The notes under the pieces were generated by a model. The model saw only the letters and a program-made list of their open reading frames with translations, was not told where the DNA came from and ran no database searches. 45,947 bases of DNA from Vectrevirus NIC06P3. Below, in pieces: positions 1-45,947 of the stretch. Each line of letters starts with the position of its first letter. Within the stretch, counting starts at the first letter, position 1. The stretch lies in the sequence record OZ035778.1; one strand, given 5' to 3'. The position numbers and the translations under genes are program-made.

Positions 1-29
1 GACCCGAGTTATAGGATGGAGGGAGAAGC

Positions 30-329
30 GTGAGCGTACACAATAAACATGCAGCTACAGAGGATGAGGTTGGCATTCTGCATGGTGCTATTACCAAAAT
101 CTTCAATAAGAAGGCACAGGCTATACTGGACACTATAGAAGATGACCCAGATGCAGCACTGCATTTAGTATCTGGTAAAGACATTGGTGCTATGTGCAAA
201 TGGGTTCTTGATAATGGTATTACCGCTACACCTGCTGCACAGCAGGAAGAGTCCAAGCTGTCTAAGCGCCTCAAGGCTATCCGAGAGGCATCCAGTGGTA
301 AGGTAATTCAATTCACTAAGGAGGATTGA
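30..329 (+). CDS. terminase small subunit (T7 gp18-like), GTG start
   Basis: 99-aa ORF directly upstream of the large terminase, stop overlapping its ATG; RBS GGAGGGA at 17-23; size and position fit terS. Function is by position only. Confidence 0.5.
   Translation: MSVHNKHAATEDEVGILHGAITKIFNKKAQAILDTIEDDPDAALHLVSGKDIGAMCKWVLDNGITATPAAQQEESKLSKRLKAIREASSGKVIQFTKED
125..142 (+). promoter_or_regulatory. phage-promoter-like core ACTGGACACTATAGAAGA inside terS coding sequence
   Basis: 17/17 match to the promoter core used elsewhere in this genome; upstream half deviates from consensus. Confidence 0.35.
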
Positions 330-2227
330 TGGCTAAGGCAAGAGAATCACAAGCAGAGGCTCTTGCCAGATGGGAGATGCTACAGGAGTTACAGCAGACC
401 TTTCCTTACACAGCGGAAGGTTTGCTTCTCTTTGCAGACACAGTTATTCATAACTTGATTGCGGGCAATCCTCATCTGATTCGTATGCAGGCCGATATCT
501 TAAAGTTCCTTTTCTACGGACACAAGTATCGCCTCATAGAAGCGCCTCGTGGTATCGCTAAAACAACACTATCAGCAATCTATACGGTATTCCGTATCAT
601 CCATGAACCACATAAGCGTATCATGGTTGTATCCCAAAACGCCAAGCGAGCAGAGGAAATCGCTGGTTGGGTGGTGAAAATCTTCCGTGGATTAGACTTC
701 CTTGAATTTATGCTACCTGATATCTACGCTGGGGACCGTGCATCCGTTAAGGCATTCGAGATTCATTACACACTACGTGGTAGTGACAAGTCTCCTTCTG
801 TGTCTTGCTATTCAATTGAAGCAGGTATGCAGGGTGCTCGTGCGGATATTATCCTAGCGGATGACGTAGAGTCGATGCAGAATGCTCGTACCGCAGCAGG
901 TCGTGCACTACTTGAGGAATTAACCAAGGAGTTTGAATCTATCAACCAGTTTGGTGATATCATTTATCTTGGTACACCTCAGAACGTAAACTCTATCTAC
1001 AACAACCTGCCTGCTCGTGGTTACTCTGTTCGCATCTGGACTGCACGTTACCCTTCAGTGGAGCAGGAGCAATGCTATGGTGACTTCCTTGCACCTATGA
1101 TTGTTCAAGATATGAAGGACAACCCAGCACTGCGCTCAGGTTATGGCTTGGATGGCAACAGTGGTGCACCTTGTGCACCGGAAATGTACGATGATGACGT
1201 CCTGATTGAGAAGGAAATCTCGCAGGGTGCTGCTAAGTTCCAGCTCCAATTCATGCTTAACACTCGCATGATGGATGCTGACCGCTACCCTCTACGCCTG
1301 AATAACCTTATCTTCACCTCATTCGGTACGGAGGAAGTCCCTGTGATGCCTACATGGAGCAATGACTCTATTAACATCATTGGCGATGCACCTAAGTATG
1401 GCAATAAACCTACAGACTTCATGTATCGACCTGTTGCCAGACCCTATGAGTGGGGTGCTGTTACCCGCAAGATTATGTATATCGACCCGGCGGGTGGCGG
1501 TAAGAATGGGGACGAAACGGGCGTGGCTATCGTCTTCCTGCATGGCACATTCATTTACGTATATCAGTGCTTCGGTGTGCCGGGCGGATACCGCGAATCG
1601 TCCCTGAATCGCATTGTGCAGGCCGCAAAGCAGGCAGGCGTTAAAGAGGTATTCATTGAGAAGAACTTCGGTCATGGCGCGTTTGAGGCAGTAATTAAGC
1701 CATACTTTGAACGAGAGTGGCCCGTTACACTGGAAGAGGATTACGCCACCGGACAGAAAGAGTTGCGTATCATTGAGACGCTGGAGCCGCTCATGGCGGC
1801 GCACAGGCTCATCTTCAACGCCGAGATGGTCAAGTCTGATCTTGAGTCAGTACAGCACTACCCGCTTGAATTACGCATGTCCTATAGCCTTTTCAATCAA
1901 ATGTCGAACATCACGACTGAGAAGAATAGCCTCCGGCATGATGACCGCTTAGACGCCCTGTATGGCGCTATACGGCAATTAACTTCTCAGATAGACTATG
2001 ACGAGGTTACACGGATTAATCGCCTCAGAGCGCAGGAGATGCGCGATTACATCCAAGCCATGAACACACCTCACCTCCGAAGGGCAATGCTCTATGGGGA
2101 CTATGGCACTGAGCGAAGAGTGACCAACACTTCTGTAGCGATGCAGCAGCGGGTTTACGGTCAGAATTACCGGAATAAGTCTTCCAATAGAAATACTATT
2201 TCTGCAAGGATTTCAAGGACTTATTAA
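329..2227 (+). CDS. terminase large subunit (T7 gp19-like)
   Basis: Motifs FRGIGKS-like APRGIAKTT, RADIILADDVE, IYLGTPQN, FQLQFMLN and HDDRLDAL match T7 gp19; RBS AAGGAGGA at 318-325. Confidence 0.9.
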   Translation: MAKARESQAEALARWEMLQELQQTFPYTAEGLLLFADTVIHNLIAGNPHLIRMQADILKFLFYGHKYRLIEAPRGIAKTTLSAIYTVFRIIHEPHKRIMVVSQNAKRAEEIAGWVVKIFRGLDFLEFMLPDIYAGDRASVKAFEIHYTLRGSDKSPSVSCYSIEAGMQGARADIILADDVESMQNARTAAGRALLEELTKEFESINQFGDIIYLGTPQNVNSIYNNLPARGYSVRIWTARYPSVEQEQCYGDFLAPMIVQDMKDNPALRSGYGLDGNSGAPCAPEMYDDDVLIEKEISQGAAKFQLQFMLNTRMMDADRYPLRLNNLIFTSFGTEEVPVMPTWSNDSINIIGDAPKYGNKPTDFMYRPVARPYEWGAVTRKIMYIDPAGGGKNGDETGVAIVFLHGTFIYVYQCFGVPGGYRESSLNRIVQAAKQAGVKEVFIEKNFGHGAFEAVIKPYFEREWPVTLEEDYATGQKELRIIETLEPLMAAHRLIFNAEMVKSDLESVQHYPLELRMSYSLFNQMSNITTEKNSLRHDDRLDALYGAIRQLTSQIDYDEVTRINRLRAQEMRDYIQAMNTPHLRRAMLYGDYGTERRVTNTSVAMQQRVYGQNYRNKSSNRNTISARISRTY

Positions 2228-2250
2228 TTACTGGACACTATAGAAGGAAG
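2223..2250 (+). promoter_or_regulatory. SP6-type phage promoter
   Basis: ATTAATTACTGGACACTATAGAAGGAAG; overlaps the terL stop codon. Confidence 0.7.
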
Positions 2251-2389
2251 ACCCAGAGGATAAGAGAAGTAATAAGGATAATATAGGTTAACCTAGGTTA
2301 TATAGGTATGCCTTAGTATGGGTGTACTCCTGTACACCCTATTCCTTACTTCCTTACTATATTTACATAATAGGAGAGAGAGAGAGACA

Positions 2390-2665
2390 ATGGCTAATGA
2401 TTATAGTAGTCAACCATTAACAGGTAAGTCTAAGAGAAAGCAGGTACAACCTGTAAGTGAAGAACTAATGCTTCCGGTAATCAAAAAAGAGGAAGCTAGT
2501 AAGAAAAGCAATGTTATTAATGATGCCACCAAATCAGGTAAACAGAAAGGGGCCATGGTATGCCTTGAAGTGGACGGTGCATTGAAGATTGCTATCGCTG
2601 TTGATGGCAAAGAAGATTCAGAGTGGAAGTTAGTGACAGGGGAACCTACTATTACCCCAGTTTAA
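2390..2665 (+). CDS. hypothetical protein, paralog family member 1
   Basis: ATG with RBS AGGAGAGAG; shares a roughly 45-aa motif (SGKQ.GAMV ... W) with the next two ORFs. Confidence 0.5.
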   Translation: MANDYSSQPLTGKSKRKQVQPVSEELMLPVIKKEEASKKSNVINDATKSGKQKGAMVCLEVDGALKIAIAVDGKEDSEWKLVTGEPTITPV

Positions 2666-2683
2666 GAGAAGGAGGAAGATTAC

Positions 2684-2971
2684 ATGGCTAAATATGGTAC
2701 TACAGGTTCTGTTACGGGTCAGGCTTTTCGAGTGAAAGCAGTACAAACTATTGCAACGGCAATTCCTATGCCTGTTGTTGCTGAAGAAGACCTTAAGAAG
2801 AAAGATCATCCTATCAACATCAAACATTTATCAGGTAAACAGAGAGGTGCAATGGTTGTTATTTCGAGAGCGGACACAACCGTGCATATTGCTGTTGCAC
2901 GTGGTAGTGAGCCCACCGACGTTTGGGATGTAACTACTATGGACCCCCTTGCTGTTACACCAGGGGAGTGA
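2684..2971 (+). CDS. hypothetical protein, paralog family member 2
   Basis: RBS GAAGGAGGAAG; motif LSGKQRGAMVVI ... TDVWD shared with neighbours. Confidence 0.55.
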   Translation: MAKYGTTGSVTGQAFRVKAVQTIATAIPMPVVAEEDLKKKDHPINIKHLSGKQRGAMVVISRADTTVHIAVARGSEPTDVWDVTTMDPLAVTPGE

Positions 2972-2978
2972 TATTATC

Positions 2979-3656
2979 GTGTTAGGTATTACAGGACAAC
3001 GAAGTGTAAGTCATCAAGCTAAGGTTGCCACGGAAGTGGCTCCTATCGTTGATATCTCAGATGTGTCTGACGTTAACTCTTATCTAAACCAAAAGTACCT
3101 ATCAGGTAAACAGGAAGGATATACTGTTCTGGCTAAGAAAGGTTCACGTTATTCATTGTATGCTGCAACAGGTTCTAAGCCAGAAGATAAGTGGTTGCCT
3201 TTAGAGCAAGCAACCTTACCTGATTCGAGTGCATTAGAGCTAATTGACACCATCGATGTTGAAGTTGCAAGTGCAAGCGACACAGTAGAGGTTAATGTAA
3301 CCAAAGAGAGGACTGTGTGCATCCAGACGCCTATGAAGGACTTAGCAGGTGATACAGTTTACCGGCAAGAATTGACTGCCAACATTAACCTTACCATTAA
3401 TGAAAACGGAAGCCCAAGCGATACGGTTAAATTAAACATATCAATTCCTAATTTGCCAGGAACATCTAGTGGGTCTTACTATACAGTTGACAATGTGCTG
3501 TGTACTTCTTTTGGAGACGACAGTCCTGTTATTGCCAATATAGATGTCGATAAGGCTACCACTAACTTGATTGCTGTTACACTTCGTAAAGAGACGGCAA
3601 CAGATATTAAGCTGTCTCTTGTAATTAGGTGGTCAATGCCAGTGGAGGTTGTATAA
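2979..3656 (+). CDS. hypothetical protein, paralog family member 3 with C-terminal extension
   Basis: Motif YLSGKQEGYTVL ... EDKWLP; start uncertain (GTG 2979 or TTG 2949); stop overlaps the endolysin ATG (TAATG). Confidence 0.45.
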   Translation: MLGITGQRSVSHQAKVATEVAPIVDISDVSDVNSYLNQKYLSGKQEGYTVLAKKGSRYSLYAATGSKPEDKWLPLEQATLPDSSALELIDTIDVEVASASDTVEVNVTKERTVCIQTPMKDLAGDTVYRQELTANINLTINENGSPSDTVKLNISIPNLPGTSSGSYYTVDNVLCTSFGDDSPVIANIDVDKATTNLIAVTLRKETATDIKLSLVIRWSMPVEVV

Positions 3657-4000
3657 TGCTTAACAAATACTTCAAGCGTAAAGAGTTTGCTTGCCGTTGT
3701 GGGTGCGGCACATCTACTGTTGATGCTGAGTTACTACAGGTAATCACAGATGTGCGTGAGCACTTTGGTTCTCCTGTAGTTATCACTTCTGGGCATCGCT
3801 GCGCCAAGCACAATGCTAATGTAGGTGGAGCTAAAAACTCCATGCATCTTACTGGTAAGGCTGCTGACATTAAGGTACGAGGCATCTTACCATCTGAAGT
3901 GCATAAGTATCTTACTGATAAGTACCAAGGCAAATATGGGATTGGTAAGTACAACTCCTTCACCCACATTGATGTACGGGATGGGTGTGCACGATGGTAG
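3656..4000 (+). CDS. endolysin, peptidase M15-type zinc peptidase
   Basis: KEFACRCGCG ... SGHRC.KHN ... SMHLTGKAAD motif set typical of M15 endolysins; RBS GGAGG at 3644-3648. Confidence 0.75.
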   Translation: MLNKYFKRKEFACRCGCGTSTVDAELLQVITDVREHFGSPVVITSGHRCAKHNANVGGAKNSMHLTGKAADIKVRGILPSEVHKYLTDKYQGKYGIGKYNSFTHIDVRDGCARW

Positions 4001-4108
4001 GTTGTGTTGCATGGTGTGAACGCATGGTTGCTAAGGCTTCAGAGGAAGGTAACTATGAGGATTGGCAGAACTACTCAACTTTATTAGCTCAATGGAAAGG
4101 GAGGTGCA

Positions 4109-4258
4109 ATGAAAAAGCTGTTCAAGTCTAAGAAGGTTGTAGGTGCACTAGTTGCATTGGCAATTGCTCTTGTTTCTGTAGGTCTTGGCGTAGACCTTGG
4201 CTCTGGCACGGAATCCTCTGTGACAGATGTGGTCTGCCAAGTGATCACCTGTGAATAA
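4109..4258 (+). CDS. small single-pass membrane protein (49 aa), possible holin-like lysis accessory
   Basis: MKKLFKSKKVVGALVALAIALVSVGLGV...; RBS GGGAGG; below the 60-aa ORF-track cutoff; position in lysis cassette. Confidence 0.4.
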   Translation: MKKLFKSKKVVGALVALAIALVSVGLGVDLGSGTESSVTDVVCQVITCE

Positions 4259-4472
4259 GTTTCTAGAAGTGCTGGCAGGTCTTATTGGCCTGCTTGTCTC
4301 TGCTAAGAAGAAACAAGAAGAGAAGGAGGCACAAAGTGAGGCGAATCGTGCTAGCGACAATCCTGCTGATTGGTTCGCTGATCATTTCCGGGTGTCAGAA
4401 GGCGTTACCAGAGAATCAAAAGGTGAAGCCACTGAGGCCGACGCTGACGGCAGTTTACGAAGTGGACGATAA
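4251..4472 (+). CDS. i-spanin (Rz-like), GTG start
   Basis: N-terminal TM helix LEVLAGLIGLLVSA followed by a charged periplasmic domain; sits after the endolysin and contains the o-spanin gene in another frame. Confidence 0.5.
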   Translation: MNKFLEVLAGLIGLLVSAKKKQEEKEAQSEANRASDNPADWFADHFRVSEGVTRESKGEATEADADGSLRSGR

Positions 4473-4545
4473 GGTATGCTTTAGTAAGCCGGATGCTACA
4501 CAACTTGGGTTGTACATTTTATCGCTAGAACGCGGTTACAAATAA
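4336..4545 (+). CDS. o-spanin (Rz1-like outer-membrane lipoprotein), GTG start
   Basis: Signal peptide plus lipobox LIISGC; RBS AGAAGGAGG at 4321-4329; overlaps Rz in the +1 frame as in classical Rz/Rz1 pairs. Confidence 0.5.
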   Translation: MRRIVLATILLIGSLIISGCQKALPENQKVKPLRPTLTAVYEVDDKVCFSKPDATQLGLYILSLERGYK

Positions 4546-4574
4546 TACATAGCTTTATGTATCAATCACCTATG

Positions 4575-4597
4575 ATTTAGGTGACACTATAGAAGAG
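4575..4597 (+). promoter_or_regulatory. SP6-type phage promoter (exact SP6 consensus)
   Basis: ATTTAGGTGACACTATAGAAGAG. Confidence 0.85.
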
Positions 4598-4669
4598 ATA
4601 GAGCGGCGATCGTTTGGTCGCCCTTTACTCAAGGTGCTCATGGTGGGCGCTTTAAGTAAAGGAGGAAAC

Positions 4670-5923
4670 ATGGCTCTAACGAGGCTTAGTTCTGATTTAG
4701 TCCGTGACGCAAAAGATGGTGGCACGTTGGGAGAGTGCCTACACGGATTTATGTCATTCTCTCAAGCAAAAGAAATAACAGGCTCTGATCAAGCTGCAAT
4801 GGAGTACCTCTTCTCTAACGCAAAAGTTATCTACATCAACGAGTCTTTGACACTAACAGAGAAGATAACCACAGACAGAAGTTCCGAGGTTACGGTACTT
4901 ACAAAGCCAGGTGTTGTAATAAATAACCTAGGATACATGCCAACAACAAGAACAAACCCCAATCACGTGGTTTCTGGTTTGTCTGTTAGAAACAAATTCA
5001 AACAAGATAATCAGTCTATTAATGGCAGGGTTTATAGTAAGCAAGCTGCATCATTTGAAGCAGCGGTTCATGATGCTGTTAGCAACGGTGGTACTTCTTC
5101 ATCTGAAAACTTTGTTGCACTTTATTCTGGGATAGAGTTCTTTAATTCCACGCTGCAAAGAGGTTGGGCCTTCAACTCTGTAACCAACTGCCATGGTATG
5201 AATACCGGAGATGAGATGTATGGTTATGAGTTGGACTTCAACGTAGATGGCAACCTAGATGGTGGCGGTCAAGCAGTTGGCTTGTACATTGCAGGTATTG
5301 GTGATTTGCGTCAGTGTGCAAACTCTGATGGCATTCGTGTACAACGGACACGTGACCTTGGTGGATTGTATAAGTGGAACCATGGTATTCGAGTTTTTGA
5401 CTCTATGACAGGCCTTGCCGTGATAGATTCAGCTACATATTCCATATTCGCACAAGGTTCTGCCCCTATAGTAAGGCGTAAGGCTGTGCAGGATGGAGGT
5501 TGGAGCTACATCCATAGTCTTAGCCCTACTAATATAACTTGGGGTGTTGATGATTATGGCTACACTTACTCGCCTCGTCTGTATCTTGGGTCTGGTTCTG
5601 GTAAGTCTAAGAACAGGGTTAATCTAGAAGGTGGTGTTTCATTTTACACCACTAACAAACCTGTTGGTTGGGGTGACATTGCTGCTGGGGCTTCTGTAAC
5701 TAAAAACTTCACAGAGTTGTTTGGTCTTGAAGAAGGCGACTACTCTAAGGCGGTGTTTACTGTAGGTGAGTTCCGTGTGGCTAACTCTTACGGAAGTTTG
5801 TTTGTCACTGTCTACACTAACTCAGCAAAAACTCAGGGGTATGTTAAGGTTACTAACCTAGGCTCAACTACTGTAACAGGCGTTGGGATAGGGATCAACC
5901 TGTCAATCCAAAAGGCGGGATAA
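4670..5923 (+). CDS. tailspike / receptor-binding protein 1
   Basis: 418-aa ORF with its own promoter, RBS AAAGGAGGAAAC, MALT N-terminus and leader shared with the next tailspike; Gly/Ser/Thr-rich beta-type composition. Specificity unknown. Confidence 0.55.
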   Translation: MALTRLSSDLVRDAKDGGTLGECLHGFMSFSQAKEITGSDQAAMEYLFSNAKVIYINESLTLTEKITTDRSSEVTVLTKPGVVINNLGYMPTTRTNPNHVVSGLSVRNKFKQDNQSINGRVYSKQAASFEAAVHDAVSNGGTSSSENFVALYSGIEFFNSTLQRGWAFNSVTNCHGMNTGDEMYGYELDFNVDGNLDGGGQAVGLYIAGIGDLRQCANSDGIRVQRTRDLGGLYKWNHGIRVFDSMTGLAVIDSATYSIFAQGSAPIVRRKAVQDGGWSYIHSLSPTNITWGVDDYGYTYSPRLYLGSGSGKSKNRVNLEGGVSFYTTNKPVGWGDIAAGASVTKNFTELFGLEEGDYSKAVFTVGEFRVANSYGSLFVTVYTNSAKTQGYVKVTNLGSTTVTGVGIGINLSIQKAG

Positions 5924-6011
5924 TAGGTATGTGCGGCGTAAGCCGCACTTTACGCGAACTTTCTTTCTTCATAGGCACTCATGGTGGGTGTCTATAAACA
6001 AAGGAGGTTAC

Positions 6012-8006
6012 ATGGCTTTAACCAAAGCTACAACAGTTAATGCATATCAGGGGCGTCCACCCGTTGTAATCACTGATAGCGTCGAAGATAAGTTAATGGA
6101 TGGACGTGCTGGTCTTCGTAAGCACTTTGGTGCTGTTGGGGACGGGCAACATGATGATACAGACGCCTTTGAAAAATGGATGGATTGCCTAACAGATGCA
6201 ACATATAAGCGTTTAGGGGCATTTTCGGACGAACACCCATATATGCTACAGAAAGGGCCACAGCTCATGTTAGAAGATGGGGCTTTCGTGTATGCTGGCA
6301 AAGGTTTGAACATCCCTACCCATCATGCCTTTGTTCTAAACATAATTGGACAAAGTTCCTTATCTACAAAAATTATCCTACCAGAAGATGTGTACTTCTT
6401 GGATTTAGATAACAACCCTGTGTTTTCTTATATGTCAGGTATTACGTTCCATGGTGGACTAGGTGCTGTACGCATGAAGTCTAAGTCATGCAATGCAACA
6501 AGTATGCACATATTTGAGCGTCTACGTATGTCTAGGTATAAGCAGTGTGCCTTTAGTAACAACTCAATAGATATGCCTTACGTTAAAATCAGAGACTCAG
6601 TGTTTATGGGAGATGTATCCAGAGAGACAATTGGACTGTGCTTATCTGGCCTGTCTGCTGGTAGTGATATCACAGGGAATCAGTTCACTGATAACAGGTA
6701 TAATCTCAAGTTAGCTGTTGCAGACAATGGTGTAGAACGTAATGGACCACCAACGCCTCTAAACATAGTAGGTAATGATTTCTATCGGACAGGACACCGC
6801 TCAGGTGCATCTTATGATATTTGGATTGAACCAGGTAAAACAGCTACAAACTCAGGACGGGGACTTGTTTTACAACGTAATAAGTTTGGGCAGGAGAACC
6901 TAAAGAGTCCAGATGCACACATTCTCATTGCAGATAGTGGGACAGGGCAAGGTGGTGATTTAAATGGGGACAGAATGCATGTAGAGACAAAATCTTCTGG
7001 ATTTGTGTCAGGCATTCTTTCAGAAGGCAACAATGTTAACTCTATCAATGGAAGTTACACTGCACCATACATCCGTAGCTTCACACCTAACTTTGGTAAC
7101 AATAAGATCCATGATATTTATGACAATGGAATGCCGTCTCGTATAGTAGAGTTCGCAGGTGGTATTACGCAAAGTGAAGTGGTTAATATATCTCGCACTA
7201 ATATGCTTGAGATTGATCAGTCTCTTGCCCTCCAGAAAGGGGATGTACCTAATTTATTGTCTAACCTAGATGGTGTGTTTCGTGTAAGGGATGATTTGGG
7301 TCTGTTGGCAGGACACCCTCAAGTGCACGACACACCAACCGGTTCTCAGATGTCAGATTTTCTGCATGTATATAAAGGACCAACATCTAGTCTTGCTGTT
7401 GCAGAAGCAACGCGCTTGGCTATTGATAACTCCTATGGAGGTAAAAATGAGGCAGCAGAGTTCACTATGACAACGGAAGATGGACGTGCAGTTGCAACGG
7501 TGACAGGGCTTGTTGCTGGTGATACTTTCTGGTTAGATTTTGAGGTAAAGAGATCTGCTGACAATGCGGCCCCTCGTGTGCTCTTCGAGGTACTAGATTC
7601 AAGTGCGAGTACCTTACTTCTTCGAAGGACTATACTGTTAGATGCGAAGCAGAGATGGCAGAAAGTTGTGCTACCTTTTGTGCCAAACAGTTCTGGTAGT
7701 ATCTTTGTTCGCTTTAAGGCGAAAGGTTGGACACCTTCTAATAAGAAGTTTCAAGTAGGAAACCTTAATGTATACCGCAACCATACACCAGTTAACACTG
7801 GACATAATGGAGGTTTATCTTCCTCTTGGAGTTCACAGCACATCCTTATTGGGTCTTACCACTTATGGGTAGATGCAACTGGCGCATTGCGTATCAAAGA
7901 TGGCGCACCTACGTCTGTTAACGATGGTGTCATCGTTGGCAGTCAGTCAGAAAGTGTTAGCCAACAAGTATCGGGTGATGGTATACAAACCATTGATAGT
8001 GTCTAA
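6012..8006 (+). CDS. tailspike 2, pectate-lyase-like beta-helix (probable polysaccharide depolymerase)
   Basis: HFGAVGDGQHDDTDAFEKW motif typical of right-handed beta-helix tailspikes; RBS AAAGGAGG; MALT N-terminus. Confidence 0.65.
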   Translation: MALTKATTVNAYQGRPPVVITDSVEDKLMDGRAGLRKHFGAVGDGQHDDTDAFEKWMDCLTDATYKRLGAFSDEHPYMLQKGPQLMLEDGAFVYAGKGLNIPTHHAFVLNIIGQSSLSTKIILPEDVYFLDLDNNPVFSYMSGITFHGGLGAVRMKSKSCNATSMHIFERLRMSRYKQCAFSNNSIDMPYVKIRDSVFMGDVSRETIGLCLSGLSAGSDITGNQFTDNRYNLKLAVADNGVERNGPPTPLNIVGNDFYRTGHRSGASYDIWIEPGKTATNSGRGLVLQRNKFGQENLKSPDAHILIADSGTGQGGDLNGDRMHVETKSSGFVSGILSEGNNVNSINGSYTAPYIRSFTPNFGNNKIHDIYDNGMPSRIVEFAGGITQSEVVNISRTNMLEIDQSLALQKGDVPNLLSNLDGVFRVRDDLGLLAGHPQVHDTPTGSQMSDFLHVYKGPTSSLAVAEATRLAIDNSYGGKNEAAEFTMTTEDGRAVATVTGLVAGDTFWLDFEVKRSADNAAPRVLFEVLDSSASTLLLRRTILLDAKQRWQKVVLPFVPNSSGSIFVRFKAKGWTPSNKKFQVGNLNVYRNHTPVNTGHNGGLSSSWSSQHILIGSYHLWVDATGALRIKDGAPTSVNDGVIVGSQSESVSQQVSGDGIQTIDSV

Positions 8007-8356
8007 AAGTAGATAGGCTGTACGGCAGAATACGCAGGAACTTATTGCTTCATATCGTAACGTGAAGAAATAATTTTGCATCGTCTGCGTAGCAGTTAGT
8101 ATCTTAGTGTAACAAAGGGCTGACCTAGGTTGGCTCTTCATGAAGGAGGCAACATGATTTGGATTCACACGTATGGTGTAGGGCCGTTCAAGAAGAAGGT
8201 ACTCAGGAAGATTCATGAGTCCGAGGAATCAGCCTTAGCCAGCCAGAAGGTACTTGGTGGTACTGTCCAGTGCTACATGAAGAAGCCACAAGGCTTTAGC
8301 TTAGTATAATACAATAGTTAATATGAAAGGTTAGGTGTATGTTGTAGGGAGGTTTA

Positions 8357-8620
8357 ATGGTCATTGTCTCTAGTAAGAAGAAGAAGCAGAGTGAAATGGA
8401 TAAGATAGTGCAGACAGGTCTTGCTGCTAAGTCTGGTCAGCCACTCAATACTGGCACTAGTTCAATGGACAAGATCGTTGAAACAGGGAAACAGGCAATG
8501 TCTGGTGGGTTGGACAAGGGTGCACGGAAGCAGGCTGAGTTCAATAAGATTATTGATTTCGGTAAGGAAGCTAAGAGGGAATTCTTAAGACCATCTGCGG
8601 TAGAACCAGTAAGACACTAG
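8357..8620 (+). CDS. hypothetical protein with internal repeat MDKIV(Q/E)TG
   Basis: 87-aa ORF, Lys-rich; location in the genome right-end region; coding status uncertain. Confidence 0.3.
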   Translation: MVIVSSKKKKQSEMDKIVQTGLAAKSGQPLNTGTSSMDKIVETGKQAMSGGLDKGARKQAEFNKIIDFGKEAKREFLRPSAVEPVRH

Positions 8621-8670
8621 GTAGATTCTTAGTCCTGTACAAGGATTAACCAAAGTCAAAATTTTGATAT

Positions 8671-9590
8671 AGGCGTGTGTGAGCTCTCTCGCCCTCGCCC
8701 TCGCCGGGTTGCCCCCCCCCCCCCCCGCCCCCCCCCGCCGCGCCGGGGGCCGGGGGGGGGGCGGGGGGCGGGGGGGGGGCCGGGCCCGCCGCGCGCCGCC
8801 ACCCGGGAGGAGGCCCCCGCGGCCGTAGACGCGCTGTGCCTGAGCGTCCCCGCCGCGGCCGAGACGGCCCTGCGGCGTCTCCTGGTCGGGGAGGCCGCGG
8901 CGCCTCAGCGCGAGGACGCCGGGTCGACGGCGGCGGCGCCGGCCGGACCGGGCTCCTCCTCGGGCGAGCCCGGCGAGGGCGCGCTCACGGACCAGGCCAG
9001 CCAGAGCCCCAGCGCGTAGAGCGGCAGACCCATCACGAGACGGGCGACGCCCAGGGCCGTCGCCGCGTCCGCGAGGTAGAGCGGCACCTGCACGCCCAGC
9101 CGCAGCGCGAAGACGGCCGCCATCACCCAGGTGGCCGCCGCGTAGGCGCGCCGGCGGCGGGGGTCCGCACGCCATGCGGTCCCCTCCCCGCGCACGAGGC
9201 CGAGGATCAGGCCCACCACGGGCCAGCCCGCGAGGATCGAGACGAGGAACGCGAGGCCGTAGCCGGCGTTCGTGATGAAGCCCCAGAGGTAGTAGTCCCG
9301 GGCCTGCCCCGTGGTCAGGGCCACCGCCACCGAGAGCACGACGACGACGAGCCCGGCCAGGACCTGCGCGGGCGACTGGCGCTGCGCGAGCCGGACCACG
9401 CCCATGAGGACGGCCACGCCCGCGGCGGCCACGCCCGAGGGCCACACCTGCTGGGCCCCCGTGGTTTGGGGGGGTCGTTGTGGTCTGAATCCGCGCGTTT
9501 TCACAATGTAAATTTTTTTTTTTGAGGGGTGGTTGTGCCCGCCCCCCCCGCCCCCCGGGGGGGGCCCCCCCCCCCCCCCCCCCCCCATAT
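8671..9590. other. foreign high-GC block bounded by C/G homopolymer tracts (probable chimeric/artefactual insert)
   Basis: Abrupt composition shift; C16/C8/G10-type runs at 8711-8790 and a C22 run at 9565-9586; T11 run at 9514-9524; minus-strand frame reads like a truncated polytopic membrane protein. Confidence 0.6.
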
Positions 9591-9659
9591 GGGTGGCCTT
9601 GGTGATTGGCTTAGGAATTGGGCTGGGCGGGGCCGTCTTCGACGGGTTGGCTGGGGGGC

Positions 9660-10236
9660 TTGCCTTGTACTATCTTAGTGATACACAAGGGAGGACGCCT
9701 AGGAAGCGCTAGGGCACGCCTTAGTATTGGACAAGGTGATTGCCTTAGTGCAACCACTTTGGGCTTACACAGGCCGTTTTAGGGCCATTCTGGGCTATTG
9801 ACAGGGTGGGCGTGGGTGGGCTATCTGTTCGTTTCGTTCACTCCGCTTGCGCTACGTTCACTCGCTCACGTGTACCTTAGGTTATTGCTTGATGGGTAGC
9901 TTAAGTTAACCTTAGTGGATTGCCTTAGTTAAAGCCTTAGTGCTTCACTTAGTATCAGCTTAGTAGTGTACCTTAGTTGGTCTTAGTTCCTTATCTTAGT
10001 GATTGCACATGCAAGCATATAAGATGCCAATAGGTCGCGGTCGGTAGACCGCTAAAGAAAGAGAATAGTAATAAGATGCAGCAGGAGGAACACCAGAAAC
10101 CTAGCCAACCTAACCTATCCTAGCCTTGTATCTATTGCTTATCCTTAGTCTCACACGTTAGACAACCTAGGTTTATATTAGTAGTTGTGACCTGTATCAC
10201 ATAAATAATCTATCTTAGTGAAACTTAGTGTTGACA
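9660..10236. repeat. array of short CTTAGT(G) repeats in the genome left-end non-coding region
   Basis: At least 15 copies of (C)CTTAGT(G), eight of them within about 100 bp (9900-10010); analogous to the short repeat arrays near T7 termini. Confidence 0.55.
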
Positions 10237-10259
10237 CAGGCAATCAACAGGTGTACATT
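10231..10259 (+). promoter_or_regulatory. host sigma70-like early promoter
   Basis: TTGACA, 17-bp spacer, TACATT. Confidence 0.55.
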
Positions 10260-10410
10260 AGCAATCACTGAGGCGGACCTAGCAAGCTGCCTCAGGTTAT
10301 AAGCAGGAGAATTGATGCGTAAGCCATAGCTAATGGATGTAGTCGCATGAAGGCTTGAGTAAGGGGCCGTTTAATACCTTCTTCCTCTGGAGACAAAGCT
10401 TATAGCACTG

Positions 10411-10424
10411 CTCTTTAACAATTT
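10411..10424 (+). promoter_or_regulatory. conserved early-leader motif CTCTTTAACAATTT (candidate RNase III processing site)
   Basis: Identical 16-mer GCTCTTTAACAATTTG recurs at 11026-11041; resembles my recollection of the T7 R0.3 region (CTCTTTAACAATCTGG). Confidence 0.35.
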
Positions 10425-10741
10425 GCTTAGTGTAACCTATGTATGCCGTGGTTAATTACTTATTGAATGAGGAATTAGCTATGAATTACGAAGAAATGTA
10501 TGAAGCCTACTTCAATGCACTTGATGAAGGAGAAGAAGCATTATCTTTCGCTGAGTTTGTGGAGGCTTTATCATGACATTAAATAACCGTGAGCTATCCG
10601 TTCTCTTCACTCTGTTATGCTACATGATCCGTAACAACGAATTGCTTACAGATGACGAGTTGGCACTATATCACCGCTTTCTGAATGAAGGTTGGACCGA
10701 TACAGTTAACCAGAAACGTGATTTGATTAAGGAGTTAAGCA

Positions 10742-10966
10742 ATGTTTAAACATGAAATCTTCTTCGAGGCAGGAAGTGAAGCACTACGACTACTAGAAGA
10801 GATGGAACAAGCTGGTGTAGCTGTTGACATCACAACCTTTCTTCTGGATTACAACAGAGACTATTATAGTGTTACCTTAGTGACTGAGTATGATAATCAG
10901 GTAATTACCGAGTATCTGGGTAGTGAAGATTATGATTACGATGAAGTAATCACAACAAACTTCTAA
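10742..10966 (+). CDS. hypothetical early protein, strongly acidic
   Basis: 74-aa ORF with RBS AAGGAG; D/E/Y-rich C-terminal half. Confidence 0.45.
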   Translation: MFKHEIFFEAGSEALRLLEEMEQAGVAVDITTFLLDYNRDYYSVTLVTEYDNQVITEYLGSEDYDYDEVITTNF

Positions 10967-10974
10967 ATTAACCA

Positions 10975-11003
10975 TTGACAACCACGGCATACAAGGTTAC
11001 ATT
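10975..11003 (+). promoter_or_regulatory. host sigma70-like early promoter
   Basis: TTGACA, 17-bp spacer, TACATT; upstream of ocr. Confidence 0.55.
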
Positions 11004-11132
11004 AAGCACATAGCCGAAAGGCAACGCTCTTTAACAATTTGGATAAAGCTTCTTAGTCTGGCGAGGTTAGACCTAGGGTATTCTTTTGAGTACCCTATAA
11101 TGTAACCTAACTAACTAATGAGGATTAATAAC

Positions 11133-11486
11133 ATGGCTATGTCTAACATGACTTACTCTCAGGTTTACAACACTGCTCATGCTGCACTGGTTGAACGCGT
11201 ATGGGATGATGCCATTGATTGTATTGATAACGCACATGATGCAATCCATGAGGTAGCGGATGGTGCTGTACCAGTCTATTATGCTAACATCTTCTCAGTG
11301 ATGGCGAGTGAAGGTATTGATCACTTCTTCGAAGACTCCGGCCTGATGCCAGACACTAAAGATGTGACGGTAGTATTGCAAGCCCGTATCTATGAGCAAC
11401 TTACAATCGACCTGTGGGAATGTGTACAGGATATGATTGATGCGTACATCGACTCAGCCGAATACTCAGAAGAAGAGGAAGAATAA
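11133..11486 (+). CDS. ocr: Ocr (gene 0.3) DNA-mimic anti-restriction protein
   Basis: MAMSNMTY..., [31 protein letters not shown] and [15 protein letters not shown], with acidic EEEEE tail, closely match T7 Ocr as I recall it. Confidence 0.85.
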
Positions 11487-11592
11487 AGATGGAAAAGCAA
11501 TACAACTTTATCTTTTCCGACGGCGTAACCCTGAAGTGTTCCTTGCGATTCGCACAGATTCGCGAGGAAGTGCTAGGCACTACATACAAACT

Positions 11593-11616
11593 ATTTAGCT
11601 GACACTATAAGAGAAG
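11593..11616 (+). promoter_or_regulatory. variant phage promoter (ATTTAGCTGACACTATAAGAGAAG)
   Basis: Three mismatches to the SP6 consensus; strength unknown. Confidence 0.4.
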
Positions 11617-11683
11617 ATTTAACAGGGCGTTACTTGTTAGCGCCCGATTAAGTTTATCTCAATAAACCAAATAGGTGATTATT

Positions 11684-12568
11684 ATGACTACTGAAAACAC
11701 CCTCGTTTCTGTTCGTGAAGCTGCAACCGCTGAGATCAAGCAACACTTAGACAATATCGGCACTTCCTATATCAAGATTGGGGCTTGTCTGAATGAGCTA
11801 CGCGGTGACTTTGAAGGTCAAAAAGAGTTTTTAGCTTATGTAGAAGCTGAATTTGCCATTAAGAAGGCACAATGTTACAAGCTGATGAGTGTTGCCCGTG
11901 TCTTTGAAGGAGATGAACGCTTTAAAGGTGTGGCGATGCGTGTAATGCTGGCTCTTGTTCCTTTCGCTGATGAGAATATCATCATGGAAAAGGCTGCGGA
12001 ACTTGCCGCAGATGGCAAGTTGGACACTAACGCTGTAAACGCCCTGATTGAGCCTAAGAAAGAGACAAAGGCCGAGATGGTACAACCTAAGCCTGCGCCA
12101 GTAAAACCGCAGGAGAACGCGACTGGGGCCGCAGAAACACAGGAAACGCAAGCGCCGCAGGCAGTGCCACCAGTTAGCGAGACAGAGGCTGATGAATCAG
12201 CACCGTGGGAAGAGGAAAGCAAGCCGGAAGCTACAAAGGCCGCGCCACTGGATAACACGGCTAACACTGAGAATGCCGCTATCGCTGGCCTACTGGCACA
12301 GATTAAGGCACTGACTGAGCAACTACAGGCAGCTAATGACCGCATCGCATCTTTGAGCAGTGCACGCGAAAGCAAGAAGGCAGCCGCGCCTATGCTTCCA
12401 CAGTTTAAATCTTCTTGTTTTTACGCTCGCCTAGGGTTGAGCGCTGAGGAAGCAACTAAGAAAACGGCTGTTAACAAAGCTCGCCGCGAATTGGTTAAAC
12501 TGGGATATGGTGAAGGCCATGAGGCATGGGCTTTAATCTCTGAGGCAGTAGAAGAATTAACTAAGTAA
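11684..12568 (+). CDS. hypothetical early protein (N-terminal domain, P/E/A/T-rich linker, C-terminal helical domain)
   Basis: 294-aa ORF with RBS GGTGA; occupies the slot of T7 gene 0.7 but has no kinase motifs. Confidence 0.6.
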   Translation: MTTENTLVSVREAATAEIKQHLDNIGTSYIKIGACLNELRGDFEGQKEFLAYVEAEFAIKKAQCYKLMSVARVFEGDERFKGVAMRVMLALVPFADENIIMEKAAELAADGKLDTNAVNALIEPKKETKAEMVQPKPAPVKPQENATGAAETQETQAPQAVPPVSETEADESAPWEEESKPEATKAAPLDNTANTENAAIAGLLAQIKALTEQLQAANDRIASLSSARESKKAAAPMLPQFKSSCFYARLGLSAEEATKKTAVNKARRELVKLGYGEGHEAWALISEAVEELTK

Positions 12569-12631
12569 CCTTATCGGTGGCATCTTCTTAGGTGTCACCT
12601 ATTAAGGTTTCTTTCACTAGGAGTAAACAAG

Positions 12632-15259
12632 ATGCAAGATTTACATGCTATCCAGCTTCAATTAGAAGAAGAAATGTTTAACGGTGGCATTCGTCGCTTT
12701 GAAGCAGACCAACAGCGCCAAATTGCATCCGGTAACGAATCCGATACAGCTTGGAATCGCCGCTTATTATCCGAGTTAATCGCGCCAATGGCTGAAGGTA
12801 TTCAGGCTTATAAGGAAGAGTACGAAGGTAAAAGAGGCCGTGCACCGCGTGCATTAGCTTTCATTAACTGTGTAGAAAACGAAGTGGCAGCATATATCAC
12901 GATGAAAATCGTTATGGATATGCTGAACACGGATGTAACCTTGCAAGCGATAGCCATGAATGTAGCGGACCGCATCGAAGACCAAGTCCGCTTTAGCAAG
13001 CTGGAAGGTCACGCCGCAAAATACTTTGAGAAAGTTAAGAAGTCACTTAAGGCAAGTAAGACTAAAGCCTATCGCCATGCGCATAATGTAGCGGTAGTTG
13101 CTGAAAAGTCAGTGGCTGACCGTGACGCAGACTTCTCCCGCTGGGAGGCGTGGCCTAAAGATACCTTGCTGCAAATAGGCACTACCCTGCTTGAAATCTT
13201 AGAGAATAGTGTGTTCTTCAACGGTCAGCCTGTTTTCCTCCGCACCTTGCGCACTAATGGCGGCAAGCATGGCGTTTACTACTTACAGACTAGTGAACAC
13301 GTTGGCGAGTGGATAACTGCATTTAAAGAGCACGTAGCGCAGCTTAGTCCTGCCTATGCGCCTTGCGTTATCCCTCCGCGTCCGTGGGTGTCACCATTTA
13401 ACGGTGGTTTTCACACTGAGAGAGTGGCTAGTCGTATCCGTCTAGTTAAAGGCAACCGCGAGCACGTCCGCAAGCTAACCAAAAAGCAAATGCCAGCGGT
13501 TTACAAGGCTGTTAACGCTTTGCAGGCGACCAAGTGGCAGGTTAATAAGGAAGTGTTGCAGGTTGTTGAGGATGTTATCCGCCTAGACCTTGGTTATGGT
13601 GTGCCTTCCTTTAAGCCACTCATCGACCGCGAGAATAAGCCAGCTAATCCGGTTCCGCTTGAGTTCCAGCACCTGCGCGGTCGTGAACTGAAAGAAATGT
13701 TAACACCGGAACAATGGCAAGCCTTCATCAACTGGAAGGGTGAATGTACTAAGCTGTATACCGCAGAGACTAAGCGTGGCAGTAAGTCGGCGGCAACCGT
13801 TCGCATGGTCGGGCAAGCCCGTAAATACAGCCAGTTTGACGCTATTTATTTTGTATATGCACTGGATAGCCGTTCACGCGTTTATGCGCAATCTAGCACG
13901 CTCTCGCCGCAGTCAAACGACCTAGGCAAGGCATTGCTACGATTTACCGAAGGGCAGCCGCTAAACAGCTCTGAAGCGCTTAAATGGTTTTTGGTGAACG
14001 GGGCAAATAACTGGGGTTGGGATAAGAAAACCTTCGACGTCCGCACCGCTAATGTGCTGGATGGCGAATTTCAGGACATGTGCCGCGATATTGCAGCCGA
14101 TCCTCTGACCTTCACTCAATGGGTAAATGCCGATTCACCTTATGGGTTTCTTGCATGGTGCTTTGAGTACGCTCGCTATTTGGATGCACTGGAGGAAGGC
14201 ACACAAGATCAGTTCATGACACACCTGCCAGTACACCAAGACGGTAGCTGTTCCGGCATTCAGCACTATAGCGCGATGTTACGCGATGAAGTAGGTGCGA
14301 AAGCGGTAAACCTTAAGCCGTCCGATGAGCCGCAAGATATTTATGGGGCCGTTGCGCAAGTAGTTATCCAGAAGAACTATGCTTACATGAATGCAGATGA
14401 TGCAGAGACTTTCACGTCTGGCAGCGTCACCCTTACAGGTGCGGAATTGCGTAGCATGGCTAGCGCGTGGGATATGATAGGAATCACTCGCGGCTTAACC
14501 AAAAAGCCAGTGATGACCTTGCCTTACGGCTCCACCCGCTTAACCTGCCGTGAGTCGGTGATCGATTATATCGTTGATTTAGAAGAAAAAGAGGCACAAA
14601 GAGCTATTGCAGAAGGGCGGACGGCTAACCCTGTTCATCCCTTTGATAATGACCGTAAAGATTACTTAACTCCGGGCGCGGCGTATAACTATATGACCGC
14701 TCTTATCTGGCCTTCAATCTCTGAGGTTGTGAAAGCTCCGATAGTTGCCATGAAGATGATTAGGCAACTTGCACGCTTTGCAGCTAAAAGGAATGAAGGG
14801 TTAGAATACCCTCTGCCTACTGGCTTCATATTGCAACAAAAGATAATGGCTACCGATATGCTCCGCGTATCCACTTGTTTGATGGGTGAAATCAAGATGA
14901 GTCTACAGATTGAAACCGATGTGGTGGATGAAACGGCAATGATGGGTGCGGCTGCTCCTAACTTTGTGCATGGTCATGATGCTAGTCACCTTATCCTGAC
15001 TGTATGTGACCTCGTGGATAAAGGTATTACATCCATTGCAGTTATTCATGACTCTTTCGGCACTCATGCAGGACGTACCGCAGACTTGCGTGACAGCTTA
15101 AGGGCAGAAATGGTTAAGATGTATCAAAACCATAATGCCTTGCAAAACCTGCTGGATGTGCACGAAGAACGTTGGTTAGTAGACACCGGAATCCAAGTAC
15201 CCGAGCAAGGGGCGTTTGACCTTAACGAAATCTTAATATCTGACTATTGCTTCGCATAA
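12632..15259 (+). CDS. single-subunit DNA-dependent RNA polymerase, SP6-like
   Basis: 875 aa; near-colinear with the SP6 RNA polymerase as I recall it ([32 protein letters not shown]..., [15 protein letters not shown], ... FA C-terminus). Confidence 0.97.
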
Positions 15260-15331
15260 TATTGATAGGCCATTCCTTCGGGAGTGGCCTTTTCTTTACC
15301 TACTACCTGTAACATTTCATTAACATAAAGT

Positions 15332-15347
15332 GTCTCACATGTGAGAC
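15332..15347. promoter_or_regulatory. 16-bp perfect palindrome GTCTCACATGTGAGAC, copy 1
   Basis: Exact core also at 15518, 18599, 24792 and 41458, with a one-base variant at 20024; all intergenic. Confidence 0.5.
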
Positions 15348-15350
15348 TTA

Positions 15351-15373
15351 TATTTACCGGACACTATAGGATA
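15351..15373 (+). promoter_or_regulatory. phage promoter
   Basis: TATTTACCGGACACTATAGGATA. Confidence 0.7.
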
Positions 15374-15517
15374 AACCATCGGAGATGGGAAAGAGAAGGG
15401 AAGATAAAGGATATAAAGGAAGTAATAGGTATTAAAGGTTATATAGGTTTACCTAGGAATACCTATTACCTTCTTCCTTCCTCCTCTTACTACTTAGAGG
15501 AAGGGCAGACCTATGTT

Positions 15518-15533
15518 GTCTCACATGTGAGAC
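15518..15533. promoter_or_regulatory. 16-bp palindrome GTCTCACATGTGAGAC, copy 2
   Basis: Exact repeat of the core. Confidence 0.5.
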
Positions 15534-15537
15534 TTCG

Positions 15538-15560
15538 TATTTACCGGACAATATAGATAA
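15538..15560 (+). promoter_or_regulatory. variant phage promoter (GTATTTACCGGACAATATAGATA)
   Basis: Two core mismatches; second of a tandem pair downstream of the RNA polymerase gene. Confidence 0.5.
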
Positions 15561-15586
15561 GACTAACTCACTTTGGAGATTTAAAG

Positions 15587-15715
15587 ATGCGTAACTTTGA
15601 GAAGATGACCTGTAAAGCTAACCGTTTTGACATGGAAGAAGGGCAGAAGAAAGGCAAGAAGCTGAATAAACCTGTCCGTGACCGTGCATCCAAACGCGCA
15701 GCGTGGGAGTTCTAA
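15587..15715 (+). CDS. small basic protein, T7 gp1.1-like
   Basis: 42 aa starting MRNFEKMT, as T7 gp1.1 does by my recollection; position right after the RNA polymerase gene. Confidence 0.5.
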   Translation: MRNFEKMTCKANRFDMEEGQKKGKKLNKPVRDRASKRAAWEF

Positions 15716-15718
15716 GTT

Positions 15719-15937
15719 ATGGCTAAATATAGAATTAAGACACACATGGATTGCAGCGGTGTGGAACGTTATACAGTTCAGCGTAAAATACTAGGATTAT
15801 TATGGGTAGATTGCATCATACCGTTTGGATATGTAGATGGCCCTGCTATCTTCTCTCATGAAGAAGATGCCAAGGCATTTATATCAAAAAGAAAGAAGAT
15901 TGATTCCTATAAGTCTAAAGTTATTAAGGTGAACTAA
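15719..15937 (+). CDS. hypothetical protein
   Basis: 72-aa ORF with RBS GGGAG; stop overlaps the primase/helicase start. Confidence 0.4.
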   Translation: MAKYRIKTHMDCSGVERYTVQRKILGLLWVDCIIPFGYVDGPAIFSHEEDAKAFISKRKKIDSYKSKVIKVN

Positions 15938-17916
15938 TGGCTATTATTAATAACATCCCGTGCCCTGCCTGCCAGAAGAATGGACACGATAAATCCGGCA
16001 ATCATCTTATGATATTTGATGATGGTGCTGGCTATTGTAACCGTGGTCACTTCCACGATAATGGCAGACCTTACTACCATAAGCCTGAAGGCGGCATCGA
16101 GATAACCGAGTTGCCTATCACAGGTAACATCAAATACACCCCTTCCCAATTCAAAGAGATGGAGAAGGAAGGGAAGATTAGCGACCCTAAACTACGCGCC
16201 ATCGCACTTGGTGGTATGCGTATGAAAGACCGTTGGGAGGTCATGAATGAGCAAGAAAGGGCAGACCAAGAAGCAGAGTGGAAACTTGATGTTGAATGGT
16301 TCCTCACGCTTAAGCGTAAGAACCTTGTTTCCCGACACATTCGCGGCGACATTTGCGCATTGTATGATGTACGTGTCGGACACGATGAAGAAGGTAGAGT
16401 CTCGCGGCATTATTATCCACGCTTCGAAAAAGGTGAGTTAGTAGGCGCTAAGTGTCGCACATTACCTAAAGACTTTAAGTTTGGTCACTTAGGCAAGCTC
16501 TTTGGTATGCAAGACCTTTTCGGGATGAACACTTTGTCTCACGTGTTAGACAAGGGAAGACGAAAGGATTGCTTACTTATTGTAGGCGGTGAACTTGATG
16601 CACTAGCAGCGCAGCAGATGCTTCTTGATTCTGCCAAAGGCACTAAGTGGGAAGGCCAACCCTACCATGTATGGTCTGTCAACAAGGGGGAGTCTTGCCT
16701 TGAAGAGATAGTGCAAAACCGTGAGCACATCGCCCAATTCAAGAAGATTATTTGGGGCTTTGATGGAGATGAGGTAGGGCAGAAGCAGAACCAGCAAGCG
16801 GCTCGCCTGTTTCCCGGCAAATCCTATATCCTTGAGTACCCTTCTGGTTGCAAAGATGCTAACAAGGCATTGATGGCTGGCAAGTCTAAAGAGTTTGTGG
16901 ATGCATGGTTTAATGCCAAGTCCTCTGATGAAGTCTTTGGTAGCCAGATTAAATCTATCGCATCTCAAAGGGACAAGCTCAAAGCTGCACGCCCAGAGCA
17001 AGGGTTGTCATGGCCTTGGCCTAAGCTGAACAAGGTAACGCTAGGTATTCGTAAGAATCAGCTTATCATTGTAGGTGCAGGCTCTGGTGTGGGTAAGACT
17101 GAGTTCCTTCGTGAAGTAGTTAAGCATCTCATTGAAGAGCATGGAGAATCTGTAGGCATCATTTCTACAGAAGACCCGATGGTCAAGGTATCCCGTGCCT
17201 TTATCGGTAAGTGGATTGATAAGCGTATTGAACTACCGCCAACCAACGATCCGAAAGAGGATGGATACCGTGAGGTGTTCGACTACACAGAGGAAGAAGC
17301 TAATGCTGCCATTGATTATGTAGCTGACACAGGGAAGCTATTTGTGGCTGACCTAGAAGGTGACTATTCAATGGAGAAGGTGGAGCAAACTTGCCTTGAG
17401 TTTGAGGCTATGGGTATTTCTAATATCATCATTGATAACTTAACGGGGATTAAATTAGATGAGCGTGCTTTTGGTGGGAAGGTTGGTGCACTTGATGAAT
17501 GCGTCAAGCGGATTGGTACTATCAAAGACCGACACCCAGTTACTATATTCCTTGTATCACACCTTACACGCCCTGCGGGAAATAGAGTCCAGCACGAAGA
17601 AGGTGGCGAGGTTATCCTTTCTGACTTCCGAGGCTCAGGCGCTATCGGATTCTGGGCATCTTACGCCTTGGGGATTGAGCGTAATACAAGAGCTGAAACG
17701 CTTGATGAAAGGACTACCACGTACATCTCATGTGTCAAAGACCGTGACCAAGGTGTGTGGACTGGCACTAAAGTGAAACTTAAAGGTGATATGACCACAG
17801 GGAGGTTGTTGGAATGGGAAGATCGTGTTTCTAGATTTGACACAGGTATCCCTAAGGAGCAAAGTGTACCTGATGAAAACACAGGAGAGTTGAATGAAGA
17901 AACTTCAGAGTTTTGA
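15937..17916 (+). CDS. DNA primase/helicase (T7 gp4-like)
   Basis: N-terminal zinc ribbon CPACQ ... CNRGH; Walker A GAGSGVGKT; 659 aa. Confidence 0.93.
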   Translation: MAIINNIPCPACQKNGHDKSGNHLMIFDDGAGYCNRGHFHDNGRPYYHKPEGGIEITELPITGNIKYTPSQFKEMEKEGKISDPKLRAIALGGMRMKDRWEVMNEQERADQEAEWKLDVEWFLTLKRKNLVSRHIRGDICALYDVRVGHDEEGRVSRHYYPRFEKGELVGAKCRTLPKDFKFGHLGKLFGMQDLFGMNTLSHVLDKGRRKDCLLIVGGELDALAAQQMLLDSAKGTKWEGQPYHVWSVNKGESCLEEIVQNREHIAQFKKIIWGFDGDEVGQKQNQQAARLFPGKSYILEYPSGCKDANKALMAGKSKEFVDAWFNAKSSDEVFGSQIKSIASQRDKLKAARPEQGLSWPWPKLNKVTLGIRKNQLIIVGAGSGVGKTEFLREVVKHLIEEHGESVGIISTEDPMVKVSRAFIGKWIDKRIELPPTNDPKEDGYREVFDYTEEEANAAIDYVADTGKLFVADLEGDYSMEKVEQTCLEFEAMGISNIIIDNLTGIKLDERAFGGKVGALDECVKRIGTIKDRHPVTIFLVSHLTRPAGNRVQHEEGGEVILSDFRGSGAIGFWASYALGIERNTRAETLDERTTTYISCVKDRDQGVWTGTKVKLKGDMTTGRLLEWEDRVSRFDTGIPKEQSVPDENTGELNEETSEF

Positions 17917-18385
17917 GGAAGCAGGATATGTCGTCAAGGAAGACGGCACGATCTTAAACCCAAAAGGTTTGGTCAGAAAACCATCCTTCGCAGGTAGGAA
18001 TGTTAAATACTATGTAGTATCTTGGAGGGATAAACACTCTAAGAAAACAATCATAGATTTAGTTCACAGATTGGTTGCTAAGAAGTACATACCTAACCCA
18101 TATGGTTTACCAGAAGTTCATCATAAAGACTTTAATCCTCTTAATTGTCATAAAGACAATCTTGAATGGACAGATGGTAAGTCTAACTGTGAGTACAGTT
18201 ATGCAAGGGTAAAGGCTTCACTTGCACGTCGTGCTACTTTGTTGTCACCTGATGGCACTAAGTACGACATATTTAATGTTCGTAAATTCTGCCGTGAGCA
18301 TAACCTCAATCCACCCAGCATATTTGAAGTGCTTAGTGGTAAGCGTAAATCTCACAAAGGGTGGACTATTTACCGGACACTATAG
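17894..18385 (+). CDS. HNH homing endonuclease
   Basis: VHHKDFNPLNCHKDNLEW HNH motif; overlaps the primase/helicase 3' end and runs into the downstream promoter. Confidence 0.75.
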   Translation: MKKLQSFEEAGYVVKEDGTILNPKGLVRKPSFAGRNVKYYVVSWRDKHSKKTIIDLVHRLVAKKYIPNPYGLPEVHHKDFNPLNCHKDNLEWTDGKSNCEYSYARVKASLARRATLLSPDGTKYDIFNVRKFCREHNLNPPSIFEVLSGKRKSHKGWTIYRTL

Positions 18386-18390
18386 AAGAG
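18367..18390 (+). promoter_or_regulatory. phage promoter
   Basis: CTATTTACCGGACACTATAGAAGAG. Confidence 0.8.
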
Positions 18391-18419
18391 ACAACCTTTG
18401 ATGATGAACAGGAGTTTTA

Positions 18420-18581
18420 ATGGAAATTATTAAACCACTATTGAATATCGGCGTTGACATCCTATTCATGCTTATGCTGGCAAATTATGCTTCACGATAC
18501 GGCTTCAAGCCAGCAGTGAAACTTATCGTTGCATCTGGTTTTATTATGTCAGCATTCTTTGTTGTAACACGTCTTATCTAG
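18420..18581 (+). CDS. small hydrophobic protein (53 aa)
   Basis: Two predicted hydrophobic segments; RBS AGGAG; below the ORF-track cutoff. Confidence 0.35.
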   Translation: MEIIKPLLNIGVDILFMLMLANYASRYGFKPAVKLIVASGFIMSAFFVVTRLI

Positions 18582-18598
18582 TGTATTTATCAGGGCTT

Positions 18599-18614
18599 GT
18601 CTCACATGTGAGAC
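18599..18614. promoter_or_regulatory. 16-bp palindrome GTCTCACATGTGAGAC, copy 3 (extended stem GCTTGTCTCAC/GTGAGACAGGC)
   Basis: Exact core; flanks extend the stem. Confidence 0.5.
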
Positions 18615-18652
18615 AGGCTCTTATTAAGTACATTAATAACTGGAGATTGATT

Positions 18653-19336
18653 ATGTGTAAATTAGTATTGAATGCAGGTGATTATGTTCGTAACATCAAT
18701 GAGATCTCACGTCGCTATCGTTGCCGTGGCGTTGTTAGCGATGTAAGTGAGAATATGTACCACGTAGTATATAGCAATGGTATCAGTCAGTCTTATCACA
18801 AGAAGTCAGCACACAACTACCTTGAGAAGATTGGAGAGGCAAGCAATCAATGTAAGTGTGTACACGATGAGGTTTGCGATAAGTGTGCTCGCCAGATGCA
18901 GAAGGTGGTATTGCATCACCACCTGTACAGAGGTGGTATTCAAACCTTAGCAGAGGCGTGTGGCACAACTAAGACTACTCTCAAGAAAGAGCGCCGCAAT
19001 GTAATCACTGGTAAGACTCAGAGTGAAATGATTAAGCAATGTGGCACTGCATTAGGTGTATCACAGTTTAACACTCGTGCATTGGGTAAATCCACAGGGC
19101 AAGCTATGGTTAAGATTGGTGAAGCCATGATGCACCCAAATGTACCTGTGCGAATCATGGATGTTGACCATGCAATCACAGAACATGGTACACCACGACG
19201 TGTAGCTAATAAGCATTTTGCCGACACTATAGAAGGTATTATTCGTAAGCAAGGGTTGAAAGGTCTTCACCTCTTGAATGGTGAAGAATTACTGTACCTT
19301 CCTATCGTTACTGAAGAAACCTACGTGAATATCTAA
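18653..19336 (+). CDS. hypothetical protein
   Basis: 227 aa from ATG 18653 with RBS TGGAG; Cys-rich segment CKCVHDEVCDKC; contains an internal promoter-like core at 19213-19236. Confidence 0.5.
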   Translation: MCKLVLNAGDYVRNINEISRRYRCRGVVSDVSENMYHVVYSNGISQSYHKKSAHNYLEKIGEASNQCKCVHDEVCDKCARQMQKVVLHHHLYRGGIQTLAEACGTTKTTLKKERRNVITGKTQSEMIKQCGTALGVSQFNTRALGKSTGQAMVKIGEAMMHPNVPVRIMDVDHAITEHGTPRRVANKHFADTIEGIIRKQGLKGLHLLNGEELLYLPIVTEETYVNI

Positions 19337-19346
19337 GGAGTTAATC

Positions 19347-19562
19347 ATGACTAAAGTTCTAATTATCAGAGACTGCGGTGAAAAGTTTTATGGTATTGTA
19401 TCACCAAATGGTGTTAAAGTGGTGAGCCATAAACCTAATGCAATACGAGGTGCTGGTAGGTCAGCTAGTTTTCAAATGGTCCTATATGGTAATCTTACTG
19501 AGAAACAATTCCGTAATAAGTGGAAGGTTATCGGCAGCTTTATGGTGGAGACTAAACAATGA
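19347..19562 (+). CDS. hypothetical protein
   Basis: RBS AAGGAG; 71 aa. Confidence 0.45.
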   Translation: MTKVLIIRDCGEKFYGIVSPNGVKVVSHKPNAIRGAGRSASFQMVLYGNLTEKQFRNKWKVIGSFMVETKQ

Positions 19563-19813
19563 AGCAACGTGCAATCAAACGCTGTATCAAGCGTGCTCAA
19601 AAGCAGTTACGTCGTGGTACATTTAAAGGGCGTATGCGTATTGTAAGTTTTAATGCCAAAGGTATTGTCTTTGTTAGATCTTATAAAGAAGGCCGAACTA
19701 TTTATGTGAATGATAATGGTATTGGCTGGGGCGTAGGTGCTGCACTAAGTAAGTGTGGTGGTCATGGTCATTGGGTAGGTAACAAAGTAGAGGTAGCAAT
19801 TTCTTATGTCTAA
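19559..19813 (+). CDS. hypothetical protein
   Basis: 84 aa; start overlaps previous stop (ATGA). Confidence 0.4.
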   Translation: MKQRAIKRCIKRAQKQLRRGTFKGRMRIVSFNAKGIVFVRSYKEGRTIYVNDNGIGWGVGAALSKCGGHGHWVGNKVEVAISYV

Positions 19814-20012
19814 ACACAGCCTTAAGATGTTTGATGGTCACGAAGACCTGCAAGCACACATCACTAATCAAGCCTTCCTGTTTGCACAGCTAACTATGGC
19901 TGAAGCAAAGAAGAATAGCCTGACGCGTGAGCAGGTTATCAAGGAGGCAACTTGGGAGCCACACCAAGGGAAATACATGGGCCATAAATTAACTGTAACA
20001 CGCAGTCGATAA
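19806..20012 (+). CDS. hypothetical protein
   Basis: 68 aa; overlapping gene arrangement. Confidence 0.35.
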   Translation: MSKHSLKMFDGHEDLQAHITNQAFLFAQLTMAEAKKNSLTREQVIKEATWEPHQGKYMGHKLTVTRSR

Positions 20013-20023
20013 GTCAAGGGTTG

Positions 20024-20039
20024 TCTCACACGTGAGACA
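20024..20039. promoter_or_regulatory. palindrome variant GTCTCACACGTGAGAC, copy 4
   Basis: One symmetric change (CACGTG centre), keeps perfect dyad symmetry. Confidence 0.45.
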
Positions 20040-20136
20040 GCCTTTCATCATGTTGATTGGAGGTGCATTATGCCACGTGATTATGATTCTGATTGGGACT
20101 ACTATGACTCAATGAATCCAAAACCCGAACGTTCAG

Positions 20137-22710
20137 ATGATTACTACGAAACAGAGGCAATGTATGAAGATTACTGATTGGAAGAAGGAGGCAAAAGGCC
20201 GTATCCTAGTAATGGATGCGGAGGCTAAAGGCTTGCTTGATGCTATCCGATATGGACACCGCGAAGATGTGCACATCATTTGCTGCATGGATTTGCTTAC
20301 TACCGAGGAGTTCCTCTTCTTTGACCCGTATGAGATGCGTGACCCTGAAGCAAGGGAGCGCCTGAAGGAATGGGAAGGGCATCAAGACGGTGACTTGGTT
20401 GACGGTGTTAACTTCCTGAAGCACTGTGAAGCTATCGTGTCACAGAACTTCCTAGGTTATGACGGCCTTCTCTTTGAGAAAGCATTCCCTACTATCTGGA
20501 AAGGCTTTAACTATACCGAGAGGCGCGGCAAGGGCAGACTCCGCGCCGACCTGTGTCCTGTGCGAGTCATGGACACGCTGGTGATGAGTCGCCTGTTAAA
20601 CCCCGATAGACGCCTTCCTCCGCAAGCATATGCCAAAGGTATGGGTAACGTCGCCCCTCACTCAATTGAGGCGCACGGCATCCGTATAGGCCGCTATAAA
20701 CCGGAGAACAAGGACTGGTCTAAGCTGACCGACCACATGGTTCACCGTGTACGTGAGGACGTGGCGATTGGTCGTGACTTTTTCCTGTGGCTGTATAACG
20801 GGGAGTGGGTGGAGCACAAACGCCGTGGCGTGAATAAACGTACTGGCCTAGGCATTGAGACAGCCTTCCACATGGAGTCCATTGTGGCGCTGGAGATGAG
20901 CCGTCAGGCCGAGCGCGGATTCCGTCTGGACATCGACAAGGCTTTGTCCCGATGCGAAGAACTGGACGCTAAGATTGATGAGACAGTCGCAGCGTTCCGC
21001 CCGCACATGCCTATGCGTATCAAGTCTAAACCTTTTAAACCGGAAGAAAAGAATGAAGTATGCCAACGCGCAAATGAGTATGGAGCTAGCAACAATATAC
21101 CTACTATCCTGGACCCCTCACACTTTCTTCATGCCGAGAGACGAGGAGATCGCAAGACAGTATGGAGTGTCACTACTAAGTCTGGTGATTGGTCGGCTAG
21201 TGTCAAGAAAGACTTTCCTCACCTTAGAGGAAACCGTAATGACACGCCAAGCATCAAGTGGATTGGCGCTTACTCTCCTGTTACGTTTGAAGAGATTCCC
21301 TTGGGAAACCGTGACACCGTTAAGCAAGTGCTCTACGAATATGGCTGGAAAGGTGTGGAGTTCAACGACACAGACCAAGCCTATCTTGATGAAAATGGTG
21401 TCCTACCTAAGCCTTGGAGTGGTAAGATAAATGAGAAATCCCTTACTTTATGGCAAGAAAGAGCAGCACGTGAAGGTAAAACAGTCCCTGATTGGTGCTT
21501 GGGTATCGCTGCATGGTACATACTCGTATCCCGTCGTGGTCAGATCCTCAACCGTGGTGACGTTGAAGTCTTCAACGAGAAAGGTACGTGGCCCTCGCAG
21601 GCTGGTGTACGAAAGTGTCGCGGCCTTGTACCTGTAGCCTTTAACAAGGAGCTAGGAATCAATGCACAGCAATACTACGAGAGGTATGGGTGTTGGCCCA
21701 CGTCTGACAAGGATGACGGAGAGTGGCGTGTACCAGCTATTGCTATTAGCATTGGCACTTCTACGTTCCGTATGCGTCATCGTAACGTGGTTAATATTCC
21801 TGCCCGTGGCTTGTATCCTTTACGTGATTTATTCATAGCAGGTAAAGGTAAGCTAATCCTAGGCTGTGATGGTGCAGGTCTGGAACTACGTGTACTCTCT
21901 CACTTCATGAATGACCCTGAGTACCAAGATATTGTACTGCACGGTGACATCCATACGCATAACCAGATGAAGGCAGGTCTTCCTAAGCGTGATATGGCGA
22001 AGACATTTATATATGCTTTCCTCTACGGCTCTGGTATAGCAAACCTTGCAGCAGTATGTGGTGTTACTGAGGAAGAGATGAAAGAAGTTGTGGCAAGATT
22101 TGAGATTGAGCTACCATCTCTTGCACGTCTTCGTGAGAATGTTATTGCACAAGGTAACAAATTTGGCTACCTACAAGCACCTGATGGACATTGGGGTCGA
22201 ATCCGTATGTCTGGTGGGGAACTTAAAGAGCACACTATGCTTAACGTGTTACTCCAGATGACTGGCTCTTTGTGTATGAAATACGCATTGGTTAAGGCGT
22301 TTGCAGTGATGCGCAAGGAAGGTGTAGCTCTAGATAGCATGGGAAATCCTTGTGGTGTAGCTAACGTGCACGATGAAATCCAGATGGAAGTACCCGAAGA
22401 TGAGGTCTTGTATCTTAACTACGACTTACCTTTCACCTTAGAAGGGTTTGAAACAGAGAAGGCTGCTGTGAAAGCAGTGTTCGATGCAGAGGAGAAACGT
22501 GTTCATGTTGACTCTGAGGGACGTATGTGGTCGGCTGCAAATCTCGTTAGCGTTGATGCTGATGCTGGTGTACTTCATTGCCAGCGCCGTTATCACCGTG
22601 CAGGGCATATCATTGCCGACGCCATGACTTGGGCTGGTCAGTATCTGAAGATGCGTTGCCCGATGGCTGGCGAGTATAAGATTGGTGCAAGTTGGAAGGA
22701 AACACACTGA
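20137..22710 (+). CDS. DNA polymerase (T7 gp5-like, family A)
   Basis: DGAGLELRVLSHFM, KTFIYAFLYGSG and VHDEIQMEV match T7 DNA polymerase motifs; start codon uncertain (20137 or 20164). Confidence 0.93.
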   Translation: MITTKQRQCMKITDWKKEAKGRILVMDAEAKGLLDAIRYGHREDVHIICCMDLLTTEEFLFFDPYEMRDPEARERLKEWEGHQDGDLVDGVNFLKHCEAIVSQNFLGYDGLLFEKAFPTIWKGFNYTERRGKGRLRADLCPVRVMDTLVMSRLLNPDRRLPPQAYAKGMGNVAPHSIEAHGIRIGRYKPENKDWSKLTDHMVHRVREDVAIGRDFFLWLYNGEWVEHKRRGVNKRTGLGIETAFHMESIVALEMSRQAERGFRLDIDKALSRCEELDAKIDETVAAFRPHMPMRIKSKPFKPEEKNEVCQRANEYGASNNIPTILDPSHFLHAERRGDRKTVWSVTTKSGDWSASVKKDFPHLRGNRNDTPSIKWIGAYSPVTFEEIPLGNRDTVKQVLYEYGWKGVEFNDTDQAYLDENGVLPKPWSGKINEKSLTLWQERAAREGKTVPDWCLGIAAWYILVSRRGQILNRGDVEVFNEKGTWPSQAGVRKCRGLVPVAFNKELGINAQQYYERYGCWPTSDKDDGEWRVPAIAISIGTSTFRMRHRNVVNIPARGLYPLRDLFIAGKGKLILGCDGAGLELRVLSHFMNDPEYQDIVLHGDIHTHNQMKAGLPKRDMAKTFIYAFLYGSGIANLAAVCGVTEEEMKEVVARFEIELPSLARLRENVIAQGNKFGYLQAPDGHWGRIRMSGGELKEHTMLNVLLQMTGSLCMKYALVKAFAVMRKEGVALDSMGNPCGVANVHDEIQMEVPEDEVLYLNYDLPFTLEGFETEKAAVKAVFDAEEKRVHVDSEGRMWSAANLVSVDADAGVLHCQRRYHRAGHIIADAMTWAGQYLKMRCPMAGEYKIGASWKETH

Positions 22711-22721
22711 GTTATACTCAA

Positions 22722-22745
22722 GGTCACTTACGAGTGGCCTTTATG
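22722..22745 (+). terminator. candidate intrinsic terminator
   Basis: GGTCACT-TACG-AGTGGCC hairpin (UACG tetraloop, one G-U pair) followed by TTTATGG. Confidence 0.4.
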
Positions 22746-22777
22746 GATAACTTATCCCTGCTTATTTTGTCTAACAT

Positions 22778-22800
22778 GATTTACTGGACACTATAGAAGG
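22778..22800 (+). promoter_or_regulatory. phage promoter
   Basis: ATTTACTGGACACTATAGAAGG. Confidence 0.8.
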
Positions 22801-22865
22801 AAAGCCTAGGTAATCTAGGTTTATAAGGTAGTATACTTAATTAAGTAAATATAGGAGGTGTAAAT

Positions 22866-23243
22866 ATGTCTATGGTAACTACTCTGGTATACGTAGCTCG
22901 ATGCTTTCGTGGTCTGGCTTATAAATTCAAGTTAAAGGCTATCACAGCTATTAAGTTTCGCATCGAAGCAGTACAGGCAGAACAAGTCAAAGTTGAAGAA
23001 CACCGTAGTTCTCAAATGATTGACTGCCATAATCGCTACTATGCATCTCGTGATGACCTGAATGCACGTCAAGTCAAAGAGGTTGAAGAGATGTTAGCAC
23101 GTCACCAGCAAGAGCGTGACAACCTGAAAGCCGCCTTCGAAGAGAACAAGGCAGTCATTGCCCTTGTACATCAAGCTGCATCTGACAGTCTGAAGAAAGA
23201 GATTGTTATGCTGGAGATTGAACTGGACAACCTGACCAAGTAA
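22866..23243 (+). CDS. hypothetical protein (coiled-coil)
   Basis: RBS TAGGAGG; 125 aa. Confidence 0.5.
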   Translation: MSMVTTLVYVARCFRGLAYKFKLKAITAIKFRIEAVQAEQVKVEEHRSSQMIDCHNRYYASRDDLNARQVKEVEEMLARHQQERDNLKAAFEENKAVIALVHQAASDSLKKEIVMLEIELDNLTK

Positions 23244-23252
23244 GGAGGTATT

Positions 23253-23549
23253 ATGGAAGAGGTTATTCAAGCTAAACATGTAGGTGTCATCTTTCGTGAT
23301 TTAGAGCAGTGTAAGGTTGCAGGTCACACTCGTCTGGCTAAAGAGGAAGACACAGCAATCACTACTGTGGAGCAAGCAGATACTTATCGTGGTCCAGAGT
23401 TCACCCAAGGTGAAACCTGTCACCAATTGAGTCTGTCACTTTGTGACACTATGGCTAGTGTAAATGTGCAAGAAGTTGAAGGTGGTGAATGTGTTAGTTA
23501 CGTCTACCCTCTAGATACTATTGCACGCATTAAGGTAATTCATAAATAA
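23253..23549 (+). CDS. hypothetical protein
   Basis: RBS AAGGAGG; 98 aa. Confidence 0.5.
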   Translation: MEEVIQAKHVGVIFRDLEQCKVAGHTRLAKEEDTAITTVEQADTYRGPEFTQGETCHQLSLSLCDTMASVNVQEVEGGECVSYVYPLDTIARIKVIHK

Positions 23550-23570
23550 TTACTGGACACTATAGAACAA
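23547..23570 (+). promoter_or_regulatory. phage promoter
   Basis: AATTACTGGACACTATAGAACAA. Confidence 0.7.
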
Positions 23571-23755
23571 TAGGGCGTGGGTTTGTCAGAGACAGTAAAT
23601 CCAAGGTGCTCAGTGAGCGTAAAGCCTAAGCACGTCCTATGATTGTAAAGTGTTGAACCTATTGTGCATATTGCACAACCCGATACTATCGGGCTTTCTA
23701 GTGAGTACATGCTTGTGCTCAGTACAAAGCTAACTGACAATAGGAGACTAAATAA

Positions 23756-24562
23756 ATGGCACGTGGTGATTTTGATTTTGGTGCTCAGGTTACTAAAGCT
23801 GAAGGTAAAGTATTTAAGAACCCTGAAGTTGGTGATCATGAAGCAGTAATCTCTGGTATCATTCATGTGGGTTCCTTCCAAGATATCTTTAAGAAAGGTA
23901 ATACCACTGAAGTTAAGAAGCCAGCAAACTTTGTTCTGGTTAAGATTGTCCTGATGGGTGACGATGACAAGAACGAAGATGATTCTCGCATGGAACAGTG
24001 GATGGCTGTACCTCTGAAGTCTGGTGACAAGGCAACACTGACTAAGTTCCTGAATGCAGTTGACCCTAAAGAGTTGCTTGGCGGTTTCGATGACTTCATC
24101 GGTGAATGCTTGACTGCAACTATGGTTGGCTCTGGCGACAAGAATGACGATGGCTCATTCAAGTATGTTAACTGGAAGGGCTTTGGTGGTATGCCGGACA
24201 AGCTGAAGAAACTTGTCATTGCTCAGGTTGAAGAGGAAGGTCTGTCTATGACAGGTCACATTACCTTCGACAAGCTGACCAAAGAAATCATTGATGACAT
24301 CCCTGCTAATCTGGTACGTCAATACCTCTTGAATGAGACGCCTCGTGGTAAGAACCTGTCTGTTGCTGGCTCTCACGTAGAGGCAATCATTAAAGCTGCT
24401 CGTGAAGAAGACCCAGAATGGAAGAAGGCTAAGAAGAAAGACGACGATGATGCTACTCCAGCTAATCGTAAGTCTCTGGATACTGGTGAGTCTGTTCCAC
24501 AGGAAGTTCCAGAAGCAGACAATGCTCCTGCACCGGAAATGGATGAGGACGCGGAATATTAA
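23756..24562 (+). CDS. acidic-tailed protein, possible ssDNA-binding protein
   Basis: 268 aa with strongly acidic C-terminus (... EMDEDAEY); own promoter and about 185-nt structured leader; function by analogy only. Confidence 0.35.
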   Translation: MARGDFDFGAQVTKAEGKVFKNPEVGDHEAVISGIIHVGSFQDIFKKGNTTEVKKPANFVLVKIVLMGDDDKNEDDSRMEQWMAVPLKSGDKATLTKFLNAVDPKELLGGFDDFIGECLTATMVGSGDKNDDGSFKYVNWKGFGGMPDKLKKLVIAQVEEEGLSMTGHITFDKLTKEIIDDIPANLVRQYLLNETPRGKNLSVAGSHVEAIIKAAREEDPEWKKAKKKDDDDATPANRKSLDTGESVPQEVPEADNAPAPEMDEDAEY

Positions 24563-24571
24563 GGAGGACTG

Positions 24572-24790
24572 GTGAAAGTACAAATCGTAACCCTGCATTG
24601 TAAGAAGGGCGTCACAACGCTTGGCGGCACAACTTTTCACTCCTTCTCTGAAGGGGATACCTATGCCGACCTGCACTACATCTGGCGCGATGGGCAGCAC
24701 GTGGTGAACTACAGCGACCCCGCTACGGGGAAACGCCACGGCGTATCGCTTCCGGCGCACGACATCGCTCAGGTGAACACAGTTTTATAA
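24572..24790 (+). CDS. hypothetical protein, GTG start
   Basis: RBS AAGGAGG; 72 aa. Confidence 0.35.
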   Translation: MKVQIVTLHCKKGVTTLGGTTFHSFSEGDTYADLHYIWRDGQHVVNYSDPATGKRHGVSLPAHDIAQVNTVL

Positions 24791-24791
24791 A

Positions 24792-24807
24792 GTCTCACAT
24801 GTGAGAC
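24792..24807. promoter_or_regulatory. 16-bp palindrome GTCTCACATGTGAGAC, copy 5
   Basis: Exact core, directly upstream of a phage promoter. Confidence 0.5.
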
Positions 24808-24821
24808 GAATCGGTGTCCGG

Positions 24822-24846
24822 TATTTACTGGACACTATAGAAGAGA
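24822..24846 (+). promoter_or_regulatory. phage promoter
   Basis: GTATTTACTGGACACTATAGAAGAG. Confidence 0.8.
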
Positions 24847-24894
24847 AGAATTTTAATCGGCGATAATGCCACAACTAACAAAGGAGAATTTAAT

Positions 24895-25260
24895 ATGTTC
24901 AAGATTGAAACTATCGTAAACCGTGTTGTTAAAGGTGCTGCTCTGGTGTCCGTTGAGTCTTTCATTATCGTCGATGAAGCTGATCAATTGGTAGCTGGCA
25001 CTAAGGCTTATGATACCCGTGAAGAAGCTCAGGCTAAGATTGACAGCATGGGTAACTTTGCTGCTGGTCTGGAGTTCGCACGTGCTTGCTTCCCGGAGCA
25101 GGCTGACAAAGCACAGATCGGTAAGGCTAACATCGTAGCTGAGTATCTGGATTGGATTGCCGCTGGTAAACCAGCGAAAGAAGCTAAGGCTGAAGAAGCT
25201 GAAGTAGTAGAAGACGTAGCTGCACCGGAAGTACCGGTAAGCGAAGAAGAAGAGTTTTAA
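24895..25260 (+). CDS. hypothetical protein with acidic C-terminal tail ending -EEEEF
   Basis: 121 aa; RBS AAAGGAG; flanked by its own promoter and terminator. Confidence 0.5.
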   Translation: MFKIETIVNRVVKGAALVSVESFIIVDEADQLVAGTKAYDTREEAQAKIDSMGNFAAGLEFARACFPEQADKAQIGKANIVAEYLDWIAAGKPAKEAKAEEAEVVEDVAAPEVPVSEEEEF

Positions 25261-25266
25261 TTGATG

Positions 25267-25299
25267 CCCTGTCTGCCTTAGTGTAGGCAGGGTCTTTTG
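25267..25299 (+). terminator. intrinsic terminator
   Basis: CCCTGTCTGC / GTAGGCAGGG 10-bp stem with two G-U pairs, then TCTTTTG. Confidence 0.55.
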
Positions 25300-25542
25300 C
25301 GTAATAGTTATTGGAGAATGAATTATGCCGACTATTGAATCTCGTTTAGTAGCAGACTATGTGTATGGTCATGATGCAAGATCACGGCAAGATTATTTCA
25401 AAGTTATTATCTTGCTTGATAGAAGTGTCTTTCACACTAAAACCTTTACTCGTAATGAGCTGGTTGCCTCAGGGTTTTGGGGTTGGAGCTATCAGGCTAT
25501 AGCAGATAGAGTGCTACTCAATGTATTAAAGGAGTGGCCTAC

Positions 25543-26571
25543 ATGCGACCAAACTTCGACTTCGGAGCTACAGTATCGGAAGACAATAATCTCATCCTGT
25601 GGCCAACTGAAGGTAATCGAATCGCTTTAATAGACGCTGATATGCTACCCTACATCGTAGGCTATACAGTCAGTGACATGACTTATGTACGAGCCACAAC
25701 TCGTGTTAAGTCAGGACAAGTCCCATCAATCAAAGATACACCTGAGTGTAAGCAAGCGTGTGACCGTGTGAACTCCTTGCTTAACTCTTGGGTGTATGCA
25801 GCAGAGTGTGATGCAGCCAAGTTATTCATGACGAAATCAGAAGCTAACTTCCGTGTTCGCCTAGCATTCACCAAGCCCTATAAGGGTCAACGTAAGACCG
25901 AGAAGCCTCCATTCTTCTATGAATTGCGAGAGCATCTCTTAGAGGTTCACGGTGCAATCTTGGCAGATGGAGAAGAGGCAGATGACCTCATGAGCATCGC
26001 CCAATGGGACAGCCACCGCCGCTTCCAGCAAGACACAGGTAACGAGTTTCCTATCGGTAGTCCAGAGCATAAAGCATTCTCTGATACTTGCATCGTGTCC
26101 TTAGATAAGGATTTGATGATTGTTCCCGGTTGGCATCTTCAGCCGGGTCAAGAGAAGAAATGGGTAGATCCTATGGGTTGGCTTGAGTTACGCCGTAAGG
26201 CTAATGGTCAGGTCAAAGACCTCAAAGGTGCTGGCCTCATGTTTCATTATGCACAGATGATTATCGGTGATGATATTGATAACTATGCTGGCATACCAGG
26301 ACGTGGCGCTAAGTATGCCTATGATCTTCTCAAGGGTTGTAAGACAGAGAAAGATTTGTACATGGCAGTGCTTGGTGCTTACAAGGCTAAGTTTGGACAT
26401 GGACAAGTTAAGATTAAGAATTACCGAGGTGGTTATCGTATCGGCAAAGCCTTTGACTTGATGCTTGAATGTGGTCGCCTAGCACACATGGCAAGATTCA
26501 AGGGTGATATATGGCGAGCCGATAAGAACCCAATCTTGTGGGGAGATGATGCGGAATGGTTAGCAAATTAA
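25543..26571 (+). CDS. 5'-3' exonuclease (T7 gp6-like, FEN family)
   Basis: LIDADMLPY, GEEADDLMS, SLDKDLMIVPG and IGDDIDNYAGIPG motifs; RBS AAGGAG at 25528-25533. Confidence 0.8.
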   Translation: MRPNFDFGATVSEDNNLILWPTEGNRIALIDADMLPYIVGYTVSDMTYVRATTRVKSGQVPSIKDTPECKQACDRVNSLLNSWVYAAECDAAKLFMTKSEANFRVRLAFTKPYKGQRKTEKPPFFYELREHLLEVHGAILADGEEADDLMSIAQWDSHRRFQQDTGNEFPIGSPEHKAFSDTCIVSLDKDLMIVPGWHLQPGQEKKWVDPMGWLELRRKANGQVKDLKGAGLMFHYAQMIIGDDIDNYAGIPGRGAKYAYDLLKGCKTEKDLYMAVLGAYKAKFGHGQVKIKNYRGGYRIGKAFDLMLECGRLAHMARFKGDIWRADKNPILWGDDAEWLAN

Positions 26572-26966
26572 AATCATCGGAGGTGGCAGCTTATAAGAAG
26601 GAATTACTAGAGAAGCAAGGGTGGAAGTGTCCACTCTGCGGTGGTAGTCTCAAGGCTGTTACCCCTGTAAACCGTGTACTTGACCACGACCATGAGACAG
26701 GTTTCTGCCGCGCTGTTGTATGCCGAGGCTGCAATGGTGCAGAAGGGAAGATTAAGGGTGTTATCTCTGGTTATGGCAAGGCAGGTAATAACCGTTACTT
26801 CCAGCTTCAATGGCTAGAGCGGCTATATGAATATTGGAAGTTACATAGTACGCCTCAGACAGATAAGTTGTATCACAAACATCAAACGGAGGCAGAGAAG
26901 CGCGAGGCTAAGAACCGTAAGGCACGCCTTGCTTATGCAAGAAAGAAGGGGGTTAAAGTTGGGTAA
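26556..26966 (+). CDS. endonuclease VII-like Holliday junction resolvase
   Basis: CPLCGG ... LDHDHETG ... CRGCN zinc/HNH-type motif set characteristic of the endonuclease VII family. Confidence 0.75.
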   Translation: MVSKLKSSEVAAYKKELLEKQGWKCPLCGGSLKAVTPVNRVLDHDHETGFCRAVVCRGCNGAEGKIKGVISGYGKAGNNRYFQLQWLERLYEYWKLHSTPQTDKLYHKHQTEAEKREAKNRKARLAYARKKGVKVG

Positions 26967-27966
26967 GCTTCGCAGCTTGTACAAAGACTCCGAGGTACTT
27001 GATGCAATCGAGCAAGCTACCGACGAGAAAGGTAATGTTAATTATAAGGAGATGGCACGGGTGCTATCGTGTCACCCTGTGGGTAAGAAGATTACCCGCC
27101 AGTTGGCTCGATACTGGCATGGTCAATTCAAGAAGACCAAGAAGAATGGTGATTATTACCAGACCCTTCTGCAAGAGGATAAGCGTATCAAAGAAGAGCG
27201 TAGGCTCAGGACTCCTGACCGCTACGAGGATTTGGCTATTGTACCATTGCCTGACTCGCCTCATAGAAGTGTACTGGTAATCCCCGACACCCATGCACCC
27301 TATGAGCATCCAGATACTTTAGAGTTCCTTGCAGCAGTGGCAGCACGTTATCGTCCAGACACAGTGGTACATCTGGGTGACGAGGCAGACAAACATGCCT
27401 TGTCATTCCACGACTCTGACCCCAATCTGGATAGTGCTGGAGTGGAGTTAGAGAAGGCTCGTGTATTCATGCACAAATTGCACAAGATGTTTCCTGTGAT
27501 GCGCCTGTGTCATTCTAACCACGGCTCTATGCACTTCCGCAAGGCAAGCGCTAAGGGCATCCCTGTGCAATATCTACGTACCTATCGTGAGGTCTTCTTC
27601 CCGAATGGAGGTGGCGATCAGTGGGATTGGCAGCATACGCATGTACTTGAGTTGCCGAATGGCGAACAGGTAGCGTTCAAGCATCAACCTGCTGGCGCTG
27701 TCCTAGCAGATGCAGCGCATGAGCGTATGAATCTTGTGTGTGGTCATCTGCATGGTAAGATGTCTGTGGAGTATGCACGTAATACTCATGAGCAGTATTG
27801 GGCTGTGCAGGGTGGCTGTCTGATTGATGAGTCGTCTCGTGCATTTGCCTATGGTCGTGAGTCTAAGTACAAGCCAGCATTAGGCTGTGTGGTTATTCTG
27901 GAGGGTGTACCACACATTGTCCCGATGCAGACCAATAGCGACAATCGCTGGGTTGGTAAGATTTAG
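26959..27966 (+). CDS. calcineurin-like metallophosphoesterase (phosphatase or SbcD/Mre11-like nuclease)
   Basis: IPDTHAPYEH, HLGDEAD, CHSNHGS and GHLHG metallophosphatase motifs; start uncertain (TTG 26959 after RBS GAAGGGGG). Confidence 0.65.
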   Translation: MGKLRSLYKDSEVLDAIEQATDEKGNVNYKEMARVLSCHPVGKKITRQLARYWHGQFKKTKKNGDYYQTLLQEDKRIKEERRLRTPDRYEDLAIVPLPDSPHRSVLVIPDTHAPYEHPDTLEFLAAVAARYRPDTVVHLGDEADKHALSFHDSDPNLDSAGVELEKARVFMHKLHKMFPVMRLCHSNHGSMHFRKASAKGIPVQYLRTYREVFFPNGGGDQWDWQHTHVLELPNGEQVAFKHQPAGAVLADAAHERMNLVCGHLHGKMSVEYARNTHEQYWAVQGGCLIDESSRAFAYGRESKYKPALGCVVILEGVPHIVPMQTNSDNRWVGKI

Positions 27967-27983
27967 TTGACACTATAGAACAA
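27961..27983 (+). promoter_or_regulatory. phage promoter
   Basis: ATTTAGTTGACACTATAGAACAA; followed by a 5' stem-loop AAGGGTA ... TACCCTT (27983-28006). Confidence 0.7.
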
Positions 27984-28033
27984 AGGGTAGGTGCTAGCTT
28001 ACCCTTGATTGTATAGTGAATGGAGGAATTAAT

Positions 28034-28573
28034 ATGTCACACTATGTATGTAAGAAATGCCATAATCGCTATGATAATTGCACCTGTGATTATAGTAAAG
28101 GTGAAAGAATTAAAGCAGGTGATTATGTTATACGACGTGCTGGCTGCCGCACTTTAGAGTGGAATAAGGTATGTAACCAATTAGGAAAGAAAGGGGATGC
28201 AACATTCAAAGTTACAAAGGATGAGCCTGTCAGCAGCGCTATTATGCTTGAAGGTATCGAAAATAGAGAATGGTATGCACCTTATTTCGAGCGAGTAGCT
28301 GCTCCCCAAGTTGTATCTGAGTCCAACATGTTGGAAAACAATATGGTTACTCAGCCTAAGCACTACGAGTTCTTCGAAGGTGTAGAAGCAATCACTATCA
28401 TTGCCCGTAGTATGACCGAGAAGCAATTCGCTGGCTATTGCATGGGTAACGCCTTGAAGTACCGCCTGCGTGCAGGTAAGAAGTTCAACACTGAAGAAGA
28501 CCTGAAGAAAGCAGATTACTACAAAGAGTTATTCCAGAAGCATCGTCACGAATGTATTGATGAGGACATTTGA
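28034..28573 (+). CDS. hypothetical protein with N-terminal Cys cluster (possible zinc ribbon)
   Basis: CKKCH ... CTCDY; RBS GGAGG at 28022-28026; C-terminal region loosely resembles a phage domain of unknown function. Confidence 0.5.
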   Translation: MSHYVCKKCHNRYDNCTCDYSKGERIKAGDYVIRRAGCRTLEWNKVCNQLGKKGDATFKVTKDEPVSSAIMLEGIENREWYAPYFERVAAPQVVSESNMLENNMVTQPKHYEFFEGVEAITIIARSMTEKQFAGYCMGNALKYRLRAGKKFNTEEDLKKADYYKELFQKHRHECIDEDI

Positions 28574-28748
28574 TATGGAAGGTAAATTGTATCGAGGTTA
28601 TTTCGGAAATCTATATAAGGTTAGCAGTAGAGGCTTTGTATTGGCTTCCAATGATGAAGGTGCAACGTGGTATTTAAGTGCTTACGGTTCTAACTTAGCA
28701 TACTTTAAAGATGCAATATACAAAGGTGTTATGAAGGGGGTTGGATGA
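28557..28748 (+). CDS. hypothetical protein
   Basis: 63 aa; start uncertain (28557 or 28575). Confidence 0.3.
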   Translation: MMRTFDMEGKLYRGYFGNLYKVSSRGFVLASNDEGATWYLSAYGSNLAYFKDAIYKGVMKGVG

Positions 28749-29692
28749 ACATCTTCCAATTCTTAGGTCTTCCAGAAGACCACCGCAATCACCCATTCAT
28801 GCTGGTGAAACATCGTGGTGAAGTACCTGAGAAGAAACTAACCTTTCCATGTTATGCACAGGTGAAACGTGATGGAATATTTAGTGCTGTTGTGGTACGT
28901 AATGATGGTGCTGTTGCCATCTTTGGTCGTACTGGTAAGAAGCTCGCAAATGTTGAAGACTTGGAAAAGTTATTTAGTGTATTTCCTGTCGGGTTGTATC
29001 TTGGTGAGTTGCAATCTATGGCTGTTGATATATATCTTGAAGCTCTATCAGGGGTAGTAAATCCCAATCGCACTGAGCCACTTGATTTCATAGGCCAGCA
29101 GATTAAAGACAACCTGTATATCGACTTCTTCGATATGTTAACTATTAAGGCATTCCATGATGGATTCACTGATGTTTCTTATCTCAAACGTTACGATGCT
29201 TTACATCGTCGCATCGGCGCTCATCTTAGCGGGAACAACGCTATCCTCCCTATTACTCCTTGCCATAATGAGCGAGAAGTTGAAGCGTTTGCGCAAGAGC
29301 AAATAGATGCAGGCCGAGAGGGTGCTGTGTTTAAACTTGACGTGGAGTATGAAAGTGGGCACAAGGGCTATCGTCAAACGAAGATCGTTCGTATGGTATC
29401 TTACGACCTCACCTGTATCGGGTGGGAGGAGGGAAAGGGTAAGTATAAAGGTAAAGTAGCTAACCTCATTTTCAAATGGAAAGGGGGCAAGCCTATTAAG
29501 GCTATGCTGGGTCGTGGCTGGTCACATGAGGCTGCAGCCCAAATGTATCACGATATTAAACACGGTGGCGAACTGAACGTCATTGGGAAAATCTTCGCTG
29601 TCAAGGCGTTGCAGGAATCTAGCAAGGGAGTCCTGAGACTTCCCAAGGTTTCTGAGTTGCGCCACGATAAGGAGGTTCCTGATGTCTATTGA
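28745..29692 (+). CDS. ATP-dependent DNA ligase
   Basis: Putative adenylation motif QVKRDGIF (KxDG); size and position fit T7-type ligases. Confidence 0.7.
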   Translation: MNIFQFLGLPEDHRNHPFMLVKHRGEVPEKKLTFPCYAQVKRDGIFSAVVVRNDGAVAIFGRTGKKLANVEDLEKLFSVFPVGLYLGELQSMAVDIYLEALSGVVNPNRTEPLDFIGQQIKDNLYIDFFDMLTIKAFHDGFTDVSYLKRYDALHRRIGAHLSGNNAILPITPCHNEREVEAFAQEQIDAGREGAVFKLDVEYESGHKGYRQTKIVRMVSYDLTCIGWEEGKGKYKGKVANLIFKWKGGKPIKAMLGRGWSHEAAAQMYHDIKHGGELNVIGKIFAVKALQESSKGVLRLPKVSELRHDKEVPDVY

Positions 29693-29807
29693 TTTGAACA
29701 AAGAGCAATTGGAATTGTTAATAGAAGCTATTGAGCAATACTATTACATGTGTGGCTATCAATCAGAAGAACTAGACTCCTTATATTCACAATTAAAAGG
29801 AGGTTAA
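29682..29807 (+). CDS. small hypothetical protein (41 aa)
   Basis: RBS AAGGAGG at 29669-29675; below ORF-track cutoff. Confidence 0.3.
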   Translation: MSIDLNKEQLELLIEAIEQYYYMCGYQSEELDSLYSQLKGG

Positions 29808-29809
29808 TT

Positions 29810-30007
29810 ATGTCTTTTGATAGCATGAAGGCAACTCGTGTCGTTGAGGTAGCAGAAGCCATCTTCGAAACTTTATCCTGCGGCATGGAAGTGCCATATA
29901 CTTTACTGGCTGATGCAGAAGAACTTGGTCTTTCTGTAGAAGCTATCCAAGAGAAGGTTGAAGAACTCTATGGTACAGACGAAGAAGAAACCGACGATTT
30001 CATTTGA
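29810..30007 (+). CDS. hypothetical acidic protein
   Basis: RBS AAAGGAGG; 65 aa. Confidence 0.45.
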   Translation: MSFDSMKATRVVEVAEAIFETLSCGMEVPYTLLADAEELGLSVEAIQEKVEELYGTDEEETDDFI

Positions 30008-30011
30008 GGGG

Positions 30012-30140
30012 ATGGAGATGCTTGAGATGATCCTCAAGCCTTCCTCTCCGAAAGTGACTAAGACTCATGAAGAGTTAATCGTAGATGAAGTGAAGCGTTA
30101 CATTATGGATTGTGTTAGAGCACAACTGGTGGTTCAATGA
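30012..30140 (+). CDS. small hypothetical protein
   Basis: RBS GAGGGGA; 42 aa; overlapping gene arrangement. Confidence 0.3.
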   Translation: MEMLEMILKPSSPKVTKTHEELIVDEVKRYIMDCVRAQLVVQ

Positions 30141-30598
30141 TACGTCCAGCTTCCTTCCTAGATATCCCTGAGATTATAAATCTTGGGAATAAGTATGTGG
30201 AAGAGGAAGTCAAGGTGGTTGCCCACCACTCATCCTCATGGAGTGCAGAACAAAGCGCACATAACCTTTGCGCATCTCTTAGTAGAGAAGATTTATTCCT
30301 ATGGGTGGCTGTAGATGAAGGGCAGATTGTAGGTTTTCTGTGGGCTGGCTATCATGAGTTAGCACCTTGGACACCTGTAAGAGTTGCCTCTGATATTCTC
30401 TTCTACATTGTACCAGAGAGGCGAGGGACACTGCTTGGTATGCGCCTTATCAAAGCATTAAAGCAATGGGCCAGTGAAAGCAAGTGTGCCGAGGTTCGCC
30501 TGTCTATCGCCTCTGGTATTAATGAAGAACGTGTCGGACGTATGTATAAGCGACTTGGCTTTGAACCGTTTGGCACTGTGTATAACCTGAAGTTCTAA
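30137..30598 (+). CDS. GNAT-family N-acetyltransferase (putative)
   Basis: IVGF ... VPERRGTLLGMRLIKAL ... YKRLGFEP resembles the GNAT acetyl-CoA-binding motif A region. Confidence 0.5.
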   Translation: MIRPASFLDIPEIINLGNKYVEEEVKVVAHHSSSWSAEQSAHNLCASLSREDLFLWVAVDEGQIVGFLWAGYHELAPWTPVRVASDILFYIVPERRGTLLGMRLIKALKQWASESKCAEVRLSIASGINEERVGRMYKRLGFEPFGTVYNLKF

Positions 30599-30607
30599 GG
30601 AGATAAC

Positions 30608-30814
30608 ATGGGTGTTGTAAAGAAAGCATTTAAGGCTGTAGGTCTTGCTCAAGATGCACCACGTATTGAAGCTAAAGTACCAGCGCAGCAGCTTGAGCGT
30701 CAACCTGAAACTGAAGCAGAAGATATCCAGATTGGTGCAGGGGATGATGCCACTGCCTCTGCAAAAGGTAAGCGCGGCCTTGTCCGTCCAGTGGCCTCTA
30801 GCCTGAAGGTGTAA
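30608..30814 (+). CDS. small virion protein, T7 gp6.7-like
   Basis: 68 aa; RBS AAGGAG; position immediately before the portal gene; weak composition similarity to gp6.7. Confidence 0.4.
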   Translation: MGVVKKAFKAVGLAQDAPRIEAKVPAQQLERQPETEAEDIQIGAGDDATASAKGKRGLVRPVASSLKV

Positions 30815-30815
30815 T

Positions 30816-32366
30816 ATGAAACAGAGCACAGATTTGGAGTATGGAGGTAAGCGGTCTAAGATACCTAAGCTATGGGAGAAGTTCTCCAATAAACGTAGCT
30901 CTTTCCTTGATAGGGCAAAGCATTACTCCAAATTAACCTTGCCCTATCTGATGAATGACAAAGGTGATAACGAGACTTCGCAGAATGGATGGCAGGGTGT
31001 AGGTGCTCAGGCAACTAATCATCTGGCCAACAAGCTAGCGCAAGTGCTATTCCCTGCGCAGCGTTCCTTCTTCCGTGTAGACTTAACTGCACAAGGTGAG
31101 AAGATTCTTAACCAGCGTGGCCTGAAGAAGACAGAACTAGCTACTATCTTTGCTCAAGTAGAAACACGGGCGATGAAAGAGTTAGAGCAACGTCAATTCC
31201 GTCCTGCTGTAGTAGAAGCATTCAAGCATCTTATTGTTGCTGGTAGCTGTATGCTATACAAGCCGAGTAAGGGTGCAATCAGTGCTATCCCAATGCATCA
31301 CTACGTAGTTAACCGTGACACCAATGGCGACCTGTTAGACATTATCTTACTGCAAGAGAAAGCCTTACGTACATTTGACCCAGCTACACGTGCTGTAGTG
31401 GAGGTAGGCTTGAAAGGTAAGAAGTGCAAGGAAGATGACAGCATTAAGCTGTACACACATGCTAAGTATCGTGGTGATGGCTTTTGGGAACTTAAGCAAT
31501 CTGCTGATGATATTCCTGTAGGTAAGGTGAGTAAAATCAAATCAGAAAAGCTACCTTTCATTCCACTGACTTGGAAGCGAAGCTATGGTGAGGATTGGGG
31601 TCGCCCTCTTGCAGAGGATTACTCCGGTGATTTGTTCGTTATCCAATTCCTATCTGAAGCAGTTGCCCGTGGTGCTGCACTGATGGCAGACATTAAGTAC
31701 CTGATTCGTCCGGGTGCTCAGACTGATGTTGACCACTTTGTTAACTCTGGCACTGGTGAAGTTGTAACTGGTGTAGAAGAAGACATCCATATTGTACAGT
31801 TAGGTAAGTACGCAGACCTCACACCTATTAGCGCGGTCCTAGAGGTGTACACTCGCCGTATTGGTGTTGTCTTCATGATGGAGACAATGACACGCCGTGA
31901 CGCCGAACGTGTTACTGCTGTAGAAATCCAGCGAGATGCGTTAGAGATTGAGCAGAACATGGGTGGTGTATATTCCCTCTTCGCTACTACTATGCAATCG
32001 CCAGTAGCGATGTGGGGTCTGCTGGAGGCAGGAGAGTCCTTCACTAGTGACCTAGTGGACCCTGTGATTATCACAGGTATTGAAGCTTTAGGACGCATGG
32101 CTGAGTTGGATAAACTGGCTAACTTCGCTCAGTATATGTCACTGCCATTACAATGGCCTGAGCCTGTCATAGCTGCCGTGAAGTGGCCTGACTATATGGA
32201 TTGGGTTCGTGGTCAAATCTCTGCTGAACTGCCATTCCTTAAATCGGCTGAAGAGATGGCACAAGAACAGGAAGCACAGATGCAAGCACAGCAAGCACAG
32301 ATGCTTGAAGAAGGTGTGGCTAAGGCTATACCGGGTGTAATTCAACAAGAACTTAAGGAGGCGTAA
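30816..32366 (+). CDS. portal (head-tail connector) protein, T7 gp8-like
   Basis: 516 aa; WQGVGAQATNHLANKLAQVLFP and ERVTAVEIQRDALEIEQNMGGVYS parallel T7 gp8 segments. Confidence 0.9.
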   Translation: MKQSTDLEYGGKRSKIPKLWEKFSNKRSSFLDRAKHYSKLTLPYLMNDKGDNETSQNGWQGVGAQATNHLANKLAQVLFPAQRSFFRVDLTAQGEKILNQRGLKKTELATIFAQVETRAMKELEQRQFRPAVVEAFKHLIVAGSCMLYKPSKGAISAIPMHHYVVNRDTNGDLLDIILLQEKALRTFDPATRAVVEVGLKGKKCKEDDSIKLYTHAKYRGDGFWELKQSADDIPVGKVSKIKSEKLPFIPLTWKRSYGEDWGRPLAEDYSGDLFVIQFLSEAVARGAALMADIKYLIRPGAQTDVDHFVNSGTGEVVTGVEEDIHIVQLGKYADLTPISAVLEVYTRRIGVVFMMETMTRRDAERVTAVEIQRDALEIEQNMGGVYSLFATTMQSPVAMWGLLEAGESFTSDLVDPVIITGIEALGRMAELDKLANFAQYMSLPLQWPEPVIAAVKWPDYMDWVRGQISAELPFLKSAEEMAQEQEAQMQAQQAQMLEEGVAKAIPGVIQQELKEA

Positions 32367-33286
32367 TGTCTTTCTCATTTACTGAACCAACAACCACTCA
32401 CCCTACTACTGAAGGTAGTCCGGTAGAAACCAAGGAGGTAACAACTGATGCTGCTACTACTGATATTCCTGCTGACACTGGCACTGATGTACAAGATGAC
32501 AATGCTAGTGCGCAACCTACTGAAGACACCAGAGGAGAAGATTCTGGACAGCCTTCAGAAGAAGGAGACAATGGCGGAGAGAATGGTGAATCTAAGCCAG
32601 ATGATACCGAAACCGACGCTGAGGAAGTGCAATACTTCTTCGGAGAACATGAAGTAACAGTAGACATCCCACAGGATGTAACTGATAGCCTTAAAGAGAA
32701 AGGTATTGATGCTAAACAGGTTGCCAAGGAACTATATTCCAAAGATGGCAAGTTTGAACTGTCCGATGCAACCAAGCAGAAGCTGTATGATGCTTTTGGT
32801 AAGTTTGCAGTAGATGCATACCTGTCAGGCCTTAAAGCACAGAATGAGGCTTTCTTCCTGAAGGAAGCCAACGCAGCTAAAGAACGGGAAGCAGCTAACA
32901 CTCAGCGATTCTCTGATGTTTCTAAGGAAGTTGGTGGTGAAGAGGGTTGGTCCCGTCTTGAGGCGTGGGCGCTTGAAGCTTTGTCCGATGAGGAACTCAC
33001 AGCCTTCAATGCTGTGATGGAGTCGGGCAACCAGTATCTCCAGCAATACGCTGTGCGCGAACTGGAGAGCCGCCGTAAGGCAGCACAAGGTGATGACAAG
33101 CCAAACCTGATTGAGCCAACTTCACCCGCTGCCGCATCGGAAGACAACGGCCCACTCTCTCGTGAGCAATACATCCGTGAGATGATGACTCTTAGTACCC
33201 GCTTTGGTAAGGATAAGAAGGCGGCAGCCGAATATCAGGCTAAGCTGGATGCTCGCCGCCGTGCGGGTATGGCTCGCGGCCTCTAA
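32366..33286 (+). CDS. scaffolding protein
   Basis: Acidic low-complexity N-terminus, helical C-terminus; between portal and capsid genes. Confidence 0.7.
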   Translation: MSFSFTEPTTTHPTTEGSPVETKEVTTDAATTDIPADTGTDVQDDNASAQPTEDTRGEDSGQPSEEGDNGGENGESKPDDTETDAEEVQYFFGEHEVTVDIPQDVTDSLKEKGIDAKQVAKELYSKDGKFELSDATKQKLYDAFGKFAVDAYLSGLKAQNEAFFLKEANAAKEREAANTQRFSDVSKEVGGEEGWSRLEAWALEALSDEELTAFNAVMESGNQYLQQYAVRELESRRKAAQGDDKPNLIEPTSPAAASEDNGPLSREQYIREMMTLSTRFGKDKKAAAEYQAKLDARRRAGMARGL

Positions 33287-33290
33287 CCAT

Positions 33291-33316
33291 TATTTACTGG
33301 ACACTATAGAAGGGAG
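33291..33316 (+). promoter_or_regulatory. phage promoter (capsid)
   Basis: TATTTACTGGACACTATAGAAGGGAG; followed by 5' stem-loop AGGGAGA-AATA-TCTCCCT. Confidence 0.8.
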
Positions 33317-33364
33317 AAATATCTCCCTAAATTATCAATTTGATTTATAAGGAGATCATAATAC

Positions 33365-34570
33365 ATGTCTACACCGAATACTCTGACTAACGTTGCTGTA
33401 TCCGCATCCGGTGAGGTTGACAGCCTTCTCATTGAGAAGTTTAACGGTAAGGTTAATGAGCAGTACCTGAAAGGTGAGAACATTCTTTCCTATTTTGATG
33501 TACAGACCGTAACGGGTACAAACACGGTTAGCAATAAATACTTAGGTGAGACTGAATTGCAGGTGTTAGCACCGGGTCAGTCTCCTAATGCTACACCAAC
33601 TCAGGCAGATAAAAACCAGTTGGTAATTGATACTACGGTTATTGCCCGTAACACTGTAGCTCATATCCATGATGTGCAGGGTGACATTGATAGCCTGAAA
33701 CCTAAGCTGGCTATGAACCAAGCCAAACAACTGAAGCGACTGGAAGACCAGATGGCAATCCAGCAGATGCTGTTAGGCGGTATCGCTAATACCAAAGCCA
33801 AACGCACTAAGCCGCGTGTTAAAGGTCACGGTTTCTCTATCAACGTTAACATCACCGAGAGTGAAGCACTTTCTAACCCTCAGTATGTTATGGCAGCAGT
33901 GGAGTACGCTCTGGAACAACAGCTTGAGCAGGAAGTAGACATCTCTGATGTAGCTGTCCTGATGCCGTGGAAGTTCTTCAATGCTCTGCGTGATGCAGAC
34001 CGTATTGTAGATAAGACTTACACCATTAGCCAGTCAGGCAGCACGGTACAAGGTTTTGTATTGTCTTCTTACAATTGCCCTGTTATCCCGTCTAACCGAT
34101 TCCCGACTTTTGCACAGAATGCACCTCACCACCTGTTATCTAACGCAGATAACGGATACCGCTATGACCCGACAGCAGAAATGAATGGTGCAGTTGCTGT
34201 ACTGTTTACAGCGGATGCCCTGCTCGTGGGTCGTACCATTGATGTAACTGGTGATATCTTCTATGAGAAGAAAGAGAAGACCTACTACATCGACACCTTC
34301 ATGGCAGAAGGTGCAATCCCTGACCGTTGGGAGGCTGTGTCTGTAGTTACAACCAAACGCAACACCACCACTGGTGATGTGGATGTAGGTGCAGGCACTG
34401 ACCACGCTACTGTCCTGTCTCGTGCACAGCGTAAGGCGGTGTATGTCAAGAGCGCTAGCCCGGCAGGTGCTGCCGCTGCTGCTAGCCTGCAAGCGGAAGA
34501 CTTGGTTGCTGCTGTACGTGCTGTAATGGCAAATGACATTAAGCCGACTGCAATGAAACCTGCTGAGTAA
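33365..34570 (+). CDS. major capsid protein
   Basis: 401 aa; strong RBS; own promoter and downstream terminator; position between scaffold and tail tube genes. Confidence 0.85.
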   Translation: MSTPNTLTNVAVSASGEVDSLLIEKFNGKVNEQYLKGENILSYFDVQTVTGTNTVSNKYLGETELQVLAPGQSPNATPTQADKNQLVIDTTVIARNTVAHIHDVQGDIDSLKPKLAMNQAKQLKRLEDQMAIQQMLLGGIANTKAKRTKPRVKGHGFSINVNITESEALSNPQYVMAAVEYALEQQLEQEVDISDVAVLMPWKFFNALRDADRIVDKTYTISQSGSTVQGFVLSSYNCPVIPSNRFPTFAQNAPHHLLSNADNGYRYDPTAEMNGAVAVLFTADALLVGRTIDVTGDIFYEKKEKTYYIDTFMAEGAIPDRWEAVSVVTTKRNTTTGDVDVGAGTDHATVLSRAQRKAVYVKSASPAGAAAAASLQAEDLVAAVRAVMANDIKPTAMKPAE

Positions 34571-34577
34571 TACCTAT

Positions 34578-34612
34578 GCCCTATCTACCTTGCGTAGGTA
34601 GGGTTCTTTTTG
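34578..34612 (+). terminator. intrinsic terminator after the capsid gene
   Basis: CCCTATCTAC / GTAGGTAGGG stem with one G-U pair, then TTCTTTTT. Confidence 0.6.
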
Positions 34613-34624
34613 TTAGGAGGATTC

Positions 34625-35362
34625 ATGCCTGTAATTAGACAAACAAGTAAAGTAGGCAACCTGATGGAAGGTGTTGCCTTCCAGATTATTGATAGTAAAC
34701 TTGAAGCGGTCAACTTATGTATGCGAGCTATTGGTCGTGAGGGTGTGGATTCTCTCGACTCAGGGGATCTCGATGCAGAAGATGCAAGCAAGATGATTGA
34801 TATCGTGTCCCAGCGATTCCAGTACAATAAGGGTGGTGGTTGGTGGTTCAACCGCGAACCTAACTGGCAACTTGCACCAGACACCAACGGTGAGGTTAAC
34901 CTCCCTAATAACTGCCTTGCTGTATTGCAATGTTATGCTTTAGGTGAGAAGAAAGTACCCATGACTATGCGTGCAGGTAAATTGTACTCTACTTGGAGTC
35001 ACACCTTTGATATGCGCAAGCATGTTAATGCAAATGGTATGCTGCGACTTACCTTACTTACACTACTCCCTTATGAGCACCTCCCTACAAGTGTAATGCA
35101 AGCAATTGCATATCAAGCTGCGGCAGAGTTTATTGTATCTAAGGATGCAGACAAAACTAAACTGACTACAGCACAGCAGATTGCGACCCAGCTTCTTATG
35201 GATGTGCAGTCTGAACAAATGTCGCAGAAGAGGTTGAACATGCTAGTACATAACCCGACGCAGCGACAGTTTGGCATCATGGCTGGTGGCTCTCAGAATG
35301 TACCTGCTTACTCTCATTCACCTTATGATAGTTGGGCGCTCCGTCCGTGGGAGGACCGTTAA
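34625..35362 (+). CDS. tail tubular protein A (T7 gp11-like)
   Basis: RBS AGGAGG; size and gene order; stop overlaps next start (TAATG). Confidence 0.8.
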   Translation: MPVIRQTSKVGNLMEGVAFQIIDSKLEAVNLCMRAIGREGVDSLDSGDLDAEDASKMIDIVSQRFQYNKGGGWWFNREPNWQLAPDTNGEVNLPNNCLAVLQCYALGEKKVPMTMRAGKLYSTWSHTFDMRKHVNANGMLRLTLLTLLPYEHLPTSVMQAIAYQAAAEFIVSKDADKTKLTTAQQIATQLLMDVQSEQMSQKRLNMLVHNPTQRQFGIMAGGSQNVPAYSHSPYDSWALRPWEDR

Positions 35363-37764
35363 TGGAAGTACAAGGTTCATTAGGTAGACAAATCCAAGGG
35401 ATTAGCCAGCAGCCGCCAGCGGTACGCTTGGATGGTCAGTGCACAGCTATGGTTAATATGATACCTGATGTAGTGAATGGCACTCAATCCCGCATGGGTA
35501 CAACTCATATTGCAAAGTTACTTGATGCGGGGACTGATGATATGGCCACACACCATTATCGCAGAGGTGATGGTGATGAAGAGTATTTCTTCACATTGAA
35601 GAAAGGACAAGTCCCTGAGATATTCGATAAGTATGGGCGCAAATGTAATGTGACCTCACAAGATGCACCTATGACTTATTTGGCTGAGGTGATAAACCCA
35701 AGAGAAGATGTGCAATTTATGACGATAGCTGATGTTACTTTCATGCTTAACCGCAGGAAGGTAGTTAAAGCTAGTAACAGAAAGTCACCCAAAGTTGGAA
35801 ACAAAGCCATTGTGTTTTGTGCATATGGTCAATACGGTACATCTTATTCCATTATAATTAATGGTGTCAACGCTGCTAGTTTTAAAACACCAGATGGTGG
35901 AAGCGCAGAGCAGGTTGAACAAATTCGAACGGAACATATCACTTCGGAATTGTACTCTAAGTTGCAGCAATGGAGTGGAGTTGGTGATTATGAAATACAA
36001 AGAGACGGTACAAGTATATTTATAGAAAGACGTGATGGTGCAAGTTTTACAGTAACAACCACCGATGGTGCAAAGGGGAAAGACTTAGTGGCTATCAAGA
36101 ATAAGGTCAGCTCTACCGACCTCCTTCCTTCTCGTGCACCTGAAGGTTATAAGGTGCAAGTATGGCCTACTGGAAGCAAACCCGAGTCTCGTTATTGGTT
36201 GGAAGCAGAGCCAAAAGAGGGTAACTTAGTATCTTGGCAAGAGACGGTTGCTGCTGACGTATTGCTTGGTTTTGATAAAGGCACTATGCCTTATATCATT
36301 GAGCGTACGGGCATTATCGATGGTATTGCTCAATTTAAGATTAGGCAAGGCGATTGGGAAGATCGCAAGGTAGGTGATGACCTCACTAACCCTATGCCGT
36401 CTTTCATTGATGAAGAAGTACCTCAGACAATTGGCGGGATGTTCATGGTGCAGAACCGTTTATGCTTTACAGCAGGTGAGGCAGTCATTGCATCTCGTAC
36501 TTCCTACTTCTTTGACTTCTTTCGTTACACAGTGATCTCAGCTTTAGCTACTGACCCGTTTGACATCTTCTCAGATGCGAGTGAAGTTTACCAATTGAAA
36601 CATGCAGTGACTTTAGACGGTGCTACTGTGCTGTTCTCTGATAAATCTCAATTTATCTTGCCTGGAGATAAGCCTCTGGAGAAATCTAATGCCTTACTCA
36701 AACCTGTAACTACATTTGAGGTGAACAACAAAGTTAAGCCAGTTGCCACTGGTGAATCCGTAATGTTCGCTACAAACGATGGAGCATACTCTGGTGTACG
36801 AGAGTTCTATACAGACTCTTATAGTGATACTAAGAAGGCACAGGCAATCACAAGCCATGTGAATAAACTCATCGAAGGTAACATTATTAACATGGCAGCA
36901 AGCACTAATGTCAACCGCCTGCTTGTCACCACTGATAAGTATCATAATATAATTTACTGCTATGATTGGTTATGGCAGGGAACAGAACGTGTTCAATCAG
37001 CTTGGCACGTGTGGAAGTGGCCTTTGGGTACAAAGGTGAGAGGTATGTTTTATTCTGGTGAATTACTTTACCTGCTTCTGGAGCGAGGCAATGGTGTATA
37101 TCTGGAGAAGATGGATATGGGAGATGCACTGACCTATGGTTTAAATGACCGTATCCGAATGGACAGGCAGGCAGAGTTAACCTTCAAGCATTTCAAAGCA
37201 GAAGATGAGTGGGTATCTGAACCACTCCCTTGGGTTCCTACTAACCCAGAACTCTTGGATTGCATCTTAATAGAAGGCTGGGATTCATATATTGGCGGCT
37301 CTTTCTTATTCAAGTACAACCCCGGTGATAACACCTTATCTACAACTTTTGATATGTATGATGATAACCACGTAAAAGCAAAGGTCATTGTTGGTCAGAT
37401 TTACCCTCAAGAGTTTGAACCTACACCTGTGGTTATCAGAGACAATCAAGACCGTGTATCCTATATTGATGTACCAGTTGTTGGATTGGTCCACCTTAAC
37501 CTCGACATGTACCCTGATTTCTCCGTAGAAGTTAAGAACATTAAGAGTGGTAAAGTACGTAGAGTGTTAGCATCAAACCGCATAGGTGGTGCTCTAAACA
37601 ATACGGTAGGTTATGTTGAACCAAGAGAAGGTGTCTTCAGATTTCCACTGAGAGCTAAGAGTACGGATGTTGTTTATAGTATTATTGTAGAGTCACCTCA
37701 CACATTCCAGCTTCGTGATATTGAGTGGGAAGGAAGCTACAATCCAACCAAAAGGAGGGTCTAA
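35362..37764 (+). CDS. tail tubular protein B (T7 gp12-like)
   Basis: About 800 aa; gene order after tail tube A. Confidence 0.8.
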   Translation: MEVQGSLGRQIQGISQQPPAVRLDGQCTAMVNMIPDVVNGTQSRMGTTHIAKLLDAGTDDMATHHYRRGDGDEEYFFTLKKGQVPEIFDKYGRKCNVTSQDAPMTYLAEVINPREDVQFMTIADVTFMLNRRKVVKASNRKSPKVGNKAIVFCAYGQYGTSYSIIINGVNAASFKTPDGGSAEQVEQIRTEHITSELYSKLQQWSGVGDYEIQRDGTSIFIERRDGASFTVTTTDGAKGKDLVAIKNKVSSTDLLPSRAPEGYKVQVWPTGSKPESRYWLEAEPKEGNLVSWQETVAADVLLGFDKGTMPYIIERTGIIDGIAQFKIRQGDWEDRKVGDDLTNPMPSFIDEEVPQTIGGMFMVQNRLCFTAGEAVIASRTSYFFDFFRYTVISALATDPFDIFSDASEVYQLKHAVTLDGATVLFSDKSQFILPGDKPLEKSNALLKPVTTFEVNNKVKPVATGESVMFATNDGAYSGVREFYTDSYSDTKKAQAITSHVNKLIEGNIINMAASTNVNRLLVTTDKYHNIIYCYDWLWQGTERVQSAWHVWKWPLGTKVRGMFYSGELLYLLLERGNGVYLEKMDMGDALTYGLNDRIRMDRQAELTFKHFKAEDEWVSEPLPWVPTNPELLDCILIEGWDSYIGGSFLFKYNPGDNTLSTTFDMYDDNHVKAKVIVGQIYPQEFEPTPVVIRDNQDRVSYIDVPVVGLVHLNLDMYPDFSVEVKNIKSGKVRRVLASNRIGGALNNTVGYVEPREGVFRFPLRAKSTDVVYSIIVESPHTFQLRDIEWEGSYNPTKRRV

Positions 37765-38492
37765 TGGCTATAGGTTCAGCCGTTATGTCTGGTATGTCCT
37801 CTCTGGGTAGTATGTTTGCAGGTAGCGGTGCAGCAGCCGCTGCAGGTGGTACTGCCGCCGCAGCAGGTGGTGGAGGTTTACTAGGTTCCGTGGGAAGTTT
37901 CCTAAGTGGTTCCACTGGTGGCTTCTCCAATACAGGCTTGCTTAGTGCAGGTATGCAAGGTCTTGGTCTTCTAGGTAATCTTTTTGGTGGAAGTGATGAA
38001 GCCAAAGCTATGAAGAAAGCTCAGGAGGAGCAATGGCGGCAGCAGTTAATTGCTACACAAGAGGCATACAAAACGGTAGCAGATGCAGAACGCTCTGCTG
38101 CTAAACAGTACCATGCAGACGCAATAAGCAATCAGGCTTCACTACTACAGCAGCGAGCACAGGTTGCATTACTTGCAGGTGCTACGGGAACTGGTGGTAA
38201 CTCTGTGTCTTCTATGCTGAATGATTTGGCAGCAGAGGGAGGGAGGAATCAGAGTACAATTATTGATAACTATGAGAATCAGAAGATTAATTTCACCAAC
38301 CAGCTTAAGTCCATTCAACGTGGTGGACAGATGCAGATGCGTGAGTTTAGGAAACCTTCTGCCGTAAGTACCTTGGTTCAAGGTATTCCAAGTCTTGCAT
38401 CTGCCTATGTAATGGGTAGCAAGTCTGGTACGGCATTAGGTAAAGCCTTAACTGATTCTCGTACATATTCATCTGGAACAAGAGGTATTTAA
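37764..38492 (+). CDS. internal virion protein (Gly/Ala-rich N-terminus)
   Basis: RBS AAAGGAGGG; first of three internal core genes by order. Confidence 0.6.
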   Translation: MAIGSAVMSGMSSLGSMFAGSGAAAAAGGTAAAAGGGGLLGSVGSFLSGSTGGFSNTGLLSAGMQGLGLLGNLFGGSDEAKAMKKAQEEQWRQQLIATQEAYKTVADAERSAAKQYHADAISNQASLLQQRAQVALLAGATGTGGNSVSSMLNDLAAEGGRNQSTIIDNYENQKINFTNQLKSIQRGGQMQMREFRKPSAVSTLVQGIPSLASAYVMGSKSGTALGKALTDSRTYSSGTRGI

Positions 38493-41440
38493 TGGCAATT
38501 GAGCGACAAGCAGTACAAGGTCTGCCACAAGTGCAGGCCACTTCTCCTAATGTCATGACCTTTGCACCTCAGCAAGTTGGAGGTGTGGAGACTGGCGTAG
38601 CTTCTACCTCCGGTAGTCGATTTATCGAAGACCTTATTCGAGCAGCCAGCAGTGTAGCTGATGTAACTACTGGTATCCTTAATCAAAAGATTGAGGAAGA
38701 TAAGGTTGTTCAAATGGAAAGGGCATATAATGGATTAATGCCTTCTGAGGATGCAACTCGTGGTGGCGCTCGTGCTAACATGCTTGTCAAAGCTCAACTG
38801 CTGGCTAATGATGAAGCAGCACGAATGAAAGACATGGCTACTCGTTTCCAAGGAACGGATGACGAGTGGACGCAACTCATGGTCGATTCTCGTAATGAGA
38901 TGCAGAATAAGCTGTTCCAGCAATACCCAGAGTTGCAAGGTGACAAAGATACAATGCGTATGGTCACTAACGTATTTCAGGAACAGCAGCCTCAGATTTG
39001 GGCCACACGTACCCAGCACAAACTGGACCGTGAACAGGCAGACCGTGAAGATACCTTTGACGGGCGAGTAGCTTCTACTTGGGACTCTAGTATTGACCCT
39101 GAAGCCTCTGGTTATGCTTTACAGGAACGAATCCGAGAAGGTCTGACGCAAGGTTTACTGCCTGAGCAGATGCACAAGAAGCTGGTAGAGCGAGCCATCT
39201 CGCTTGCTCAAGGCGGTGACATTAGTATGGCTGAAGCCTTGAAGTATGTGAAAGATGATAAAGGTGTTTCTGTCTATGCTAAGAACCCCCAGCTTATCAC
39301 AGCTATCACTAATGGTAATGCAGTTTGGGCTAGGAATAATGTTGCTGATGTAACGCGTATGTCTTTTGAAGTCAAAGAGTCTTACCTTGCAGGTGACTTG
39401 ACTGATGAAGAATTACTTGAGCGAGCACAGCACATTAATAGCCTGACAGGGAACTCTGTCTTCTCTAATCCAGAACTAGAAGCATTGATGCGCCAACGAG
39501 CTAAGCAGAATGCAGAGCTAGGTGCAATGCAGGATATGCGACGTGAACTTTACTCTGATCGTATGATTGGTCTTCAAGGTAAGTCGGATAAAGAAAAGAA
39601 AGCCTACGTTGATCTTATCAAACAAGATAGTCAACTCTACATAGACCAGCAAATCAAGCAGCGAGGAGTAGACCCTTACAGCCAAGAGGCCGAAGCTATA
39701 CGTGGTGCAGTAGAAGTACAGCGCCTGCAATTCATGAACTCCAAAGGTTTAGTGGATGATACCTTTGAATCTCGTATCAAGGCTATGGAATCCATGCTAT
39801 CACCTGAGCACTTTGCTAAAGGTGAACCACAGGAGTTAATGACCATTCGTCAGTTGTGGGAGCAGTTACCCGAAGAAAGTCGAGGTGTCTTTGGTGACAC
39901 TGTGAACAGCTATATGGATAACTACAATACTGCATTGCAAATGGGTGAAACACCTTTGCAGGCTGCAAGGTTTGCCCGTGAAGCACAGCAGAAATTCTCT
40001 CGTACCGAGAAAGAGACTAAGAAGTTCAACTCAGCTATTGGAGATGCATTGGATGAAGTATCTGGTGCTGGCTGGTTCGACGGTAAGACAGAAGTGTCTG
40101 ACTTAGGTAAAGCTATTGCAGAAGAAGAACTACGGGCTAAGGCCAATATGTTGTGGTCTAGCGGCATGCGTAACATGGATTCCATCAAGAAGGCTTTAAT
40201 TACTTGGGGCAACAAACGCTACACTCAATCAGAGGATGCAAAGACTTCCGGTGGCTATTTCATTAAAGGCGATTACACTTCTGCATCTGACATGCTTATG
40301 TCAGTTGGGAAAGGTGTAAACCCTACCGATGTACCTCTGGCACTTGGTAGGTATGTAGAAACACAGATGCCAGAATTGAAGAAGGAACTTCAAGAGTGGG
40401 AAACTAAAGATGATATATACATTGATTACAATGAACAGAAAGGTACTTTCGTGATTCGTGCTGGTGCAGCAGGTCGCCCTCTTTCTGGAGTAATCCCTGT
40501 AACCTCTTTAGATACCACTTCACTACTAGATTCTGCCTATCAGAAGAAAGTAGAGGAACGAGATAAAGGCGAGTACGTTCACCCGTATCGTACAGATATT
40601 GGTGCACAAGAGCCTATGCCAGCTAAACCAACTGCCAAAGATATTGGTAAATTTGGACTAGCTAACTTCCTCATGTCTTCTGCTTTTGCTTCTGGTGAGA
40701 ATCTACCTTCTAACTTCGAGATTAACTATCGAGGCAATATGCAACAATTCTATGACAAGCTAGCTATGGATGAGAATAAAGATAAAGTTGGCTTTAATAA
40801 GGCAACTGGAACCTTTACTCCATATAAAGACGCTCACGGTGAGTCTATCGGTTACGGTCATTTCTTAACAGAAGAAGAGAAGCGAAACGGGTATATTAAG
40901 ATTGGCGATGAACTAGTTCCCTATCGAGGGTCTATGTCTCAGCTTACAGAGAGTAAGGCTCGCGCTCTTATGGAGCAAGATGCCAAGAAGCATGTGCCCC
41001 CTACTCGTGACTGGAAGATTCCGTTTGAGCAGATGCACCCTGCACAGCAACGTGGTTTGATGGATTTAACCTACAACCTAGGTAAAGGTGGAATCCAAAA
41101 TGCACCACGTGCTCTTGCTGCATTCAAGGCGGGTAAACTTACTGAAGGCTTTATCGAAATGCTTGGTACTGCATCAAGTGAAGGTAAGCGTATTCCCGGC
41201 TTACTGAAGCGACGTGCTGAGGCTTACAACATGGCATCTGCTGGAGGTGTTCCTAAGATTACCGAAGTAGAAACTCGTGAGGATGGCTCTATGTGGGTTA
41301 AGTTTGGCGGTCCTATGCCAGCAGGCTCTGTCTCTGCGTGGACCCATAAGCGTATTGGTGCGGATGGCTGGTATCAAGTTTATGAGGCTGCACCTACCAA
41401 GTTAGCTAAAGGCTCTAAAGTAGGTAAAGTTAAGTTGTAG
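38492..41440 (+). CDS. internal virion protein with C-terminal T4-lysozyme-like (GH24) domain
   Basis: 982 aa; TFTPYKDAHGESIGYGHFLT and QRGLMDLTYNLGKGG parallel the T4 lysozyme YKDTEGYYTIGIGHLLT and INMVFQMGETG segments. Confidence 0.75.
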   Translation: MAIERQAVQGLPQVQATSPNVMTFAPQQVGGVETGVASTSGSRFIEDLIRAASSVADVTTGILNQKIEEDKVVQMERAYNGLMPSEDATRGGARANMLVKAQLLANDEAARMKDMATRFQGTDDEWTQLMVDSRNEMQNKLFQQYPELQGDKDTMRMVTNVFQEQQPQIWATRTQHKLDREQADREDTFDGRVASTWDSSIDPEASGYALQERIREGLTQGLLPEQMHKKLVERAISLAQGGDISMAEALKYVKDDKGVSVYAKNPQLITAITNGNAVWARNNVADVTRMSFEVKESYLAGDLTDEELLERAQHINSLTGNSVFSNPELEALMRQRAKQNAELGAMQDMRRELYSDRMIGLQGKSDKEKKAYVDLIKQDSQLYIDQQIKQRGVDPYSQEAEAIRGAVEVQRLQFMNSKGLVDDTFESRIKAMESMLSPEHFAKGEPQELMTIRQLWEQLPEESRGVFGDTVNSYMDNYNTALQMGETPLQAARFAREAQQKFSRTEKETKKFNSAIGDALDEVSGAGWFDGKTEVSDLGKAIAEEELRAKANMLWSSGMRNMDSIKKALITWGNKRYTQSEDAKTSGGYFIKGDYTSASDMLMSVGKGVNPTDVPLALGRYVETQMPELKKELQEWETKDDIYIDYNEQKGTFVIRAGAAGRPLSGVIPVTSLDTTSLLDSAYQKKVEERDKGEYVHPYRTDIGAQEPMPAKPTAKDIGKFGLANFLMSSAFASGENLPSNFEINYRGNMQQFYDKLAMDENKDKVGFNKATGTFTPYKDAHGESIGYGHFLTEEEKRNGYIKIGDELVPYRGSMSQLTESKARALMEQDAKKHVPPTRDWKIPFEQMHPAQQRGLMDLTYNLGKGGIQNAPRALAAFKAGKLTEGFIEMLGTASSEGKRIPGLLKRRAEAYNMASAGGVPKITEVETREDGSMWVKFGGPMPAGSVSAWTHKRIGADGWYQVYEAAPTKLAKGSKVGKVKL

Positions 41441-41457
41441 TACCTAACTCAAGGCTT

Positions 41458-41473
41458 GTCTCACATGTGAGAC
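41458..41473. promoter_or_regulatory. 16-bp palindrome GTCTCACATGTGAGAC, copy 6 (extended stem)
   Basis: Exact core with flanks GCTTGTCTCAC / GTGAGACAGGTC. Confidence 0.5.
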
Positions 41474-41504
41474 AGGTCTTTATGATAGGCACTATGGAGG
41501 AACT

Positions 41505-44500
41505 ATGGAACAAGATATTAAGACTAATTGGGCTGGATATGTCCAGTCTACTCCTGAGCCGTTTTCTATTGAGGCGGCTCCGGTATCGGCTCCTACGATA
41601 CGCCAGCGTAATGAGTTACAAGAGCAAGTTCTTGAAGCTAAAGCGGACGCGGATATCTTAGGGGCCGTAGGTGCTGCCTTCCAGAATGAGTGGTTGGCAT
41701 TCGGAGGTAAGAGGTGGTATGACCGTGCCACTGCTGATTTCCCACCTCAGCCTGACTTTGAAATCCAGCCAGATCGACGTGAAGCACTCCGCTTCAAATA
41801 TGGCACAGATATGATGCAGAAAATCACAGAAGGGGTCAGATCCGAGGATGAGCTAAACTTCCGTATTCAGAATGCAGATGATGACCTTGAGCGTAACAAA
41901 CGTATCGCTCAGGCAGGCTGGGTAGGATCTGTGGCAACGATTGGCGCTGCTGTGCTTGACCCTGTGGGATGGGTTGCCTCTATCCCAACTGGCGGTGCAG
42001 CTAAGGTTGGACTTGTAGGGCGTGCTGTACGTGGTGCTGTCGCTGCTGGTGTGAGTAATGCCGCTATTGAGTCCGTATTAGTCCAAGGCGACATGACCCG
42101 TGATTTAGATGACATTATGGTAGCACTAGGATCAGGTATGGCTATGGGTGGCGTCATTGGCGCTGTAGCGCGTGGTAGGGCCACTAAGCTCAGTGAGCAA
42201 GGGGATGACAGAGCGGCAAGCGTTGTGCGCAGTGCAGATGCAGGGGACCGCTATGTTCGTGCCGTTGCCGATGACAGCATCGGTGCGATGCGTGTTAAGG
42301 GCGCAGAGGTTCTCACTGAGGGTGCATTCGATATCTCCAGCAAAGGTGAAGATTTACTGAAAACCTTGCAGCGAGAAGGTAATGCGATTGATATGACACC
42401 TCGCCGCTGGGCTGGAACTATGTCTGCCCTTGGTACTGTCGTTCATTCGTCTCAGGATGCAAGTGTGCGTGGCCTAGGTGCTCGCCTGTTTGAGTCTCCG
42501 CAAGGCTTAGGTATGCAGAAGGCATCGGCTAGTCTCATGCAGAATACTAACTTGAATCGTCTGAAATCTGCGGATATGAACCGTTTCAATGATGGGTTCG
42601 ATTTATGGCTCAAAGAGAATAATATCAATCCGGTTGCAGGTCATACTAACTCTCACTATGTGCAGCAATATAATGAGAAGGTATGGGAAGCTGTACGCAT
42701 CGGTATGGATGAGTCTACGCCTAAGTCTATCCGTATGGCAGCAGAGGGGCAGCAAGCTATGTATCGTGAAGCATTAGCATTACGTCAACGCTCTGGTGAA
42801 GCTGGGTTTGAAAAGGTTAAAGCAGATGATAAGTACATGCCTGATATTTTTGACAGCATGAAGGCTCGTCGTCAATTCGGTATGCACGATAAAGAGGACA
42901 TCATTGAGCTATTCTCTCGTGCATACCAGAATGGTTCTCGTAAGGTTCCAAAGGAAGTGGCTGATGAGATTGCACGTGCACAAGTAAACCGTGTTGTGGA
43001 TGCCACTCTGACAGGACGTATGAGTTTCGAAAAGGCTATGTCTGGTCAAACTAAAGCAGAGTATGAAGCAATAATGCGCAAGGCAGGCTTCAGTGATGAA
43101 GAAATTGAAAAGATGGTAGAAGCTCTGGATAATAAAGAAACCAGAGATAATATCTCTAACCGAGCTAAGATGAGTTTAGGCTTAGATGTTACTCAAGAGT
43201 ACAAAGGCATTCGTATGCGTGATTTTATGAATACTAACGTGGAAGAGTTAACAGATAACTACATGAAGGAAGCGGCAGGTGGTGCTGCATTGGCTCGTCA
43301 AGGTTTCTCTACCTATCAGGCTGCACTTAATGCAATTGACCTTGTAGAGCGAAATGCACGAAATGCAGCTAAAGATACAAAAGCACACGCACAATTTGAA
43401 GCGGAGTCTGCTAAGATTCGTCAATCAGAGCCTGATTACAAGAAGGCACAAGAGCAGATTGAAGAGTTAAAGAAGCGACTTAAATTGAAAGAGAAAGATG
43501 AAGCAGCAGGTCTGGCTATTGATGAAGAAATACGTCAGATGCGAGAAGGGCTTCGCTTGATTATGGGTAAATCTATCGATGCAGACCCACAAGCCTTGTC
43601 TACTAAAATGCTGCGTCGTGGTCGTGACATCACAGGTGTACTTCGTTTAGGTCAGATGGGCTTCGCACAGCTAGGTGAACTTGCTAACTTCATGGGTGAG
43701 TTTGGTATTGCTGCAACCACTATAGCTTTAGGTAAGCAATTCCGCTTCACCTCTAAGGCTTTGCGTAATGGCGATGGCTTCTTCCGAGATAAGAACTTGG
43801 CAGAAGTAGAGCGAATGGTAGGCTACATTGGTGAGGATAACTGGTTAACAACCAAGGGTGCACGCCCCGATGAGTTTGGTGATGTAACCACAGTGCGAGG
43901 GATGATGGCTCACTTTGACCAATCCATGAACTCAATACGCCGTGCTCAGACAAACCTATCACTCTTCCGCATGGCTCAAGGTTCTCTGGAGCGAATGACT
44001 AATAGGCAAATAGCCCTATCTTTCATCGACCACCTTGAAGGTAAGAAGGTTATTCCTCAGAAGAAACTGGAGGAACTTGGTCTTACTCAAGAGTTCATGT
44101 CTAGTCTACAGAAGCACTACGATGCTAATTCTAAGGGTTCTGGTCTGCTTGGCTTCGATACCATGCCTTATGCAATGGGTGAGACTTTAGCTAATGCTAT
44201 CCGTCGTAAGTCTGGTTTAATCATTCAGCGTAACTTCATTGGTGATGAAGGTATCTGGATGAACAAAGCACTAGGTAAGACGTTTGCACAGCTTAAGTCA
44301 TTCTCTCTGGTATCTGGTGAGAAGCAATTCGGCCGAGGTATCCGGCATGATAAGATCGGTCTAGCTAAGAAGACAGCCTTTGGCTTTGCTTTGGGTTCAA
44401 TGGTGTATGCAGCGAAAGCCTATGTGAACTCTATCGGACGAGAAGACCAAGATGAATATCTGGAAGAGAAGTTATCGCCTAAAGGGTTAGCCTTTGGTGC

Positions 44501-44813
44501 AATGGGCATGATGAGTACAACTGCTGTATTTAGCCTAGGTGGAGATTTCTTAGGGGGCTTAGGTGTTTTACCTTCCGAACTCATTCAATCACGTTATGAA
44601 GCGGGTTTCCAAAGCAAAGGACTGATTGACCAGATACCGCTAGTTGGCGTTGGTGCAGATGCAGTTAATCTGGCTAACTCAATTAAGAAGTATGCAGAAG
44701 GTGACACAGAAGGCGTAGATATTGCTAGGCGAGCACTACGTCTTGTGCCACTTACCAATGTAATAGGTGTCCAGAACGCATTGCGTTATGGCTTAGATGA
44801 ACTGGAGGACTGA
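41505..44813 (+). CDS. large internal virion/core protein (T7 gp16-like)
   Basis: 1102 aa; last of three consecutive internal-protein genes before the tail-fibre adaptor. Confidence 0.7.
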   Translation: MEQDIKTNWAGYVQSTPEPFSIEAAPVSAPTIRQRNELQEQVLEAKADADILGAVGAAFQNEWLAFGGKRWYDRATADFPPQPDFEIQPDRREALRFKYGTDMMQKITEGVRSEDELNFRIQNADDDLERNKRIAQAGWVGSVATIGAAVLDPVGWVASIPTGGAAKVGLVGRAVRGAVAAGVSNAAIESVLVQGDMTRDLDDIMVALGSGMAMGGVIGAVARGRATKLSEQGDDRAASVVRSADAGDRYVRAVADDSIGAMRVKGAEVLTEGAFDISSKGEDLLKTLQREGNAIDMTPRRWAGTMSALGTVVHSSQDASVRGLGARLFESPQGLGMQKASASLMQNTNLNRLKSADMNRFNDGFDLWLKENNINPVAGHTNSHYVQQYNEKVWEAVRIGMDESTPKSIRMAAEGQQAMYREALALRQRSGEAGFEKVKADDKYMPDIFDSMKARRQFGMHDKEDIIELFSRAYQNGSRKVPKEVADEIARAQVNRVVDATLTGRMSFEKAMSGQTKAEYEAIMRKAGFSDEEIEKMVEALDNKETRDNISNRAKMSLGLDVTQEYKGIRMRDFMNTNVEELTDNYMKEAAGGAALARQGFSTYQAALNAIDLVERNARNAAKDTKAHAQFEAESAKIRQSEPDYKKAQEQIEELKKRLKLKEKDEAAGLAIDEEIRQMREGLRLIMGKSIDADPQALSTKMLRRGRDITGVLRLGQMGFAQLGELANFMGEFGIAATTIALGKQFRFTSKALRNGDGFFRDKNLAEVERMVGYIGEDNWLTTKGARPDEFGDVTTVRGMMAHFDQSMNSIRRAQTNLSLFRMAQGSLERMTNRQIALSFIDHLEGKKVIPQKKLEELGLTQEFMSSLQKHYDANSKGSGLLGFDTMPYAMGETLANAIRRKSGLIIQRNFIGDEGIWMNKALGKTFAQLKSFSLVSGEKQFGRGIRHDKIGLAKKTAFGFALGSMVYAAKAYVNSIGREDQDEYLEEKLSPKGLAFGAMGMMSTTAVFSLGGDFLGGLGVLPSELIQSRYEAGFQSKGLIDQIPLVGVGADAVNLANSIKKYAEGDTEGVDIARRALRLVPLTNVIGVQNALRYGLDELED

Positions 44814-45787
44814 TGGGTTATACTTTCACAGAACACACAGCCAACGGTACGCAAGTGACTTATCCTTTTAGGTTTGCTGGTAGGGATAAGGGTTATCTTC
44901 GTGCCTCAGATGTAAGAGTGGATACTCTTCAAGGGGAGACTTGGACCAAGGTCACATCTGGCTGGCAATTAACTGGTACAAACCAGATTACTTTTGATGT
45001 AGCACCAGCAGCAGGTTTGAGGATCCGTATTCGAAGGGAAGTGCCAAAAGAAAACCCATATGCAGAGTTTGACCGTGGTGTCACCCTTGATATGAAATCT
45101 TTGAATGGTTCCTTTATTCACAACCTAGAGGCAACCCAAGAGCTTCTAGATGGGTTTTACCCTGAAGGTTATTATATCAAGCAAAATGTATCATGGGGTG
45201 GTAATAAGATCACTGACCTTGCAGATGGCACAGCACCGAATGATGCAGTGAATAAAGGACAGATGGACGCCCTTGATAAGAAACACACAGACTGGAATAA
45301 GACGCAAGATGAGCAGATTGATGGTATCATTCGTAGCTTCGTCAGTAACATATCTCACCGTTCTGCACCTTGGACTTATTTAGCTGTGGGTGGTGAAGAT
45401 AAGGTAAAACCTCCTTTCGTCTTCCGAGCAGCACTAGTGTGGCGCGATGGTGTATATCAGGATGAGCAAGCTGGTGCTTTTGAAATTAGAGATAATACTA
45501 TATTTCTAGCTAAGCCTTTGCTTAGAAAAGGCGAGCGCGTGTCTGTTCTCCTTGGTTCTCGTGTAGCAGTACCAGACAAAGGTGAGGTTCTCCAGCTTGA
45601 GTTCAACACAGTGGCAGGCTATACGGAGATAAATCTAGGTATGCGTGTATCAGAGGTGTCTGTCTTTCTTGATGGGCTTCTCCAATCTCTAGGCTCTTAC
45701 GAACTTATAGATGACAATAAGTTGGTATTTAGTGAGCCACTACCAGATTGCACCGTGCTGGTTCAAGTTAAATCTGATACAAAGTAG
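44813..45787 (+). CDS. tail-fibre-like adaptor protein (homolog of the T7 gp17 N-terminal domain)
   Basis: TYPFRFAGRDKGYLRASDV and GNKITDLADGTAPNDAVNKGQMDAL parallel the T7 gp17 N-terminal segments; 324 aa with no long fibre shaft. Confidence 0.7.
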   Translation: MGYTFTEHTANGTQVTYPFRFAGRDKGYLRASDVRVDTLQGETWTKVTSGWQLTGTNQITFDVAPAAGLRIRIRREVPKENPYAEFDRGVTLDMKSLNGSFIHNLEATQELLDGFYPEGYYIKQNVSWGGNKITDLADGTAPNDAVNKGQMDALDKKHTDWNKTQDEQIDGIIRSFVSNISHRSAPWTYLAVGGEDKVKPPFVFRAALVWRDGVYQDEQAGAFEIRDNTIFLAKPLLRKGERVSVLLGSRVAVPDKGEVLQLEFNTVAGYTEINLGMRVSEVSVFLDGLLQSLGSYELIDDNKLVFSEPLPDCTVLVQVKSDTK

Positions 45788-45798
45788 GAGGTGTATTT

Positions 45799-45947
45799 GT
45801 GGTAGACTCAGATATCATCAATGATACGCTGAAGTGGGTTCCGGGTGGTATCGTAACCAGTACAACCCTCTTAGGTATCAGTTGGGAAAACTGGGTTTAC
45901 ATCTTAACCGCAATCTATACTATGTTGCAGATTGGGGAATGGGTATG
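45799..45947 (+). CDS. holin-like membrane protein, 3'-truncated by the window edge
   Basis: GTG start after RBS AGGAGG; hydrophobic segments; frame stays open to the last base and, if joined to position 1, continues to a TAA at 44-46. Confidence 0.45.
   Translation, partial: MVDSDIINDTLKWVPGGIVTSTTLLGISWENWVYILTAIYTMLQIGEWV

Follow-up and report, generated by a model that had tools for sequence, protein, structure and literature searches.

The gene 17.5 product of phage T7 belongs to Pfam family PF10746 (Phage_holin_2_2) and to the T7 holin family of TCDB. T7 gp17.5 works as a holin in a lambda reporter, and T7 deleted for the gene lyses only 2.8 min late; gp17.5 is dispensable for lysis, and a second T7 holin is suspected (PMC2680503). 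In an experiment cited in the same paper, gp17.5 complemented the lysis of a lambda S-null phage (PMC2680503). In the SP6-like phage KBNP1315, whose terminal repeat is 208 bp long, the holin boosts endolysin-driven lysis, causes only moderate growth inhibition when produced alone and was proposed to be a pinholin (PMC4640515). A single membrane span is predicted for a related SP6-like holin (PMC4640515).

Here we analyzed the complete record of Vectrevirus NIC06P3 (OZ035778.1), a stretch of 45,947 nucleotides that is referred to below as the window, and in which a gene of this family is split between the last and the first bases. We are close to certain that the window is a rotated copy of a complete linear Vectrevirus genome with a single terminal repeat, that its T7-type holin gene is intact, and that the block at positions 8712-9586 is an assembly chimera.

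Results

The window is a complete Vectrevirus genome in rotated order

By homology the phage is assigned to Vectrevirus (K1-5/K1E/SP6-like, Autographiviridae, Molineuxvirinae). The K1-5 genome (AY370674) maps collinearly onto the window at approximately 90% identity, in rotated order and with one copy of the repeat. Collinearity over the whole genome at about 90% DNA identity is also seen with K1E. For instance, K1-5 35384-38312 corresponds to window 17-2943, and the K1-5 sequence from 2342 onwards to the window from 11673 onwards. We found 12 SP6-type promoter cores (GACACTATAGRAG) in the window, all on the + strand, versus 0.13 expected by chance. The collinearity with K1-5 and these 12 promoter cores indicate that the window holds a complete Vectrevirus genome. 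It also encodes an SP6-type single-subunit RNA polymerase of 875 aa (12632-15259).

A T7-type holin gene continues from the last to the first base

The initial annotation had described a holin-like frame that starts at GTG 45799, is still open at the final base and continues, once base 45947 is joined to base 1, to a TAA at 44-46, giving a protein of roughly 65 aa. All of this was borne out when we joined the ends and predicted the ORF again. The 5' part of the gene (45799-45947, + strand, 149 nt) consists of codons 1-49 and the TG of Trp50, and the 3' part (1-46, + strand) starts with the G that completes this Trp codon, followed by the codons for TRVIGWREKRERTQ and by the TAA. The joined product has 64 aa: MVDSDIINDTLKWVPGGIVTSTTLLGISWENWVYILTAIYTMLQIGEWVWTRVIGWREKRERTQ. 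GTG 45799 is the sole in-frame upstream start of the wrapped ORF. The upstream gene ends with a TAG at 45785-45787, and a Shine-Dalgarno sequence read directly from the sequence, AGGAGGTG (45786-45793, + strand), is separated from the GTG by a spacer of 5 nt. The gene called at 4343-4537 on contig L087 (ERR12949723_2323, 13,242 bp) of the Logan assembly of run ERR12949723 begins at the same GTG, and its 64-aa product is identical to that of the joined ORF. Since the chance that 15 further codons stay open is (61/64)^15, or about 0.5, the open frame is insignificant when taken by itself, and we judged the join by homology and by independent sequence.

The joined ORF matched PF10746 over the whole profile (positions 1-61 of 61) with 55.0 bits, the cut-off being 25.4, and PHROG 920 'holin' over positions 3-65 of 67 with E = 3.7e-20, which makes the product a full-length member of both families. 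The 49 residues encoded at the window end scored 46.3 bits against PF10746 (profile positions 1-51), and it is the addition of the 15 residues from the window start that raised this score to 55.0 bits. The last nine residues, WREKRERTQ, are identical to those of K1-5 gp38, and Trp56, encoded by window 17-19, does not vary when the protein is aligned with its counterparts from T7, SP6, K1-5 and the Klebsiella phage Koku. At 64 aa, and with a net charge of +2 in its last 12 residues (VIGWREKRERTQ), the product is small and has a basic tail, in keeping with the size of about 60-70 aa and the charged C-terminus that mark the family. One clear hydrophobic segment is found at aa 32-50 (Wimley-White octanol -8.6 kcal/mol) and a weak one at aa 11-29 (-3.0); the Kyte-Doolittle maximum is modest (1.02 over 19 residues) and the number of spans is uncertain. 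The 5' part of the gene encodes the weak N-terminal segment and nearly all of the main transmembrane segment, the 3' part encodes the charged tail, which is predicted to be cytoplasmic, and the window break falls exactly where the main helix ends.

The position of the gene between the tail-fibre adaptor and terS, which had been compared with that of T7 gene 17.5, agrees with the order gp37-38-39 in K1-5 and 17-17.5-18 in T7. The adaptor upstream (44813-45787, + strand, 324 aa) is the homologue of K1-5 gp37 by its PF03906 N-terminal domain, its match to phrog_2710 and collinearity with K1-5. Downstream, terS (30-329, + strand; PF11123, phrog_891) starts with a GTG and overlaps the 3' end of the holin gene by 17 nt, and is followed by terL (329-2227, + strand, 632 aa; PF22530, phrog_17672 and a Logan gene call). 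Like the wrapped gene, K1-5 gp38 (Vectrevirus) and the SP6 holin (SP6p39; Zindervirus) encode 64-65 aa in the same Pfam family, with 48% identity, lie between the adaptor (gp37) and terS (gp39) and overlap terS by 17 nt as well (in K1-5, gp38 at 35219-35413 and gp39 at 35397-35696). T7 gp17.5 also has a full-length match to the profile and the same synteny of tail fibre, holin and terS, but only 29% identity to the wrapped protein. The two share 12 invariant residues, including the Trp that precedes the basic tail and, in the main helix, a Y-T-x-x-Q-I-G motif, whereas a 5-residue insertion in the N-terminal segment of the T7 protein has no counterpart here. By homology the wrapped gene is thus classified as a 64-aa holin of the T7 gp17.5 type (presumably class II, a class with two transmembrane segments) and as the orthologue of K1-5 gp38. 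It is a protein of a known kind, a routine orthologue of K1-5 gp38 and T7 gp17.5, and holds little new biology.

Lysis genes and the proposed role of the wrapped holin

The other lysis genes are found downstream of terL, all on the + strand. The endolysin (3656-4000) is a Peptidase_M15_3 protein (PF08291, 114 bits; phrog_894), and we found no N-terminal hydrophobic, signal-anchor or SAR segment in its sequence. A second small membrane protein of 49 aa, with a single pass (4109-4258), matches phrog_4712 'holin' with E = 3e-27; it is labelled as a holin in the SP6 and Koku records and sits between the endolysin and the spanins. A probable i-spanin of 73 aa with an N-terminal hydrophobic segment (4251-4472) was recognized by its position and by phrog_9219, and corresponds to an Rz-like spanin in Koku. 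The gene of a probable o-spanin (4336-4545), with a GTG start, AAGGAGG upstream, a lipobox LIISGC and a match to the phrog_8971 Rz-like spanin (E = 1.5e-37), overlaps the i-spanin gene in another frame. The arrangement differs from that of T7, where the spanins lie between terS and terL and the endolysin is the amidase gp3.5.

By homology, the holin gene would be transcribed late from SP6-type promoters, and its product would gather in the inner membrane through aa 32-50 and, more weakly, aa 11-29, its basic tail remaining cytoplasmic. It would permeabilise the membrane at a set time, the M15 endolysin, its presumed cargo, would then get to the murein, and the spanins (4251-4545) would break the outer membrane last. 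An M15 endolysin without a signal or SAR segment needs a holin to pass the membrane. The 49-aa membrane protein probably shares or modulates this role, and the lysis data for T7 and KBNP1315, taken together with the 'holin' match of this protein, suggest that the wrapped gene may share its role with it.

The wrapped protein may therefore not be the main lysis timer, by analogy with its dispensable T7 orthologue and in view of the second 'holin' encoded here. We consider it improbable, although worth keeping in mind, that the wrapped ORF, while a member of the T7 holin family, is an accessory or pinholin-like timing factor and that the 49-aa phrog_4712 protein is the principal holin. The short delay of lysis in T7 lacking gene 17.5, with its suspected second holin, and the moderate inhibition by the proposed pinholin of KBNP1315 are in line with such a division, as are the location of the 49-aa protein inside the endolysin-spanin cluster and the modest hydrophobicity of the wrapped protein. 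Against it, gp17.5 complemented the lambda S-null defect in the experiment cited above, and a signal-less endolysin needs a hole that passes a folded protein, a point that speaks for neither of the two small proteins. We keep to the wrapped gene as a holin of the T7 gp17.5 type, with a role possibly shared.

A chimeric block interrupts the terminal repeat

The K1-5 record has an exact direct repeat of 234 bp at both ends. The start of this repeat (K1-5 44152, equivalent to position 1) corresponds to window 8689, and the repeat end (234, equivalent to 44385) to window 9823. The window contains a single copy in two pieces, both on the + strand: the left 25 nt, TCTCGCCCTCGCCCTCGCCGGGTTG, at 8687-8711, and the rest at 9587-9823, which ends with ...GGGCTA and is followed by unique left-end sequence from 9824. 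The repeat breaks off after GGGTTG (8711) and resumes at ATATGGG (9587), with 875 bp in between, and the G+C content rises to 57-65% at 8-10 kb of the window. Positions 8712-8776, to which no strand is assigned, are homopolymer junk of 100% G+C (C15 G C9 ... G10 ... G10), with which the Logan contig disagrees from 8727 onwards. They are followed by a foreign fragment of 679 bp on the - strand (8777-9455), which has 96.9% identity to a Micrococcus chromosome and contains a truncated DUF3159 membrane-protein gene, and then by 131 bp of low-complexity junk (9456-9586, no strand; T11, C8, G8, C22) that gave no match to Micrococcus or phage.

We conclude that 8712-9586 is an assembly chimera, made of homopolymer junk and contaminating Micrococcus DNA, that breaks into the repeat after its first 25 nt. 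The window has eight long homopolymers, every one of them within the block, and four complete relatives have none at all. When the block was deleted in silico, a single-piece alignment across the site was regained with 38 relatives. The Logan assembly of ERR12949723 does not contain the Micrococcus piece and breaks at poly-C on both sides of the site, contig L087 ending with C25 G15 and contig L094 starting with C22 (9565). Nine relatives have only C4-C6 at the same site, within a short palindrome, C(4-6)-ATA(T)-G(3-4), that sits about 25 nt from the left genome end; T7 has CCCCCATAGGGGG at a similar place.

Alternatively the GC-rich block could genuinely belong to the phage, as a naturally GC-rich terminus or as DNA taken up from an actinobacterium by horizontal transfer. 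In its favour, the window contig contains it, and the two assemblies agree on long C runs flanking the gap. We nevertheless give this explanation very little credit, for several reasons. The G+C content of the Micrococcus-like fragment is 78.6%, against 45.4% for the phage, and a truncated gene of such a Gram-positive source stands within an enterobacterial phage. Errors at one edge are biased towards G/C: 13 of the 20 mismatches to Micrococcus fall in the first 73 bp, and nearly all mismatches change A/T to G/C. The homopolymer flanks differ between the window and the Logan assembly, and the block interrupts a palindrome of the repeat that is conserved. Finally, no match to the block was found among 50,697 phage records, and it is absent from all of the at least 114 relatives.

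The chimera does leave a question about the C runs themselves, as in both the window and the independent k-mer assembly the gap that separates GGGTTG from ATATGGG is bordered by at least 22 C's on either side. We tentatively raise the possibility, which we hold to be rather unlikely, that a long C tract is real, namely an expanded and probably length-variable poly-C within the repeat palindrome, 25 nt from the left repeat end, which would have disrupted the assembly and allowed reads from contaminating Micrococcus DNA to be joined in. If true, this would place a long C tract in the region of concatemer processing and packaging, something unusual among T7-like phages. Scanning IMG/VR for GGGTTG and a following C10 returned only an unrelated GC-rich contig, and a gapped-pattern search for the repeat palindrome returned no matches, as did a look-up of an ocr-like protein. 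Another idea, that tailing or dark-cycle G calls had put poly-C or poly-G tails on the physical ends, was rejected as a full explanation: the tract coincides with a natural C run that lies 25 nt into the repeat, and both flanks are rich in C on one and the same strand.

Predicted physical ends of the genome

The DNA of phages of this type is linear and bears a direct terminal repeat of about 265 bp. The physical ends of the present genome are predicted to be at 8687/8689 (left) and 9823 (right), and not at the window edges. The linear records of fTuEco01, KAW1A4500 and ACG-C91 start at the equivalent of window 8687; as no exact repeat was found at both record ends of fTuEco01, this record supports the position of the left end only. 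Of the earlier claim that the true ends lie near 8.6-9.6 kb, the location stands and is refined by homology to K1-5; the GC-rich segment at 8712-9586 is a chimeric insert and not the natural terminus. One repeat copy, flanked by unique right-end sequence on one side and unique left-end sequence on the other, indicates a circularised assembly in which the repeat has collapsed. The assembler would have collapsed the two copies to one, making the contig effectively circular, and the record would then have been written out from 29 nt upstream of terS, inside holin codon 50. The unit genome without the 8712-9586 block is about 45,077 bp, and the virion DNA with a second repeat copy would be about 45.3 kb.

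A self-closing contig is also expected from a phage that packages by headful, the virion DNA of which is truly circularly permuted, without fixed ends, so that any opening point is valid. This seems to us very unlikely, since the terminase is of the T7 type (PF22530, PF11123), the genome is collinear with that of K1-5, whose record carries the exact repeat at both ends, the repeat sequence and its start motif are conserved, three more linear records start at most 2 nt from the site, and the related phage KBNP1315 has a terminal repeat as well (PMC4640515). Our preferred interpretation remains a linear genome with fixed ends and a direct terminal repeat.

The two ends of the window are adjacent in the genome

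No overlap of 8 nt or more was found between the ends of the window. We searched for Logan contigs using terS and the 87-aa gene at 8357-8620. Contig L087 corresponds to window 41457-45947 at 100% identity and runs on directly from 45947 into window 1-8737 at 99.99% identity. The joined sequence is also carried unbroken by contigs L088, L090 and L092, which come from three other metagenome samples. A 2-kb query across the join was aligned by megablast as a single piece (query 928-2001, the join being at 1001|1002) at about 91% identity with more than 40 Vectrevirus genomes, and the features under these alignments are an annotated holin, terS and terL. The DNA of Klebsiella phage Koku could be aligned base for base through the join. 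The last and the first bases of the record are adjacent in the genome and the holin gene is intact in the phage. The rotated collinearity with K1-5 and the independent contigs across the join substantiate the initial view of the record as a circularised assembly of a whole genome. The idea that the window edges are true physical ends or a real break, with a holin that is truly truncated or absent, has as its sole point the stop of the linear record inside the ORF and is practically without probability, and we count it as refuted by the four independent contigs that hold the joined sequence (one at 100%/99.99%), by the completion of the Pfam profile and the restored K1-5 C-terminus, by the internal position of the homologue of the K1-5 terminal repeat (8689-9823) and by the same cut in other database records.

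The cut-point is shared with other records

The records OZ035792 (T205P5) and OZ035769 (PDP21P3) are opened at exactly the homologous base and their holins wrap alike. They end with ...GGGGACTGGTTTTA and begin with TAATAAGTTC..., in the same alignment column as the window, which ends with ...GGGGAATGGGTATG and starts with GACCCGAGTT.... In at least three more OZ records (OZ035776, OZ035735 and OZ035816) the holin match stops at residue 48, at most 5 nt from the record end. The OZ Vectrevirus records with a split holin carry no annotation. Like the window with its collapsed repeat, OZ035792 and OZ035769 have a single repeat copy, at about 8.0-8.3 kb; unlike the window they show the natural C4-C6 run, and their repeat is free of foreign DNA. 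The OZ records follow the naming scheme of the Guelin collection, which was made with Nextera libraries, MiniSeq, SPAdes and manual resolution in Bandage. A cut base common to several ENA records points to a convention of the pipeline or dataset and not to independent random openings, and the cut-point indeed looks like a dataset convention. The record had been thought to be a circularised assembly opened at an arbitrary point; it is circularised, but the opening at the same base in OZ035792 and OZ035769 speaks against an arbitrary one. We looked for an upstream terS start that might explain a cut 29 nt before the terS GTG and found none, an in-frame TAG being present at window 12-14, and the stretch upstream of the terS GTG in the OZ records has no terS start codon either.

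Consequences for curation

The wrap of the holin gene is an artefact of the way in which the record was opened. Gene prediction on the linear record will miss the holin, as it will in at least five public Vectrevirus records with this cut (the exact base was seen in two). The record would be better re-opened at about 8687, with the second repeat copy added and the holin annotation restored. The 875 bp at 8712-9586 are to be deleted from the terminal repeat, as they inflate the genome length by about 2%; left in place, they would lead to erroneous reports of horizontal transfer or of a DUF3159 protein encoded by the phage. The value of the result lies in curation only, the finding itself being ordinary and already known.

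Mosaic composition and other genes of the window

The first 55 residues of the wrapped holin are 83-87% identical to the holins of Klebsiella Molineuxvirinae (Koku_004, HY and cp4), which are thus much closer to it than K1-5 gp38 is, whereas from window 17 onwards the DNA shares 91% identity with K1-5. This switch from a Klebsiella-like N-terminal part to K1-5-like DNA indicates that a mosaic breakpoint falls in roughly the last 30 nt of the holin gene. In the C-terminus of the adaptor, in most of the holin and in the tailspike region (3656-8716, 91%), the phage resembles Klebsiella phage vB_Kpn_004_Koku. For terS, terL and most of the genome the identity is about 90% to K1-5/K1E-like coliphages. 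To judge from these sequences, the host of this phage may carry a Klebsiella-type capsule.

Both tailspike genes (4634-5923 and 5931-8006) differ from those for the lyase and endosialidase of K1-5. No PHROG matched the first, and for the second a match to the capsule-depolymerase family PF26986 is given in the Logan gene table. Upstream of the endolysin, the window encodes a 235-aa protein (2949-3656; phrog_32357, function unknown) whose N-terminus is related to two upstream paralogues labelled 'acetyl-CoA acetyltransferase'. The gene is also present in fTuEco01 and Koku, and K1-5 does not have it between its gp42 and gp43 homologues. Two SP6-type promoter cores, GACACTATAGAAG, are located at 121-141, inside the coding sequence of terS, and at 2226-2246, just after terL. 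Across all 21 nt, the SP6 consensus is matched perfectly at a single site, 4575-4595, which lies upstream of the first tailspike gene.
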